Source: an uncultured Candidatus Saccharibacteria bacterium
Lineage (GTDB): Bacteria > Patescibacteriota > Minisyncoccia > JACQLN01 > CAZPCT01
Length of the DNA: 39,605 bases
Reading direction: 5' to 3'
Assembly (NCBI GenBank): GCA_964600085.1
Contig: CAZRHU010000003.1
Span: 1 to 39,605 of the forward strand
Shown here: in pieces, positions 1-39,605 of the stretch
Layout of the letters: the number at the start of each line of letters is the position of its first letter
Position numbering within the stretch: position 1 is the first letter of the stretch
Translations under genes and position numbers: made by a program
The notes under the pieces: model-generated
Seen by the model: the letters and a program-made list of their open reading frames with translations, nothing else
Database searches by the model: none
What the model was told of the DNA's origin: nothing

Positions 1-22
1 CGATTAGGTTCTTTAACCCCCG

Positions 23-55
23 CTCCCGCGTTGAAATACACGCGGGAGTTTTTTT
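23..55 (+). terminator. Intrinsic terminator-like hairpin closing an off-window upstream transcript
   Basis: CTCCCGCG (23-30) pairs with CGCGGGAG (41-48) across a 10-nt loop. A T7 run follows at 49-55. Confidence 0.6.
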
Positions 56-91
56 GTTGAGAAAATAAGTTTAAGGCGCTACGATGGATAT

Positions 92-1987
92 ATGTATATA
101 ATTACTGCTATTCCTATTACTCCCCTTCCTCGTCCAAACGAGCAGATTTTTAGTTATTTTTTTGACAAAAATCTATCCAGAGGAACTTTAGCTGTGGCTC
201 CGTTGGGAAATCGCAGTGTCAAAGTCTTGGTTTTAAATAGTGAATCTCTAGAGAAGAAGAAGCTAGACATTAGAGGAGCTTCATATAAATTAAAAGGTTT
301 AAAGAAGGTTTTTAATGATAATAGGGTTTTAGGTGACGAAGATATAGAGTTAGCGCTCTGGCTTTCTGAAAAACTCTTTTCTCCTCTAGGTCTTGTTTTA
401 AAGTCGTTCTTACCAAAGTATCTTTTAGAAAAAGAAGATTTTTCTTACGAGGTCTCGCCAACCTTTACTCTGAAAAATAATTTTTCCTTTAGGTATGTAC
501 AAGGAAAGAGTCGTTTTGAAAAATATAGAAAGATTATTCAAGAACGTCTGGATAAAAAAGAACAAATCTTGGTGCTCTTTCCAAAGACGGCTGAAGCTAA
601 AGTTTTTTTTAATTCTTTAGACGATAAAATTAAAAAAGAGACACTTCTCTATAGCAGTTCTTTTACGCCTAAGAAAGATATTGAGATGAGGAAAAAAATA
701 TTATCTAAATCTATCAATTTAATAATAGGCACTAGATCTTCAATTTTTCTCTCTATTCCAGAGCTATCACTTATCATTTTAGAAGATGAGAAAGATGTTT
801 CTCATAAGTCCTGGGATCAGTATCCAGGATACGATACCAGGTCTATATCTCTCCGAATAGCGAAAAAGAGGGGTTTAACTTTAATTTGGGGCAGTTACAC
901 CCCGAGCGTTAAGGCCACCAGTATTTTAAAAAAAGAAGATAGAGAATCTCTTTTTGAGAAAACTTTTCCTAAGAAGATAGAGGTCGTTGATATGAAAAAA
1001 GAGATAAAAGAAAAAAACACCTCTCCTCTTTCCAGGTTAATTAAAGATAAAGTGGCTTCTTTAGAAAATTCAAAAAAACAAGCCCTCTTTTTAGTTAATC
1101 GCAGAGGCAGATACACGGTTGTTTTATGCAGAGATTGTGGATATGTCTTAAAGTGTTCTTCTTGCGACTCTTCACTTATAACCATAGAAGAAGATGATCA
1201 GAAGACCGACTTGTTTTGCCGAAGTTGTAGTAAAAGAGAAGAGGGTGTTGATCTCTGTCCTTCTTGCGGTTCTTATAAATTTAAAAAAATAGGGGCTGGA
1301 ACCAAAAGAATTATAGAAGAAATTAAAAAACTTTCTTTTACCGCTTCCGTTGCTGTTTTAGATAGTGACTCTATAAAAGATAGAAGCCAACAACAAGAAG
1401 TATTGAAAAATTTTAAAGAAGGTAAAATTAAAATTTTGGTCGGCACTCAGATGGTGGCGCGCCCCGAGTTAATGCCTCAAGTTGGTGTTATCGGTATTAT
1501 TAATATAGAGAGTCTTTTATTTCTACCTAATTACAATAGTGAAGAGGATGTTTATAGTGTAATCTCTTCTTTACAGAATATTTGTTCTGATGAAATTATT
1601 TGGCAAACTTACAACACTGAACATAGAATTGTGCAGTTTTTACAGAGCGGTAGATACGGCAATTTTCTAAGAGAAGAACTAAAACAGCGTCAAGCTTTTA
1701 AGTGGCCTCCTTTCTGGGAGGTTGTAAAACTAAACTTTGTAGATAAAAATAAAAAGAGAGGTGAAGAAGGTGTCAGTTTTGTCTATAGTAAACTTAATCA
1801 AGGTCTTTCCCAAGGAGTAGAGGTTTTTGAGCCCTTTCAATCTGAATCAAGTAAAGTAAGAGGCGGTTTTTCTTGGAGTATAATTTTAAAGATAGATAAG
1901 AATCTAAGCTTAGAAAAAAGAAATCAACTCCTCTCCCTAATTCCTTCTAAGTGGAGGATTGAAGTTGACCCAGTTAGTATCTTATAG
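92..1987 (+). CDS. priA: Primosomal protein N' (PriA)-like protein with degenerate helicase motifs
   Basis: PriA-type Cys-rich zinc region (CRDCGYVLKCSSCDS...CRSCS...CPSCGS). GTQMVA and KWPPF blocks are colinear with PriA. Motif I reads YVQGKS, motif II LEDEK, and the motif VI arginines are absent. Confidence 0.75.
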   Translation: MYIITAIPITPLPRPNEQIFSYFFDKNLSRGTLAVAPLGNRSVKVLVLNSESLEKKKLDIRGASYKLKGLKKVFNDNRVLGDEDIELALWLSEKLFSPLGLVLKSFLPKYLLEKEDFSYEVSPTFTLKNNFSFRYVQGKSRFEKYRKIIQERLDKKEQILVLFPKTAEAKVFFNSLDDKIKKETLLYSSSFTPKKDIEMRKKILSKSINLIIGTRSSIFLSIPELSLIILEDEKDVSHKSWDQYPGYDTRSISLRIAKKRGLTLIWGSYTPSVKATSILKKEDRESLFEKTFPKKIEVVDMKKEIKEKNTSPLSRLIKDKVASLENSKKQALFLVNRRGRYTVVLCRDCGYVLKCSSCDSSLITIEEDDQKTDLFCRSCSKREEGVDLCPSCGSYKFKKIGAGTKRIIEEIKKLSFTASVAVLDSDSIKDRSQQQEVLKNFKEGKIKILVGTQMVARPELMPQVGVIGIINIESLLFLPNYNSEEDVYSVISSLQNICSDEIIWQTYNTEHRIVQFLQSGRYGNFLREELKQRQAFKWPPFWEVVKLNFVDKNKKRGEEGVSFVYSKLNQGLSQGVEVFEPFQSESSKVRGGFSWSIILKIDKNLSLEKRNQLLSLIPSKWRIEVDPVSIL

Positions 1988-1996
1988 TTAATTTAT

Positions 1997-2455
1997 ATGA
2001 TTTTAGATATCGTAACAGGAAAAGACAATAAAATACTAAGAAGCAAATCTAAGCCCATAGATGACGTTGCTGATCCTAAAATTCAAAAACTTATAAAAGA
2101 TATGCAAGAAACTTTAGAGAATAGTGAGAATGGTATTGGCTTAGCTGCTCCTCAAATCGGTAGAAATCTCCAGGTTTTTGTGATAGATCCCGAGTTTAGT
2201 AAAGACGGTCATACTGTTTTTATAAACCCTGAAATAACTAAAGTTTCCAGAAAAAAGGTTGTTTTAGATGAAGGTTGTTTAAGCGTGCCCGGTAAGTGGG
2301 ATGAGTTAGGGAGACCGGAAAAAGCGACTATAAAGGCAATAAATGAGAATGGAAAGAAATTCAAAGTTCGCGGAAAAGGCATCTTAGCTCGGCTGTTCTG
2401 TCACGAGGTCGATCACTTAAAGGGAGTTTTATTTATTGATCACCTTAATCATTAA
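1997..2455 (+). CDS. def: Peptide deformylase
   Basis: All three Def motifs are present: GIGLAAPQIG, EGCLSVPG and HEVDHL. It lies directly upstream of fmt, the classic def-fmt pair. Confidence 0.95.
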   Translation: MILDIVTGKDNKILRSKSKPIDDVADPKIQKLIKDMQETLENSENGIGLAAPQIGRNLQVFVIDPEFSKDGHTVFINPEITKVSRKKVVLDEGCLSVPGKWDELGRPEKATIKAINENGKKFKVRGKGILARLFCHEVDHLKGVLFIDHLNH

Positions 2456-2509
2456 AACATTAAAACATTAAAACAAATTTATTTCGGTGTTATTATGCTT
2501 TAATTTTTT

Positions 2510-3433
2510 ATGAAGATTATTTTTTTTGGAACATCAGAGTTTGCGGTGCCGATATTAGAAGCGCTAAATAATAGTGATAATTTTGATATTGGCTTGGTTG
2601 TTGTTGAACCGTCAAAGCCGGCTGGTAGAAAAAAAGAATTACTTTTATCTCCTGTTCATAGTCTTTGTCGAGAAGAAGATCTAGACTTGTTTCCACCAAA
2701 AACTCTTAAAGATTCAGAAGTTCAGAAGATTATAAAAGACGTTAAAGCAGATATTTTTATTGTTGTTTCTTACGGCAAGATAATTCCCTCTCAAGTTTTT
2801 AATTTACCTAAACACAAGACGATTAACGTTCACCCTTCTTTATTACCAAAGTATCGTGGACCTTCTCCAATCCAGTCCACTCTATTAAGTGGAGATAGAG
2901 AAACGGGTGTTACATTAATTCAAATAGATGAAGAAGTTGATCGCGGACCCATAGTTTCTCAAGAAAAAATAAATATCAAAGATAACGACACATTCTTAGA
3001 TCTTGAAGATAAGCTATCACAGTTAGGAGCCGAGATGATTCTTCGTGATTTACCGAAGTATGTTTCCGGAGGTATGGGGCTAATTAAACAAAACCATAAA
3101 GAGGCAACCTTTACAGAAAAAATTAAAAAAGAAGACGGAGAGATAGATTGGAACAACTCGGCGCAAGATATATATAATAAATGGCGTGCTTTTATTAGGT
3201 GGCCCGGCGTTTACACTGTAATAAATAATACTCGCTTTAATCTAAAGAAGGTAAGAATTGCTAAGAATATTAGAGGGAAAGTTAAAGGTGAAATGTTTAG
3301 TGAAGACAAAAGATTGTTTAGGGGTTGTGCTGATGGAGTTATAGAGATAGAAGAAATACAACCCGAAGGAAAGAGCGCGATGGATGCAACCTCCTTTATA
3401 AATGGTTATAAGAACTTTTTATTAGGTTCTTGA
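2510..3433 (+). CDS. fmt: Methionyl-tRNA formyltransferase
   Basis: N-terminal MKIIFFGTSEFAVP and the HPSLLPKYRGPSPIQ formyltransferase motif. Protein is 307 aa and sits in def-fmt synteny. Confidence 0.9.
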   Translation: MKIIFFGTSEFAVPILEALNNSDNFDIGLVVVEPSKPAGRKKELLLSPVHSLCREEDLDLFPPKTLKDSEVQKIIKDVKADIFIVVSYGKIIPSQVFNLPKHKTINVHPSLLPKYRGPSPIQSTLLSGDRETGVTLIQIDEEVDRGPIVSQEKINIKDNDTFLDLEDKLSQLGAEMILRDLPKYVSGGMGLIKQNHKEATFTEKIKKEDGEIDWNNSAQDIYNKWRAFIRWPGVYTVINNTRFNLKKVRIAKNIRGKVKGEMFSEDKRLFRGCADGVIEIEEIQPEGKSAMDATSFINGYKNFLLGS

Positions 3434-3451
3434 TGAGATATAATAGGCCTA

Positions 3452-4618
3452 ATGAAGCTTTTGAATAAAAGTAAAATTTTATTTTTATTAGTTGCTATTA
3501 TTATCTTGATACTAGTAACTTTTTTTATTTTAGCTGGTGAAAGTTTTGATCTGGAAAATAGCGAAATTTATTCCTTTTTCGTTAATAGAAATGATATTTC
3601 TTTAGGAGAAAAACTAAAAAATCCCCCCTCCTCTTTGCGTGGTATATATATGACCAGCTGGACAGCGGGAACCCCTTCTCTCTTTAATAACTTATTAAAT
3701 CTTATTGAGGAAACAGAATTAAACGCAGTAGTTTTAGACGTTAAAGATTATAGTGGCTATCTCTCTTTTAGAACTAGTATTCCTTTAGCTGAAGAAATAA
3801 AAGCTCACGACGAATTAAGGATAGTTGATATTCAAAAAGTAATTAGAGATCTACACGATAGAAATATTTATGTTATAGGCCGTCTGCAGGTCTTTCAAGA
3901 TCCTCTTTTGGCTCTGGCGAGACCAGATTTAGCCGTTAGAGATTCTGTGACTAGGGAGCCCTGGAGAGATCATAAAAATCTATCTTGGTTAGATCCAGCC
4001 GGTCAAGAGGTTCGTCAGTATGCTTTAGAAATAGCAAGAGAAGCAGATAGATACGGCTTTGACGAGATAAATTTTGATTATGTTCGATTTCCATCTGATG
4101 GAAATTTAGAAAGAATGGTTTTTCCTTTTTGGGATAATGTTACGCCAAGATATGAAGTCGTTCGTTCTTTTTTTCAATTCTTAAGAGAAGAAACCTTGAA
4201 AGAAGATATAAAAATATCAGCTGATATTTTTGGTATGGCCTCCTGGAGAGCTATGGACTTAGATTATGATGCTTACATCGGCCAGAGAATGACTGACGCT
4301 CTCCCCTACTTTGACGCTGTAATGCCTATGATATATCCTTCTCACTTTGCTCCCGGAACCGTTGGTTTTGAAAATCCCGCTGACCACCCCTACGAGATCG
4401 TCTATGAATCTCTCAAGAGAACAAAACAGTTGATGGCTACTACCACAAATTGTGTTGCCAGTATAAGACCTTGGATTCAGGACTTTGATATAGGTGCTAA
4501 TTATGGCCCCGAAGAGGTTAGAGCGCAGATAAGAGCTACTTACGACAACGGCATTAAAGGGTGGGTGCTCTGGAACGCCAGTAATAAATATACCCGCGAA
4601 GCCCTACTAGAAAATTAA
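3452..4618 (+). CDS. Membrane-anchored putative glycoside hydrolase (DUF4015/GHL-type TIM barrel)
   Basis: N-terminal TM helix. Blocks LNAVVLDVKD, FDEINFDYVRFPSDG and PMIYPSHF...HPYEIV resemble the DUF4015 putative glycosyl hydrolase family, recalled from memory and not searched. Confidence 0.55.
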   Translation: MKLLNKSKILFLLVAIIILILVTFFILAGESFDLENSEIYSFFVNRNDISLGEKLKNPPSSLRGIYMTSWTAGTPSLFNNLLNLIEETELNAVVLDVKDYSGYLSFRTSIPLAEEIKAHDELRIVDIQKVIRDLHDRNIYVIGRLQVFQDPLLALARPDLAVRDSVTREPWRDHKNLSWLDPAGQEVRQYALEIAREADRYGFDEINFDYVRFPSDGNLERMVFPFWDNVTPRYEVVRSFFQFLREETLKEDIKISADIFGMASWRAMDLDYDAYIGQRMTDALPYFDAVMPMIYPSHFAPGTVGFENPADHPYEIVYESLKRTKQLMATTTNCVASIRPWIQDFDIGANYGPEEVRAQIRATYDNGIKGWVLWNASNKYTREALLEN

Positions 4619-4680
4619 CTCTTTAAAGTATTAAAAAAACGAGAATATGAAAACATTATCTGTATTATACATAACACTAG

Positions 4681-4715
4681 ATACTTAATACTTTATACTT
4701 TATACTTGATACTAT
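4681..4715 (+). repeat. Five tandem heptamers ATACTTN ending 3 nt before the dnaX start codon
   Basis: Read directly: atactta atacttt atacttt atacttg atactat, then tct ATG. Confidence 0.9.
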
Positions 4716-4718
4716 TCT

Positions 4719-6140
4719 ATGAATAACCTCGTTTTATACAGAAAATATAGACCACAAAAATTTAGTGATGTTGTTGGCCAAGAGCACGTGGTTAAAACAA
4801 TTCAAAATTCTCTAAAGAGAGATAAGATTTCGCATGCTTATCTCTTTACCGGTCCTCGAGGCACAGGTAAGACGACAATTGCTCGTCTTTTGGCCAAGAG
4901 TTTAAATTGTGAAGATAGAAACGAATTTTCTGAGCCCTGTAATAAATGTCAGAGGTGTGTTGAAGCTAGTAGAGGACAAGATATTGATTTAATAGAAATT
5001 GATGCTGCTTCTAATAGAGGAATTGACGAGATAAGAGATCTGAAAGAGGGTGTTCGTTTCGGAGCTTCTCGTGGAAAATATAAAGTATATCTAATAGATG
5101 AAATTCATATGATGACCAGAGATGCTTTTAATGCTTTCCTTAAAACCTTGGAAGAGCCCCCTCCTTTTGTTGTTTTTATACTGGCTACTACCGAACCTCA
5201 TAAGCTCTTACCAACCGTTATATCCAGAACTCAGCGGTTTGACTTCAGGCTTTTAAATTTAAAAGAGATAGAAGAGCGTCTCAAAAAAATTCTTTCTGCT
5301 GAAAAGGTAAAAGTTAAAGAAGAACAGGCGATTAAGCTTATAGCTCAAGAAGCCAACGGTTCTATTAGGGATGCTGAGAGTTTATTGGGGCAGGTCTTAG
5401 CTTTTAGTAAAGACGAGTTTGGGGTTGATGATATAGAGGAGATTCTAGGGTTGGTTAGTTACTCGAGGTTGAAAAAATTTGTCGATCTCTTAATAAAAAA
5501 AGATAGAGCAGGAAGTTTAATTTATATACAAGAAACCGCTGAAGCGGGACAAGACTTTAATCAATTTCTCTCTTCTCTTATAGGTTATCTCCGTTATCTT
5601 CTCTTAATTGGCTTAGATGAAGAGTTGGCGAAGAGATTTAAAAAAGAAATAAATGAAGAGGATTTTAAAATCTTAAAGAGTCAATCCGGGGAAGTTGATT
5701 CGTTAAAGATTGGAGAGTGGATGAGTGTTTTTACCGAGGCAAAAGAAGATTTAGAAAGCTATCCCCTCCCCCAGATAACTCTTGAAGTTGCTGTTGTAGA
5801 AGTTTTAAAAAACTCAATAAGAGACAGAGAAGAAACCCCTGAGAAGATAGAAAATTCAGAAGAAGACACCTCTGAAGTTAAAGATGCTTCTGTGAAGACC
5901 TTATTAGATAAGTGGGAAGATATAGCCGACGCTCTAAAACCACACAACCACTCTTTGTCAGCTTTCGTAAAAGCTGTTACTCCTCAAAAAATTGATGAGG
6001 ACGGCGTTTTAACTATTTCAACAAAGTTTTCTTTTCATAAAGAGCGTATTCAGGAAAGAAAAAATCGTTTAGCGTTAGAGGATGCTATTAAAAAGGCGCT
6101 CGGTAAAAAAGTGTCGGTTCGTTGCATCTTAAAGAAATAA
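4719..6140 (+). CDS. dnaX: DNA polymerase III subunit gamma/tau
   Basis: Clamp-loader N-terminus (YRKYRPQKFSDVVGQEHV), Walker A GPRGTGKTT, a Cys zinc module (CEDRNEFSEPCNKCQRC), and the SRTQRF sensor motif. Confidence 0.92.
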   Translation: MNNLVLYRKYRPQKFSDVVGQEHVVKTIQNSLKRDKISHAYLFTGPRGTGKTTIARLLAKSLNCEDRNEFSEPCNKCQRCVEASRGQDIDLIEIDAASNRGIDEIRDLKEGVRFGASRGKYKVYLIDEIHMMTRDAFNAFLKTLEEPPPFVVFILATTEPHKLLPTVISRTQRFDFRLLNLKEIEERLKKILSAEKVKVKEEQAIKLIAQEANGSIRDAESLLGQVLAFSKDEFGVDDIEEILGLVSYSRLKKFVDLLIKKDRAGSLIYIQETAEAGQDFNQFLSSLIGYLRYLLLIGLDEELAKRFKKEINEEDFKILKSQSGEVDSLKIGEWMSVFTEAKEDLESYPLPQITLEVAVVEVLKNSIRDREETPEKIENSEEDTSEVKDASVKTLLDKWEDIADALKPHNHSLSAFVKAVTPQKIDEDGVLTISTKFSFHKERIQERKNRLALEDAIKKALGKKVSVRCILKK

Positions 6141-6163
6141 AAAATGGCGAGCGTTAGCTCGTC
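6137..6163 (-). terminator. Small hairpin plus T-run downstream of tRNA-Gln
   Basis: 7-bp stem at 6146-6152/6157-6163 (one G-U pair) with a GTTA loop. On the minus strand it is followed by ATTTTTTAT. Confidence 0.45.
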
Positions 6164-6178
6164 AAACCGATCTATTTA

Positions 6179-6252
6179 TGGCTGCCGGGCCAGGGCTCGA
6201 ACCTGGATTCCATGGACCAAAACCATGTGTCCTACCATTAGACGACCCGGCA
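6179..6252 (-). tRNA. tRNA-Gln (anticodon UUG) with encoded CCA
   Basis: The reverse complement TGCCGGGTCGTCTAATGGTAGGACACATGGTTTTGGTCCATGGAATCCAGGTTCGAGCCCTGGCCCGGCAGCCA folds by hand into a full cloverleaf. It has a 7-bp acceptor stem with U1-A72, discriminator G, anticodon loop UUUUGGU and T-loop TTCGAGC. Confidence 0.93.
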
Positions 6253-6340
6253 ATGTTTAAAGTTTATTGAGGATAGTTAACTTATCCTTATAAGTCATAA
6301 CATCCTACCATTAGCCTGCCCGGCCAGGGACGACCCGGCA
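6253..6340 (-). mobile_element. 88-nt miniature (internally deleted) copy of the GIY-YIG element, abutting tRNA nucleotide 1
   Basis: It consists of the 3' 37 nt and the 5' 51 nt of the full unit joined together. By eye it is identical to 6636-6723. Confidence 0.8.
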
Positions 6341-6635
6341 ATGTTTAAAGTTTATTGAGGATAGTTAACTTATCCTTTGATCCTTTGTAGCTTTTTAAAT
6401 ACTTTTCTCTTTCTCGTGCTTTAACTTTTGAATCAAAAGTTTCAATATAGACTATTTCAAATGGTATGCGATGTTTTGTGGATTTAACCAATCCTTTATT
6501 ATGATATTCTAAACGTTTAATAACATTCTTAGACATACCTGTATAATATCTATTATCTTTTTTGCTTCTTAAAATATAAACAAAATAAGTCATAACATCC
6601 TACCATTAGCCTGCCCGGCCAGGGACGACCCGGCA
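6341..6635 (-). mobile_element. Full 295-nt GIY-YIG element unit (pseudo-tRNA head, ORF, TAAACAT tail)
   Basis: Its ends are the same as those of the two 88-nt units. The length difference is 207 nt, i.e. 69 codons. Confidence 0.75.
6345..6593 (-). CDS. Small GIY-YIG (URI-domain, COG2827-like) nuclease family protein
   Basis: The 82-aa protein starts MTYFVYILRSKKDNRYYTGMS, giving the GIY and YIG equivalents. It also has the RLEYHN block and a conserved Glu region EREKYLK. Confidence 0.85.
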   Translation of the reverse strand: MTYFVYILRSKKDNRYYTGMSKNVIKRLEYHNKGLVKSTKHRIPFEIVYIETFDSKVKAREREKYLKSYKGSKDKLTILNKL

Positions 6636-6723
6636 ATGTTTAAAGTTTATTGAGGATAGTTAACTTATCCTTATAAGTCATAACATCCTACCATTAGCCT
6701 GCCCGGCCAGGGACGACCCGGCA
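6636..6723 (-). mobile_element. Second 88-nt miniature copy of the GIY-YIG element
   Basis: Same sequence as 6253-6340 by eye. It is followed at 6724-6730 by ATGTTTA, which equals the first 7 nt of a unit. Confidence 0.8.
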
Positions 6724-6794
6724 ATGTTTATTTTTTACCATATTTTGTTTATTTTTCCAACAACCGAAGCGTAACCTCAAGAGTTGCGATTTAA

Positions 6795-6829
6795 CTGAAT
6801 AGAAAGGGCGCCCTTGTAGGGGCGCCCTT
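6795..6829 (-). terminator. Intrinsic terminator of the GC-rich lipoprotein-like gene
   Basis: 10-bp GC-rich stem AAGGGCGCCC (6804-6813) / GGGCGCCCTT (6820-6829). On the minus strand it is followed by TTCTATTCA. Confidence 0.65.
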
Positions 6830-6849
6830 GGGTTGAAGGTGCTGTGGTG

Positions 6850-7212
6850 TCAGTCGAAGTCTCTGTCTCGAAACTCGACGCTACCGGGACGATCTTTGCA
6901 CGTTCTGACTTCGCGAATATGGGATGTTCCCAACCGAAGATTTTTAGCAAAGACGGGAATTCTCCCACACTCCCTATCCTCGTATCTAGAATATTCATAC
7001 ACACGAATCCGAGGATTGTACCGGTGACTACTCCCGGATTCCAGGATAGGATTTTGAACATTGCCACCGATAGTTATCTTTAGATCGTCCACAGAGAGAT
7101 TGTGAACGTCAACAGGGATGTTCTCCTCATCAGGCCCAACGATGTCGTCGAGATCGAGGAATTCACATCCTCCGCAGAGAAGGGTGAGTGCCAGAAAGAA
7201 GAATTTATACAT
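6850..7212 (-). CDS. Small secreted or lipoprotein-like protein of unknown function, in a GC-rich island
   Basis: Signal-peptide-like N-terminus MYKFFFLALTLLCGGCEF. AGGAGG sits 6 nt upstream of the ATG. The gene has its own consensus promoter and terminator. A hand count of 6841-6900 gives 33/60 G+C. Confidence 0.6.
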   Translation of the reverse strand: MYKFFFLALTLLCGGCEFLDLDDIVGPDEENIPVDVHNLSVDDLKITIGGNVQNPILESGSSHRYNPRIRVYEYSRYEDRECGRIPVFAKNLRLGTSHIREVRTCKDRPGSVEFRDRDFD

Positions 7213-7257
7213 CGGTAACCTCCTGTATCAAAGGAACTAATATTTTCAACTATCTTT

Positions 7258-7286
7258 ATTATATTCTATTTTTTATATATTGTCAA
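7258..7286 (-). promoter_or_regulatory. Consensus sigma70-type promoter TTGACA-17-TATAAT
   Basis: On the minus strand, TTGACA is at 7286-7281, followed by a 17-nt spacer and TATAAT at 7263-7258. This lies about 45 nt upstream of the ATG at 7212. Confidence 0.65.
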
Positions 7287-7318
7287 CCTCCTAAAGCGCA
7301 ACCTCGGAGGTTGTGCCT

Positions 7319-7942
7319 CTACTCTTTAAAAACAAAGAATTTATAACCAATAAAGTTCCAGATTAAAGAAATAAAGGTGGCTATAACAGCTCCAATGTTA
7401 GCCCATAGTTCCGCGCTAACTCCTCCAAGTGGCCCTATAACATTAACAACCAGCGAAGCAACACCGACATTTATAACAAAGCCGGCTATAGAGATGAGTA
7501 AAAACTGGATAAAATTACCTTTTCCCGATTGAAAAGTCCAGAGCTTGTTCCAGAAGTAACTATTAACAACAGCGACCACAAAAGCAACTCCTTTAAATAT
7601 AGAATAAGCTGTTCCTGTTGAAGTGTCGCCCAAGAGAATTAATAAATTTAAGACACCCAGATCAACAAAAGTGTTTAAACTACCGACCAAGAAGTATTTT
7701 CCTAACTGGTAAGCCGTACTCCATCGTTTACCTATAGAGTAGGTTAACCAAAGACCAGAAGCGGACAAGACCGGGAATAAGAAAAATAACCAGATAAAGA
7801 AAGTGTTCTCGAAATTTATATTCTCCCCTATTATCCAGATAGATATAGCAACCACAAAACCGATAATTGCTGATAAGAATAAATCTAATTTACTTAACTT
7901 AATAAAGCTATCGTCCTTGCTTTCTAATATTGTGTTTGCCAT
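7319..7942 (-). CDS. GtrA-family membrane protein with an extra N-terminal pair of TM helices
   Basis: The C-terminal ~130 aa show GtrA-like features (YFLVGSLNTFVDLGVLNLL..., NSYFWNKLWTF). The whole protein is polytopic. Confidence 0.6.
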   Translation of the reverse strand: MANTILESKDDSFIKLSKLDLFLSAIIGFVVAISIWIIGENINFENTFFIWLFFLFPVLSASGLWLTYSIGKRWSTAYQLGKYFLVGSLNTFVDLGVLNLLILLGDTSTGTAYSIFKGVAFVVAVVNSYFWNKLWTFQSGKGNFIQFLLISIAGFVINVGVASLVVNVIGPLGGVSAELWANIGAVIATFISLIWNFIGYKFFVFKE

Positions 7943-7988
7943 TTTTATTATTTTTTATATTTAGCGATCTTTAGGGTTGCTAAATAAT

Positions 7989-10424
7989 TTATAATTTGAA
8001 TTGTTTTTTATCTTCCCTATTGTCTTCTATTTTTTTTCTTTCTTCTCTTTTTCTAACTAGCTCTTCTCTAACCAACTCTCTTTCTTTACCATACTTTGTT
8101 CGTGATAATCCTCTAACTATATTAGCCGTCTCGGGATTTGGCTTGTGAGGCGAGTAGAGCTTTATATTAAATGGTTGAGCTGTCTGACCCTTAAATATCA
8201 TCTTCACATACGCGTGAAAGTTGTCTAAATTTATAAGGTCGTGAGCTCCAAAGAGAGGTTCTAAATACTGAGACAGAAATTCGGCATCTTCTTCACCAAT
8301 CCTCATTATAGCCATTGTTCCAATGTTGCCAAAAACGGCTTTGGATATTTCTTCTGGCAATTGTCCTATGAATTGGTGGGCTAAGATTAAATTTAAGCGA
8401 TACTTTCTAGCTTCTGATAAGATGGTAGCTGCTGATGAGGTGGTGAAGTTTTGAAACTCATCCATATATAGATAAAAATCTCTCCGTTCTTCTTGGGGAG
8501 TATCTCCCCTTGAAAAAGAAGCCATAGCTAGTTTTCCAGCCACTATTAGGCCTAGTAGGCTCATATTAGCTTCACCCAATTTTCCTTTTGATAGATTAAC
8601 TAAAAGTATTTTACCTTCATCCATAACTCTTCTAAAATTGATAGAACTTTTTGATTGACCTACTATAGGTCTCATAAAGTCATTAGATATAAAAGCATTA
8701 AACTTAGAGGTTATATAAGGAACCATATTAGCTAAAGAGGCCTCACCGCCGGCTTTTTCGGCTTCTTTTTCCCAAAAGTCCTTGACGACGGGGTTTTCGG
8801 TTTGCGACAACAAAGATCTTCTAAAGTTTTTATCAGCTAAAACCCTCGGAACGTCCATTAGGGTATAGCCTCTTTCCGGATAATCCATTAACAATAAAAG
8901 GGCGTTACGGGTGTACTGTTCAAACAGTGGCCCCCCGGTGGCTTTTAGATCATATAACTTATTAAATATATTTATAAGTTCATCAATTATAAAAGTTTTT
9001 TGTTCTGGATGCTGGGGGTTGTACTCTAACATATTAAGACCAAATGGTTTTTCTAAATCTGTGGGATCAAAAAGAACTACATCTTCCCACCTCTCTTTAG
9101 GAATAAGACCTAAAATTGACTCTGTTAGATCGCCGTGAGGATCTATAACACACAGACCTGCTCCTCTATCCACGTCTTGGTGAATAAGGCGCTGTAACAG
9201 GCCGGTCTTTCCCGTTCCGGTCTGTCCTATCACATACAGGTGACGCCTTCTATCTGTTTTAGCTAGACGAACCTCTGTTTCTCTTCCTCTATATTTGTTG
9301 ACTCCTAAAGAAATTCCTTCGCTCATTCCCCACGGGGCGGGAGCAGATCTGGCTTTAAGCCACCTCACCCCAGGAAGCGACGAGCCCGACAGAGGAAGGT
9401 GAAAAACACTGGCCAACTCTTCAGTGGATAAAACCGCTTTCTCTTTTTTATCAAACAATCGAAAGCTATATTCATAAATTATCTTTTCCTTCTTCTCTTC
9501 ATCTTCGGCAAAATAGTTTAAATTAGGTGATGAAAATTGGACAAAAGCACTTTCTATTTCATTTAAAATTGCTTTTGACCTTGCCTCACTGGGACTAGAA
9601 ACAGCTAATCTAATATTGACTTCAAAATTATTTTTAGATACTTTTGATTTAATAGCCTCTAAAATTTCTTCGTCTTGATAAGGCGTTTCGCCTTCTTTTT
9701 TTTCTTCTACCCTGTTTCCTAACTTTATTTTTGATGTCTTTTCTAAGGCCTCTTCAAAAGTTTTTCCCCTCTTTATTTCCTTAATCACTTTTTTAGCTTT
9801 AGATCCCCACCCCTTTTTTACGGGTCTCATAACAATCTGTAAACTAGCTCCCTCATCATTATTCAAGCTCGCCATAGCGGAAGCGATATTGTTTAGGGGA
9901 TCTACTCCTAAACTCTGATAGGTCTTTATGGGTAGTATTTCTGAACGAGAGGTGACGATATAAGAAGCGCTTGTTACTTGACCCGGCTCAAATATATCAT
10001 AATCTTCTACCGGCTCTACTACAGCTTCTGGAAAAATCGAATGAATTCCTTTTACTAGAGCGTCAGCGTATCTAGAAGGAGCAGAAGCGTAAAAAGCAAT
10101 CTTTCCTTTTATGTGGGTCATCTCCCATACAATATAGGGTGAGCCGTACTCCCACCTTTTCCAAAAACCACCGGGCTTTAGAGCTGAAAAAAGAGAATAG
10201 AGTTGCTCCATCGGCTCTATTCTCTCCCGAGCTTCTTTACTTTTTTCTTCCGGAGTTGTTTCTCTTGGTATTAAAATTAAAAAGAGCTCCATATCTAAAG
10301 AGCGCACAACTTCGCCCCTCTTTTTAATAGAACGAGAGAAGAGCCAGAAAATAATAAAGAGGACTATAAAAAGACCGGCTAGAAGACCAATGCTTATTAA
10401 AAAATTAGTGATTAGATTATCCAT
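7989..10424 (-). CDS. TraD/VirD4/TrwB-like (FtsK-HerA superfamily) P-loop ATPase with an N-terminal TM helix and a ~380-aa unknown domain
   Basis: Walker A VIGQTGTGKTG followed by CVIDPHGDL. Walker B is FYLYMDEFQNF, and the ARKYRLNLILAHQ block is typical of coupling-protein ATPases. Confidence 0.65.
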   Translation of the reverse strand: MDNLITNFLISIGLLAGLFIVLFIIFWLFSRSIKKRGEVVRSLDMELFLILIPRETTPEEKSKEARERIEPMEQLYSLFSALKPGGFWKRWEYGSPYIVWEMTHIKGKIAFYASAPSRYADALVKGIHSIFPEAVVEPVEDYDIFEPGQVTSASYIVTSRSEILPIKTYQSLGVDPLNNIASAMASLNNDEGASLQIVMRPVKKGWGSKAKKVIKEIKRGKTFEEALEKTSKIKLGNRVEEKKEGETPYQDEEILEAIKSKVSKNNFEVNIRLAVSSPSEARSKAILNEIESAFVQFSSPNLNYFAEDEEKKEKIIYEYSFRLFDKKEKAVLSTEELASVFHLPLSGSSLPGVRWLKARSAPAPWGMSEGISLGVNKYRGRETEVRLAKTDRRRHLYVIGQTGTGKTGLLQRLIHQDVDRGAGLCVIDPHGDLTESILGLIPKERWEDVVLFDPTDLEKPFGLNMLEYNPQHPEQKTFIIDELINIFNKLYDLKATGGPLFEQYTRNALLLLMDYPERGYTLMDVPRVLADKNFRRSLLSQTENPVVKDFWEKEAEKAGGEASLANMVPYITSKFNAFISNDFMRPIVGQSKSSINFRRVMDEGKILLVNLSKGKLGEANMSLLGLIVAGKLAMASFSRGDTPQEERRDFYLYMDEFQNFTTSSAATILSEARKYRLNLILAHQFIGQLPEEISKAVFGNIGTMAIMRIGEEDAEFLSQYLEPLFGAHDLINLDNFHAYVKMIFKGQTAQPFNIKLYSPHKPNPETANIVRGLSRTKYGKERELVREELVRKREERKKIEDNREDKKQFKL

Positions 10425-10439
10425 CCTCCGCTTTTAGCT

Positions 10440-10688
10440 TTATAACTCTTCTAAAATTCCCTCTTCTTTAAGACCCTCTTTTAATTCGTCGATTAAGGAG
10501 TCGTGAAGCTCGTCTAAAAGGTACGGGTCTTTTATTTTTCTAGCTATAGAAACTGACTTAGCCAGACCCTCTTCTACAGCTATTCTTTTCAGCTCTTCTA
10601 ATCTACCTCTTTTTTCCATCGGCTCTATCCTCTTAACCTCCTGTTGGATTTCTATAGAGTTATTTTTTTCTTCTATTCTTTTTTCCAT
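10440..10688 (-). CDS. Small acidic, probably coiled-coil protein, likely co-transcribed with the ATPase
   Basis: 82-aa E/K-rich ORF lying 15 nt upstream of the ATPase gene on the same strand. No family was recognised. Confidence 0.4.
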   Translation of the reverse strand: MEKRIEEKNNSIEIQQEVKRIEPMEKRGRLEELKRIAVEEGLAKSVSIARKIKDPYLLDELHDSLIDELKEGLKEEGILEEL

Positions 10689-10726
10689 ATCAATATTATA
10701 ACATAAAGTTATGTTATAATATTGAT
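10689..10726. promoter_or_regulatory. Perfect 17-bp inverted repeat carrying two back-to-back extended -10 elements (TGTTATAAT)
   Basis: ATCAATATTATAACATA (10689-10705), a 4-nt spacer AAGT, then TATGTTATAATATTGAT (10710-10726). It fills the gap between the divergent start codons at 10688 and 10728. Confidence 0.6.
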
Positions 10727-12299
10727 TATGAAGACCTCAAAAGGCAAGATTGTAATCTTTTTACTTTTTCTGCTGATTTTACTAACTGCGGTCTTTTTTC
10801 GTTTCTGGTCTCTAAACGACGCTCCGCCGGGTCTTTATCCCGATGAAGCTATGAATGCCATTAACGCTACCAGAGTTCAGGAAAGCGGTGATTTTGATGT
10901 TTTTTATTCTGAAAACAATGGCCGAGAAGGTCTTTATATGAATATTACAGCAATTGCCTTTGATATTTGCGGTAGAAATATCAATACTCTAAGAATGGTT
11001 TCTTCTTTTTTCGGCGTTCTTATGGTAGCTGGAATATTTTTCTTTTCTTGGGTTATCTGGGGATACAAGATGGCTCTTCTTTCTTCTTACCTGTCAGCTA
11101 TAAGTTTTTGGGCTGTTAATTTTTCTCGGATTGGCTTTAGAGCTATCATACTCCCAGCTATTTTAGTATGGTCTTTTGGTTTTTTATGGCTGGGCTTAAA
11201 GAAAAAAAAGATTTACTTTTTCCTAATCAGCGGGCTTATATTCGGTGTGGGTATGCATACATACATATCTTTTAGGGTTATGCCTTTAGTTTTAATTTTA
11301 TTCTCGGCACTACTCTTTTTTGATCTTTCTTATAATAAAAAAGATATCTTGAGATGGGGCTTTGTATTCTTAGTAGCCTCACTCGTAGTTGCTTCTCCCC
11401 TTTTAATTTACTATCTCCAGAATCCTGCCGACTTTATGGGGAGAGCGGATCAGGTTTCAATATTCAACGAAAGCTCACCGCTACTAGCTTTGGGAGAGGG
11501 AGCGGTAAAAACACTGGGTATGTTTAATTTTGTAGGTGATTTTAACTGGCGACACAACATCTCTGGCCGACCTCTTTTATTCTGGCCTATAGGAATCGGT
11601 TTTTTATTAGGAATACTTCTCCTTTTAAGAGGTTGTAAAAAAGGAAACAAAAAGGTTGAAGTCTTCTTACTGCTATGGTTTTTTATTGGTCTTGTTCCTA
11701 ATTTTCTCGCTCCAGAAGGAGCACCCCACGCTTTGAGGGCTTTAGCCGTGATGCCGGTTGTTTTTATAATTTCAGCTAAAGGAATGTGGTGGCTTTATAA
11801 AAAAACACAACGCTACCTATCTAGGTTTCAAGAAAAAAATAAAAATAAATATAATCAAATAAGGAGAATAAAGAGGGAGTTAGCTCTTTTAGCTATAATA
11901 CTTCTTTTATTTTTAGGAGTTTGGGAAGCCAGGGTTTATTTTGTGGAGTGGGCTTTTAATTCTAATACCAAAGGAGCTTTCACTGAAAGATTGGTTCAAG
12001 CAGGAGAGTTCTTGAGGGGGAGTGATTCTAAAAATAAATATGTTGTTATTAATGATAACGGCAAGTTGATAGATGGAATCCATATTGAGTCCAAGACCAT
12101 AGAATTTATTACCTGGGATATTAGAGGTGATATTACTTTTATAAATAAAGAAGATATTAATCAACTGCCTTCTTCTATAGAGGACGGTCTTTTAGTGGTT
12201 TCTCTAGAAGACGCTGATCTTATAGAGAATTTAAACCAAAAGTATAAAGGCTCAAAAATTATAAAAACTTCACCCTTTGGCGTAATAAGGGTGCCTTAA
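10722..12299 (+). CDS. GT39/ArnT-PMT-like phospholipid-carrier-dependent glycosyltransferase (ATG at 10728 is the more likely start)
   Basis: Polytopic membrane protein. The first-loop motif APPGLYPDEAMN is typical of GT-C family 39 enzymes. Confidence 0.65.
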   Translation: MIMKTSKGKIVIFLLFLLILLTAVFFRFWSLNDAPPGLYPDEAMNAINATRVQESGDFDVFYSENNGREGLYMNITAIAFDICGRNINTLRMVSSFFGVLMVAGIFFFSWVIWGYKMALLSSYLSAISFWAVNFSRIGFRAIILPAILVWSFGFLWLGLKKKKIYFFLISGLIFGVGMHTYISFRVMPLVLILFSALLFFDLSYNKKDILRWGFVFLVASLVVASPLLIYYLQNPADFMGRADQVSIFNESSPLLALGEGAVKTLGMFNFVGDFNWRHNISGRPLLFWPIGIGFLLGILLLLRGCKKGNKKVEVFLLLWFFIGLVPNFLAPEGAPHALRALAVMPVVFIISAKGMWWLYKKTQRYLSRFQEKNKNKYNQIRRIKRELALLAIILLLFLGVWEARVYFVEWAFNSNTKGAFTERLVQAGEFLRGSDSKNKYVVINDNGKLIDGIHIESKTIEFITWDIRGDITFINKEDINQLPSSIEDGLLVVSLEDADLIENLNQKYKGSKIIKTSPFGVIRVP

Positions 12300-12316
12300 A
12301 AAATATACTAAACAAT

Positions 12317-14041
12317 ATGAAGACAAATATTCTTGCCAGTCTCCTAATAATTTTTATGGTTGTAGTAGCTTTTTTTTCTTTCCAGGGAGACAGTTTAACC
12401 ACGGACGAGTCGCCTCACATCTCTGCTGGTTATAGTTACCTTACTCAAAAGGATATGCGCTTAAATCCCGAACACCCCCCTTTAGTAAAAGATGTTTCGG
12501 CTATTCCTTTACTTTTTCAAGATATAAATTTTCCATCCACTCATCCTTCTTGGAGCGAAAATATAAATGACCAGTGGGCTTTTGGGCCAGAGCTTATATT
12601 TAATTCAGAAAATAATTCTGATAAAATAATGAATTCTGCTCGAACAGCAATGCTCTTGTTCTTAATTTTATTGGGAATTTATATATTTAAGTGGGCCAAA
12701 GAACGTTACGGTGGAAGAGTGGCCCTAGTTGCGCTTTTTTTCTTCGCCCTCTCCCCCACTTTTCTAGCCCACGGTCGTCTAGTTACCACTGATGTGGCCG
12801 CTGCTTTTGGATTTGTCTTTAGCTTTTACTACTTCTTTAAGTTTTTAAAAACTCCTAATAGAAAAAATATAATTCTAGCCGGCTTATCTTTTGGAGTAGC
12901 TCAATTGCTAAAATTTTCTCTTATTTTATTAATTCCTTTTTATGGCGGTATCTTTTTTGTTTACTGGTTAATAAATAGAGACAAGGTTCGTTTCTGGCGC
13001 TACTTCGGTTTTATAGTCTTAATATTTTTAATTGGTTTTATTTTGGTATGGCCTGTATACCAGTATCATGTTTGGAATTATCCTCCCGATCTTCAAGTTC
13101 GTGATACAGCCCATATCTTATCTTCTAGTCAATTTAAATTTATAGCCGACAAAGTAGTCTGGATGGCAGATAAGCCCTTCTTAAGACCGTACGCTCAATA
13201 TGGCCTAGGACTGCTGATGGTTTTTCAGAGAACAACCGGGGGCAACACAACCTTTTTTATGGGAGATGTTGCCTCTACGGCCTGGAAGAGTTACTTTCCT
13301 GTTGTCTTTGGCTTAAAAGTTCCTTTAGCATTAATTTTATTGATGCTACTCTCACTATGGGTAGGGTTTAAATCTCTTATTAATAATAAAATTAATTTAA
13401 AAAACGCGAAGAGGTGGCTTCGAGATTACTTTGTTGAGTTCGGCTGGCTGGCTTTTGTAATTTTTTACTGGGCCTTAAGTGTTTTTGGAAATCTTAATAT
13501 AGGAATTCGTCACGTTCTTCCAACTTTTCCTTTTATATATCTACTGGTTAGTGGCCAGATTCAAAAATGGCGAAGAGAGAAACCTTTAAAGATAGTCAGT
13601 AGAAGTGTGTTTTTAACCATGATTCTCTTGTGGTATGGAGCGGTCTCACTCTTTACGTTTCCTTTTTTCCTAGTTTACTTTAATGAAGTTGCTGGCGGTC
13701 CCGATAATGGACATAATTATGTGGTTGATTCTAACCTCGACTGGGGACAAGATCTAAAACGCTTGGCTCGATACGTTGAAGAAAATAATATTCAGAAAAT
13801 AAAACTAGATTACTTTGGCGGAGATAGTCCTTTTTACAGGTTAGGAAACAAGTATGAAAAATTTGACCTTTTTAAATCAGAAAGAAAGGGATGGATAGCC
13901 GTATCGGCGACTCTTTTACAAAACGGAAGAGGAGAAGCAACAAAAAAATTTGACAAATCTACTAATCACTATAAGTGGCTCAACAACTACGAACCTGTAG
14001 CGAAAATAGGCTACTCAATATTTGTTTATAATATCGAGTAA
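12317..14041 (+). CDS. Second GT39/ArnT-PMT-like glycosyltransferase
   Basis: Polytopic membrane protein with first-loop motif TTDESPHISAGYSYL, lying in tandem with the previous GT39 gene. Confidence 0.65.
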   Translation: MKTNILASLLIIFMVVVAFFSFQGDSLTTDESPHISAGYSYLTQKDMRLNPEHPPLVKDVSAIPLLFQDINFPSTHPSWSENINDQWAFGPELIFNSENNSDKIMNSARTAMLLFLILLGIYIFKWAKERYGGRVALVALFFFALSPTFLAHGRLVTTDVAAAFGFVFSFYYFFKFLKTPNRKNIILAGLSFGVAQLLKFSLILLIPFYGGIFFVYWLINRDKVRFWRYFGFIVLIFLIGFILVWPVYQYHVWNYPPDLQVRDTAHILSSSQFKFIADKVVWMADKPFLRPYAQYGLGLLMVFQRTTGGNTTFFMGDVASTAWKSYFPVVFGLKVPLALILLMLLSLWVGFKSLINNKINLKNAKRWLRDYFVEFGWLAFVIFYWALSVFGNLNIGIRHVLPTFPFIYLLVSGQIQKWRREKPLKIVSRSVFLTMILLWYGAVSLFTFPFFLVYFNEVAGGPDNGHNYVVDSNLDWGQDLKRLARYVEENNIQKIKLDYFGGDSPFYRLGNKYEKFDLFKSERKGWIAVSATLLQNGRGEATKKFDKSTNHYKWLNNYEPVAKIGYSIFVYNIE

Positions 14042-14062
14042 CCTTTAACGATTGTCTAATCT

Positions 14063-14653
14063 TTATTGAGTTAATTTATAGAATACTTTATTAGGCAAAC
14101 GAAGGTCTATATACTCTAAACTAAAACGGGCGGAACCTATTTCGTTCAGAACCCTCTCTAGTATCTCAAGAGTGGCGTTAGCGTTATTTTGGAGATCAAT
14201 TTTTATTTGCCAACCTTCTCTAGTTTGAAAGTAAAAAACACTCTCTTCTTTTTGTGTTGCTTTTATCGTATTTAAAGAAAGGTTATCTTCCATCTTTCTT
14301 TTTAAAAATAAAAGTTCTAAGAAAGTTTCTTCTTCTAATACTCTTTCTCCCACAATAAGATCTCCTTTCTTTTTTTCAATTAAAAAAAAGAGTGAGCCAG
14401 TGGGTTTGGGAGATTTTGAAAACGCAATTCCATCTTTATTTAAGGGGACGCACTCCGTGCTAACACAAACAAGAGCCACGGCTTTTCTATCCCCTATAAC
14501 GTCTAAATTTTGGTTAATCCCTTCTTTGTTGTAAAAGGCAAATATTTGCCAAATGAAAAAAAAGAAAAAAATAATAAAGAGAGACAAAAGAAACCTTTTT
14601 TTATTGAGGTTTATTTTTTTTCTTTTTTTAATTGGCCTTACTCTTTCTGGCAC
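14063..14653 (-). CDS. FtsQ/DivIB-like bitopic cell-division protein
   Basis: Basic N-terminus and a single TM helix. The C-terminal end, LEYIDLRLPNKVFYK, resembles the FtsQ domain. Assignment is weak. Confidence 0.4.
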   Translation of the reverse strand: MPERVRPIKKRKKINLNKKRFLLSLFIIFFFFFIWQIFAFYNKEGINQNLDVIGDRKAVALVCVSTECVPLNKDGIAFSKSPKPTGSLFFLIEKKKGDLIVGERVLEEETFLELLFLKRKMEDNLSLNTIKATQKEESVFYFQTREGWQIKIDLQNNANATLEILERVLNEIGSARFSLEYIDLRLPNKVFYKLTQ

Positions 14654-14658
14654 AAAAG

Positions 14659-15909
14659 TTAGGACTTTTTTGTTTTTATCTCTTTAAAGGGCAGATATTT
14701 TTGAAGAGCTTTGGGTATATCCACAGAACCATCTTTTCTTTGAAAGTTTTCTAAGATGGCTATAATAGCCCTTGATGTGGCAATCGCAGTTCCGTTCAGC
14801 GTGTGAACGAATTTATTTTCTTTATCTTGGTCTCTATACTTAATATTTAGATTTCTTGACTGGTAATCGGTAGTGTTAGAAGTTGAGGTTACTTCTCCCC
14901 ACTCTTTTTTCCCGGGCATCCAGGCCTCTAAGTCATATTTTTTTGCCGCTTGCGTGCCCAGATCACCGGCGCACATCTCAACAACCCTAAAAGGAATGTT
15001 TAATTTTTGAAAAATATTCTCTTCTATTCTTAATAATTCCTCATGAATCTTTGGTGAATTTTCCGGTTGGGAAAAGACAAACATCTCTACTTTAGTAAAT
15101 TGGTGAACTCTATAGAGTCCTTTAGAGTACTTGCCGTAAGCACCCGCTTCTTTTCTAAAACAGTGCGATAAACCAACGTATCTTTGAGGAAGGTCTTCTT
15201 CTCTTAATACTTCATCGGCGTGGTATCCGGCCAAAGTTACTTCTGCGGTGGCTATTAACCCAAGATCTGAATCGTCTATCTCGTATGTCTGCGCCTCATT
15301 TCCTTTTGGCATATAGCCAGTTCCCCTGTAAAATCTTTCTCTAGCCAGATCGGGGGTTATAAGAGGGGTAAATTTTTTCTTATAGAGAACGTCAAAAGCA
15401 TATTGAATGAGGGCTAACTCTAATAAAGCTCCTTCGTTCTTTAGATAGTAAAATTGACTACCAGACACTTTTGCTCCGGCCTCAAAATCAATAATGTCTA
15501 GATTTTTCCCTAGCTCGAGGTGATCTCTAGGATTAAAACTAAACTCTGTTTTTTTTCCCACAACTTTAATTTCCTTGTTATCATACTCGTCTCTTCCTTC
15601 GGGCACGTTTTCTAGAGGCGGGTTGGGGATTTCTGATAGCAGTTGTTTTAGCTCTTCTTCAATTTCTTTTAATTTTTCTTCTCTTGTCTTCACCTCTTTC
15701 TTTATCTCTTTCCCTCGTTCTCTGTCCGCATCTTTTCCATCTTTAGCTATGTTGTTCCCTTCTCTTCGTAACTCTTCTATTTTTTTGATTATGTCTCTTC
15801 TCGTCTTATCTAAAGTTAAAACTGTGTTTATATCTAAACTATAACCCTTTCTCTTGACGGCTCTTTTAAATTCTTCTGTGTTTTCTCTTAATAAATTTAT
15901 ATCAATCAT
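14659..15909 (-). CDS. serS: Seryl-tRNA synthetase
   Basis: N-terminus MIDINLLREN followed by a coiled-coil arm and a class II core (CFRKEAG, TLNGTAIATSRAI). Confidence 0.93.
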   Translation of the reverse strand: MIDINLLRENTEEFKRAVKRKGYSLDINTVLTLDKTRRDIIKKIEELRREGNNIAKDGKDADRERGKEIKKEVKTREEKLKEIEEELKQLLSEIPNPPLENVPEGRDEYDNKEIKVVGKKTEFSFNPRDHLELGKNLDIIDFEAGAKVSGSQFYYLKNEGALLELALIQYAFDVLYKKKFTPLITPDLARERFYRGTGYMPKGNEAQTYEIDDSDLGLIATAEVTLAGYHADEVLREEDLPQRYVGLSHCFRKEAGAYGKYSKGLYRVHQFTKVEMFVFSQPENSPKIHEELLRIEENIFQKLNIPFRVVEMCAGDLGTQAAKKYDLEAWMPGKKEWGEVTSTSNTTDYQSRNLNIKYRDQDKENKFVHTLNGTAIATSRAIIAILENFQRKDGSVDIPKALQKYLPFKEIKTKKS

Positions 15910-17362
15910 TTTCTTTGGGTTTCATTAGAGGAAATATTTGTTGCTCACGAGCTGATTTATCTGACAAAAAGGCAAAAAGTCTTTCTCCCATTCCGAAACC
16001 AAACGTGGGCGGCATTCCGTATTCAAGCATTTCAACGTAATCCCACTCCGGCATCATAGCTTCTTCATCACCCCCCTCTATTAATTCTTGTTGAAGTTTA
16101 AATCTCTTTTTCTGATCAATTGGATCGTTGAGCTCAGCGTGAGCTCTGCCTAACTCACTACCGGCAATTATAACTTGGAACATTTCTGTAAGATCTTTAT
16201 TTTTAGGGTTTTCTTTAGAGAGAGGGGCAACAAGTTTGGGATGATTGATAAGAAAAGCAGGTCCCGACACTTGTTTCCGACAGTGTTTCCAGAGAGCGTC
16301 AGTTAATCTTTCTCTATTATCTCCCTCAAAAGAAATTTTTAAACTCTTCAACTTCTCTCCCATTTCTTCTTTAGAAGCAGAGAGAACGTCTATGCCAACC
16401 ATCTCTTTAATAGTTGATACGTAATCTAATTCTTTCCAATCATCACTCAAGTCAAAAGTGTGTTCTCTGGTTGAGAATTTTGTTTTACCAAAGACCTCTT
16501 TAGCAATCTTTATAAATAAATCTTTTACCATCTTCTTACCCTCTTCAAGATCCATATAAGCAGCGTAAAACTCCATATTAGTGAATTCTTGAAGATGTTC
16601 CGAGCTAGAACCCTCATTTCTATAAACCCTTCCTATCTCAAAAGTTTTGTTCATTCCAGAGGCTATTAACCTCTTCTGCCACAACTCGCCAATCGATATT
16701 CTTAAATAAACATCAATATCAAAGTCATTGTGGTACGTCTTAAAGGGCTTCGCCTCAGCGCCACCAGTAGTTACTTCTAGAGTCGGAGTTTCTACTTCTA
16801 AAAACTCTTTACTCTCAAGAAAATTTCTTATCACTGACCAAAACTTTGCTTTCTTTTCGAATAATTCTTTTAAATCAGGATTCATAAGAATGTCTAAATA
16901 CCTCTTTCGGAACTTTTCTTCTGAGTCCTGAAGCTTAGCTCGCTTCTCGGGCAGTGGACGAATTGATTTTGCTAACACTTTCCATTTATCAACTTCTAAG
17001 CTCTTCTCGCCTCTTCTTGTTTCTACTGCTCTTCCTTTAATTTCAATAAAGTCGCCAATATCCATTGTTCTATCAAAGAGACTAAAAGAATCTTTATCTA
17101 AAATATCTTCTTTCAAGTATCCTTGAGTCTTGTCGGTGCCGTCGTATAAATCTATAAAGATACTGCCTCCATGCTTTCTTAGAGCTATTATTCGTCCAGC
17201 GAGTATTACATCTCTCTTTTCTGAGAGTTTATTAAAGTCGGTTAAAAAATCGGCAATACTAGTATTGCGCAGAGTTTCAGCAGGATAAGGATTTACCCCT
17301 TCTTCTCTAAGTTTTTTTAATTTTTCTATTCTTGTTTTACGTAATTCTTCTAGAGAAGCCAT
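15902..17362 (-). CDS. lysS: Lysyl-tRNA synthetase, class II
   Basis: N-terminal OB-fold region (NPYP..., GRI...R.HG...F.DL.D) and a class II core (EVETP, YRNEG, GMGERL). It overlaps the serS start by 8 nt. Confidence 0.93.
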   Translation of the reverse strand: MASLEELRKTRIEKLKKLREEGVNPYPAETLRNTSIADFLTDFNKLSEKRDVILAGRIIALRKHGGSIFIDLYDGTDKTQGYLKEDILDKDSFSLFDRTMDIGDFIEIKGRAVETRRGEKSLEVDKWKVLAKSIRPLPEKRAKLQDSEEKFRKRYLDILMNPDLKELFEKKAKFWSVIRNFLESKEFLEVETPTLEVTTGGAEAKPFKTYHNDFDIDVYLRISIGELWQKRLIASGMNKTFEIGRVYRNEGSSSEHLQEFTNMEFYAAYMDLEEGKKMVKDLFIKIAKEVFGKTKFSTREHTFDLSDDWKELDYVSTIKEMVGIDVLSASKEEMGEKLKSLKISFEGDNRERLTDALWKHCRKQVSGPAFLINHPKLVAPLSKENPKNKDLTEMFQVIIAGSELGRAHAELNDPIDQKKRFKLQQELIEGGDEEAMMPEWDYVEMLEYGMPPTFGFGMGERLFAFLSDKSAREQQIFPLMKPKEND

Positions 17363-17415
17363 AAATTTTGTTTTCGGTTTATTTACTCATTTTCTCATCT
17401 TCTCTACTTATAGTC

Positions 17416-17451
17416 AAAAAAAACCGCCCCTCCAAGGGGCGGTTTTTTTTT
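17416..17451. terminator. Bidirectional intrinsic terminator between greA and lysS
   Basis: A8 run, stem CCGCCCC (17424-17430), loop TCCAA, stem GGGGCGG (17436-17442), then a T9 run. Confidence 0.75.
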
Positions 17452-17947
17452 ACCTAATTTTAATTATTTTATACCTCGCCTCCCCTAGCGGAGTGTTCGT
17501 TGAAATTTTATCTCCCTTATTCTTGCCTAAAAATGATTTTCCTAAAGGAGATTCATTAGATATTTTATCGTTGAGAGGGTCGGCCTCATTAGATCCAACT
17601 ATTGTAAATGTATGTTTGTTCCCCTTGCTATCTTTTACTTCTACCGAGTCACCAACTTTTACCACCGATTTTCTACTATTATTTTCTTTAATAACCTCGG
17701 CGTTACGAATCAGGTTTTCTAACTCTTTAATTTTTCCCTCATTAAAAGCTTGCTCTTCTCTCGCTTCTGCGTACTCAGCGTTTTCTGAAAGATCCCCTAA
17801 ATTTTTTGCGTCTTCTATACGACGAGCAATGTCTTTTCTTTTTTCTCCTTTTAATTCTTCTAATTCTTTTTTTACTTCCTCTAATCTATTTGCTGTTAAA
17901 TATTTCTTATCTTTATCGTTCATATTTACATTTAAAAATCTCTCCAA
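17450..17947 (-). CDS. greA: Transcription elongation factor GreA (the real start is probably the ATG at 17923)
   Basis: GDLSENAEYAEAREEQAFNEGKIKELE is the Gre coiled-coil signature. The C-terminal domain is FKBP-like. Confidence 0.9.
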   Translation of the reverse strand: MERFLNVNMNDKDKKYLTANRLEEVKKELEELKGEKRKDIARRIEDAKNLGDLSENAEYAEAREEQAFNEGKIKELENLIRNAEVIKENNSRKSVVKVGDSVEVKDSKGNKHTFTIVGSNEADPLNDKISNESPLGKSFLGKNKGDKISTNTPLGEARYKIIKIR

Positions 17948-17962
17948 ATTAAAAGGAGAGTT

Positions 17963-18802
17963 TTATGACTTATTTTTATTTTTTAATTTATATAATTCAA
18001 TAATATTTTTGAAAAGCATGGTTACTCCTAAAGGTCCCACTCCTCCGGGAACTTTAGCTATAATTTTAAATTTATCTAGACTAGTTTCAAATTTTACATC
18101 ACCATATACTTTTCCGTCAAGTGTGGAAAATCCTGAATCTATAACAGTTGTGTTGGCTGGTAATAAATCTGCTTTCAGAAAATGGGGTTGACCAACGCTA
18201 GAAATAACAATATCTGCATCAAAACAGACCCTTTTTATCTCTTCATCCTCTAACGGATGGGCTAAAACAGTTAGTTGAACCTTCTTCTCTAAAAGAAGTT
18301 TTATTAAAAATCTTCCCACCAGTCTTCCGGCTCCAAACAAAACAACTTTTTTATCTGTTAAATCTAAATTCTCGGATTCTAGAGCGTACATAATAGCTTC
18401 TGCTGTTGGGGGTTTTATCTTGAGGCGGTCATTAAAAAAAAGCCCCACTGACTTATCGGATAATACATCGGGATCTTTTTGGGGAGGTATAACATTCAAG
18501 AGGGCCGGGCTTATATTAGTTGGTAGGGGTAATTGAATAACTATACAATCTATATTCGAGGATTTGGCTATTAAATTTATTTCTTTACGAGCTTCTCTCG
18601 TCTTTAATTTAGGGTTAAAGACGATTTTTTTAAAAACAACTTCTAATTCTTTAGCCACTTCTTCTTTTTTACTTATAAAAGAAGAGTGCTTATCTCCAAA
18701 ACTAACCACTGCTAAAACCGGTTTCTTTTTTAAAACTTTTACTTCTTCTTTTAAATTTTTTAAGAGGTCCTTAGCTAACCTCCGACCATCTATCTTGTTC
18801 AT
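17963..18802 (-). CDS. folD: Bifunctional methylenetetrahydrofolate dehydrogenase/cyclohydrolase
   Basis: Contains VIQLPLP, GAGRLVGRFL (Rossmann fold) and VPGGVGPLGVTML. Confidence 0.9.
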   Translation of the reverse strand: MNKIDGRRLAKDLLKNLKEEVKVLKKKPVLAVVSFGDKHSSFISKKEEVAKELEVVFKKIVFNPKLKTREARKEINLIAKSSNIDCIVIQLPLPTNISPALLNVIPPQKDPDVLSDKSVGLFFNDRLKIKPPTAEAIMYALESENLDLTDKKVVLFGAGRLVGRFLIKLLLEKKVQLTVLAHPLEDEEIKRVCFDADIVISSVGQPHFLKADLLPANTTVIDSGFSTLDGKVYGDVKFETSLDKFKIIAKVPGGVGPLGVTMLFKNIIELYKLKNKNKS

Positions 18803-18804
18803 TC

Positions 18805-19107
18805 CTACTGGTTTAATTCATAGTAAACTCCTCTTCCGGTTTTACCTACTTGCTTTATCACACCTTCTTCTTCTAATTCTTCTAAATATCTTTCAGCTGT
18901 AGTATCCGACACCTCTAAGAATTCTTCTACCATGTCGTTGGTAATCTTTTTTTCTAATTTTATAAAAACTAAGAGTTCGGCTTTTCTTTTATTTTTTTCT
19001 TCTATCTGAGAGCTTACTTCTCGTTTCTTGGTTTCTCTTCGGCGCGCCGAAGAGAAACCAAGAGATAAACCAATTAAAGCAACAATAATTAATAAATAAT
19101 AATTCAT
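18805..19107 (-). CDS. Membrane-anchored winged-helix (wHTH) protein
   Basis: N-terminal TM helix (YYLLIIVALIGLSLGF) and a basic linker. The C-terminal part, ITNDMVEEFLEVSDTTAERYLEELEEEGVIKQVGKTGRGVYYEL, looks like a wHTH domain. Confidence 0.5.
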   Translation of the reverse strand: MNYYLLIIVALIGLSLGFSSARRRETKKREVSSQIEEKNKRKAELLVFIKLEKKITNDMVEEFLEVSDTTAERYLEELEEEGVIKQVGKTGRGVYYELNQ

Positions 19108-19121
19108 ATTAACTATACTTT

Positions 19122-21014
19122 TTAACGATTAAAATACCAGTTTAATATATCATAGGTTATAGGCACAGCTACTTGAGAACCTCCTCCTCCGTGCTCTACG
19201 ATCACAGACATAACTATCTCTGGATTTTTATAAGGAGCAAAAGATGTAAACCAAGCGTGAGGATTCTTTCCTTCTTGAGATTGAGCTGTCCCCGTCTTGC
19301 CAGCTACTTTTACCGGTAAATTTTCTAAAATTCCAGCCGACCCTTCTGTTACAACCATCCTCATTCCTTCTTTTACCGGATTAAGAGAGTCTCTTGAGAC
19401 TATATTTCTTCTTGTTATCTCAGGGGTTGTTGGTGTAAAATCGGTTAAATCTTCGTTGGCTATAGATTTAACTATTCTGGGTTTTAATAAAACACCATCA
19501 TTAGCTATAGCGCTTAATGCTGACGTCATCTGAAGCGGAGTTACTAGCAGATCTCCTTGTCCAATAGAAATATTATAGGTGTCTCCAATAAACCACTCTT
19601 CTCTTCTGTTTTCTTTTTTCCAATTAGGATCTGGGACTATACCTCTTTTTTCACCGGGAAAATCTATATTAGTTAGAGAACCTAAGCCAAATTTCTTTAA
19701 ATACTCTTTTATTAGGTAAGGTCCTAAGCCCTCTATTTCACCGTAACCACCCCCAACAGAGTAGAAAAATACATTTGAGGAGACAGCTAAAGCTTTGCGT
19801 AGATCAACAACGCCGTGCAAACGCCAGTCGTGAAACTCTTGGCCTGCCACACGAATACTACCCGTAACATTAACGGTCGTGTCTTCGTTTATAATATCTT
19901 CTTCTAGTCCTGCTACGGCTATATAGGGTTTTATAATCGAACCAGAAGGATAGAGACCCCCTACCACTCTATTAAAGAGAGGTTTGTCAATATTCTGGAA
20001 GAGGTGTTGGAGATCTTTTTCCTTTATTCCCTCCGAGAACTTATTATTATTATAAAGAGGAAAGCTCTGCATAGCCAATACACCCCCGCTTCTCGGGTCC
20101 ATTACTACTACGGCGCCCCTAGAAAAACCTCTTTCTTGAAAGTGTTTAGAAACAATCTCAGTTACTTTTTTCTGTAAATCGTAATCTATAAATAAAATTA
20201 AATTTTTACCTGATTCTGATGGTTCAGAAGACAGTTCTCTTCCCTCTTGCCCAATAGAAGTTATTTCTTTTTCAGTTTTACCGTATCTACCTCTTAAAAA
20301 ATCTTCGTAGTATAACTCTATACCACTTTTGCCTATCTGATCTGTTAAGAGATAGTTTTCTTTATTTTTCAAATCTTCTAAAGAGGTTAAGCCCGTATAA
20401 CCTAAAATATGTGAGAAGTTTAAGCTCTCCAAATAAACTCTTTTAAAGTCCTCTTCTAGTCTTAATCCCGGCAACTTTTCTTTATTAGCCCTAAAGATAA
20501 TTAACTTTTCTTGAGAGATGTCATTAAAAAGAGGAATCGGTCTAAAAGAAAATCTATCCATATTATTAAATAATGAGACGATCTCTTTTCTTTCTTTTTT
20601 AAAAGTGTTTTGTAAAAAGTTTATTATATCTTCTTGCTTCTCGTAATCTCTAGAAATTTCAGCAGGGATAGCAACTAAATTAAAGATGGACTCATTCTTT
20701 ACTAAAGGTTTTAAGTCGTTAGAGTATATTATACCTCGAGCCGGTTTCTCCCATACCTCTTTTACATAATTATTTTGGGCTATAATTTTAAAACTCTCCT
20801 CATTTAAAATACTTAGGTAAGCTACTTTACCACCGAAAAACAAAAAGATGACTCCCACAAAAAACCAAACTGCTTTTATAAAACGAGGAGAAATACTCTC
20901 TTCTATTCTCTCTTCCCAACTAAAATCATTTTTTTCTAATTGAAAAGAATCGAAGAAGACCTCGTCAACGTGAAGATTTTCGCTTTTTCTTTTTTTAAAC
21001 CACTTCTTTCTCAT
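19122..21014 (-). CDS. mrdA: Penicillin-binding protein 2 (elongasome transpeptidase)
   Basis: SGSIIKP (SxxK), SSN and KTGTA motifs, with an N-terminal TM helix. It lies immediately downstream of mreBCD. Confidence 0.88.
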   Translation of the reverse strand: MRKKWFKKRKSENLHVDEVFFDSFQLEKNDFSWEERIEESISPRFIKAVWFFVGVIFLFFGGKVAYLSILNEESFKIIAQNNYVKEVWEKPARGIIYSNDLKPLVKNESIFNLVAIPAEISRDYEKQEDIINFLQNTFKKERKEIVSLFNNMDRFSFRPIPLFNDISQEKLIIFRANKEKLPGLRLEEDFKRVYLESLNFSHILGYTGLTSLEDLKNKENYLLTDQIGKSGIELYYEDFLRGRYGKTEKEITSIGQEGRELSSEPSESGKNLILFIDYDLQKKVTEIVSKHFQERGFSRGAVVVMDPRSGGVLAMQSFPLYNNNKFSEGIKEKDLQHLFQNIDKPLFNRVVGGLYPSGSIIKPYIAVAGLEEDIINEDTTVNVTGSIRVAGQEFHDWRLHGVVDLRKALAVSSNVFFYSVGGGYGEIEGLGPYLIKEYLKKFGLGSLTNIDFPGEKRGIVPDPNWKKENRREEWFIGDTYNISIGQGDLLVTPLQMTSALSAIANDGVLLKPRIVKSIANEDLTDFTPTTPEITRRNIVSRDSLNPVKEGMRMVVTEGSAGILENLPVKVAGKTGTAQSQEGKNPHAWFTSFAPYKNPEIVMSVIVEHGGGGSQVAVPITYDILNWYFNR

Positions 21015-21020
21015 TTGTTT

Positions 21021-21497
21021 CTACTTTATACTTTTATTTACTTTAAATTTTTTATAAAAAATAAAGTTTAATAATACAGCCAAGATTGTTGTGAGGATAA
21101 AACTAACCACAATAGCCCAATCTAAAAAATTATTTTTAGGATCAAGGATAAAAGTTAATAGCCATAATAAAATACCAAAATCTAAAACGCCAAAAGAAGA
21201 AATTGCCAATGCCTGCCAGGTATCTCTATGAAAAGATTTCGGTAATAGCCATCTTTCAAAAAATAACACTAAGCCTAAAGATAAAGTTATCACCCCTAAA
21301 TTTAATCCCGTAGTTAACCAAAAGAAAGTTAAGACGGCTATGAAAATAATCCAGACCATCCTTTTTTTGCCGAAAGAAAATATAAAAGGTAAAAGAGATA
21401 AGGTAAAAATAGGAAACCAAGCCACACTCCCAATTAAAGGTACTAGTATTAAATCTAACGCTAGAGCAATTATAAAAAATAGATATAAAATTTTCAT
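21021..21497 (-). CDS. mreD: Rod shape-determining protein MreD-like
   Basis: 158-aa polytopic membrane protein directly after mreC. The assignment rests mainly on this position. Confidence 0.6.
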   Translation of the reverse strand: MKILYLFFIIALALDLILVPLIGSVAWFPIFTLSLLPFIFSFGKKRMVWIIFIAVLTFFWLTTGLNLGVITLSLGLVLFFERWLLPKSFHRDTWQALAISSFGVLDFGILLWLLTFILDPKNNFLDWAIVVSFILTTILAVLLNFIFYKKFKVNKSIK

Positions 21498-21498
21498 T

Positions 21499-22293
21499 TT
21501 ACTTTACTATAAAAAGTTGCTTTAAATCTTTAAACTCAAAGAATGGCCTGACCACCGCCTCTTTAAAGCTGGCCGATTCTTCGCTTATAATTCTACTCAC
21601 TTTTCCTATCAATAGACCTCCCGGAATGCCCCCCTCTAAACCAGAGGTTAAGATTAACTCTCCTTCATGTAACTCTGCTTCTTTTTTAACCAGCTCTAAC
21701 CTCAGAGCTCCGCTCGGTGATCCGGTTATAATCGCGTTAACACTACTACTTTCCAAGGTTACTGTAAGCCTGTTTTTTTCAGAAGTTATTAAAGAAACCC
21801 TGCTCGTCTTCTCTTTTACTTTTTCTACCTTACCCACTAAAATCCGACCGCTTATTATAATCGCTTGAGACTCTTCTACTCCATCTTTATAACCTTTATT
21901 AATGGTAAAATTATCACTAGGTTCTAAAGGATTAAAAGACACAACCTGAGCTAGTATGTACTGACTCTCACCCCCTCCTTCTAGATCTAGGGCCTGACGC
22001 AAAAAAGAATTTTCTTTTTCTACTTCTTTAACTTTGAGATACTCTCCTCGGTAAAAATCTCTCTCCTCTCTTATTTTTTCATAATCGCTCAAAAAAAAGC
22101 GAAGAGATAATAGAGATTCAAAAAAATATGTGGTCTCTGAGAAAGTTTTTTGCCCCACACTTGTGACGGGTTTTACAACATAACTCTGGAGACCTTGAAA
22201 GATGTCATCAAAAAAACCTTTTTGATCAAAAAAGAATAAGATGAGACTGGAAAGAAAAAGAATTGATATAAACCGACGGGGAGCTATTTTCAT
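21499..22293 (-). CDS. mreC: Rod shape-determining protein MreC
   Basis: N-terminal TM helix, a coiled-coil region (LKVKEVEKENSFLRQAL) and a beta-rich C-terminus ending in the GGIPGGLLIGKV motif. Confidence 0.8.
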   Translation of the reverse strand: MKIAPRRFISILFLSSLILFFFDQKGFFDDIFQGLQSYVVKPVTSVGQKTFSETTYFFESLLSLRFFLSDYEKIREERDFYRGEYLKVKEVEKENSFLRQALDLEGGGESQYILAQVVSFNPLEPSDNFTINKGYKDGVEESQAIIISGRILVGKVEKVKEKTSRVSLITSEKNRLTVTLESSSVNAIITGSPSGALRLELVKKEAELHEGELILTSGLEGGIPGGLLIGKVSRIISEESASFKEAVVRPFFEFKDLKQLFIVK

Positions 22294-22298
22294 AAAAC

Positions 22299-23360
22299 TT
22301 ATTCCTCTGGCGTTGTTTTATTTTCGACATTAACAACTACGTCCTTAAATTTATCTATCTCTTCTAAGACAATACCCGTTCCTCTAACCACTGTGGTTAG
22401 GGGGTCCTCTGTTATTCTTACCGAAATTCCTGTCTCGGTGCTTATTAATTCATCGAGTCCGGAGAGCATACTTCCTCCACCGGTAAGAATTATCCCTCTT
22501 TTCATAACGTCTGAAATTAACTCGGGAGGCGTCTCTTCTATCGTTTCTTTAATGTTACTAATGAGGTTGTTTATGGACTTTTCTAAAGCTTTTCTAACCT
22601 CTTCAGAGGTTAGTTTTATTTCTTTTGGAAGACCGGTTACTAAATCCCTACCCCTTACAGAAATTTCTTTCTTCTCAGCCTCTTTTACAGCGCTTCCCAC
22701 TTCTATCTTAGCTTTTTCAGCACTTCTCTCACCCAATAAAACATTAGAGTTTTCTCTAACTGACTGAATTATATCATCATTAAACTTATCGCCGGCCATC
22801 CTAAGACTCTTAAAAGTTACCATTCCTCCCAAAGATATAATAGCTATCTCCGTTGTTCCTCCGCCAATGTCAACAACCATATTTCCCAGAGCTTCAAATA
22901 TTGGTAACCGAGCTCCTATACAGGCAGCCATCGGTTCTTCTATTAGGTAAACTTCCCGAGCTCCGGCATTTAAAGCTGCTTCCTCCACGGCTTTTTTCTC
23001 TACTTCAGTTATTCCCGACGGAATACCGATAACAACCCTGGGGCGAGGTAATAAGTAACTTCTTTCTTCTTGAATTTCTTTAAAAAAGTAACGTAACATC
23101 TGCTCGGTAACATCAAAGTCCGAAATAACACCCGACCTTAGAGGTTTTATGGCTGTTATGTGGCTCGGCGTTTTTCCTATCATTTTTTTAGCCTCTCTTC
23201 CTATGGCTAAAAGTTGTCCTGTTTTTTTATTTACAGCCACCACAGATGGTTGATCAATAACTATTCCTCTTTCTTTAACATAAACCAAGGTATTAGAAGT
23301 TCCTAAATCAACCCCTACATCTTTACCAAACCGACCAAGAAAAGAGTCTAAAAACTTCAT
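22299..23360 (-). CDS. mreB: Actin-like rod-shape protein MreB
   Basis: Contains DLGTSNTLVY, VVDIGGGTTE and ILTGGGSML, and heads the mreBCD-mrdA cluster. Confidence 0.92.
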   Translation of the reverse strand: MKFLDSFLGRFGKDVGVDLGTSNTLVYVKERGIVIDQPSVVAVNKKTGQLLAIGREAKKMIGKTPSHITAIKPLRSGVISDFDVTEQMLRYFFKEIQEERSYLLPRPRVVIGIPSGITEVEKKAVEEAALNAGAREVYLIEEPMAACIGARLPIFEALGNMVVDIGGGTTEIAIISLGGMVTFKSLRMAGDKFNDDIIQSVRENSNVLLGERSAEKAKIEVGSAVKEAEKKEISVRGRDLVTGLPKEIKLTSEEVRKALEKSINNLISNIKETIEETPPELISDVMKRGIILTGGGSMLSGLDELISTETGISVRITEDPLTTVVRGTGIVLEEIDKFKDVVVNVENKTTPEE

Positions 23361-23370
23361 ATTTTAAGAA

Positions 23371-24600
23371 TTAATTTAGCTTTTCTAATAATTTGTCTGT
23401 CTTTATTAATTTTTTTTCTGATTCAGATCGTTTCTTTAATTCAACCGAATCATCTTCTAGTGTTTTATCGCTAACGACAATCCTGAGAGGGATGCCTATT
23501 AAATCAGCTTGAGCAAATTTTTCACCAGCAGAAACATCTCTTCTATCATCGTAAAGAACGTCCACACCGCTACTTCTCAAATCTTTATAGAGTTCTTCTC
23601 CTTCTTCTCGTTCATTTAGTGAAATTAAATGAACGAGAAACGGCGCGACACTCTTAGGCCATAAAATACCGTTTTTATCATTAAATGTTTCAGCGATAGC
23701 CCCTATTAAACGGGATGTTCCTATACCATAACTAGCATACCAGTACGGCTTATTATTGCCATCCTTGTCAGTAAAATCAGCTTTCATTTTTTCGGCATAC
23801 ATAGTTCCTAGCGGAAATATGTTTCCTACCTCAATAGATCGCGACCTCTTAACTCTACCGCCACAGCCGGGACAATTATCACCTTCTTTTACTTTAGCTA
23901 TTTCTTTATTTTCAGCCCAGTCACAGCCGTCACAATAAAAAATTGTATCTTCGCCGTTTTCTGATAAGAGTTGAAATTCTCTAGTGTTGCCCTTCGTAAA
24001 AACTCCCCCACCCGCTTCTGTGGTTTTTATCTCTAAACCCATTCTCTTAAATATTTTCATATAAGCGTCCGAAACTTGTTCGTAATAATCAAACATATCT
24101 TCTTCTGAGGTGTGTAAGGAATAGAGATCTTTCATTAAAAACTCTACCCCCCTAAGAAGCCCTGAACGAGACCTCAATTCGTTTCTAAACTTGGTTGAAA
24201 AGTGATAGAGTTTTAAAGGAAGGTCCTTATAACTAAAATTTCTTTTACGAACTATATCCATCACAACTTCTTCGTGCGTAAAAGAGAGACCGTAATCTTT
24301 ACCATTTTTTTCCAGTTGAAACATTACTTCTTTCGCCGTATCCCACCTATCGGTAGCTTCCCAGATGTCTTTCGGGTGCATTAAGGGCATTAACATCTCT
24401 TGAGCACCCGTTTCGTTTAATTCTTCTCTGATAATACTTTCTATCTTATCTAAAACTCTAAAACCAAGAGGTAAGAGAGTGTAAGATCCAGCCATTAATT
24501 TATCTATAAATCCACCCCTTAGAAGAAATTGGGCGCTAATCGAAGCTTCGTCTTTTGGGTTTTCTTTTTGAGTCTTTAAAAATAATTGGGATTGTCGCAT
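23371..24600 (-). CDS. proS: Prolyl-tRNA synthetase, bacterial type, lacking the INS editing domain
   Basis: The N-terminus MRQSQLFLKTQKENPKDEA...LLRGGFI...AGSYTLLPLGFRVL and the C-terminal anticodon-binding domain are colinear with bacterial ProRS. The protein is only 409 aa. A CDGC...CPGC segment sits where INS normally is. Confidence 0.85.
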   Translation of the reverse strand: MRQSQLFLKTQKENPKDEASISAQFLLRGGFIDKLMAGSYTLLPLGFRVLDKIESIIREELNETGAQEMLMPLMHPKDIWEATDRWDTAKEVMFQLEKNGKDYGLSFTHEEVVMDIVRKRNFSYKDLPLKLYHFSTKFRNELRSRSGLLRGVEFLMKDLYSLHTSEEDMFDYYEQVSDAYMKIFKRMGLEIKTTEAGGGVFTKGNTREFQLLSENGEDTIFYCDGCDWAENKEIAKVKEGDNCPGCGGRVKRSRSIEVGNIFPLGTMYAEKMKADFTDKDGNNKPYWYASYGIGTSRLIGAIAETFNDKNGILWPKSVAPFLVHLISLNEREEGEELYKDLRSSGVDVLYDDRRDVSAGEKFAQADLIGIPLRIVVSDKTLEDDSVELKKRSESEKKLIKTDKLLEKLN

Positions 24601-24684
24601 AATATTATTCGTTTAAATGTTTACTTTCTAATAAAATATAGCATCTAAATCTCTAATCCCGCAACAATAATTCATCGTAATAAT

Positions 24685-24720
24685 AAACGGCTCACCGTTA
24701 ATCAATGGGTTGAGCCGTTT
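24685..24720 (-). terminator. Intrinsic terminator downstream of rseP
   Basis: AAACGGCTCA (24685-24694) pairs with TGAGCCGTTT (24711-24720). Both flanks are A/T-rich. Confidence 0.6.
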
Positions 24721-24758
24721 ATTTTATATTTTTATCTTAATTTAAGGGCTTGGGTAAC

Positions 24759-25826
24759 TTATAAAAACCTTATTATATCTTGCCAAGTGACCAAAATCAT
24801 TAAAACTATCAACAAGGCAAAACCGATTGTGTTTATAGTGTTTTCTATGCTTTTCTTGACCGGACTTCCCTTTATTTTCTCAATAAATAAGAATAAGATT
24901 CTTCCTCCGTCCAGAGCTGGAAAAGGAAGGATGTTTAAGATAGCTAAGTTTATAGAGAGAAAAGCTACAAAATTTAATAGATATGTAAATCCTAACCGAA
25001 TTGCATCACCGGTTAGAGTGGCTATACCTACTGGACCAGCTATATGAGAAAGCTCAACTCCCCCGGAAAAGAGCTTGCCCACAAACATAATTATTGCCAA
25101 CGTCATATTTATAGCTATCTTAAAACCATCCCACGGCGCTCTCCACCAGGGTGATGCCTGCTTGCCAATTTTACCCACAAATACGCCGACAGCCCCTTCG
25201 CCTTCAGGGGGATTTTGACGAGGTGTAATATTTAAAGATAAATCTTCACCTCCTCGTCTTACATTTAAAAAAAGCTCTTCTCCCTCGTTTTTCTTTATAA
25301 TATCTCGAAACTGCGATGCTCTATCCATCTCTATAACATTCTCGCCAATGAAAACACTCACCACTTCATCTCCCGCTTTTAGACCAGCTTCAGTAGCTGG
25401 AGTCTCTGGCATAACTTGAATTATTTGGAGAGGAAGATTTTTATAACCCTCTGAAGATTCGTCTAAAAACTTAACCTGCCCCAAACCGCTAACTATAGTC
25501 AGTAAGACCACCGCTAGTAAAAAATTCATTACAACACCCGCTACTAAAACAATAGCTCTCCGACTAATTGACAGAGATCCAAAGCTACCCGGTTTTTTTA
25601 TCTCACTCTCGTCTTCTCCCAGTATCTTTACGAAGCCACCAAAGGGAATTATGTTTATTGAGTACTTTGTCTCTCCTCTGCGCCAACTAAACAATGTGGG
25701 AGGAAAACCAATTCCAAACTCTTCTACCTTCGCTCCTGCTTTTTTAGCGGTCCAAAAATGTCCCAGTTCGTGAACCAGGACCAACACTGATAAAACAATT
25801 ATAAAACCTATAAAAGTTGTCATCAC
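24759..25826 (-). CDS. rseP: RseP/RIP site-2 zinc metalloprotease (the track start at 25826 is GTG; there is an ATG at 25823)
   Basis: HELGHF (HExxH), a PDZ-like middle region (AGLKAGDEVVSV) and LNILPFPALDGG. Confidence 0.9.
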   Translation of the reverse strand: MMTTFIGFIIVLSVLVLVHELGHFWTAKKAGAKVEEFGIGFPPTLFSWRRGETKYSINIIPFGGFVKILGEDESEIKKPGSFGSLSISRRAIVLVAGVVMNFLLAVVLLTIVSGLGQVKFLDESSEGYKNLPLQIIQVMPETPATEAGLKAGDEVVSVFIGENVIEMDRASQFRDIIKKNEGEELFLNVRRGGEDLSLNITPRQNPPEGEGAVGVFVGKIGKQASPWWRAPWDGFKIAINMTLAIIMFVGKLFSGGVELSHIAGPVGIATLTGDAIRLGFTYLLNFVAFLSINLAILNILPFPALDGGRILFLFIEKIKGSPVKKSIENTINTIGFALLIVLMILVTWQDIIRFL

Positions 25827-25877
25827 CGCTTTATTATAACCAATTTTTAACTATTTTACACCTCTTTTTTACTACTA

Positions 25878-25915
25878 TTGACAAGATTGTATCAATATGT
25901 TAATATCAATATAAT
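25878..25915 (+). promoter_or_regulatory. Two overlapping near-consensus sigma70 promoters (TTGACA-17-TAATAT and TTGTAT-17-TATAAT)
   Basis: TTGACA is at 25878-25883 and TAATAT at 25901-25906. TTGTAT is at 25887-25892 and TATAAT at 25910-25915. Confidence 0.6.
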
Positions 25916-25951
25916 CTAAGTTCCTTTTTTTCTTCTTCAAGAGAGGTCTAT

Positions 25952-26227
25952 ATGCGCACCGCTATTCTGCGACCCGTCTTCAAGCGACTGGTCCGTCCAT
26001 TTCGACGTCAACAAAAAAACAGGTCTTCTCAGTCCAGCGTAGCCCGGATCCACTCTCTGGCTCACCCCCCGGATTCTTCAGTCGCTCCCCGCAGGACTGG
26101 CGGATCTCGTCGAGGCAACCTTCCCAAACCAAACGCTTCTAAACAGCGTCGTCGGGACAACCAGAAGATGAAACGGACCCGTCTTCGTCGAGGGCAAAAC
26201 CCTCGCACCGGCCTTCCGAAGAAGTAG
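25952..26227 (+). CDS. 91-aa extremely Arg/Lys-rich ORF in a GC-rich island (could instead be a structured RNA)
   Basis: GAGAGG lies 5 nt upstream of the ATG, and this is the only long ORF across the island. Hand counts give 30/60 G+C for 25981-26040 and 40/60 for 26041-26100. The unit is antiparallel to both neighbouring genes. Confidence 0.35.
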   Translation: MRTAILRPVFKRLVRPFRRQQKNRSSQSSVARIHSLAHPPDSSVAPRRTGGSRRGNLPKPNASKQRRRDNQKMKRTRLRRGQNPRTGLPKK

Positions 26228-26236
26228 TCACAATAG

Positions 26237-26280
26237 AGAGCCCTGGAAGTAATAAAACACTTCTAGGGCTCTTTTCGTCT
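26237..26280 (+). terminator. Intrinsic terminator of the GC-rich plus-strand unit
   Basis: 14-bp stem AGAGCCCTGGAAGT (26237-26250) / ACTTCTAGGGCTCT (26259-26272), with one G-U pair. It is followed by TTTCGTCT. Confidence 0.65.
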
Positions 26281-26290
26281 GTGTAAAAAA

Positions 26291-26875
26291 TCAAATTGTG
26301 GATAGTTCTTTTTCTTTAGCGGAAACCACCTCGTTTATTGCGTTGTCGTAGTCCTTAAAAAGTTTTTCCAACCTTTCCTTAGCTCTAAAAAAATCGTCTT
26401 CGCCAATATCACCCTTGTCTTTTTGGTTTTTCAGCTCTTTCATCTCATCGTCTCTTAACTGTCTCAGTTGCACTCTTGTTTCTTCTGCTTTCTTATTAGT
26501 AAATTTAATAAACTCCTCTCTTCTCTCTTCTGATAAAGGAGGAAAAGGAATTCTCACCTTATCTCCATCAACTACTGCCTGAAGGCCATTCTGACTCTTA
26601 GTTATAGCAGAGGATATCGGCTCTAGAGCTTTCTTGTCCCACGGACTCACTGTTAGGGTCTGGGGACCGAGGGAAGATATAGATCCCAAAGATTTTACCG
26701 GTTGCTTTACCCCAAAATAATCAACCATAATCTCCTCAATAATAGAAGGATTGGCACGGCCGGTCCTAATCTTTCGCAACTCTTTTTTTAAGTTATCTAA
26801 CCTTTCATTTATACTTTTTTCTACTTCTGGAAAACTTTTACTCATATTTTTAAAATTTATCTTTTTATAATACAA
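26291..26875 (-). CDS. frr: Ribosome recycling factor (probable start at the ATG at 26845)
   Basis: LRKIRTGRANPSIIEEIMVDYFG, RIPFPPLSEERREE and a C-terminal helical region, all typical of RRF. Confidence 0.9.
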   Translation of the reverse strand: MYYKKINFKNMSKSFPEVEKSINERLDNLKKELRKIRTGRANPSIIEEIMVDYFGVKQPVKSLGSISSLGPQTLTVSPWDKKALEPISSAITKSQNGLQAVVDGDKVRIPFPPLSEERREEFIKFTNKKAEETRVQLRQLRDDEMKELKNQKDKGDIGEDDFFRAKERLEKLFKDYDNAINEVVSAKEKELSTI

Positions 26876-26884
26876 ATAATAACA

Positions 26885-27754
26885 TTAAAGAAAGAGATTT
26901 TCTAACCAAAGTCTTTTATTTACATTCGTAAAACTTAAAATTTCTCTTGTTTCTTTTATTTTCTTAATTAAATTTTTATAAAAATCTGCTCTATCTGAGT
27001 TTTCTAACATTTTAAGTCTTGAGGCCAACAACCAACTTTCTAAAATTTCTTCTAAAGATTCTTCTTTCAATATTTCTTGAATTAGGTTGAATTTTTGCGT
27101 TAAGGATGCGTCTAGGATTTTAAAGAATAAGTTAAAATTTTTCTTCGACTCTTCTACTAACTTATTCTCTGGATTTTTATTATACAAGATCATAAGTTCA
27201 GATCTGCCCGCTAACCAAGATAAATCTTCTTCAACTACTTTAAAGCCTCTTTCTTGAGCAAGTTTTTTCATCTCTTTCTTATTAAGGGGTTGGAACTTTA
27301 AAACCACTGAACGAGAAGTGATCGTCTTCGGCAAAGAAGCACTCCTGCTGGTTAAGAGTATAATAATAGTATCTGTCTTTGGTTCCTCTAAAATTTTTAA
27401 AATAGAATTCGACGCTTCTTTAGACATTAGATGAGCATCTTTAATCAAGACCAGTTTCCTGCTTAATTCAACAGAACTTAAGCTTATAAATTTTTTTAAT
27501 CTTCGAGTCTGTTCTATTGATATATTTCTTTTTTCTTCTTTTAAACTAACTTCTAAAACATCGGGGTGTCGTTCTTTGTTCTCTGCTTCCGGGCTCATCT
27601 TCCAAAAGAAAGAACAGGCAACCTTTTCTTTTCCTATGTGCTTTGGCCCAGAAAAGATAAATGTATTGGGAATTTTATTATTCTTTAAAAGACCATTTAG
27701 ATACTTGATTTGTTTTTTATGTCCAGTCATATCAACTTTATCTATTTTTAGCAA
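26885..27754 (-). CDS. holB: DNA polymerase III delta' subunit
   Basis: AAA+ clamp-loader layout: FIFSGPKHIGK, LIKDAHLMSKEASNSILKILEEP and TSRS. The protein is 289 aa. Confidence 0.7.
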   Translation of the reverse strand: MLKIDKVDMTGHKKQIKYLNGLLKNNKIPNTFIFSGPKHIGKEKVACSFFWKMSPEAENKERHPDVLEVSLKEEKRNISIEQTRRLKKFISLSSVELSRKLVLIKDAHLMSKEASNSILKILEEPKTDTIIILLTSRSASLPKTITSRSVVLKFQPLNKKEMKKLAQERGFKVVEEDLSWLAGRSELMILYNKNPENKLVEESKKNFNLFFKILDASLTQKFNLIQEILKEESLEEILESWLLASRLKMLENSDRADFYKNLIKKIKETREILSFTNVNKRLWLENLFL

Positions 27755-28745
27755 AAAGAGCTCTTTTATATAACTTTAGATTCTCTAAAGCTATACCCGC
27801 TCCTTTAACAACACAAATTAAAGGATTATCAGCCACATAACAAGGAACACCTGTTTCTTGAGTAATTAGTTTGTCTATTCCCTCAAGAAGGGCTGTCCCC
27901 CCGGCTAAAACCATACCCTTATCCATAATATCAGCCGATAGTTCCGGCGGTGTTTCTTGTAAAACTTTTTTTATTGTCTTTATAATTTCTAACATTATCT
28001 CTTCTATAGCTTTAGGAATTTCATTGGAGTGAAGTTCTATATTTTTTGGAAGACCGGCAACTAAATCTCTTCCTCTAATCTCTAGAACACTCTCTTCTTT
28101 CTCTTTTACAGCAGAACCAATAGCTATTTTAATCTCTTCAGCTGTTCTCTGGCCGACTGCTAAATTGTGTTCTTTATGAATATAATTTTGGATAGCGCCA
28201 TCTATCTTTCTTCCACCAACTCTGCTAGAAGCCCAGGCTACTATACCGCCTAAAGATATAACAGCCACTTCAGTTGTTCCTCCTCCGATATCTATAATCA
28301 TATGGCCCGAGGGCTCATTTATAGGTACTCCGGCCCCTATAGCCGCTAAAACCGGCTCTTTGGCTACATAAACAGCCTTTGAGCCGGCTTTCATAACCGC
28401 CTCAACCACTGCTCTATGCTCTGTAGAGGTAATTCCGGCAGGAACAGACACCATCACCTCTGGCCTCAAAATTCTTATCTTACCCATAGCTTTCTTAATA
28501 AAGTACCTGATTAAAGCTTCTGTTACTCTGTAATCGGCTATAACACCCTCTTTTATGGGTTCTACGGCGGCAATGCTTTCCGGAGTTCTTCCTATCATCT
28601 CTCGAGCATCTTCTCCAACGGCAACAACCTTATTATCATCCAAACTCACAGCCACCACAGAAGGTTCATTTATTACAATTCCCTTTTGAGGTATAAAAAC
28701 CAGGGTATTAACTGTTCCTAAATCTATGCCTATTTTTCTAACCAT
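27738..28745 (-). CDS. Second MreB/Mbl-type actin homologue
   Basis: Contains IDLGTVNTLVF, IIDIGGGTTEVAV and VLAGGTALL. It overlaps the holB start by 17 nt. Confidence 0.88.
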   Translation of the reverse strand: MVRKIGIDLGTVNTLVFIPQKGIVINEPSVVAVSLDDNKVVAVGEDAREMIGRTPESIAAVEPIKEGVIADYRVTEALIRYFIKKAMGKIRILRPEVMVSVPAGITSTEHRAVVEAVMKAGSKAVYVAKEPVLAAIGAGVPINEPSGHMIIDIGGGTTEVAVISLGGIVAWASSRVGGRKIDGAIQNYIHKEHNLAVGQRTAEEIKIAIGSAVKEKEESVLEIRGRDLVAGLPKNIELHSNEIPKAIEEIMLEIIKTIKKVLQETPPELSADIMDKGMVLAGGTALLEGIDKLITQETGVPCYVADNPLICVVKGAGIALENLKLYKRALFAKNR

Positions 28746-28866
28746 ATTTTTAACTTTTAGTTTTGTGCTTTATCATAGCATTTTTATGGTCTTTTTCAAT
28801 AATTATTAATTTTCTTTTTTTTGTGCTTTAATATTTGTAAAAGATTAAATTTAAATAAAAAACGAA

Positions 28867-30150
28867 GTGACTAAAAGAAAAAGAAGATTATTTTTTTGGA
28901 TAGCGGTAGCTATCTTTGTTTTGGTGGCTCCCTTGATAATAAGTTATGCAGGAGGTTATCGTTACGATTTTCAAAAAAATGAGATAACTCAAACAGGAGC
29001 TATTGTTATAGATTCTAAACCAGAGAAAGCAAAAATAATATTAAACGAGAAAGAGTTAAAAAAGGAAACCCCTGGAGCTATAAAAGGACTCTTTCCATCT
29101 AGAAACTATGAGGTGTCTCTTCAAAAAGATGGTTATCAGTCGTGGCAAAAAGTTTTAAGCGTGGAACCTGAAAAAATTGTCTCGCTTGATAATATATTTT
29201 TGTTTCCTAAAGAATTGTCGCCAAGACCGATAATAGAAAACAGGAGATTATCTTTTTTTTCAATTTCACCAGAAGAAAAACTTGTACTTTTTATAGATGA
29301 AGCTGAACAAATTAACATCTTTAAGAAAGAAGAGAACACCATAATTCCCATAGAGTTTAATGATTTTATAAAAACTACTTCTCTAGATAATGTTTTATGG
29401 TCTAAAAATTTACTCGTATTCTCACGCAAAACAAAAATTGGAAATTTTTGGTATCTCTTCAACACTTCTCAAAAAAGACTGGTTAATCTGACTTCTCTTT
29501 ACGAGAGAGATCTTATTTTGAGAACCTCATCTACTAAACCTCTTTCAAGCATCTTTAATCCGGAAGAGGTGAAGTTTATAGAAGAAGATAAAACTCTACT
29601 CTTTAGAAACGGGGAAAATATTATATCTTTAAATATTGAAGATAGAAAGATGAACTTGATTTTAGATGAGGCGCCTATAGCAATAGAAGTTGAGGATAAT
29701 AACTTTTTTACAGTAGATAAAAAGTTAAAATTAAAAAAATACAATCTAGAAGGCTCTATTTTAGAAGAGTGGCCAAATTTAAAATTTACACCTAAAAAAA
29801 TGAGAATATCTCCGGACGGCAAGAAGATGCTTTATTTTCATAACTACGCTGTGGGAGTCCTGTGGTTTAAAGATGTTAAGGGAGGAGAAGAAAGAAAGAA
29901 AGGCGAGACAGATCTAATTTTTCAATCGCCAAAACTAATAAAGAATGTTTGGTGGCACTACTCTTCAGAGTATTTAATAGTGAATAACAGTGAATTAATG
30001 AGCGTTGAAATAGATGGAAGAGGAGGTGTTTACAATAAAGCAAAGTGGCTTAAGAAAGATATAATTCAAATTATCTATAATTCAGACAAAAAAAGTATTT
30101 GGCTTCTAAAAAAAGATGGCACTCTCTGGCGCCATCTTGAAAAATACTAA
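28867..30150 (+). CDS. Bitopic PEGA-domain protein with a beta-rich C-terminal region (GTG start)
   Basis: TM helix followed by a PEGA-like block (IDSKPEKAKIILNEKELKKETPGAIKGL...YEVSLQKDGYQSW). A TolB/propeller-like ISPDGKKMLYF motif lies further downstream. Confidence 0.5.
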   Translation: MTKRKRRLFFWIAVAIFVLVAPLIISYAGGYRYDFQKNEITQTGAIVIDSKPEKAKIILNEKELKKETPGAIKGLFPSRNYEVSLQKDGYQSWQKVLSVEPEKIVSLDNIFLFPKELSPRPIIENRRLSFFSISPEEKLVLFIDEAEQINIFKKEENTIIPIEFNDFIKTTSLDNVLWSKNLLVFSRKTKIGNFWYLFNTSQKRLVNLTSLYERDLILRTSSTKPLSSIFNPEEVKFIEEDKTLLFRNGENIISLNIEDRKMNLILDEAPIAIEVEDNNFFTVDKKLKLKKYNLEGSILEEWPNLKFTPKKMRISPDGKKMLYFHNYAVGVLWFKDVKGGEERKKGETDLIFQSPKLIKNVWWHYSSEYLIVNNSELMSVEIDGRGGVYNKAKWLKKDIIQIIYNSDKKSIWLLKKDGTLWRHLEKY

Positions 30151-30167
30151 AGAAAACCGATAAACCT

Positions 30168-30593
30168 TTATCTTTTTTTCCACTGTGGAGCGCGTCGGGC
30201 TTTCTTGAGACCATACTTCTTTCTCTCTTTAACCCTGGCATCGCGAGTAAGAAATCCTACTCTCTTCAACTTTTTTCTAAAATTAATATCAAAATCAACA
30301 AGAGCTCGGGCTAAACCTAACCTAACAGCTTCAGCTTGGCCTGTTGGACCTCCGCCCTTAACAACAACGCTTATTTGGAATTTATTGAGAGCTTTCAACT
30401 TGTCTAAGGGTGAGAGAGCAATACTTCTATATTCAGGTAGAAAATAATCTTTCGCTTTTTTTTTATTCACAAGAAAATCGCTTTTTTCTAAAGATTTTTC
30501 CGGAGAGACAGTATATAAGCGAACACGAGCAACGGCGCTCTTTCGCCTTCCTACCCCCTCTATATATTCTTCTTTTGTTTTTTTATCTTTCAT
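30168..30593 (-). CDS. rpsI: 30S ribosomal protein S9
   Basis: Contains GGGPTGQAEAVRLGLARAL and the C-terminal end RDARVKERKKYGLKKARRAPQWKKR. Confidence 0.95.
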   Translation of the reverse strand: MKDKKTKEEYIEGVGRRKSAVARVRLYTVSPEKSLEKSDFLVNKKKAKDYFLPEYRSIALSPLDKLKALNKFQISVVVKGGGPTGQAEAVRLGLARALVDFDINFRKKLKRVGFLTRDARVKERKKYGLKKARRAPQWKKR

Positions 30594-30603
30594 ATCTATT
30601 TAC

Positions 30604-30981
30604 CTAATCAATGTCTTTTCTATAGAGAATTAAATTTTTCATAAAAACATTTCTTAGTTTGTTTTTTGGCAACATGCCATGAACAGACCTTCGCAGAACC
30701 TCCCTGGAATCTTCTATTATTAAATTTTTTAATTTCTGCTCTTTTATTCCCCCGGGATAACCAGAGTGTTTATAGTAAATCTTATTATTTATTTTATTGC
30801 CGGTTATTTTTAATAAATCAGTATTAAAAACAACTACCTCTAATTCTGGTGACTTATTAGGAGCAAAGCTGGTAGTATTCTTTCCTCTTAGGGTGTTGGC
30901 TATCTCTGTAGAAATTCTACCTAAAACCTTGCCTTTAGCGTCTATTTTTATTTTTTTCTTTTCTTTCTTTGTATCTTTCAT
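30604..30981 (-). CDS. rplM: 50S ribosomal protein L13
   Basis: IDAKGKVLGRISTEIANTLRGK and YYKHSGYPGG, in rplM-rpsI synteny. Confidence 0.93.
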   Translation of the reverse strand: MKDTKKEKKKIKIDAKGKVLGRISTEIANTLRGKNTTSFAPNKSPELEVVVFNTDLLKITGNKINNKIYYKHSGYPGGIKEQKLKNLIIEDSREVLRRSVHGMLPKNKLRNVFMKNLILYRKDID

Positions 30982-31003
30982 AATCTTATATCAGGACATA
31001 AAG

Positions 31004-31354
31004 TTAAACAAATTCAACAATAACCATTGGGGCGCTATCTCCTCTTCTCTCACCCAATCTTATTATTCGTGTGTATCCGCCCGGTCTATCCTTGTACCGA
31101 GGAGCTATCTCATCAACCAGTTTTTTGACTGACTCTTTAGGAAGTTTTTTAGACAAAATCCTTCTTGAAGTAACATCGTTATTTCGAGCTCTGGTTACCA
31201 GAGGAGCTATATAGCGAGCCAACTCTTTCCCTTTTGCTTCAGTGGTTTTTACTTTTTCATTATCAATCAGAGCAACTACAAGACTTTTCAGAAGCCCTTT
31301 TCTAACTTTCTTAACCCTTCCTAAACTTCTTCCTTTTTTTATCTGGTGTCTCAT
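31004..31354 (-). CDS. rplQ: 50S ribosomal protein L17
   Basis: MRHQIKKGRSLGR and GGYTRI, directly downstream of rpoA. Confidence 0.93.
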   Translation of the reverse strand: MRHQIKKGRSLGRVKKVRKGLLKSLVVALIDNEKVKTTEAKGKELARYIAPLVTRARNNDVTSRRILSKKLPKESVKKLVDEIAPRYKDRPGGYTRIIRLGERRGDSAPMVIVEFV

Positions 31355-31365
31355 TTGGTATTCTT

Positions 31366-32058
31366 CTACTCTAGATCTTTTAAAATTTTTATATGCTCTT
31401 CTAGTATTTCCGTCGCTTTTTTATAGGCCTCTTCTGGCGATATTGACCCATCCGTCTCTACTTCTAGAATAAGTTTATTAAAATCTGTCCTCTCGCCTAC
31501 ACGCATATTCTCAACAGTAAAGTTAGCTCTCTTGACGGGCGTGAAGACAGCGTCAAGAGCTATTCTGCCTATCGGTAATTTTTCTTTCTTGCGCCTCTCT
31601 ACTGGTTCATATCCAAGACCGGGACTCACTTCTGCTTCTAACTCAAATTTTGCTTTTTTGTCAGTTAAAGTGGCGATTAATTGGTCTGGAGTTATTATTT
31701 CAACATTTGAAGTGGTTTCAAAATCTTTTGCTTTTACCTCTTTTTCGCCCTCTGTTTTTATTTTTATAATCTCCGGCTTGTCGCTATAAAATTTAAACCC
31801 AACTTGCTTTAAATTTAAAAGAATATTAATAACATCTTCTTTGATATTAGGAAAGGTTGTAAACTCGTGATCGGCGCCCTCAATCTTAACAGAGGTAATA
31901 GCAGCACCAGGAAGCGAAGATAAAAGAACTCTTCTTAAGGTATTGCCTATGGTCGTACCATAGCCGGGATAGAGAGAGCCAATCTCTATAACAGCAGTGT
32001 TTTCTTCTTTTTTATTAATTTTTGGTTTTGTGGGCAGTGAAACAGTTTTCATAGTCAA
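31366..32058 (-). CDS. rpoA: DNA-directed RNA polymerase alpha subunit, N-terminal domain only (ATG at 32052 is the likely start)
   Basis: GYGTTIGNTLRRVLLSSLPGAAITSVKIEG and the remainder of the alpha-NTD are present. The ORF stops at ...ILKDLE, where the NTD-CTD linker normally begins. rplQ follows 11 nt later. Confidence 0.88.
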   Translation of the reverse strand: MTMKTVSLPTKPKINKKEENTAVIEIGSLYPGYGTTIGNTLRRVLLSSLPGAAITSVKIEGADHEFTTFPNIKEDVINILLNLKQVGFKFYSDKPEIIKIKTEGEKEVKAKDFETTSNVEIITPDQLIATLTDKKAKFELEAEVSPGLGYEPVERRKKEKLPIGRIALDAVFTPVKRANFTVENMRVGERTDFNKLILEVETDGSISPEEAYKKATEILEEHIKILKDLE

Positions 32059-32172
32059 TTATTATTTTGTGAGCATTGATCTTTAGATGCTCCGTTAATA
32101 CTAATACGTTCTACTCTTTTAAAATATTTTTTTTAATTAGAAGTGTTAATACCACGAATATTTAACCTACTA

Positions 32173-32772
32173 TTATCTTGAGTAGAATTCAACAACCTGA
32201 GCCACTTCAACAGGAATATCGGCTAAATCTTCTTTAGACGGCTCTGCCTTCATCTTGCCGGAAAAAGTTTTCTTATTAAGTTCTAACCAAACAGGAGTAT
32301 CATATTTTTTCAATCTTATATCTAGCTCTTTAAATATATCTTTTTCCCTACTCCCCTCTCTTATTGTAATCTCATCACCAACTTCAACCTTATATGAAGG
32401 AATGGTTATTTTTCTACTATTTACTTTAAAGTGTCCGTGACCAACCATCTGTCTGGCCTGAGTTCTGTTTGTAGCTAGACCTAGTCTAAAGACGACATTA
32501 TCTAACCTTCTCTCTAAAAGAGAAAGAAGCTCTTGTCCCGTTCTTCCTTTTTTCTTGGAGGCTTGAGCGAAATATTTTCTAAATTGTTTTTCTCTAACAC
32601 CGTAAATTAATTTTATTTTTTGCTTCTCTATTAATTGGTATCCGAATTCAGATATTCTTTTTCTTCTCTTACCTCTTGGGCCGGGTGGATAAGGTTTACG
32701 TTTGATAGCACAATTATCACGTCCGCAAACGCTCTGGCCAAGTCTTCTACATTTTTTACAAGTTAACTTCAT
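32173..32772 (-). CDS. rpsD: 30S ribosomal protein S4 (zinc-ribbon type)
   Basis: N-terminus CKKCRRLGQSVCGRDNCAIKRKPYPPG, an S4 RNA-binding domain (RLDNVVFRLGLA.TR.QARQ...HGH) and alpha-operon synteny. Confidence 0.93.
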   Translation of the reverse strand: MKLTCKKCRRLGQSVCGRDNCAIKRKPYPPGPRGKRRKRISEFGYQLIEKQKIKLIYGVREKQFRKYFAQASKKKGRTGQELLSLLERRLDNVVFRLGLATNRTQARQMVGHGHFKVNSRKITIPSYKVEVGDEITIREGSREKDIFKELDIRLKKYDTPVWLELNKKTFSGKMKAEPSKEDLADIPVEVAQVVEFYSR

Positions 32773-32855
32773 TGTCTATCTTTTATCTCTTTTATTATCA
32801 ATGCTCTGTATATTTTATTGGGAAGATTAAGATTAATTAGAGAGTCGGGATTAGA
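32773..32855 (-). repeat. rpsK-rpsD spacer, paralogous to the infA-rpmJ spacer (33887-33996)
   Basis: Shared minus-strand blocks are TCTAATCC..TCTAATTAATC.TAAT...AATAAAATA and GATAATAAA..AGATAAA.GATAGA.A-ATG. Confidence 0.7.
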
Positions 32856-33284
32856 TTAAACTCTTCTGGGCTTTGGTGGTCTAGGACCATTATGAGGAAC
32901 CGGTGTCAGATCTTTAATAGAGTTTATGGAAAGCCCTTGAGAAGGAAGTGAACGAATAGCGGACTCTCTCCCTGAACCAATTCCTTTCACATAAACATCA
33001 ACCTTTTTAAGTCCCATTTTATTTATATAATCACTAAGCGATTCTGAAACTTTCGTGGCTGCGAAAGGAGTTGCCTTCTTAGGCCCTTTAAACCCTAAAG
33101 ATCCGGCTGAAGAAGATACTATAACATCACCTTTTTCATTAGTGATAGTCATAATAGTGTTGTTATAGGTCGCTCTAATATAAACCCTGCCCTTTTGTAT
33201 TTTAGGCAGTTTTTTTGTTTTTTTAACCTGCTTCCCCCCTTTTTTTGTATCAGCTTGTTTTTTTACTACTCTTTTTTTGCCCAT
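32856..33284 (-). CDS. rpsK: 30S ribosomal protein S11
   Basis: YIRATYNNTIMTITNEKGDVI and GSGRESAIR, preceded by a basic N-terminal extension. Confidence 0.93.
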   Translation of the reverse strand: MGKKRVVKKQADTKKGGKQVKKTKKLPKIQKGRVYIRATYNNTIMTITNEKGDVIVSSSAGSLGFKGPKKATPFAATKVSESLSDYINKMGLKKVDVYVKGIGSGRESAIRSLPSQGLSINSIKDLTPVPHNGPRPPKPRRV

Positions 33285-33332
33285 TATTCGCTTCGCTCTA
33301 ATTTCTAATTTTTAATTTCTCATTCAAAAACA

Positions 33333-33719
33333 TTATGTTTTTGACGCTGTTGGTTTGCGACCAGATCCCATTGTCTGTCTTTTATTTCCTCTCACAGTTC
33401 TGTTATTAGTTCTGGTTTGCTGACCTCTTACAGGTAAACCTCTGATGTGTCTCAAGCCCTGATAAGCTTTAATCTCTTTCTTTCTTTTTATATTATCTCT
33501 CTTTTCTCTCTTTAAGTCTCCTTCAATTGTAAAGTTTTTTTCTATATAATCCTTTATTTTATTTAATTCTTCGGCAGTTAAGTCTTTAGCCTTTTTAGAG
33601 AAGTCAATCTTAGTGCTCTCTAAAATTTTTTGAGAGAGATCCTTCCCAATACCAAAAACATAAGTGAGGGCAATCACCGTTCTTTTTTCATCTGGAATGT
33701 TTACACCTAATAATCTCAT
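33333..33719 (-). CDS. rpsM: 30S ribosomal protein S13
   Basis: MRLLGVNIPDEKRTVIALTYVFGIG and RGLPVRGQQTRTNNRT. Confidence 0.93.
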   Translation of the reverse strand: MRLLGVNIPDEKRTVIALTYVFGIGKDLSQKILESTKIDFSKKAKDLTAEELNKIKDYIEKNFTIEGDLKREKRDNIKRKKEIKAYQGLRHIRGLPVRGQQTRTNNRTVRGNKRQTMGSGRKPTASKT

Positions 33720-33772
33720 ATTTGGTTAAAAGAAAGTAAATAATCTGGCCCATTACATCTATATACGCTGGG

Positions 33773-33886
33773 CTACTTTTGTCTTTGTTTATGTTTAGGA
33801 TTCTTGCATATAACATACAGCCGGCCTTTTCGTCGGACTATTTTACAATTAGCACACATTTTCTTTACAGATGCACGAACCTTCAT
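33773..33886 (-). CDS. rpmJ: 50S ribosomal protein L36 (too short to appear in the ORF track)
   Basis: Hand translation of the minus strand gives [37 protein letters not shown] followed by a stop. This is the classic L36 CxxC...CxxxH pattern, located between infA and rpsM. Confidence 0.9.
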
Positions 33887-33996
33887 TATCTATCGTTTAT
33901 CTTATTTATTATCTACGCTTTGTATTCTCTTAATCCTAATGACTTAAATATTTTATTAGAATAATTAGGATTAATTAGAGGGTTAGGATTAGATTA
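33887..33996 (-). repeat. infA-rpmJ spacer, paralogous to 32773-32855 with a ~27-nt internal insertion
   Basis: See 32773-32855. Both copies begin at or within 3 nt of the upstream stop codon and end at the downstream ATG. Confidence 0.7.
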
Positions 33997-34212
33997 TTAT
34001 TTCTTACGATAAACTATCCTACCCTTTTCGTCATCGTAAGGAGTCATCTCTACTGTCACTTTATCGCCAGGTAATATACGAATAAAATAACGCCTCATCT
34101 TTCCAGAAAGATGAGCTATTATCTCTTTTCCATCTTCCAGTTCTACTCTAAAAGTAGTGCTGGGCAGGGTTTCTGTAACAACCCCTTCCTTTCGTATAAC
34201 GTCTTTTTTCAT
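33997..34212 (-). CDS. infA: Translation initiation factor IF-1
   Basis: 71-aa S1-like OB fold: [51 protein letters not shown]. Confidence 0.95.
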
Positions 34213-34230
34213 TATTTAACAACCTTAAAG

Positions 34231-34259
34231 AGTATAACAAAAGCCCTAAATAAGGTCAA
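34231..34259 (-). promoter_or_regulatory. Promoter of the infA-rpmJ-rpsM... operon (TTGACC-17-TATACT)
   Basis: On the minus strand, TTGACC is at 34259-34254, followed by a 17-nt spacer and TATACT at 34236-34231. Confidence 0.55.
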
Positions 34260-34357
34260 TGCTCTGATAAGCTTAGCAGAGATCTTCTTCTATAAAACAA
34301 TTTTTGTTATTAATTATTCTTAAATAGCTCGCCTTAAATCCCGCCAAAAAAGTTTAG

Positions 34358-34387
34358 GATAAAAAACACCCCGTCAGACGGGGTGTT
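34358..34387 (-). terminator. Intrinsic terminator of the small membrane-protein gene
   Basis: AACACCCCG (34365-34373) pairs with CGGGGTGTT (34379-34387). On the minus strand a T6 run follows. Confidence 0.7.
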
Positions 34388-34427
34388 TAAAACTCTCTAT
34401 GCAAACAAGGTGTAAGAGAGTGGGGTA

Positions 34428-34709
34428 CTAAGCTACTATTACACCAGATAGAAACTTGTCCATCTTAGAGAGAAAATAATTCCGAGAAAGAAGAATAATT
34501 AAAAGAGCTAATAAGGCGCCGAGCAAATGAAGAGTGAGTGTGTATAGACAGACAACACTAATAAAAATAATTGTTACCATTATTTTTCCTACTGAGAACC
34601 ACTTCATAATAAGGAGCTCACCCACAAATATGGGGGTGAGCCAAAAAATCAGAAGTCCTAGACAGTCAATCACCACCATGAGAATACTCACCTCTCTCTC
34701 CTTTCTCAA
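34428..34709 (-). CDS. Small three-TM membrane protein, unknown function (likely start at the ATG at 34679)
   Basis: Hydrophobic ORF of 83-93 aa. GGAGAGAGAGGTGA lies 8 nt upstream of the internal ATG. Hairpin terminators flank the gene on both sides. Confidence 0.5.
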   Translation of the reverse strand: MRKEREVSILMVVIDCLGLLIFWLTPIFVGELLIMKWFSVGKIMVTIIFISVVCLYTLTLHLLGALLALLIILLSRNYFLSKMDKFLSGVIVA

Positions 34710-34730
34710 GAGTTATAATCTTATAAAGAA

Positions 34731-34765
34731 CATAAATAAAACAATACCACTTAAGTGGTATTGTT
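34731..34765 (-). terminator. Intrinsic terminator of the 568-aa gene
   Basis: Perfect 13-bp palindrome AACAATACCACTT/AAGTGGTATTGTT at 34740-34765. On the minus strand it is followed by TTATTTATG. Confidence 0.65.
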
Positions 34766-34801
34766 GCAAGTTTAATAACTAATAAACCGACTAATTATTT
34801 T

Positions 34802-36508
34802 TTACATTCCAAATATTTGGACGTTCACCCTATCAGAATTTTTCGGAACACTCTTTACCCAGAAGGGCCAGAACTTAATCTCAACCCTCTCTATACCTTT
34901 AAAGCTGGGAAGTATCTGTTTAATCTCTTCTTTATTTTTCTTTAATATCGCTCCCCTAAAAGCACTGGTGTCTATATTTTTTATAACATCAACTTTAATA
35001 TGAAGAGTGACTGAGATATTTCCTCTTTGATAATCAACAACCGGTGGTTTAAGAAAGGTGATTTCTTTAGATTTAGGCATTATGATTTGATCTTCTGAAA
35101 GACGAGAGTTTATTTCTTCATTCAAGAGTTTTTCTAAGTGCTCTTCTTTAAAGGTAACGGCTCTGGCTACCATTTTAACACTAGCAGTAAAATTTTCTGC
35201 TGGCTCACCAACTTCTCTATCAGCTATCTTTTCAGCCACCTCTTCGTTGTAGGTCTCGTCCCATAAAACTAAACCATCTGGCAATCCTTCTTTAAACTTT
35301 TTTAAATCTGGAGCTATCTTAATTTTTAATGTTTCAAAGGCATTATTTAAATCTTCTTCAGAAACAACAACCGCTTGTCCTGTGAGGCCGCCTTCCATAG
35401 AACTTTCAGAGACAGCATAGATACCATCGTATCTCTCTGTTCCCTTTAAAGCAGGCATTCTAAAATTTGTAGGTTTAATATTATACTCTTCGCCGGCCTC
35501 ATCGGCAATAACCTCAATCTCAACACTTCCAGGGGTTGTTTGTCCGCCCTCAACAACCGCTCCGGGCACCTTTATATTTTTAGTTGTCCAGAATATTTTT
35601 CCATCGTCACTCTGAAAACGAGAAGGAATAAAAATCTGGGGACTAGACGAATAATTATTAAAAATGACTATTTTACCTCTAGCTTTTCTCTTAACATCTT
35701 CTAAGCCGGTGGAAGAAAATTCTTGCGTAGCGTTCTTCTCGGCAGTAAACACCTCGCCGGGAATAACGCCCTTCTCAATATCAACGCCTACGGCCTCCTT
35801 ATCAACCAAGATCTCAACATTAAAACTTGCTGTTTGGCGAACTGGATGAATTAAAATATCTGCTTTAGGAAGAACTTTTCCAAAAACAAATCCTGCTAGT
35901 AAAAAAGCAATAACGAGCACGCCTATTAACATCTTGGGAGTGCTCAACTTAAAGAACTTGTTAAAGTTTTTATCTTTATTATTTTTCCTGCGATTCTTTA
36001 TTTCGTTAAAACCGTTGCTCTTAGCCCTGGACTCACGATAAGAACGTATAAATTTAGCCTCTTTCTTATCACTCTTTTTAACTTTTTTAGCAGTTTCCTT
36101 TTTACTAGACGAACCCTTCTTCTTCTTTTTTGTGGTTGGCTTTGAAGATTTTTTTGAAGAAGATTTCTTTTTTTGGGGAACTATATCAGCCATTTTAGCC
36201 GATGCCTCAGAGATAAAAAAGTCGCCCTCTCCCGGTTGAGGGTTCTCAACGGTTATTCCAGCTCTTTCAGCAAAAACTCTTCCCATTACATCATTGGTAA
36301 CAATAGTTACACTCTTTTCTCCTGTTGTTGTAGCATCACGAAGAAGATAGGCGTCAACAATATTTTGAAGAATGTGGGCCCCACTGGGGACCACAAGAGC
36401 TACCTCGTTTTCTTCTTGTTCCGCCACCTTATCTATTACGGTATTAATATCATCTTCTGGATTAATATATATTCTAGAAGCCATAAACGTAAAAATTCCA
36501 AATACCAA
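34802..36508 (-). CDS. Bitopic protein of unknown function: cytoplasmic N-domain, Lys/Ser-rich linker, TM helix and a large extracytoplasmic beta-rich domain
   Basis: Low-complexity linker KKKSSSKKSSKPTTKKKKKGSSSKKETAKKVKKSDKK and TM helix MLIGVLVIAFLLAGFVFG. The C-terminal domain vaguely recalls the 'baseplate J-like' annotations seen on CPR proteins; this was not verifiable here. Confidence 0.5.
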   Translation of the reverse strand: MVFGIFTFMASRIYINPEDDINTVIDKVAEQEENEVALVVPSGAHILQNIVDAYLLRDATTTGEKSVTIVTNDVMGRVFAERAGITVENPQPGEGDFFISEASAKMADIVPQKKKSSSKKSSKPTTKKKKKGSSSKKETAKKVKKSDKKEAKFIRSYRESRAKSNGFNEIKNRRKNNKDKNFNKFFKLSTPKMLIGVLVIAFLLAGFVFGKVLPKADILIHPVRQTASFNVEILVDKEAVGVDIEKGVIPGEVFTAEKNATQEFSSTGLEDVKRKARGKIVIFNNYSSSPQIFIPSRFQSDDGKIFWTTKNIKVPGAVVEGGQTTPGSVEIEVIADEAGEEYNIKPTNFRMPALKGTERYDGIYAVSESSMEGGLTGQAVVVSEEDLNNAFETLKIKIAPDLKKFKEGLPDGLVLWDETYNEEVAEKIADREVGEPAENFTASVKMVARAVTFKEEHLEKLLNEEINSRLSEDQIIMPKSKEITFLKPPVVDYQRGNISVTLHIKVDVIKNIDTSAFRGAILKKNKEEIKQILPSFKGIERVEIKFWPFWVKSVPKNSDRVNVQIFGM

Positions 36509-36613
36509 ACTCCAAATTACAATTTGTTATTTTGAATTTAAGAGTTGGAATTTATTTGTGATTTATTATTTGTAATTTGAGATTTATATATATTATACCC
36601 CGAAATATAATCT

Positions 36614-38266
36614 TTATTCAACCACGGCCTTTATTCTTCTTATTCCTGACCCGCTTGAAGATTCCTTTTTTATTTTAAAGTTACCTATTTCTTTCGTGTT
36701 CTTTACGTGAGGTCCGCCACAAAACTCTTTACTGAAAACATCTCCTTCTTTATCTTGAATAAAGTAAATAGAAACCTCATCTCCATATTTTTTACCAAAC
36801 TCCATTTGGGCTCCTATCTCTTCCGCCTCTTCTTTAGTCATCTCTTTTCTTACAACATCTAATCCTTCCTTTATTTTATTATTAACAATATCTTCTACTT
36901 CTTGAAGTTGTTCTTTTGTTAAAGCTTCGGGGTGAGAGAAATCAATTCTTAAACGCTCTCGGGTTATATTTGATCCTCTTTGTTTAATGTGAGAACCAAG
37001 AACTTCTTGCAGAGCCGATAAGAGGAGGTGATGCGCCGTGTGTAAACAGATAGTTTTTAGATCATCGTCTGCCAAGCCACCCTTAAAAATTTCAGCGCCT
37101 TCTCTAGATACCTCTTGATGTTTTTTTAATTCTTTGTCAAAATCTTCTCTCTTTAAAGATGTTGTTTTATCGCCGGTAACATCTTTAATAACCTCAAAGG
37201 GCAGACCAAATGTCTGATAGAGATAAAAGGCCTTCTCTGTATTAATTTTGTCTAATTTATTTAACTCTTTCAAACCTCTCTCAAGAGTAATAGAAAATTT
37301 TTCTTTTTCTTTATTAAAAACTGATAACACTCTTTCTTTATTAAGTTCTGGATAAAAATCCTTATATTCTTCTACTATTGCTTTTATTAAATCTTCAGTA
37401 TCAATCTCATAACTCACAACTCTACGGATAAGTCGTCTTAGTATGTAGCCAGCCTCTTTATTAGATGGTTCTAAACCTTCACTTATAAGAAAGATTATAC
37501 CCCTTATGTGATCAGCTACTATTCTCTGTTTTTCTTTAGCTAAGTTATTTAATTGTCCTGATGTAATAAATTTAAATAAATCTGTTTCAAATATCGTCCG
37601 AGTGCCCTGGCTAACCATAGCCAGTCTCTCTAAACCCATCCCTGTATCTACCCCCGGAGTTTCTAACTTAGTAAACTTACCGTCTGAATGTTTGTAGTAT
37701 TCATTAAAAACAATATTCCAAATTTCTAGGCCATCTACATAGATTTCAGTTGTTGGTCCGCAAGGCCCCTCGTTACCGGTAGGTCCCCAAAAATTTTCCT
37801 TCCTATTAAACTTTTTAATTTCTATATTAGAATCTATAGATTTCCAAATTTTCTCTGATTCATCATCAGCTGGAGTCTCTTCATCGCCCTCAAAGACACT
37901 TACATAATCAATCTTTAAACCCATCTCTCTGGTTATAAAGTCATAACTATATTTTATTGCTTCTTCTTTAAAGTATCCGCCAAAAGAGAAGTTTCCAAGC
38001 ATTTCAAAGAAGGTTAGGTGGCTCTCATCGCCCACCTCGTCTACATCAGAAGTTCTAAAACACTTCTGAATAGAAACCGTGTTTTTACTATTAAAATCAC
38101 TCATCGGGTCTTTATAACCCGTATAGTATGGCTTAAATTGTTGCATACCAGCGGTTGTTAAAAGAACCGACGGATCATCAGATAAAAGAGAAGAAGACGG
38201 AACTATCTTGTGTCCTCTTTTTTTAAAATACTCTAAAAATTTTTCTCTTATTTCTTTTGAACTCAT
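36614..38266 (-). CDS. alaS: Alanyl-tRNA synthetase, compact form lacking the C-Ala domain
   Basis: N-terminus MSSKEIREKFLEYFKKRGHKIVPSSSL...TTAGMQQFKPYY. The editing-core motifs HTAHHLL and CGGPHV are present. The ORF ends at ...GIRRIKAVVE after 550 aa. Confidence 0.88.
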   Translation of the reverse strand: MSSKEIREKFLEYFKKRGHKIVPSSSLLSDDPSVLLTTAGMQQFKPYYTGYKDPMSDFNSKNTVSIQKCFRTSDVDEVGDESHLTFFEMLGNFSFGGYFKEEAIKYSYDFITREMGLKIDYVSVFEGDEETPADDESEKIWKSIDSNIEIKKFNRKENFWGPTGNEGPCGPTTEIYVDGLEIWNIVFNEYYKHSDGKFTKLETPGVDTGMGLERLAMVSQGTRTIFETDLFKFITSGQLNNLAKEKQRIVADHIRGIIFLISEGLEPSNKEAGYILRRLIRRVVSYEIDTEDLIKAIVEEYKDFYPELNKERVLSVFNKEKEKFSITLERGLKELNKLDKINTEKAFYLYQTFGLPFEVIKDVTGDKTTSLKREDFDKELKKHQEVSREGAEIFKGGLADDDLKTICLHTAHHLLLSALQEVLGSHIKQRGSNITRERLRIDFSHPEALTKEQLQEVEDIVNNKIKEGLDVVRKEMTKEEAEEIGAQMEFGKKYGDEVSIYFIQDKEGDVFSKEFCGGPHVKNTKEIGNFKIKKESSSGSGIRRIKAVVE

Positions 38267-38299
38267 TACTGATTTTAGTATTCTAGTGTTTTAATATTT

Positions 38300-39397
38300 T
38301 TATGAAATAATCCCTCCGCCCAATAATTCGTCTTTATAGTAGAAAACAACCGACTGACCGGAAGTAATAGCTCTTACCGGTTTTTTAAATGTAACACGCC
38401 AAGTGTTATTTTTTAAGGGTAATAAAACAGCCGGCACTGCTTTTTGCCTGTATCTTATCTGAGCAGTTACGTCTGTTTCCTTCTTTAAAACCTCGTTTAC
38501 AAAGCTTACATCTTCGGCAATTAAATCTTTTGAGAAGAGTTTATTTTCTTGAGACGGTGGAGCCACAATTAAAGTATTTGACTTCTCTTTTTTATCTACA
38601 ACATAGTAAGGGCCCGTTCCCCCCACCTCTATACCTCGTCTCTGACCGATTGTATAAAAAGATAACCCCTTATGCTTTCCTATTACTCGCCCCGACACAG
38701 TTAAGATTAATCCCTCTTCTGCCTCTATACGCTCTCTCAAAAAATCCTGAACATCTATAGGACCAATAAAACAAACTCCTTGAGAATCTTTCTTTTCTGC
38801 TACTGGTATTTTTCTCTCTCGAGCATATTCTCTAACCTCTTCTTTGGTTTTAAATTCCCCAATAGGAAAAAGTGTCTTCTTTAAATGTTTTTGTTTTAAA
38901 GTCCACAAAAAATAACTCTGATCTTTATTAGTATCACTACCCCTTAAAAGTTTATATTTTGAAAATTGAAAATTACCTGCCCGTTCCGCAAGCGGGAAAA
39001 ATGAAAACGATCGTCTGCGACGAGCGTGGTGTCCTGTCGCTACCATATTAGCTCCTTCTGATATAGCTTTATCAAAAAACAAGCCGAATTTTATTTCTTT
39101 GTTACACATTATATCAGGATTAGGAGTTTTTCCTTTTTTATATTCAGATATCATATAGTCCACCACTTTCTTTTTATAATCATCCGTAAAATCCCAGTCC
39201 TTAAAAGGGACGTTTAAGTGAGCGCAAACACGTATAACATCTCGCCTTTCTTCTCTCCAAGGGCACGGCCTACCCTCTGGAGACCAGGTCTTCATATATA
39301 CGCCGACAATATTATAACCCTGATCTTTTAGTATAGATACGGCCACTGATGAATCTACACCACCCGACATTGCTGTGTAAACTTTCTTCTTATCCAT
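38300..39397 (-). CDS. mnmA: tRNA 2-thiouridine(34) synthase MnmA
   Basis: PP-loop AMSGGVDSSVA, the ATGHHAR block, KDQSYFL and the C-terminal barrel motif GQSVVFY. Confidence 0.9.
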   Translation of the reverse strand: MDKKKVYTAMSGGVDSSVAVSILKDQGYNIVGVYMKTWSPEGRPCPWREERRDVIRVCAHLNVPFKDWDFTDDYKKKVVDYMISEYKKGKTPNPDIMCNKEIKFGLFFDKAISEGANMVATGHHARRRRSFSFFPLAERAGNFQFSKYKLLRGSDTNKDQSYFLWTLKQKHLKKTLFPIGEFKTKEEVREYARERKIPVAEKKDSQGVCFIGPIDVQDFLRERIEAEEGLILTVSGRVIGKHKGLSFYTIGQRRGIEVGGTGPYYVVDKKEKSNTLIVAPPSQENKLFSKDLIAEDVSFVNEVLKKETDVTAQIRYRQKAVPAVLLPLKNNTWRVTFKKPVRAITSGQSVVFYYKDELLGGGIIS

Positions 39398-39405
39398 AGA
39401 TAAAT

Positions 39406-39414
39406 ATTATAACA
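39406..39414 (-). promoter_or_regulatory. Extended -10 element TGTTATAAT 8 nt upstream of the mnmA ATG
   Basis: The plus strand reads ATTATAACA at 39406-39414. The 9-mer is identical to the two in the 10689-10726 palindrome. Confidence 0.5.
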
Positions 39415-39425
39415 AAAAACAAACA

Positions 39426-39545
39426 AAAGCCCCCACTCCTTTTGACGGAGATGGGGGCTTTGAGGTTGAAGGAACGTGAGAGAGATTGAAACGAGGAGTG
39501 AGTCTTTCTTGAGAGGTGCTCATTATTTCTTCTCCTTGTGTGGAG
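39426..39545 (-). ncRNA. Candidate small RNA or micro-ORF transcript ending in a strong terminator (third GC-richer island; the promoter side is cut by the window edge)
   Basis: Hairpin AAAGCCCCCACTCC / GGAG(A)TGGGGGCTTT at 39426-39461, followed on the minus strand by TGTTTGTTTTTTGTT. AAGGAG lies 8 nt upstream of the ATG at 39523. The resulting 38-codon ORF runs through the terminator. Confidence 0.3.
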
Positions 39546-39605
39546 TTTTGGAAGGTACTTTTATACTATTTTAGATAGCATAGATGATTTAGTTTGTAAA
39601 GAGTC

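Follow-up and report, generated by a model that had tools for sequence, protein, structure and literature searches.

The window, by which we mean the whole 39,605-nt stretch of DNA that was analyzed, contains a single tRNA gene recognized by ARAGORN, a tRNA-Gln(UUG) gene on the minus strand that matches Rfam model RF00005 over its full length (57.9 bits). Extraction of the repeat units from the minus strand placed a mini unit, a full unit, and a second mini unit upstream of this gene, in that 5'-to-3' order, with no spacers between the units or before tRNA-Gln. The locus is made up of the following features:

6724..6730, minus strand: TAAACAT, a 7-nt leader copy ahead of the array that also closes each unit (unit extraction)
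6636..6723, minus strand: mini unit 1, 88 nt, consisting of the head, 3 initial and 10 final sense codons from the ORF, the stop codon, and the tail; equivalent to the full unit minus 207 nt
6723-6713, minus strand: copy of tRNA nt 1-11 in head 1
6698..6712, minus strand: insert CCCTGGCCGGGCAGG in head 1, 15 nt, GC-rich and near-palindromic; the 15-mer is found in the heads of 12 other loci
6697-6686, minus strand: copy of tRNA nt 12-23 in head 1
6341..6635, minus strand: full unit, 295 nt, consisting of head, GIY-YIG ORF, and tail
6635-6625, minus strand: copy of tRNA nt 1-11 in the head of the full unit
6610..6624, minus strand: 15-nt insert in the head of the full unit
6609-6598, minus strand: copy of tRNA nt 12-23 in the head of the full unit, with AGGA 4 nt 5' of the ATG
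6345..6593, minus strand: ORF of 82 aa, a predicted UPF0213/Slx1-type GIY-YIG nuclease (Pfam, PDB sequence matches, AlphaFold/Foldseek, invariant residues)
6253..6340, minus strand: mini unit 2, 88 nt, identical to mini unit 1, with its insert at 6329-6315
6179..6252, minus strand: tRNA-Gln(UUG), intact, CCA encoded, abutting the last unit
6148..6161, minus strand: terminator-like hairpin and T run downstream of the tRNA (terminator scan)

There are exactly three perfect copies each of the 38-nt head and the 37-nt tail, against none in 100 shuffled sequences, and a repeat search recovered the 295/88 spacing of the units. The two mini units are identical in sequence, each joining the first 51 nt of the full unit to its last 37 nt. 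The 207 nt that have been lost constitute an in-frame deletion that removes codons 4-72 of the ORF and leaves MTYKDKLTILNKL*. To judge from this structure, the mini units are non-autonomous deletion derivatives of the full unit. The original prediction had the coordinates and order of the units correct to the base, as unit extraction, ARAGORN, and Rfam all showed, and its description of identical unit ends in three copies, each closed by TAAACAT and with a further copy at 6730-6724 preceding the array, was borne out as well.

The prediction also assigned an 82-aa GIY-YIG ORF to the full unit, and Pfam agreed: the translated ORF (6593-6345) matched PF01541 over residues 3-72 with a score of 57.1 bits (cutoff, 22.6) and an E value of 2.3e-15. 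Across 36 homologues, Y6, Y17, (G19), R27, H31, and E63 were invariant or nearly so. From established knowledge of the GIY-YIG fold, we take Y6, Y17, R27, H31, and E63 to be the catalytic and, in the case of the glutamate, metal-binding residues. A profile search of the PDB matched only 1zg2 and 1ywl, both UPF0213 structures, and the sequence E values to BH0048 and EF2693 were 1e-10 and 3e-9, respectively. The AlphaFold model (pLDDT 88.4) has a beta-beta-alpha-alpha-beta-alpha core, for which the best Foldseek matches were BH0048 and the Slx1 nuclease domain (TM 0.70); I-TevI scored lower (0.56), and the UvrC N-terminal domain was also matched. The ORF product is therefore predicted, from sequence and model, to be a minimal UPF0213/Slx1-type nuclease with conserved catalytic residues, and it falls in the Slx1/UPF0213 branch rather than the I-TevI/UvrC branch. 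Within its 82 aa, Pfam and the model show the catalytic domain only, with no DNA-binding or recognition module. Site specificity would have to come from outside such a protein.

The ORFs around the array encode DnaX, a small lipoprotein-like product, GtrA, and an ATPase resembling type IV secretion system (T4SS) coupling proteins. As the original prediction had proposed, a scan of the ORFs surrounding the array, covering ~17 kb of the window, turned up no integrase or transposase, and the cassette itself contains no DDE, HUH, or Ser/Tyr transposase domain. A promoter scan found none upstream of the array; a candidate picked by eye, TTGGAA-17-TAAAAA at 6760-6732, failed the scan criteria. The hairpin and T run at 6148..6161 likely mark the end of the transcription unit, and we infer that the cassette is probably transcribed together with the tRNA.

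Genomes were scanned with a 15-sequence alignment, and in 63 of 83 related loci a same-strand tRNA gene lay no more than 150 nt away. The linkage to a tRNA gene first noticed in the window is thus family-wide, and other tRNA genes besides tRNA-Gln are occupied: the linked tRNAs were Gln or Glu in Patescibacteria and Pro in Bacteroidota. Protein clades followed tRNA type (Gln in Patescibacteria, Pro in Bacteroidota, and Glu in Omnitrophota), and genes for the UUG and CUG isoacceptors were mixed inside one protein clade. Relatives lie next to tRNA genes in many bacterial phyla, which suggests that very small selfish elements living on tRNA genes form a family not described before, and a search of the open-access full-text literature returned no earlier description of tRNA-linked UPF0213 cassettes.

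The head had been described as a 38-nt pseudo-tRNA. It is tRNA derived, but it is not a plain tRNA copy, for a foreign GC-rich 15-mer, CCCTGGCCGGGCAGG, separates tRNA nt 1-11 from nt 12-23. This 15-mer was present once per occupied locus and in none of 120 empty loci. Its position, between tRNA nt 11 and 12 (11|12), was constant in two tRNA-Gln sequence types and in tRNA-Glu; the tRNA-Glu example, locus L008, carries the same 15-mer with an ORF that is 63% identical. After correction of three 1-nt offsets in ARAGORN start positions, ~24 of 27 heads matched their own tRNA exactly, with 13 distinct tRNA 5' 11-mers represented, and beyond the 11-mer the heads continued with roughly 10 to 28 nt of the local D-arm. 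The AGGA of the retained D-arm lay 4 to 5 nt before the ATG in most loci. Several loci depart from this picture. L020 and L068 have intact ORFs but heads that have diverged from the local tRNA, and at L011 the 5' parts of the two insert-bearing copies are closer to each other than to the adjacent intact tRNA, a pattern that does not fit a simple view of the head as resident DNA. The Bacteroidota loci show the opposite order, an intact tRNA being followed by the ORF and then by a hairpin-bearing copy. In several phyla the ORF is found together with GC hairpins.

Two parts of the original prediction fared less well. It had suggested that the junction TAAACAT|TGCCGGGTCGT might be the target, but the leader common to head and tRNA in the relatives is only 0 to 7 nt long, and since comparison with these leaders showed TAAACAT to be specific to the window, its role as a target is unsupported. 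The conserved landmark lies instead inside the tRNA, at nt 11|12, the site of the GC-rich insert. Re-creation of the junction after every insertion had also been offered as the cause of reiteration, but unequal or nuclease-stimulated recombination between the 30-nt direct repeats would explain arrays equally well, and SegB provides a precedent for nuclease-stimulated recombination and tandem gain at repeats (PMC13096335).

We considered several other accounts of the head. It is not supported as a conserved structured RNA: the minimum free energies of four heads were no more stable than those of shuffled sequences (z scores of −0.3 to +0.6; −1.85 for the whole mini unit), Rfam matched nothing in the window except the tRNA itself, and in 20 related loci it matched tRNAs only. 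Pairing between the acceptor 5' strand and the insert, seen in the window, was not kept at other loci. Nor is the insert a copy of the tRNA 3' end, as the resemblance of CCCTGGCCGGGCAG to CCCTGGCCCGGCAG might suggest, because the insert is constant while tRNA 3' ends differ among loci.

The head might also act as a split guide or decoy, its transcript or single strand pairing around 11|12 while the GC hairpin docks the nuclease. Such a role would suit the conserved hairpin or palindrome that, in 13 sequence contexts, sits at the same tRNA coordinate between tRNA-matching arms, the GC hairpins that occur with the ORF in several phyla, and a nuclease that has no DNA-binding domain and is structurally closest to enzymes acting on branched or hairpin DNA. 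We nevertheless think it very unlikely. The heads of L020 and L068 have diverged while their ORFs stayed intact, heads fold no better than shuffled sequences, and the 15-nt insert cannot form a hairpin with the outer arms because it has no loop. Local duplication is a simpler account of the match between head and tRNA.

We then looked at how occupancy is distributed. Only 2 of 121 tRNA-Gln genes with identical first 23 nt carried such an ORF, and a metagenome scan for the head, using the pattern TGCCGGGTCGTC-N(0-15)-TAATGGTAGGA, returned 121 plain tRNA-Gln genes and no heads. The junction between ftsX and tRNA-Gln was empty in 5 loci (gap of 9 to 69 nt) and contained the cassette in 6, although the FtsX proteins were only 31 to 51% identical. 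The databases contained no close relative of the organism, and no orthologous empty site was found for the window itself: the nearest DnaX relatives were 57 to 58% identical and nonsyntenic, with no tRNA-Gln after dnaX.

These observations bear on the possibility that the ORF is a vertically inherited accessory gene with a host role in repair or tRNA biology, cotranscribed with the tRNA, in which case the head would be an old duplication supplying a 5' UTR and ribosome-binding site and the array would have arisen by slippage or unequal crossing-over without the nuclease. The correlation of protein clades with tRNA type and phylum is what vertical descent would give, bacterial Slx1-like proteins have been interpreted as repair-type nucleases of ancient and mainly vertical descent (PMC1564403), AGGA is suitably placed at most loci, and 30-nt direct repeats would suffice for unequal exchange. 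Against this stand the rarity of the ORF among tRNA-Gln genes with the same 5' end, the syntenic ftsX-to-tRNA-Gln junctions that are empty or occupied according to lineage, the same insert and ORF type on tRNA-Glu, and the intermixing of UUG and CUG isoacceptors within one protein clade. Moreover, heads are identical to 13 local tRNAs despite protein differences of 35 to 45%, where a neutral relic would decay as the heads of L020 and L068 did, and a sister clade is demonstrably multicopy. We therefore regard vertical inheritance as unlikely.

That sister clade, which is 55% identical, is flanked by 12- to 13-bp inverted repeats, and one genome bin contains two copies of it, ~99% identical, at unrelated sites. 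A repeat search found no terminal inverted repeats in the window unit, which thus differs from insertion sequences and DNA transposons both in this respect and in having no transposase domain. A phage origin was rejected: the best matches in phage records were only 34 to 42% identical, and among viral contigs there were two weak matches.

Arrays or ORF-less units were also found in L007, L056, L013, L062, L084, L209, and L011. Within such arrays, decay is more advanced in the distal units, which is what the addition of new units at the tRNA end would predict. The window contig is of metagenome type and was found once in a database search, and we asked whether the element might be real but the number and order of its units an artifact, full and mini alleles having been joined by the assembler through the 19-nt junction. 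The identical unit ends of a contig seen once would allow this, and the related contigs L002 and L003 break at this very point. We think it improbable, however. The tail-to-head junction is unlike both single-copy junctions beyond 19 nt, so supporting reads would be needed at any k of ≥21; a single 150-nt read can span an 88-nt mini unit; and similar arrays occur in the independent assemblies L007, L056, L209, and L084.

Tandem arrays could also be produced if units excised and reintegrated as circles by site-specific recombination between the 18-nt core TAAACATTGCCGGGTCGT on the circle and its counterpart at the tRNA 5' end, with catalysis by the GIY-YIG protein or by a recombinase from another locus. 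The 18- to 19-nt direct repeat at every junction overlaps the tRNA end in the manner of attL and attR, and tandem integration predicts exactly such an array. But no integrase was found in the ~17 kb of ORFs scanned around the array, GIY-YIG domains are not known to have recombinase activity, and the common leader of the relatives is only 0 to 7 nt long. An 88-bp double-stranded circle is also far below the persistence length of DNA, so the mini units could hardly integrate as circles. We give this account the least credence of those considered.

We instead favor, with a probability of roughly 0.55, the interpretation that copies of a ~295-bp selfish cassette, spread by homing, are arrayed head to tail where the upstream flank would otherwise meet the mature 5' end of tRNA-Gln(UUG). 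The idea of a selfish element put forward in the original prediction draws support from the tRNA linkage, the heads derived from local tRNAs, the patchy occupancy, the recurring arrays, and the lack of a nearby integrase or transposase. Each cassette starts with a broken copy of the first 23 nt of the tRNA, split at 11|12 by the near-palindrome, and its end restores the leader and the tRNA 5' end, so that the downstream tRNA is kept intact. We infer that the nuclease would break a tRNA gene within or near the D-arm and that repair would be copied from a cassette-bearing template, with the head as left homology and the tRNA body as right homology, such that insert, ORF, and a new tRNA 5' end would be copied in, in that order. 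An intact tRNA 5' end would be regenerated at each insertion, and tandem units would be gained by a further hit or by unequal exchange between sisters at the 30-nt repeats, stimulated by the nuclease. Internal in-frame deletion would then yield a mini unit that retains both ends and is carried along, and the D-arm AGGA kept in the head would act as the ribosome-binding site of the ORF.

Several points count against the homing model. The nuclease has no DNA-binding domain, and by its fold it belongs to the Slx1 branch, which is structure specific, and not to the homing branch of I-TevI and the Seg proteins. It should still be able to cut the intact tRNA copy, and homology arms of 11 to 18 nt are short for RecA-type repair. 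The L011 copies, the reversed order in Bacteroidota, the failure of the scan to find an upstream promoter, and the unremarkable head folds also count against it.

Free-standing endonuclease genes home in a way similar to that proposed here, as do mitochondrial mobile ORFs (mORFs), and the nearest precedents are phage SegB and the mORFs. SegB recognizes a conserved tRNA motif, cuts inside tRNA genes, homes, is preferentially inherited along with flanking tRNA DNA, and drives recombination-dependent tandem amplification of a tRNA gene with truncated segB (PMC2330249; PMC13096335). In both systems a GIY-YIG nuclease gene is set among tRNA genes. SegB of T4-like phages is phage borne, whereas the cassette clade is essentially absent from phage records, and SegB has a C-terminal region beyond the catalytic domain, as inferred from the fact that its C-terminally truncated form is nontoxic (PMC13096335), whereas the cassette protein is a catalytic domain only and is structurally nearer to Slx1 than to I-TevI. 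The SegB motif lies in the TpsiC loop, in contrast to the D-arm landmark of the cassette, and SegB loci have no pseudo-tRNA head bearing a conserved insert. The mORFs (Allomyces atp6; Glomus atp6, atp9, cox2, and nad3) carry a replacement end for the host gene, so their insertion keeps an essential gene functional while the native end is displaced as an adjacent pseudo-copy (PMC3630166). They share with the cassette the combination of an endonuclease ORF and a copy of the end of an essential gene. They differ in belonging to fungal mitochondria, in targeting the 3' ends of protein-coding genes, and in encoding mostly LAGLIDADG enzymes of several hundred residues, where the cassette pairs an 82-aa nuclease with the 5' end of a tRNA gene on a bacterial chromosome, additionally carries a conserved GC insert where the tRNA copy is broken, and forms tandem arrays with mini units.

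The stand-alone UPF0213/COG2827 proteins BH0048 and EF2693 share family, fold, and minimal size with the cassette protein, and the two solved UPF0213 structures were deposited as "hypothetical." Islands and prophages that integrate at tRNA genes likewise use a tRNA as landing site, restore the gene with a partial tRNA copy, and have direct repeats at both ends. They are kilobases long, encode an integrase, and normally occupy the tRNA 3' end, unlike the 295-bp cassette, which lies at the 5' end and has no integrase among the scanned ORFs.

A broader proposal, which we put forward tentatively and hold to be possible rather than probable, is that Slx1-like GIY-YIG nucleases of 80 to 90 aa are the sole protein of unrecognized ~300-bp autonomous mobile elements of bacteria. 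One branch would home at D-arm 11|12 with tRNA-derived arms and a GC hairpin (serving as homology or guide), restore the tRNA, be transcribed from its promoter, and accumulate in arrays with non-autonomous mini units, and the sister branch would move as a mini-element bounded by inverted repeats. If true, these would be among the smallest autonomous selfish DNA elements known, consisting of an 82-residue enzyme and ~50 nt of ends, and the widespread orphan UPF0213/COG2827 proteins would gain a biological role. Endonuclease-type elements, besides integrase-bearing islands, would then exploit bacterial tRNA genes, doing so from the 5' side and in Patescibacteria, whose genomes are small. For enzyme engineering, a nuclease reduced to its catalytic domain that apparently reaches a fixed position in a tRNA gene is of interest, whatever the source of its specificity.

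Finally, the head was considered as coding sequence and rejected, an in-frame TAG lying 6 nt upstream of the ATG; the N-terminal extensions of database proteins are read-throughs. Gene callers read through heads and tRNAs in P0016, P0021, P0029, and P0030, and hairpin-bearing tRNA copies were called as genes by tRNA finders.

The tandem arrangement at tRNA-Gln(UUG) was found just as originally predicted, in both the extracted units and the repeat counts: a mini unit, a full unit, and a second mini unit run directly into the tRNA gene.

Features of the array and its flanks, read on the minus strand from 6760 to 6179
Upstream flank, minus strand: ends ...GGTAAAAAATAAACAT
6723-6636, minus strand: mini unit 1, 88 nt (sequence extraction)
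6635-6341, minus strand: full unit, 295 nt (sequence extraction)
6340-6253, minus strand: mini unit 2, 88 nt, identical to mini unit 1
6252-6179, minus strand: tRNA-Gln(UUG) (ARAGORN; Rfam 57.9 bits, full model)
6161-6148, minus strand: terminator-like hairpin 3' of tRNA-Gln

The spacer between the units and the tRNA was 0 nt throughout, and tRNA-Gln(UUG) was the sole tRNA that ARAGORN called in the 39.6-kb window. The 38-nt head was present in three exact copies with no mismatches, as was the 37-nt tail (0 of 100 shuffles), and a repeat search of the window independently recovered the 295/88 spacing. Each mini consists of nucleotides 1 to 51 of the full unit plus its last 37 nt, an in-frame loss of 207 nt (codons 4 to 72), with no obvious microhomology at the deletion junction. 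That the array arose from circles integrating at an 18-nt core is extremely improbable: duplex circles of 88 bp are physically implausible, and the ORFs scanned around the array included no integrase.

A promoter scan returned no sigma-70-type promoter 5' of the array; by eye we spotted a weak TTGGAA-17-TAAAAA at 6760-6732. At 6800-6835, the minus strand reads CAAGGGCGCCCCTACAAGGGCGCCCTTTC, in which the self-complementary GGGCGCCC occurs twice, followed by a T-rich run. This is probably the terminator of a 120-aa lipoprotein-like ORF (7212-6850) just 5' of the array. An 811-aa protein 1.3 kb from the array (7989-10424, minus strand) has TrwB/VirD4-type coupling-protein ATPase and HerA-like regions (Pfam E=4e-9 and 9e-8). 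Apart from these, the ORF scan, which covered the first 17 kb of the window, showed housekeeping genes (PriA, Fmt, DUF4015, DnaX, SerRS, and a class II Asp/Lys/Asn-type tRNA synthetase).

The heads had been described as pseudo-tRNAs. The three exact copies stood, but each head is more than a degenerate tRNA, being split by a GC-rich insert. It joins tRNA nucleotides 1 to 11 (TGCCGGGTCGT) to nucleotides 12 to 23 (CTAATGGTAGGA) across CCCTGGCCGGGCAGG, a 15-nt near-palindrome with 80% G+C in a genome of 35% G+C. The ATG of the 82-codon ORF lies 4 bases past the D-arm remnant, so that AGGA is positioned like a Shine-Dalgarno sequence, and an in-frame TAG 6 nt 5' of the ATG marks the head as noncoding. 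The ORF stops 4 nt short of the next head or tRNA.

Across the Gln/Glu clade we counted 13 distinct tRNA 5' 11-mers, and about 24 of 27 heads were exactly equal to their own tRNA, once three 1-nt ARAGORN start offsets had been corrected. Past the insert, some 10 to 28 more nucleotides usually match the local D-arm; at one locus, L025, the match extends through the anticodon loop. The insert always lies between nucleotides 11 and 12 in this clade, in both GTCGT/CTAATGG and GTAGC/CAAGCGG tRNAs (slash, insert position). It takes three forms: the short CCCTGGCCGGGCAGG and long forms of 31 and 34 nt, which retain an outer CCCTGGCC...GGGCAGG around differing 5-bp GC hairpins. The exact 15-mer occurred once per locus, in the head only, at 12 occupied loci and at 0 of 120 unoccupied tRNA-Gln loci. 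It had been proposed that the junction of TAAACAT with the tRNA head is the target. This was not borne out, since the leader common to head and tRNA is merely 0 to 7 nt in relatives, the window's TAAACAT being the longest; the proposed junction is thus peculiar to this locus. The landmark kept throughout the family lies within the tRNA. Were the head a split guide or docking site, it would supply specificity for a domain-only nuclease; this is very improbable, as heads have drifted in some loci, the short insert is unable to fold, and the head folds no better than shuffles.

At L009:2745-2765, CCGGGCAGG, which forms the right-hand half of the insert, recurs directly after the ORF stop, just before the tRNA, an arrangement seen at this locus alone. 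At L011:2850-2945, a full-length tRNA-Gln copy with the 31-nt insert between nucleotides 11 and 12 directly follows the intact tRNA-Gln; the 5' part of this copy (GGGGTCGT) is of the upstream head type, unlike that of the intact tRNA (GGGGATCGT).

The 82-aa product matched Pfam GIY-YIG (E=2.3e-15) and, weakly, a PHROG "homing endonuclease" (E=4e-4); an NCBIfam search matched no model. A profile of 15 homologues matched only the "hypothetical UPF0213" proteins BH0048 (1zg2) and EF2693 (1ywl) in the PDB. With a confident AlphaFold model (pLDDT 88.4), the top structural matches were BH0048 and the Slx1 nuclease domain (TM 0.70, rmsd ~2 Å), ranking above the I-TevI catalytic domain (TM 0.56) and UvrC. 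Residues Y6, Y17, R27, H31, and E63 were invariant among 36 homologues. On this evidence the protein is a nuclease of the Slx1-like branch, reduced to its catalytic domain and apparently active. In eukaryotes, nucleases of this branch cut branched DNA.

The closest database proteins were 56 to 66% identical to the window ORF and 81 to 89 aa long, and the head-ORF-tRNA-Gln module was present in 3 of the 3 first genomic contexts examined. A scan for relatives, limited to one genome per species, found 509, from which 80 loci were kept; three more came from exact protein look-up. A same-strand tRNA gene lay within 150 nt of the ORF at 63 of these 83 loci, against a chance expectation of about 1%, estimated from a tRNA gene density of a few dozen per megabase. 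In a neighbour-joining tree, the ORFs clustered by tRNA type.

tRNA types linked to the ORF groups
Patescibacteria clade: tRNA-Gln, with UUG and CUG genes intermixed
Bacteroidota clade: tRNA-Pro, three anticodons
Omnitrophota pair: tRNA-Glu
Scattered ORFs: tRNA-Cys, Ser, His, Asn, Ala, and Lys

One Saccharibacteria ORF, L008 (63% identical), lies beside the window protein in the tree but sits on tRNA-Glu(CUC), and its head joins the 5' 11 nt of tRNA-Glu to the tRNA-Glu D-loop through the same 15-mer. The partial tRNA copies of other clades carry GC hairpins elsewhere, in the D-loop (L020, L068, L124) or T-loop (L080), with CCCCGCC-N4-GGCGGGG and TCCCGC-N4-GCGGGA recurring. The Bacteroidota order is intact tRNA-Pro, terminator, ORF, and second tRNA-Pro copy (L021, L022, L036, L037, L045, L079, L084; ~2380-2820). 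This second copy begins within the last codons of the ORF, whose TAG stop is tRNA nucleotides 8 to 10, and has its whole D-arm replaced by the CCCCGCC-N4-GGCGGGG hairpin; such copies are still called as tRNAs by ARAGORN and Rfam, but with lower scores (39 to 53 bits versus 57 to 70 bits). ORF-less solo heads lie directly 5' of intact tRNA-Pro at L022:2350-2390, L021, L037, and L033; in each, tRNA nucleotides 1 to 12 are followed by a hairpin of the second type (TCCCGC-N4-GCGGGA) and then by a few nucleotides of the anticodon stem. These solo heads correspond, in Bacteroidota, to the mini units of the window.

A vertically inherited accessory gene, multiplied by passive unequal crossing-over, would fit the correlation between clade and tRNA type. 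We consider it unlikely, given the switch from Gln to Glu, the intermixing of UUG and CUG genes, and heads that stay perfect though the proteins diverge by 35 to 45%, decay being visible in the drifted L020 and L068 heads. Sparse occupancy also argues against it: a metagenome scan with the first 23 nt of tRNA-Gln, in which 0 to 15 nt could intervene at the insert position, yielded 121 tRNA-Gln genes, and only two had a same-strand upstream GIY-YIG ORF, each with its own kind of D-loop insert. The order ftsX then tRNA-Gln(CUG) recurs with a gap of 9 to 69 nt in five loci and a cassette in six. Since the FtsX proteins are just 31 to 51% identical, this is variation in occupancy over deep time, not allelic polymorphism. 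The nearest relatives of the window organism (DnaX 57 to 58% identical) are non-syntenic here. L085:1-4416 shares the Fmt ... DUF4015-DnaX order with window 2510-6140 (DnaX 57% identical) and has no tRNA-Gln 3' of dnaX, which makes the position of tRNA-Gln and array lineage specific in the window.

Extra ORF-less heads or units lie 5' of the ORF-bearing unit at L007, L056, and L013. A second mini-containing array lies on an independent metagenome contig, L209:1-720, which holds an ftsX-like gene end, a degenerate head, a head with ORF, an ORF-less unit whose head is identical, and then the beginning of another head or of a tRNA. An assembly artefact behind copy number or order is quite improbable, as similar arrays occur in independent assemblies and the tail-to-head junction requires reads of its own. 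Where copies differ, the distal ones are more decayed, as predicted by successive addition of units at the tRNA end. At L084 and L062, a further ORF start or head lies 3' of the tRNA.

We favour, at roughly 55%, a selfish tRNA-linked nuclease cassette that would spread by nuclease-initiated recombination; the selfish tRNA-targeting element of the original prediction is supported, whereas TAAACAT as its target is not. The cassette most likely lives 5' of a tRNA gene, which stays intact since the cassette brings its own leader and 5' end as replacements; the head would be the broken copy left over. The nuclease would break the tRNA gene within or close to the D-arm, although we hold the exact cut site with considerably less confidence. 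Repair from a cassette-bearing copy would use the head as left and the tRNA body as right homology, each round regenerating an intact tRNA 5' end. Units could stack if the gene is hit repeatedly, or if the nuclease stimulates unequal sister exchange between the 30-nt repeats, and a deletion derivative keeping both ends would be carried along as a mini. Several points count against homing: the nuclease lacks a recognition domain and belongs to a structure-specific branch, the intact tRNA should itself remain cleavable, the homology arms are short, the Bacteroidota order is reversed (intact tRNA upstream, hairpin copy downstream), and the insert-bearing copies at L011 share a 5' variant missing from the intact tRNA.

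Ten further loci are tRNA free (L031, L032, and L035, 2460-2760 each; L055, L057, L071, L081, L043, L063, L069), their ORFs ~49 to 56% identical to that of the window. Most members of this sister clade are flanked by inverted repeats of up to 12 to 13 bp (...ACCCTGTGAAAT left, ATTTCACAGGGTGA right), with the stop codon within the right repeat, and the arms co-vary between loci (e.g., ACCCCGT/ACGGGGT in L069). It looks like a tiny IS-like element without a recognised transposase. L031 and L032, two contigs of one genome bin, carry a ~295-bp element that is ~99% identical in unrelated flanks, so this small GIY-YIG family includes movers.

There are two precedents for such a cassette. Phage SegB cuts tRNA genes at a TpsiC motif and homes (PMC2330249), and it drives recombination-dependent tandem amplification of a unit holding a tRNA gene and truncated segB (PMC13096335). 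Mitochondrial mobile ORFs arrive with a substitute for the end of the host gene and push the original end aside (PMC3630166). The cassette would then be a free-standing endonuclease gene with a replacement gene end, an already known kind in new form; a separate class of minimal mobile elements is the less probable reading, but one with a real chance. A search of open-access full texts turned up no account of UPF0213 genes linked to tRNAs, of pseudo-tRNA heads, or of GIY-YIG mini-elements bounded by inverted repeats. A 2006 phylogenomic survey regarded the Slx1-like proteins of bacteria as the ancestral form, inherited mostly vertically, and reported a fusion to TrmH, which methylates G18 of the D-loop (PMC1564403). 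This fusion is an independent hint of a link between the family and the tRNA D-arm, rather than a test of one.

Gene callers mis-modelled several of these ORFs (P0001, P0012, P0016, P0020, P0021, P0029, P0030, P0035). The window's own gene call is a 63-aa truncation of the 82-aa ORF, and others have the N terminus extended through the head (e.g., ...GDRPWPxKPVRGQ...) or the C terminus into the tRNA or next head.

Follow-up and report, generated by a model that had tools for sequence, protein, structure and literature searches.

The 88-nt mini units assembled on either side of a full GIY-YIG unit at the 5' end of a tRNA-Gln gene are, in our judgement, probably ORF-deleted relics of a selfish GIY-YIG cassette that sits at tRNA-Gln genes of Patescibacteria. 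Taken alone such a mini is of modest interest, as a decayed copy of a selfish gene whose symmetrical placement around an intact copy may not be real, and its main value is that it makes the cassette visible. That cassette is a domain-only GIY-YIG gene lying in the stretch between a promoter and the mature 5' end of the tRNA, where it carries a replacement 5' end that keeps the tRNA whole, appears to borrow the tRNA D-arm as a ribosome-binding site and sometimes uses the TAA of the D-loop as its stop codon.

In the window (the whole 39.6-kb stretch of DNA that was analysed), the array reads, on the minus strand, mini unit M2, full unit F, mini unit M1 and then the tRNA gene, with the positions given in Table 1. 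Each unit opens with TGCCGGGTCGT, continues with the insert CCCTGGCCGGGCAGG, CTAATGGTAGGA, TGTT and the ATG, and closes with TAAACAT, which is also the native sequence immediately upstream of the array. The head of a unit consists of tRNA nt 1-23 interrupted after nt 11, where the near-palindrome splits it from nt 12 onwards. This pseudo-tRNA is not recognised as a tRNA, ARAGORN and Rfam calling the gene at 6179-6252 alone. The GTAGGA contained in CTAATGGTAGGA lies 5 nt upstream of the ATG and is, from its sequence and position, likely to serve as a ribosome-binding site, while the hairpin and T-run 3' of the tRNA are likely to mark the end of the transcription unit. Both boundaries of every unit carry the same 18 nt (TAAACAT plus TGCCGGGTCGT), the direct repeat at the left being likewise 18 nt, and because every unit starts and ends in this way units can be duplicated or lost.

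Table 1. Positions of the features of the array and its tRNA-Gln gene in the window.
Feature	Position	Strand	Other copies	Basis or remark
tRNA-Gln(UUG), intact; the array adjoins it	6179..6252	-		ARAGORN; Rfam tRNA model 57.9 bits, E=1.6e-11
Mini unit M1, 88 nt: head, ATG + 3 codons, last 10 codons, stop, ACAT	6253..6340	-		
Full unit F, 295 nt: head, GIY-YIG ORF and tail	6341..6635	-		
82-aa stand-alone GIY-YIG gene (Slx1-like / UPF0213 type)	6345..6593	-		Pfam PF01541, PDB 1ZG2
Mini unit M2, identical to M1; second copy physically doubtful	6636..6723	-		Unitig depth test
GC-rich near-palindrome, 15 nt, CCCTGGCCGGGCAGG	6315..6329	-	6610-6624, 6698-6712	
Copy of tRNA nt 1-11, TGCCGGGTCGT, opening each unit	6330..6340	-	6625-6635, 6713-6723	Original at 6242-6252
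Copy of tRNA nt 12-23, CTAATGGTAGGA	6303..6314	-	6598-6609, 6686-6697	
Native tRNA leader TAAACAT	6724..6730	-		Recurs as last 7 nt of each unit; holds the ORF stop codon
Residual 13-codon ORF, MTYKDKLTILNKL and stop	6257..6298 (M1)	-	6640-6681 (M2)	
Terminator-like hairpin and T-run 3' of the tRNA	6148..6161	-		Consensus scan only

The initial annotation had described two identical miniature units formed by an in-frame deletion of codons 4-72, and this description agrees with the assembled sequence in every respect. The two 88-mers are 100% identical to each other, and each is made up of the first 51 nt and the last 37 nt of the 295-nt unit, also at 100% identity. The 207 nt that are missing correspond to codons 4-72 of the 82-aa ORF (6593..6345), the junction in M1 falling between 6290 and 6289, and the mini reads MTYKDKLTILNKL followed by a stop, across the junction TAT/AAG. 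Since the shared prefix and the shared suffix add up to exactly 88 nt, the junction is free of microhomology. The 43-nt head is the same in all three units, and mini and full units agree at every base of the parts that they have in common; the likeness of the units is for this reason far beyond chance. The mini is, as had been proposed, an internal-deletion derivative of the adjacent nuclease unit, in which both unit ends are kept and the whole catalytic domain is gone, with all of its catalytic residues. The in-frame 13-aa product is most likely a one-in-three chance outcome of the deletion, because it is not conserved: the minis of other genomes encode different peptides (MDSL or MSWYVYILVSY, each followed by a stop) or have no ATG or ORF.

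The complete 82-aa ORF matches Pfam PF01541 at 57.1 bits (cut-off 22.6; E=2.3e-15), with residues 3-72 on profile positions 2-74 of 78, and its closest structure is PDB 1ZG2 (UPF0213, Bacillus halodurans BH0048; E=2e-6). The VYIL, YYTG, KR..H and ..E..K segments of the full copy all align with 1ZG2, so that both the GIY and the YIG motif, together with the conserved Arg and Glu, are found there and are absent from the mini, which is without residues 4-72. No accessory domain or DNA-binding module that could read a long target was detected in the 82 aa, and no NCBIfam model matches the protein, for which a protein search returned 36 homologues. On these similarities the ORF is an intact stand-alone Slx1-like / UPF0213 GIY-YIG domain protein and a predicted nuclease. 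Stand-alone GIY-YIG proteins have been grouped with the structure-specific Slx1 lineage by Dunin-Horkawicz et al. (PMC1564403). The protein of the cassette resembles the UPF0213 / Slx1-like proteins (BH0048, 1ZG2) in having the same domain on its own, in its similar length and in its direct similarity (at the E value given above), but the group differs in that the searchable literature reports for it no link to tRNA 5' ends, no partial duplication of a tRNA and no ORF-less derivatives. Indeed, the literature searched describes no genomic behaviour for the stand-alone group.

The same arrangement recurs at 35 distinct tRNA-Gln genes of Patescibacteria (19 CUG, 16 UUG), where the intact tRNA is preceded, in this order, by nt 1-11 of the local tRNA, a GC-rich near-palindrome with the family-wide pattern CCCTGGCC..GGGCAGG, tRNA nt 12-23 and a GIY-YIG gene of about 82 aa. 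Scans for the head pattern yielded 15 loci in a set of one genome per species and 27 loci in JGI metagenomes; every named locus belongs to a Patescibacteria MAG, and the pattern is absent from viral contigs. That all 35 tRNA-Gln genes have an upstream head is expected, the loci having been found by it, and the same layout at tRNA-Gln was also obtained by protein look-ups that did not depend on the head (L001, L003, L004, L049 and L050). After removal of duplicates there are 42 distinct heads, comprising 30 full units, six minis outside the window, the two window minis, three units with about 130 nt of non-coding cargo and a single complete tRNA-Gln carrying the insert only (L024); ORF-less units make up about a fifth of the whole. 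All 42 heads lie directly 5' of a tRNA-Gln or of another unit, and the insert is present in every one, in short, long, nested and tandem forms. Nucleotides 1-11 of the head equal those of the local tRNA in 25 of the 35 loci, with at least 12 different acceptor sequences occurring, and in the other 10 there are one to a few changes with respect to the local tRNA. The insert was also considered as a copy of the 3' end of the local tRNA, which it matches at 13 of 15 positions here, but it stays constant where tRNA 3' ends differ and is, as far as these sequences indicate, not locally templated.

All ORFs end between 15 nt before and 16 nt after the tRNA start, and 11 of them, having no stop of their own, read into the tRNA and terminate at the D-loop TAA. 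GTAGG precedes the ATG by 2 to 13 nt (median 6; 27 units), and a role of GTAGG(A) as ribosome-binding site would be one reason that the D-arm fragment has been kept. The literature that could be searched gave no description of such an arrangement, and no full-text paper that links GIY-YIG genes to tRNA 5' ends in CPR bacteria; it fits the theme of the free-standing homing endonuclease as a variant.

Comparison of occupied and empty sites indicates that the cassette is an insertion, with the promoter/leader on one side and a regenerated tRNA on the other. Several Yanofskybacteria-like genomes have the gene order ftsE-ftsX-tRNA-Gln(CUG) in common, and the site between ftsX and the tRNA is empty in L058-L061 and L055/L057 (FtsX 76% and 82% identical to that of L038, respectively), holds a mini in L038 and holds a full cassette in L049. 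At the empty sites the native leader runs directly into the tRNA. The native leader in L038 has the upstream hairpin that is seen in L055 too, and it lies before the head rather than before the functional tRNA; the head is therefore the old 5' end of the tRNA gene. Presence and absence thus vary at one conserved site across related genomes, which is the polymorphism by which homing genes are recognised. The synteny of the window itself was followed through dnaX, where identity to the closest DnaX proteins is no higher than 57-58% and no tRNA-Gln stands beside dnaX at the loci of these proteins (L047, L048), so that the empty-site comparison comes from the ftsX site and not from this genome.

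A count of mini against full units in related genomes, as the initial annotation had proposed, shows that ORF-less units recur, with 30 full units to six minis outside the window. Its further suggestion, that a single derivative propagates in the manner of a MITE, fares less well. The six minis of other genomes (L007, L018, L020, L022, L026 and L038) have 15-50 nt between head and tRNA, and five of them retain recognisable codons from the start or end of the ORF (..ILENL and stop, MSWYVYIL.., ..NL and stop). Their junctions are all different, one deletion is out of frame, several have no ATG, and each stands alone on the 5' side of its tRNA-Gln, with no full copy beside it. A different junction in each mini, and each mini alone, points to recurrent decay in place rather than to one spreading derivative. 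Dispersed, amplified copies with a common junction were found neither among the 42 heads nor elsewhere in the window, and no terminal inverted repeats join the unit ends. Direct repeats of 11-18 nt, made up of tRNA nt 1-11 and leader bases, lie at the boundaries of the units and are equally explained by a target-site duplication and by the replacement tRNA 5' end that is carried along. A further stage of decay may be represented by L037, whose ORF has a premature stop.

Hints that ORF-less units are copied come from two places only, the window array and the MAG Kiruna2_bin-0995 (L011/L012). In the latter the same ORF-less unit is found at both tRNA-Gln genes, and at L012 it lies upstream of a full unit, with a head (TGCGGGA) that is that of the other locus's tRNA rather than the local TGAGGGA. 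L011 and L012 also share their downstream flank, and their ORF-less units are compatible with either trans-mobilisation or segmental duplication. The cargo of these two loci was also compared with the GIY-YIG gene, as a possible decayed copy of it, and no similarity was found.

We propose the following course of events for the relics. The cassette would sit between the promoter/leader and the mature 5' end of the tRNA-Gln gene, its 3' part being a copy of the last leader bases and of tRNA nt 1-11 that joins the rest of the tRNA and so regenerates the gene, while the old tRNA 5' end stays upstream as the broken head. It would be transcribed from the tRNA promoter, and may spread or persist in the manner of a free-standing homing-endonuclease gene, with the 5' part of the tRNA gene as its target. 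Occupation of an allele would leave both copies of the target altered, the palindrome splitting the head and the real tRNA having lost its native leader, and this would confer immunity if recognition spans the leader and the D-arm. Recognition must reach into the leader for such immunity, because the regenerated tRNA keeps an intact nt 11/12 junction. The identical 18 nt at the unit ends would then permit duplication or loss through unequal exchange or replication slippage; a tandem duplicate would have lost codons 4-72 in one deletion without microhomology, leaving a mini beside the full copy, and the second identical mini would reflect either one further unequal exchange or an over-count in assembly. 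The minis would need neither a function nor mobilisation in trans, being simply the degeneration stage of the gene. Several points sit uneasily with this account. A protein of 82 aa that is a catalytic domain only has no obvious means to recognise a long homing site, and slippage fails to explain the deletion itself, given a junction without microhomology. The order mini-full-mini, if right, needs at least three rearrangements without divergence, a pattern expected from active copying, and the head from the other locus in Kiruna2_bin-0995 looks like movement of an ORF-less unit.

How many minis are physically present was examined in the one public run that holds this DNA, which does so as k=31 unitigs only. 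Unitigs break at every repeat boundary, and the k=31 graph cycles through the shared head and tail. A unitig of depth 20.4 spans the mini deletion junction and another, of depth 16, spans the tail-to-head tandem junction, and since both junctions are in the graph, a mini in tandem with another unit exists in the reads. The mini and the tandem junction are real, and the array was not built from a single full copy. The initial annotation had allowed that minis might occur nowhere else and stem from mis-assembly of one full copy, which is contradicted by these unitigs and by the minis of other genomes. We then counted the occurrences of each unitig's 31-mers in the assembled window and in alternative arrays, and set the observed depths against these expectations, the single-copy flanks having a depth of about 14. 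Relative depth was 1.46 at the mini junction and 1.14 at the tandem junction (expected 2 for three units and 1 for two in both cases), 2.21 in the head and 2.04 in the tail (expected 3 and 2), and 1.11 in the ORF body (expected 1 under either array). An array of one mini and one full unit gave a sum of squared errors of 0.29, against 2.59 for mini-full-mini and 5.99 for a full unit on its own. These values exclude a single full copy and disfavour three units, short unitigs being too noisy for a firmer statement. The claim that two minis flank the autonomous copy on both sides comes from the assembly, is not backed by the depth and should be taken as provisional.

We regard it as an evenly balanced question whether the array is in part an assembly artefact, that is, a mini and a full unit in tandem, or a mixture of alleles, where assembly passed through the repeat cycle one time too many; alternatively, only part of the population may have the second identical mini. 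In favour of an over-count, the graph cycles through the shared head and tail, many Logan contigs of relatives break exactly at this repeat, the tandem-junction, head and tail depths sit near the values for two units, and the squared errors are smaller for two units than for three. Against this, the depth of the mini junction falls between one and two copies, the depths of short unitigs are noisy and the GC-rich palindrome may be under-sequenced, and the original assembler may have had read pairs or a longer k that resolved the order. In any case an over-count touches the copy number only, and leaves the mini and the tandem junction as they are.

Turning to readings that would give the minis a different history, we think it unlikely that they are MITE-like, with ends that the machinery requires, mobilised in trans by the nuclease of the neighbouring full copy so as to form a tandem array at the tRNA. 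There is something to be said for this, in that two identical minis are assembled which show zero divergence from the full unit over the 88 nt that they share with it, the intact nt 11/12 junction of the regenerated tRNA makes re-insertion beside it conceivable, L012 offers a second tandem array (ORF-less plus full) with the head of the same MAG's other tRNA-Gln gene, and about a fifth of all heads belong to ORF-less units. Yet depth favours one mini over two, no mini lies away from a tRNA-Gln 5' end, the window has none elsewhere, and the solitary minis of six other genomes, with their different junctions, are what in-place decay would be expected to leave; segmental duplication could account for L011/L012 through the downstream flank that they share. 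The likeness to MITEs is that of a short non-coding derivative which arises by internal deletion from a protein-coding element and keeps both of its ends, whereas the mini units have no terminal inverted repeats, are not dispersed, occupy one kind of site and differ in their junctions between genomes. A broader version, to which we likewise give a low probability, is that the minis are one visible product of an undescribed class of mobile cassettes specific to tRNA 5' ends in Patescibacteria (tRNA-Gln, Tyr, Ala and Phe), in which a domain-only GIY-YIG nuclease copies units while regenerating the tRNA, and ORF-less units are copied in trans and stack up as tandem arrays. The target of the nuclease would in that case be the GC-rich palindrome, in the form of a cruciform or small dimeric site, or else the DNA of the tRNA D-arm, and ORF-less units could be copied in trans because head and tail suffice, with tandem arrays accumulating as a result.

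Two other readings are much less probable. The minis might be functional, through the 13-aa peptide or as a leader or spacer RNA that tunes tRNA-Gln expression, and the in-frame deletion does keep the GTAGGA ribosome-binding site and the start and stop codons; we nevertheless consider this very improbable, as an in-frame outcome has a prior of one in three and the minis of other genomes do not preserve the peptide. Nor does the RNA speak for it: the short head folds no better than shuffled sequence (z = 0.6), for which reason we claim no RNA structure, and in the window region Rfam matches no family other than tRNA. Least credible of all is the reversed polarity, in which a tandem repeat of 88 nt would have come first and its middle copy would later have gained the 207 nt. 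Geometry alone allows it, but the segment of 207 nt is preceded by 9 nt that code for the N-terminus (MTY + FVYIL) of full-length homologues and followed by 30 nt that code for their C-terminus (KDKLTILNKL), these homologues being 56-66% identical across the whole 82 aa. With the flanking codons being conserved protein termini, and single full units without a mini being the rule in other genomes, we rejected this polarity.

Decay of the cassette in place has a counterpart in the cycle of gain, degeneration and loss that homing endonuclease genes are said to undergo in the model of Goddard and Burt, which also serves as background in PMC11270868. Empty sites, intact ORFs, the ORF with a premature stop (L037) and ORF-deleted relics resemble the stages of that cycle, although a relic in tandem with an intact copy is not predicted by its classical form. 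The replacement of a gene end also has precedents. In the mitochondria of Allomyces, a mobile GIY-YIG ORF at the atp6 3' end brings with it a replacement for the displaced end of the gene, and integrative elements restore the 3' end of the tRNA gene that they enter. In these systems, as here, insertion would break an essential gene, which the carried terminus keeps whole, and a pseudo-fragment remains at the far side of the element; the cassette differs in that it is the 5' end of the tRNA that is replaced, over some 11-18 nt only, with no integrase, and in that the leftover fragment is interrupted by a palindrome.

The nearest characterised system is T4 SegB, a GIY-YIG homing endonuclease encoded in a phage tRNA gene cluster, whose site includes a conserved tRNA motif (PMC2330249); a survey of rRNA insertions in CPR bacteria is also near. 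Like SegB and the free-standing GIY-YIG genes of T-even phages, the cassette gene is intron-less and lies among or beside tRNA genes, and, as with SegB, it is present or absent between relatives, the spread of SegB carrying flanking sequence along. SegB is larger, however, with a 27-bp recognition site and with cleavage and homing that have been demonstrated (PMC2330249), whereas the cassette encodes an 82-aa catalytic domain only, a predicted nuclease known here from sequence. Further differences from SegB are that the cassette lies within the tRNA transcription unit, duplicates about 23 nt of the tRNA, contains the GC-rich palindrome and resides in cellular genomes of Patescibacteria. In CPR bacteria, GIY-YIG genes have been described in non-intron insertion sequences of rRNA genes, tRNA not being mentioned (PMC11270868). 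These insertions are alike in bacterial group, in nuclease superfamily and in their location at stable-RNA genes, and short ORF-less ones are common among them (PMC11270868). They differ in lying inside the rRNA genes and in having to be removed from the RNA, while the cassette leaves the tRNA gene intact. If the nuclease cuts, tRNA genes would join the stable-RNA genes colonised in CPR bacteria, and the large uncharacterised UPF0213 / Slx1-like family would gain a function and a substrate.

Some minor observations concern the RNA and the assemblies. Rfam gave no match for the 130-nt cargo of L011/L012 or for the interrupted tRNA in L024 and L029, and in the folding test the head variant of L009 alone stands out (z = -2.7). 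The repeat, finally, breaks short-read assemblies at tRNA-Gln and can be over-expanded in them, which matters for the quality of MAGs.

The cassette design extends beyond tRNA-Gln, since more distantly related versions of the nuclease (50-57% identical) are placed likewise 5' of tRNA-Tyr, tRNA-Ala and tRNA-Phe. At tRNA-Tyr, nt 1 to about 34 are copied and two GC hairpins come next. The tRNA-Ala cassette carries nt 1-11 and then a perfect 17-bp inverted repeat, the right arm of which is formed by the end of the ORF together with tRNA nt 1-4. The tRNA-Phe cassette runs in the order nt 1-20, the perfect 20-nt palindrome CCTGCCTGCCGGCAGGCAGG, and nt 21-28.

Locations of cassettes and related features in other genomes and metagenomes (L numbers denote loci)
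Feature	Locus and position	Strand
Cassettes 5' of non-Gln tRNAs	L051/L052 1370-1840; L053/L054 1440-1840	+ (L053/L054)
tRNA-Phe cassette	L053/L054 about 2040-2350	minus
tRNA-Gln(UUG) copy, insert only	L024 oriented positions about 956-1070	minus
GC-rich insert variants in heads	L035, L027, L022/L030/L041, L029	
Second small GIY-YIG gene class	L025 3258-3539; L038 8181-8489; L055 about 3015-3250; L026 2741-3022	

The GC-rich insert that splits the broken tRNA copy at the cassette head behaves as if it were capable of expanding or re-inserting independently. Its short form is 15 nt; in L035 it measures about 31 nt and resembles a tandem of 15 + 16, in L027 three 34-nt copies stand in tandem, and in L022, L030 and L041 one 15-mer is nested centrally within another. 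The L029 pseudo-tRNA holds a second, similar hairpin in its anticodon loop. An identical 14-mer, CCTGGCCGGGCAGG, also lies between genes and remote from any tRNA at 6700-6745 of L015, bounded by the direct repeat CTAAGCA(CC)AAATCC; this may be the palindrome in free form, with the target duplicated around it. In L024, a normal cassette with tRNA-Gln is followed after 18 nt by a tRNA-Gln(UUG) copy of complete length, in which nt 11 and 12 are separated by the 31-nt insert alone, with no ORF; because it has one acceptor-stem mismatch and received no Rfam call, this copy is probably a pseudogene. As for where the insert came from, the 15 nt at 6315-6329 of the window match the tRNA 3' end at 6182-6196 (CCCTGGCCCGGCAGC) at 13 of 15 positions, and the insert is unchanged in genomes that have a different tRNA 3' end. 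The tRNA-Gln in which the cassette arose may have left the insert as its fossil.

The database gene call for the nuclease, P0001 (63 aa, window 6345-6533), begins at an ATG inside the gene. Comparison with homologues and the distance between GTAGGA and the ATG establish 6593 as the true start, which gives 82 aa (6345-6593). At the other end of the gene, the ORF comes without its own stop codon in eleven loci (among them L008, L013, L014, L016, L023, L030, L035, L046 and L050), and instead runs through tRNA nt 1-12 (..CGIV) to end at the D-loop TAA, so that 14-15 nt are shared by mRNA and tRNA.

Units lacking the ORF take more than one form. In the minis of the window, the deletion junction creates the 16-nt quasi-palindrome ACTTATCCTTATAAGT (plus strand; 6280-6295 and 6663-6678), which has a perfect 8-nt core, CTTATAAG, and whose two 6-nt arms lie >200 nt apart in the full unit; this may hint at the way in which the deletion came about. 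In L011, L012 and L033 the nuclease gene is replaced by about 130 nt of non-coding cargo that contains the hairpin CTGTTTGT..ACAAACAG and for which no Rfam match was found. L011 and L012, the two tRNA-Gln loci of the MAG Kiruna2_bin-0995, also have a shared repeat downstream of both tRNA-Gln genes.

Small GIY-YIG genes of a second, distinct class (about 93 aa) are found just 3' of the same tRNA-Gln genes that serve as cassette sites, and occur also where the 5' side is empty (L055). Elsewhere in the window, 22578-23317 and 27999-28732 share three direct repeats in collinear order, each 50-85 nt long, at 70-74% identity and about 5.42 kb apart, which suggests a pair of diverged paralogous genes.

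Follow-up and report, generated by a model that had tools for sequence, protein, structure and literature searches.

The minus strand of the 39,605-nt stretch of contig CAZRHU010000003.1 analysed here, referred to as the window, carries an intact tRNA-Gln(UUG) gene preceded by three copies of its own 5' part, each of them split by the same 15-nt insert. The question raised by the locus is what these split copies, here designated heads, represent. The reading that we favour, with a probability of roughly 60%, is that the head forms the upstream arm of a selfish element of the homing type, which resides at the 5' ends of tRNA genes, the 5' end of the target being duplicated and the tRNA surviving.

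From 6723 to 6179 on the minus strand, the array consists of an 88-nt unit (unit A, 6636..6723), a 295-nt unit (unit B, 6341..6635), a second 88-nt unit identical in sequence to the first (unit C, 6253..6340) and then the target gene, the intact tRNA-Gln(UUG) at 6179..6252, which was found by ARAGORN and by Rfam (RF00005, 57.9 bits). The heads lie at 6723-6686 (insert 6712-6698), 6635-6598 (insert 6624-6610) and 6340-6303 (insert 6329-6315). As an earlier note on this DNA had described, the three 38-nt heads are identical and read TGCCGGGTCGT-CCCTGGCCGGGCAGG-CTAATGGTAGGA on the minus strand, in which TGCCGGGTCGT equals nt 1-11 of the tRNA-Gln, CCCTGGCCGGGCAGG is the insert and CTAATGGTAGGA equals nt 12-23. 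Unit B is the complete element and includes, after its head, the spacer TGTT, an ORF for a single-domain GIY-YIG nuclease of 82 aa (6345..6593, minus strand) and ACAT, such that the stop codon of the ORF lies 4 nt 5' of the next head. Units A and C are ORF-deleted copies, in which an in-frame deletion of 207 nt has left a stub of 13 codons; unit C is thus made up of the head, TGTT, the remnant ORF (6298-6257) and ACAT. The 7-nt sequence TAAACAT stands 5' of the first head (6724..6730, minus strand) and also precedes the later heads and the tRNA, and the equivalent stretch in other loci usually amounts to just 0-3 nt. The DNA that is the element's own comprises the insert and the nuclease gene, the remainder of the 295-nt unit being tRNA sequence. 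Two copies of the 5' part of the target tRNA exist, the downstream one completing the tRNA-Gln and the upstream one forming the leftover head.

An assembly artefact as the source of the tandem array was ruled out by the contig ends of an independent assembly. The Logan contigs of SRR7048227 break at window positions 6701 and 6270, and these ends are k-mer branch points, expected only if an insert-bearing head follows a unit tail, since there the tail-to-head junction has 31-mers in common with the junctions from flank to head or from tail to tRNA. At least two units in tandem are therefore real, and the short-full-short order of the units is that given by the window's own assembly alone. Exact-protein look-ups of the neighbouring genes, aimed at near-identical strains, led to one sample only, in which the contigs were broken at both array ends and yielded no alternative allele.

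The product of the unit B ORF matches PF01541 over residues 3-72 (E = 2.3e-15, 57.1 bits against a cut-off of 22.6). Residues Y6 and Y17 (the tyrosines of the GIY and YIG motifs), R27, H31 and E63, which by analogy with I-TevI and UvrC we take to be catalytic, are invariant across 36 homologues, and the 82-aa nuclease appears to be intact as judged from its sequence. The true start is the ATG at 6593, as the homologues align from residue 1, and they measure 78-96 aa after removal of mis-called extensions. Among solved structures, the UPF0213 proteins 1ZG2 and 1YWL are nearest, with SLX1 as a weak match (E 0.3-0.8); homing enzymes of the I-TevI/Seg type were absent among the PDB matches, and NCBIfam held no family model for the protein. 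As the GIY-YIG domain takes up residues 3-72 of 82, there is no room for a separate DNA-binding domain.

A genome scan, with one genome per species, gave 80 loci with homologues of the nuclease, to which 23 metagenome loci with the insert were added. The element type recurs across Patescibacteria (CPR), and related architectures were also found in Bacteroidota, Ignavibacteriota, Omnitrophota and Desulfobacterota. In about 45 of the 80 genome loci the ORF stops between 23 nt inside and 15 nt before an intact tRNA gene on the same strand, and in many loci the stop codon falls within the tRNA. About 31 of these tRNAs are tRNA-Gln, and the remainder are Glu, Ser, Pro, Ala and Ile. Nearly all of the tRNA-abutting loci carry a 5' copy of their own tRNA before the start codon, split by a GC-rich insert. 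The split lies after nt 11 in the Gln and Glu elements, at nt 32/33 in one locus (L065) and in the anticodon loop in the Ser elements, whose insert consists of two hairpins. On the 3' side of the insert, the homology to the tRNA stops anywhere between nt 19 and nt 49.

The earlier note had asked whether heads at other tRNA species mimic their host tRNA, and those of Gln, Glu and Ser elements do, nt 1-20 being 97% identical to those of the own tRNA across 35 non-redundant loci with an ORF; heads at Pro and Ala tRNAs were visible by eye only, the parser having left them unresolved. In the heads that directly precede an intact ORF (n = 35 non-redundant loci), mismatches per nucleotide were 2.9% both in nt 1-11 and in nt 12-20, whereas in ORF-less heads (n = 9 loci) the values were 19% and 8.6%, corresponding to identities of 97% and 81-91%, respectively. 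Where the D-loop is polymorphic (CTAATGG or CTAACGG; CAAGTGG or CAAGCGG), the head always agrees with its own tRNA, and the inner arm, nt 12-23, matches the local tRNA throughout, even across D-arm families. These comparisons show that the head, at the level of sequence, tracks its own tRNA.

The origin of the insert had been sought in the tRNA itself. In the window, the 15-mer CCCTGGCCGGGCAGG does match the 3' strand of the tRNA (6195-6181, CCCTGGCCCGGCAGC) at 13 of 15 positions, as had been noted, and four occurrences with up to two mismatches were counted in the window, the expected number being 0.01. Among 28 further Gln loci whose insert is identical or related, however, the best match within the own tRNA reaches just 7-10 of 15, so that the resemblance to the 3' strand, seen in the window only, is, on this sequence comparison, a local coincidence of the acceptor and T stems of this tRNA, and the idea of a copied 3' strand was abandoned. 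The exact 15-mer was present in 13 parsed heads (12 genome loci and the window) and, by pattern scan, in the 23 metagenome loci, flanked by more than 15 different acceptor sequences (e.g. TGGGGGA, TGCGGGA, TGGGGAG, TGGAGTG and GGCCCTA). The insert family as a whole occurred 57 times in 436 kb of fetched loci, in every case within a tRNA 5' copy and never elsewhere, and its orientation is fixed relative to transcription. A dispersed repeat of the MITE or REP kind was ruled out because the insert is confined to heads. The types distinguished were a short one, two of 29-35 nt and the CCCTCGG... type, and they cluster by nuclease clade, neither by D-arm sequence family nor by insert position. By its sequence distribution the insert is thus shown to belong to the element and not to derive from the tRNA 3' end.

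The same data bear on a role in RNA processing, proposed in the earlier note, in which the insert would be a copy of the 3' strand of the tRNA and an acceptor-like minihelix formed by the head would be cut by RNase P or RNase Z, releasing the mRNA. The 13/15 match in the window speaks for it, and the predicted minihelix is indeed the minimum-free-energy fold of the 38-nt head (-13.9 kcal/mol), pairing tRNA nt 1-4 and 6-9 with the insert. This fold, however, is no better than that of shuffled sequence (z = 0.12 for 38 nt and -1.6 for 26 nt) and is not unusual for the base composition, and the minihelix was rejected as a significant structure. Nor does it generalise: the insert stands beside tRNAs whose 3' strand agrees with it at no more than 7-10 of 15 positions and beside acceptor stems whose 5' strand (TGGGGGA, TGGGGAG, GGCCCTA and others) is unable to pair with it, while the long insert variants fold on themselves without pairing with nt 1-7. 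The heads gave no Rfam match, tRNA-like or other, at E up to 10, the region of the window yielding only 6182-6252 (RF00005). The handle for RNase P or RNase Z is left unsupported by this failure to generalise, and we regard this explanation as scarcely credible.

The structure of the insert was judged from folds of single sequences and from direct comparison, as the length classes align unreliably. The 15-nt form is a GC-rich near-palindrome but has no stable hairpin by itself (z = 0.2). The longer inserts have a variable centre between shared outer arms, CCCTGGCCG...CGGGCAGG (in one clade CCCTCGGCCGTAG...CTACGGGCGAGG instead), and fold as hairpins, in which a G·G mismatch is conserved and the outer stem shows a compensatory change, from CCTG/CAGG to CCTCG/CGAGG. 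The hairpins of the CCCTCGG-type Gln insert and of the Ser and Glu types are significantly stable (z from -3.3 to -6.5). The 15-mer is identical between elements whose proteins share only 55-66% identity, and such base-for-base identity points to a sequence-specific role, which the homing model leaves unexplained. In the older upstream heads of arrays (L002, L004 and L010) the inserts are degenerate or lost, and the insert decays after loss of the ORF.

These features can also be read as those of a targeting or binding module, the hairpin or palindrome being the handle of the nuclease and the tRNA arms conferring specificity by pairing with a strand of the tRNA gene; the insert would bulge out as a branch to be cut by an SLX1-like structure-specific enzyme, or, in an operator variant, the same handle would let the nuclease limit its own expression. 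Consistent with such a module are the conservation of the insert base for base and its co-variation with the nuclease clade, its fixed orientation, the stable hairpins of the longer forms, the tracking of the local tRNA by both arms even between differing tRNA families, and an enzyme that is a bare catalytic domain nearest to UPF0213 and weakly similar to SLX1. Against it, the adjacent intact tRNA would be a target too, the short insert form is barely a hairpin, and the arms may match as recent duplicates or through gene conversion. We hold this explanation to be possible but unlikely. Its most specific form is less probable still: the head, as RNA or single-stranded DNA, might pair with a strand of the tRNA gene, with the hairpin bulging at nt 11/12 and marking the cut for the 82-aa enzyme. 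We know of no GIY-YIG enzyme that is guided by a nucleic acid or a heteroduplex; if true, a GIY-YIG enzyme devoid of a DNA-binding domain would home in a homology-directed, structure-specific manner.

In the homing reading, to which we return, the nuclease would cut the DNA of tRNA-Gln or tRNA-Glu genes in or near the D-arm, and repair would copy the element in. We infer that the insert, most likely a lesion or a hairpin module, prevents the leftover copy from functioning as a fragment of a tRNA, from being targeted by the nuclease and from forming a direct repeat without interruption. Between uninterrupted repeats, recombination would delete the element cleanly, whereas with the insert in place the deletion would leave a dead tRNA. 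The three units of the window might then stem from repeated insertion at the regenerated target or from unequal, out-of-register repair after re-cutting, and the 88-nt units would be ORF-deleted passengers spread by re-cutting and out-of-register repair. Of the roles that the earlier note had offered for the head, those of a homology arm and of an insert that immunises the copy remain viable but unproven. Several points fit this reading poorly. I-TevI and the Seg enzymes have a DNA-binding module, and the lack of one in a single domain of 82 aa makes sequence-specific cleavage of the tRNA gene doubtful. The downstream intact tRNA retains nt 1-25, so a simple immunity role of the insert would be incomplete, and a mere lesion would need no base-for-base conservation, which counts against the insert acting as a lesion. 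Finally, the constant match of nt 12-23 to the local tRNA is not predicted by block transfer from a donor genome.

The last point weighs equally on an attP-like arrangement, in which a circular unit carrying nt 1-11, the insert and nt 12-23 integrates by crossover at one side of the insert, since segment 12-23 would then come from the donor and yet it always matches the local tRNA. In its favour, the unit lends itself to circular permutation and is found in tandem, and three mirror-image loci (L042, L058 and L072), in which an intact tRNA is followed downstream by a disrupted 3' copy, are exactly what would be expected if the crossover fell on the opposite side of the insert. A recombinase gene, however, is absent, the homology arms would be very short (11-14 nt), and GIY-YIG enzymes are not, to our knowledge, recombinases. 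Integration of this kind is accordingly considered improbable.

Evidence for turnover came from remnants and arrays. ORF-less heads made up 10 of the 23 metagenome heads and lie just 31-155 nt from the tRNA, the ORF having been deleted. Tandem arrangements of heads or of units were also seen in L002, L004, L010, L032 and L029, and the L029 array contains one full unit and three identical truncated units followed by tRNA-Gln. One MAG contains two copies 98% identical to each other, at separate loci (L025 and L026); they represent a related architecture, with ACCCTGTGAAAT... at its left border and ...ACAGGGTGA at its right, and at the sequence level they show that the family is mobile. In most genome pairs the DNA similarity is limited to the element and the tRNA. 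In some (L019/L023, L020/L022 and L034/L076) the element and its flanks are alike in divergence, which, as far as sequence divergence can tell, suggests that these elements have long been inherited vertically in place and have not cycled rapidly by homing. No clean pair of empty and occupied loci was found, and an exact-match search of metagenome contigs for an empty site, with the upstream flank fused directly to an intact tRNA, gave no matches, the turnover being shown by the ORF-less remnants and the arrays. As for a phage vector, the viral contigs and the tblastn search of phage records gave no sign of one: the insert pattern had no match in the former, and in the latter only four weak matches were obtained (34-42% identity).

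The three pairs with alike divergence, together with purifying selection on the ORF, are what would be expected of a non-mobile host gene, that is, a repair nuclease long co-transcribed with tRNA-Gln, the heads being relics of one ancient duplication. Such a history does not sit well with related elements at several tRNA species and also in protein-coding genes, with common ORF-less remnants and arrays, with near-identical copies at two loci of one MAG, or with a junction between tRNA homology and ORF that varies from nt 19 to nt 49, and we judge it highly improbable.

No promoter-like site was found between the first head and the ORF start by a simple consensus scan, in which minus-strand matches occurred inside the ORF only. 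Transcription from the upstream region of the tRNA would yield a single RNA spanning head, ORF and tRNA, and co-transcription of the ORF from there is what we infer. A terminator-like hairpin with a T run, detected 3' of the tRNA (6148..6161, minus strand) by consensus scan only, is likely to be the end of the transcript with heads, ORF and tRNA. In unit B the D-arm remnant GGTAGGA ends 4 nt (TGTT) 5' of the ATG at 6593, in agreement with the earlier note, and its AGGA may act as the ribosome-binding site. The proposal that the Shine-Dalgarno sequence is borrowed from the D-arm holds in part. Of 44 ORF-bearing heads, 26 have an AGGA or AAGG from the D-arm at a distance of 3-12 nt upstream of the start codon, and in several others the motif stands 1-2 nt from that codon or is mutated, so the motif arrangement is recurrent, though not universal, and a borrowed ribosome-binding site is plausible.

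Among the closest known systems is SegB of phage T4, a free-standing GIY-YIG homing endonuclease encoded in a tRNA gene cluster, which recognises a conserved motif of tRNA genes (PMC2330249). Both SegB and the element of the window are encoded outside any intron and among tRNA genes, and SegB resembles the favoured reading in that its target is a conserved tRNA-gene motif and its gene spreads together with flanking tRNA sequence. SegB differs in being a phage gene and not a bacterial chromosomal one, in being larger than a single domain of 82 aa (the cloned segB fragment is 687 bp; PMC2330249), in recognising the T-arm of the tRNA gene, and in having neither a partial tRNA duplication nor a conserved insert. 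The ORF of the element abuts a tRNA, its presumed target, and Rfam detected no intron family, a trait of the free-standing Seg type; for want of the separate DNA-binding domain that defines classical homing endonucleases and gives them a long recognition site, the element is described as working like a free-standing homing element and not as a member of that family.

Partial duplications of host genes adjoin homing-endonuclease genes in fungal mitochondria, as for the C-terminal duplicates of atp6 and cob (PMC6279837). There too the endonuclease gene carries or creates a partial duplicate of its target, one copy being functional and a fragment being left over. The fungal cases duplicate the 3' end of a protein-coding gene, whereas the element of the window duplicates the 5' end of a tRNA, and its leftover copy, unlike theirs, carries a conserved GC-rich insert. 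Allomyces atp6 is reportedly a further case of a partial duplication beside a homing-endonuclease gene. Short GC-rich palindromes that often border mobile ORFs in AT-rich genomes are represented by the GC clusters of yeast mitochondria and the double-hairpin elements of Allomyces. Those are dispersed throughout the genome, whereas the insert is confined to the tRNA-derived head and to one orientation. Integrative elements that target tRNA genes likewise insert at the gene and regenerate an intact tRNA through a duplicate segment, but in their case it is the 3' end that is duplicated and a tyrosine or serine recombinase that is encoded, while the unit of the window duplicates nt 1-23 and has the GIY-YIG ORF only. 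UPF0213 proteins (1ZG2 and 1YWL) and SLX1 are alike in being a single catalytic domain of the GIY-YIG/URI type. SLX1 acts with a partner protein on branched DNA, and we know of no function or mobile context for UPF0213 proteins, nor of a link of either to tRNA genes.

No description of GIY-YIG elements nested at the 5' ends of tRNA genes was found in the literature, and Rfam has no family for them; the element type is real and widespread, and no published description of it was found. If the favoured reading is right, it would be among the smallest autonomous selfish elements known in bacteria, with about 265 nt of private DNA, and would survive in an essential gene by duplicating its 5' end, using the transcription of the tRNA and the AGGA of its D-arm, and carrying a strictly conserved GC-rich mark in the leftover copy. 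It raises the question of how a catalytic domain of 82 aa finds its site. In practice, such elements lead to assemblies fragmented at tRNA-Gln loci and to mis-annotated gene starts. In the window, the gene caller had taken an internal ATG and predicted a protein of 63 aa (P0001), and several homologues in the databases have falsely extended N-termini that are translated heads (e.g. ...GDRPWPVKPVRGQ...).

In the loci L001-L080, 80 genome loci with homologues of the GIY-YIG ORF of the window, one genome per species, the nuclease ORF and the tRNA gene often overlap, and at many of them (L009, L015, L018, L023, L028, L030, L035, L045, L047, L051, L061, L065, L066, L069 and L080) the stop codon of the ORF was located 10-23 nt within the tRNA gene. 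As the stop codon is inside the tRNA, an mRNA cut by RNase P at the 5' end of the tRNA would lack its stop codon, and this could act as a built-in brake on nuclease expression. Across L001-L080, most heads have an AT dinucleotide directly before nt 1 (positions -2 and -1), as do many of the intact tRNAs; this AT may have been duplicated along with the tRNA segment, or may be common to tRNA leaders in general.

The position of the lesion in the tRNA copy was found to vary. The array at L029 (1925-2780, Gracilibacteria) begins with a single complete unit, continues with three 5'-truncated units that are identical to each other and joined at a microhomology, CATTC, and ends in tRNA-Gln; its heads carry a replaced anticodon arm (CCCCGCCATGGCGGGG) and not a D-arm insert. 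In the tRNA-Ser(UGA) element of L060 (1900-2345, on an Omnitrophota contig), a 30-nt double-hairpin insert is placed within the anticodon, both in the head and in the sole complete downstream copy of tRNA-Ser(UGA), and this downstream copy with its insert gave no ARAGORN call. Either gene conversion from the head has inactivated this tRNA, or its RNA is processed so that the insert is lost.

Elements arranged as a mirror image were observed in Ignavibacteria, Bacteroidota and others, with the ORF at about 2001-2260 in L042, L058, L054, L075 and L070, and at 205-444 in L072. There, the 3' end of an intact tRNA (Ser, Leu or Lys) lies directly 5' of the ORF, and a fragment from the 3' part of that tRNA follows downstream. 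In L042, L058 and L072 the anticodon loop of this fragment holds GC-rich hairpin inserts, in L054 and L075 a GC-rich hairpin insert sits in a T-loop-like context, and the fragment of L070 is free of inserts.

The element at L036 (1900-2330, Maribellus sp.) follows the same principle as the tRNA elements, but on a protein-coding gene. The duplicated segment is the first 41 nt of the gene beginning MKKTILVTGGAGFI; upstream is a truncated copy of the gene fused to a CCTGTGAAAT left end, and the intact gene follows the GIY-YIG ORF.

The GIY-YIG family has a second architecture, without a tRNA and with the ORF bracketed by an inverted repeat, which was present around 1955-2260 in each of L025, L026, L027, L031, L033, L037, L041, L043, L044, L048, L049, L052, L053, L057, L059, L063, L067, L068, L071 and L079. 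The left repeat, ACCCTGT(G/T)AAAT..., lies 35-45 nt 5' of the ATG, and the right repeat, ...ACAGGGT(A/G)A, is formed by the final codons and the stop of the ORF. L025 and L026, two loci within one MAG, are 98% identical, and in L067 a hairpin-like mini copy without an ORF was noted directly downstream of the element. From inspection of the flanks by eye, several tRNA-less copies presumably interrupt genes resembling those for four-helix-bundle proteins (23S IVS protein family), and the site of interruption is what we take to be a motif resembling NIAEG.

GIY-YIG elements were also mis-annotated by gene callers, as for P0001 (the window ORF as called) and its homologues P0012, P0016, P0020, P0021, P0029, P0030 and P0035. 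For the window ORF at 6345-6593 (minus strand), an internal ATG had been taken as the start, so that the called protein has 63 aa; mis-called homologues were extended N-terminally through the stop-free GC-rich head or C-terminally into the tRNA. Two genes upstream of the array in the window, an 811-aa ORF (7989-10424, minus strand) had weak DUF8128, DUF87 and TrwB-like ATPase matches, according to Pfam marks on the Logan contig, an independent assembly from SRR7048227 overlapping the window.

Follow-up and report, generated by a model that had tools for sequence, protein, structure and literature searches.

In AT-rich genomes, GC-rich islands in intergenic DNA often mark structured RNAs (Meyer et al. 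2009, PMC2704228; Klein, Misulovin & Eddy 2002, as cited there for the same association). A plus-strand unit at positions 25878–26280 of the window, by which we mean the whole 39,605-nucleotide stretch of DNA analysed here, has a GC-rich body of this kind and lies antiparallel to the two minus-strand genes that flank it, rseP and frr. The original prediction described it as an orphan, self-contained transcription unit and offered two options on equal terms, a 91-residue hyper-basic protein or an unclassified structured RNA. Here we find that every feature it listed (neighbours, promoters, Shine-Dalgarno (SD) motif, ORF sequence, terminator and repeats) is present where it was placed. We found no database relative of the unit as protein, RNA or DNA, and it is therefore most likely an orphan foreign small gene rather than a known structured RNA. 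Our preferred reading, to which we assign a probability of about 0.48, is a lineage-specific orphan gene for a small polycationic protein, probably acquired horizontally and inserted between frr and rseP.

Results

Architecture of the unit

The gap between frr and rseP is 464 nt long and is base-for-base the same in an independent Logan assembly (L015, SRR7048227). This assembly was found through an identical IF-1 protein; it is 99.95% identical to the window and shows no difference inside the unit. The identical independent copy rules out an assembly artefact. L015 is the same strain, which confirms the sequence and gives no evolutionary signal.

The elements of the unit are collected in Table 1. 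Promoter, SD motif, ATG, stop codon and U-run hairpin line up in register on a single strand, which bears out the description of a self-contained unit and argues for a small gene. The stronger promoter-like site scores 10/12 plus the TG of an extended −10 element (TG at 25898–25899, TAATAT at 25901–25906) and is among just seven intergenic sites that reach 10/12 or more on either strand of the window; its predicted transcript start is near 25913. The overlapping second site, also presented as near-consensus, does exist and has a perfect −10 element, but its −35 element is weak (3/6) and the site falls below the promoter-scan threshold. The proposed GAGAGG five nucleotides before the ATG reads in full AGAGAGG, with the same spacing, and the open frame has no earlier start codon than this ATG. 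An SD-like motif close to the start is found in only about 3 of the 34 host genes, mostly at a poor spacing. On the other side of the unit, a minus-strand TATAAT (25838 to 25833) stands only 6 nt ahead of the GTG start of rseP, so that rseP looks leaderless.

Table 1. Features of the frr–rseP junction and their positions in the window
Feature	Position	Strand	Description
rseP	24759–25826	minus	Peptidase_M50/PDZ protein
Probable rseP promoter	25827–25870	minus	faces away from the unit; predicted from sequence alone
Sigma-70-type promoter-like site	25878–25906	plus	TTGACA (25878–25883), 17 nt, TGnTAATAT; extended −10
Overlapping alternative promoter-like site	25887–25915	plus	TTGTAT, 17 nt, TATAAT
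Leader, about 40 nt	25913–25951	plus	AT-rich, pyrimidine-rich; carries the SD-like motif
SD-like motif	25940–25946	plus	AGAGAGG; 5-nt spacer to ATG at 25952
91-codon ORF	25952–26227	plus	ATG to TAG; coincides with the GC-rich block
In-frame internal repeat	26105–26224	plus	SRRGN-LPKP (26105–26131) and LRRGQNPRTGLPKK (26183–26224)
Hairpin	26237–26276	both	14-bp stem 26237–26250/26259–26272, 8-nt loop, UUUU on the plus strand
frr	26291–26845	minus	RRF

The 14-bp stem attributed to the terminator consists of 14 pairs, one of them G–T; it can be extended to 16 bp and is followed by TTTTCGTCTG. The hairpin begins 9 nt past the ORF stop and 18 nt past the stop of convergent frr. Lying so close behind both convergent stops, it probably terminates both transcripts. 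It folds well beyond shuffled sequence on both strands (z −4 to −5.7) and is part of the minimum-energy fold, and in two relatives (L005 and L012) a hairpin likewise follows frr directly. The terminator scan does not list it, a miss that may arise because the stem can be extended into the T run.

The layout recurs at a second accessory gene, 6850–7212 on the minus strand. This gene is GC-richer and foreign-looking, its product is lipoprotein-like with a signal-peptide-like N-terminus, and it has a perfect TTGACA-17-TATAAT promoter, an AGGAGG SD motif and a terminator. The −35-to-ATG distance is 74 nt at both loci, and both have an SD motif. That this arrangement recurs in a host mostly devoid of SD motifs points to a small gene in the frr–rseP gap as well. 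The leaders of the two loci also have in common a 9-mer, AGTTCCTTT, which is not enriched in the window and which we treat as a coincidence.

The GC-rich block and its open reading frame

The GC-rich body noted originally is the strongest GC peak of the 39.6-kb window, at 0.58 against a mean of 0.36. The 276-nt segment with the highest GC begins at 25954, 2 nt past the ATG (0.58, z = 4.8), and GC over 26000–26199 is 0.56. The value for the unit is close to that of the tRNA-Gln of the window (0.59) and exceeds that of every coding stretch.

An ATG-initiated ORF of at least 91 codons arises on the plus strand in 0.44% of dinucleotide shuffles, and one with any start on either strand in 2.8%. The base composition at the three codon positions gives a chi-square of 14.4 (p 0.025), which is above the shuffle mean of 6 and within what host coding segments show (median 18); this periodicity by itself does not tell the strand. 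A check for codon periodicity in substitutions among related sequences had been proposed; no diverged homologue was found, and the one further copy, that of L015, is identical. The ORF frame encodes 28 basic residues, compared with 15.9 ± 3.1 in shuffles (P 2e-4) and 8–24 in the remaining five frames, and a net charge of +26 was reached by none of the shuffles. The copies of the internal repeat differ by a 15-nt in-frame indel, and three of their aligned codons differ at synonymous third positions only (GGC/GGG, CCC/CCG, AAA/AAG); the alignment was spotted after the fact, so we take it as a weak hint for coding.

Neither the gene calls of this contig nor those of L015 include the ORF, and it is also absent from the large protein collections searched. 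Of the six frames, that of the ORF receives the lowest score for protein-likeness from an amino-acid-composition classifier (0.14), on a scale on which a genuine ribosomal protein, L34, scores only 0.20. A 91-residue ORF of similar basic content occurs off-frame within a real gene of one relative (L001). Overall, a protein-coding role for the ORF is favoured but not proven.

In its composition the ORF departs from the host throughout. Arginine is encoded by CGN in 18 of 20 cases and never by AGA, the codon with a 56% share in the host; the CAI-like index is 0.40, compared with 0.62–0.74 for host genes, and third codon positions reach a GC content of 0.53, compared with 0.30. All 34 host genes have a positive coding-strand GC skew (+0.03 to +0.29, mean +0.175, sd 0.066), whereas that of the ORF is −0.21, and C occupies its first codon position at 0.45 as against 0.07–0.17. 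It is the minus strand of the block that looks like a host gene in these respects, with a skew of +0.20 and G at 0.46 of first codon positions. Judged by its codon usage and by its strand asymmetry, the ORF does not resemble the genes of the host. Given this composition (58% versus 36% GC, CGN arginine codons) and the use of an SD motif, the DNA was probably acquired from elsewhere fairly recently.

The predicted product has a mass of 10.6 kDa, a pI of 12.0 and a net charge of +26, with 20 Arg (22%), 8 Lys, 2 Asp and no Glu, and would be unusually arginine-rich for a bacterial protein if the ORF is real. AlphaFold2, run on the single sequence, predicts helices at residues 4–37 and 62–80 (pTM 0.26). 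Both helices are basic, a linker rich in Ser and Pro would connect them, and no globular fold is predicted. Arginine is densest in residues 63–80, KQRRRDNQKMKRTRLRRG; among 15-residue windows, residues 66–80 have a net charge of +8 and residues 71–85 of +7. The product thus contains an Arg-dense segment within a small basic protein, a loose criterion for arginine-rich-motif or protamine-like binders. It has no hydrophobic stretch (GRAVY −1.46), and neither a hydrophobic nor an acidic core. The further suggestion of a toxic peptide is unsupported, because the hydrophobic segment of type I toxins is missing.

Homology searches and the frr–rseP junction in relatives

The ORF product had no match by phmmer among 1.84 billion representative proteins, in a word-indexed search of a 5.8-billion-cluster collection, or in Pfam and NCBIfam at E <= 10, where it matches no basic protein of bacterial chromatin or of the ribosome (HU/IHF, Hc1, bL34, bL36 and similar). 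PHROGs, PADLOC and PDB sequences gave no match either (no phage or anti-phage defence family), nor did tblastn against phages and plasmids; blastn against the same set returned trivial AT-rich matches only. When metagenome, viral and genome contigs were scanned with peptide patterns, all of the matches listed (at least 600 metagenome and at least 600 genome) were anchored on the HSLAHPPD pattern itself. An exact 20-mer match in a viral contig of 66% GC does not extend beyond the match, and we attribute it to chance.

The other five frames, concatenated, gave no match at E <= 10, and their tblastn matches against plasmids were at E >= 3 only. A WD40_RLD/RCC1-like Pfam match to a 49-residue piece of one other frame (16.7 bits) disappeared once the piece was extended, and PDB matches of other frames (a ketosynthase motif and a PLL lectin) were at E >= 0.6. 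Across the databases searched, the unit is not a known protein, RNA or DNA element, and the label "orphan" holds for RNA families, protein families and DNA relatives alike.

A first frr search of genome contigs returned no orthologous locus, and relatives were then reached via frr homologues. In the nearest of them (frr 58–67% identical) the unit is absent, and the frr–rseP junction is a variable slot, empty in L004, L011 and L012 and occupied by a GH1 gene in L001, L002 and L013. Comparison with that GH1 gene led us to reject the idea that the block is a GH1 remnant, and it matches no other gene of the relatives' loci. The window and the relatives' loci hold no second copy of the unit. A search for mobile-element hallmarks (terminal inverted repeats, target-site duplication, further copies) revealed only the hairpin and short repeats at chance level.

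RNA families and folding

At gathering thresholds, Rfam finds only tRNA-Gln (6182–6252) in the whole window. With relaxed filters and E <= 10, 25750–26400 contains no RNase P RNA, tmRNA, SRP RNA or 6S RNA, and ARAGORN detects no tmRNA, in agreement with the original failure to recognize these RNAs; the Rfam check proposed at that time has thus been run and gives no housekeeping match. A weak match to His_leader (RF00514) has 25.5 bits (E 0.059), against a gathering score of 49.

The body folds no better than coding sequence. Its z-scores relative to shuffles lie between −1.19 and −1.56 for the plus strand and between −0.27 and −0.34 for the minus strand, compared with −1.19 for an rseP coding control, in a test of low power that gives tRNA-Gln itself only −1.76. 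Sliding 100-nt windows over 25900–26200 range from −0.6 to +1.7, and the minimum-energy structure makes up 0.0002 of the ensemble. The GC-rich body is without excess RNA structure, and only the terminator hairpin stands out.

The small repeats and pairings reported earlier are real. The direct repeat, GACCCGTCTTC, is in fact 11 nt long, with copies at 25971 and 26176 that sit in different reading frames; an exact repeat of that length occurs in 2.1% of shuffles. The 8-bp long-range complement (AGCGACTG at 25983, CAGTCGCT at 26079) and the CGAGGG-CAAAA-CCCTCG hairpin at 26189 are also present. Together they amount to no more structure than chance; what exceeds chance in the unit is the GC peak, the ORF and the terminator hairpin. 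Pairing between the leader and the 3' end of the body reaches −15.6 kcal/mol, compared with −8.5 ± 2.3 in shuffles (P 0.007), but we rejected it as a specific interaction, since other purine-rich sites pair with the leader equally well.

Discussion

If the unit is a small gene, the strong sigma-70-type promoter (TTGACA, 17 nt, TGnTAATAT) would give a transcript from near 25913, whose leader of about 40 nt would supply AGAGAGG as ribosome-binding site. The 91 codons, whose limits fall within a few bases of those of the GC-rich block, would then be translated, and transcription would end at the hairpin (26237–26272) common to convergent frr. By analogy with arginine-rich-motif or protamine-like proteins, the polycation might bind RNA, DNA or ribosomes electrostatically.

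Several points speak against a small gene. An Arg/Pro/Ser-rich product without a hydrophobic core is typical of shadow ORFs in GC-rich DNA; to this come the lack of homologues, an only other copy that is identical, host-unlike codons, a reversed skew and the missing gene calls. A third option, absent from the original prediction, is in our view less likely than a small gene: the block would be inert, a remnant of DNA that is foreign or degraded, left over from an acquired gene that possibly ran on the minus strand as its neighbours do, and its 91-codon frame would be a shadow ORF. The AT-rich stretch 25827–25951 would then be the promoter region of leaderless rseP and the hairpin the terminator of frr, in keeping with the hairpins behind frr in relatives and with a junction that varies among them (empty or GH1). 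The host-like skew and G-rich first position lie on the minus strand, opposite to the ORF, and minus frames 0 and 2 carry just one stop each inside the block. Among windows of 92 codons in real genes of 52–64% GC, 24% have an open codon-aligned antisense frame; had minus frame 0 once been sense, the open plus frame would be unsurprising and its periodicity inherited. With minus frame 2 as the sense frame, however, the matching antisense frame is open in just 0.9% of real-gene windows. The off-frame-like composition of the ORF, which no gene caller took, also fits a relic, yet the excess of basic residues goes beyond dinucleotide composition. A block still at 58% GC has decayed little, so its parent family ought to be detectable, but no frame on either strand has a homologue at E <= 10 or a credible Pfam or PDB match, and neither GH1 nor any other gene of the relatives' loci accounts for it. 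A relic would further require several plus-strand coincidences (a promoter of 10/12 plus TG, an SD motif at the correct spacing, an ATG that is the first start and falls exactly on the GC boundary, a stop codon right ahead of the hairpin and a U run on the plus side). Host spacers are mostly shorter than 120 nt, so 276 nt of useless DNA would be unusual.

An RNA would have to be a new one. We think it unlikely that the unit is a novel lineage-specific non-coding RNA of about 300–365 nt, or a dual-function RNA, in which the ORF is incidental or secondary and GC richness stems from RNA structure in the same way as in the tRNA of the window. It has a promoter and a terminator and no downstream gene on the plus strand, its GC equals that of tRNA-Gln and exceeds that of all coding stretches, and long GC-rich intergenic regions are enriched for structured RNAs in AT-rich genomes (PMC2704228). 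That expectation is legitimate, but it is built mostly on known families, which are ruled out here at E <= 10. The third-position GC of 0.53 versus 0.30 implies that something besides the amino-acid sequence keeps GC high, and the 11-nt repeat, being out of frame, is not a protein-level feature. The leader pairs with the 3' end better than shuffles do, but equally well with several other sites; the body folds like an rseP coding segment and has no dominant structure, although the low power of the folding test softens this point. An incidental ATG-initiated ORF spanning the whole body behind an SD motif is improbable. The two options of the original prediction are therefore not equal: the lack of excess folding, the periodicity and the frame-specific charge tilt the balance to the ORF. 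Less probable still is an RNA of about 300 nt with a function not described before, or else a dual transcript acting as RNA regulator and hyper-arginine mRNA, confined to one CPR-like lineage, in which selection on the RNA rather than recent transfer has kept synonymous GC high. A divergent housekeeping RNA (RNase P RNA, tmRNA, SRP RNA or 6S RNA) or a His-leader-type attenuator is effectively refuted. A length of about 300–365 nt would suit RNase P RNA or tmRNA, but none of these families is found; the His_leader match reaches about half its gathering score with much of its alignment in the terminator hairpin, and downstream on the plus strand there is no biosynthetic operon, only the antisense of frr.

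Should the ORF be real, none of about 15 billion predicted proteins would be related to its product, which would be expressed from a canonical promoter/SD cassette in a host that mostly does without SD motifs. On a small scale but cleanly, it would illustrate the way in which streamlined, CPR-like genomes acquire foreign small genes and connect them to expression signals, and also what escapes gene callers. Either way, it is a caution for RNA scans guided by GC-rich islands, since coding or foreign origin explains this island at least as well. The finding opens no long-standing question, and a single sequence cannot fix function computationally.

Among known systems, the RNAs of GC-rich islands are matched in the long intergenic region and in a GC content far above that of the genome and equal to that of the local tRNA; in contrast to them, the unit has no RNA family or excess folding, and an ATG-initiated ORF with an SD motif fills the island exactly. 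Basic ribosomal proteins such as bL34 and bL36 are likewise small and highly basic, and the unit adjoins the translation gene frr, but the ORF has no Pfam or NCBIfam match, uses host-rare codons and is absent from relatives. Presumably the product resembles the arginine-rich-motif RNA binders (phage lambda N, HIV Rev/Tat) and protamine-like polycations: it would be small, very basic, predicted to be disordered or helical, and Arg-dense in KQRRRDNQKMKRTRLRRG, although it differs from them in having no sequence or profile similarity, phage context, antitermination target or cognate hairpin. With shadow ORFs it has in common the Arg/Pro/Ser richness, the C-rich first codon position, the lack of homologues and an off-frame-like classifier score, but no sense gene can be identified opposite the ORF, which has correctly placed expression signals of its own. 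Compared with the ORFan small genes that occur in the horizontally acquired DNA of streamlined or CPR-like bacteria, the unit, a putatively expressed one, has an extreme composition (22% Arg, +26, no Glu) and a reversed skew. Like them, it encodes fewer than 100 residues without homologues, is atypical in composition and occupies a variable slot within an otherwise syntenic locus; a promoter and a terminator of its own accompany the ORF, which gene callers overlooked.

Anatomy of the unit

The window is AT-rich (mean GC 0.36) and carries a minus-strand row of conserved genes, mreB, holB, frr, rseP, and proS. The plus-strand unit is found in the 464-nt gap that separates the frr stop (26291) from the rseP start (25826), in which zero genes are called. 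The original prediction listed promoters, a Shine–Dalgarno (SD) sequence, an ATG-initiated ORF, a terminator, a repeat, a complement, and a CGAGGG hairpin, and we confirmed all of them in the sequence. The GC-rich block of the unit is the top GC peak of the entire window (0.58 across 276 nt, z = 4.8); as this peak stretch begins at 25954, block and ORF coincide within a few bases. The unit is identical in an independent Logan assembly of the same strain (SRR7048227; 99.95% identity to the window across 11.4 kb), so the insert is not a mis-assembly. The sequence TATCAATAT is present twice, 14 nt apart (25890-25898 and 25904-25912), spanning the unit's −10 promoter region; the pair could be an operator-like repeat or an AT-rich chance occurrence.

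Coordinates of the unit and of related features in the window.
Feature	Position	Strand	Remark
Promoter-like site, TTGACA, 17 nt, TAATAT, TG upstream	TTGACA 25878; TAATAT 25901	+	10/12 in promoter scan
Second promoter-like site, TTGTAT-17-TATAAT		+	overlaps the first
SD-like AGAGAGG, 5-nt spacer, ATG	ATG 25952	+	
ORF, 91 codons	ATG 25952; TAG stop 26225-26227	+	
Terminator-like hairpin, 14 bp, then TTTT	26237-26272		
Small elements in unit			11-nt direct repeat, 8-bp complement, small CGAGGG hairpin
TATAAT near start codons, examples	25827-25838, 39398-39415, 3436-3451, 10705-10721		
Second accessory gene, 120 aa	ORF 6850-7212; cassette 6795-7286	minus	GC 0.47, foreign-looking

The junction in relatives

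Contigs sharing the window's gene order were located through frr homologues of 58-67% identity. In three of these loci (L004, L011, L012) rseP follows frr almost directly, and in three others (L001, L002, L013) a GH1 glycosidase gene lies between them. A blastn search of the unit against all of the relatives' frr–rseP loci gave no match, and comparison with these loci ruled out the unit as a remnant of GH1 or of any other gene found there. The junction is thus a variable slot, and the insert is confined to the window's lineage. A hairpin after frr is also present in relatives. The nearest relatives by frr (including L001, L004, L005, and L011; frr identity 58-66%) have a GC content of 45-48% versus 36% in the window, indicating that the window's lineage has shifted strongly towards AT and that the 58% block was not left over from GC-richer ancestors. 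The relatives have further variable slots: between holB and frr lies a BNR/Sortilin-like gene, and the stretch from rseP to proS contains unrelated genes. Elsewhere in the window, two full-length MreB/Mbl paralogues (22299-23360 and 27738-28745) lie less than 6 kb apart, and the latter adjoins a divergently oriented PEGA-domain protein gene (28867-30150), an arrangement kept in relatives.

Searches for relatives of the unit

The sole Rfam match at gathering thresholds across the whole window was tRNA-Gln, located outside the unit, and ARAGORN found no tmRNA. A relaxed Rfam search of 25750-26400 returned sub-threshold noise only; its best match, His_leader (25.5 bits versus a gathering score of 49), aligns largely over the terminator and was rejected. 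The cmscan check proposed in the original prediction therefore links the unit to no known RNA family at threshold. The ORF protein had zero matches in Pfam, NCBIfam, PHROGs, PADLOC, and PDB, in an exhaustive phmmer search of 1.84 billion representatives, and in a 5.8-billion-cluster search; in the last, even the self-match was absent, meaning that the ORF had passed no gene caller. The remaining five frames of the block, searched together, gave nothing at E <= 10, and family or PDB matches at noise level only. BLASTN and TBLASTN, likewise proposed, found no homologue: the ORF by tblastn and the unit's DNA had no relatives among phages and plasmids, as with blastn at the relatives' loci. In the contig collections, only pattern-anchored or chance matches were among those listed. 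The unit is accordingly an orphan, as predicted, at the RNA, protein, and DNA level in the databases searched, and membership of a known family cannot be claimed.

A second cassette and host start signals

SD sequences are almost never present at host genes in the window. TATAAT precedes the start codon by 6-9 nt at rseP, 3452, 10722, and 38300-39397, which suggests that many host genes, including rseP, are leaderless and that leaderless mRNAs are widespread in this organism. Besides the unit, only the second accessory gene has a textbook promoter/SD layout within the window, with a perfect 12/12 TTGACA-17-TATAAT and an AGGAGG SD upstream and a GC-rich terminator downstream. The −35-to-ATG distance is 74 nt in both. 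That two accessory cassettes are built alike makes a translated gene in the unit more plausible. The product of the second gene has a signal-peptide-like N-terminus (MYKFFFLALTLLCGGC) and no match in Pfam or PADLOC.

Near this gene, a ~114-nt repeat in three copies (6241, 6536, and 6624; 73-97% identical) lies beside tRNA-Gln (6182-6252, minus strand), within 6182-6737; it begins within the 5′ end of the tRNA, and an 82-aa GIY-YIG ORF (6345-6593, minus strand) sits between copies. The region looks like a scar of repeated homing-endonuclease or mobile-element insertion at the tRNA. Cumulative GC skew climbs up to ~6.2 kb and then drops, and the genes on either side converge on this point (plus-strand at 92-6140, mostly minus-strand beyond), which would fit a replication terminus at ~6100-7300. 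The foreign-looking DNA of the second cassette and the tRNA-Gln repeat/GIY-YIG region is gathered at this same place.

Weighing the readings

We give a coding gene a probability of about 0.48. An ATG ORF of at least 91 codons arose in 0.44% of dinucleotide shuffles on the same strand (2.8% when both strands and any start codon are counted), and the ORF's codon-position composition (chi-square 14.4, p 0.025; shuffle mean 6) is inside the host coding range. Its frame encodes 28 basic residues versus 15.9 ± 3.1 expected (P 2e-4; other frames 8-24), and its net charge of +26 was reached by no shuffle. An in-frame internal repeat (SRRGN-LPKP / LRRGQNPRTGLPKK) with three synonymous third-position differences and a 15-nt indel, spotted post hoc, is a weak hint of coding. 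A coding gene accounts for the unit's anatomy, for its frame-specific charge, and for its likeness to the second cassette; its odd composition would follow from recent foreign origin and an Arg-rich product.

An inert foreign relic with a shadow ORF would explain that composition, together with the strand asymmetry. Several findings speak against coding: AGA is used for 0/20 Arg codons (host 56%), the CAI-like index is 0.40 (host genes 0.62-0.74), third-position GC is 0.53 (host 0.30), and the C fraction of first codon positions is 0.45 (host 0.07-0.17). GC skew on the coding strand is −0.21 and is positive in 34/34 host genes; the gene-like asymmetry is on the minus strand, where frames 0 and 2 have one stop each inside the block. 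Among real genes of comparable GC, 24% of windows have a codon-aligned antisense frame that is open for 92 codons; if minus frame 0 was once sense, the ORF could be its shadow, with inherited periodicity. Also against coding, a composition classifier (cross-validated AUC 0.83) scored the ORF frame 0.14, the least protein-like of six, none above 0.53, although it gives genuine L34 only 0.20; AlphaFold, given the single sequence, predicted a pair of helices without a fold (pTM 0.26). We nevertheless consider a relic less likely than a coding gene, as several plus-strand features would have to coincide: a strong promoter, a correctly spaced SD, a first ATG placed right at the GC boundary, a stop shortly before the hairpin, and a U run on the plus side. 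A relic would also need a parent gene beyond detection although the block has hardly decayed.

A novel RNA would account for the GC richness and for the presence of both promoter and terminator, but must count ORF and SD as incidental and has no support from structure or any family. The transcript including the terminator folds with z = −3.6 versus shuffles. Without it, the body scores −1.56 or −1.19 (minus strand −0.34 or −0.27), no better than a control rseP coding segment (−1.19), and 100-nt windows across 25900-26200 range from −0.6 to +1.7, falling below −4 only where the terminator is included. The body thus gives no positive evidence for RNA structure in a weak test, in which genuine tRNA-Gln reaches only −1.76. 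We regard a novel RNA as improbable and a known RNA as extremely so. Between the two options originally proposed, the basic protein is favored and the structured RNA is left without fold or family support.

Proposed mechanism and significance

If the unit is a coding gene, transcription would start near 25913 from the extended −10 promoter, pointing away from the putative leaderless rseP promoter (−10 at 25833-25838, minus strand). SD-led translation would yield a predicted 10.6-kDa protein of pI 12, and termination would occur at the hairpin, which lies 9 nt past the ORF stop and 18 nt past the stop of the convergent frr and is probably shared by the two genes. With its high charge, zero Glu, and no hydrophobic core, the predicted product could hardly act other than by binding polyanions (RNA, DNA, or ribosomes). 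With its extreme composition, its lack of relatives, and a canonical cassette in a genome that is poor in SD sequences, the unit is a reasonable target given transcript or ribosome data. Variable slots commonly contain small orphan ORFs, and the unit would be one of them.
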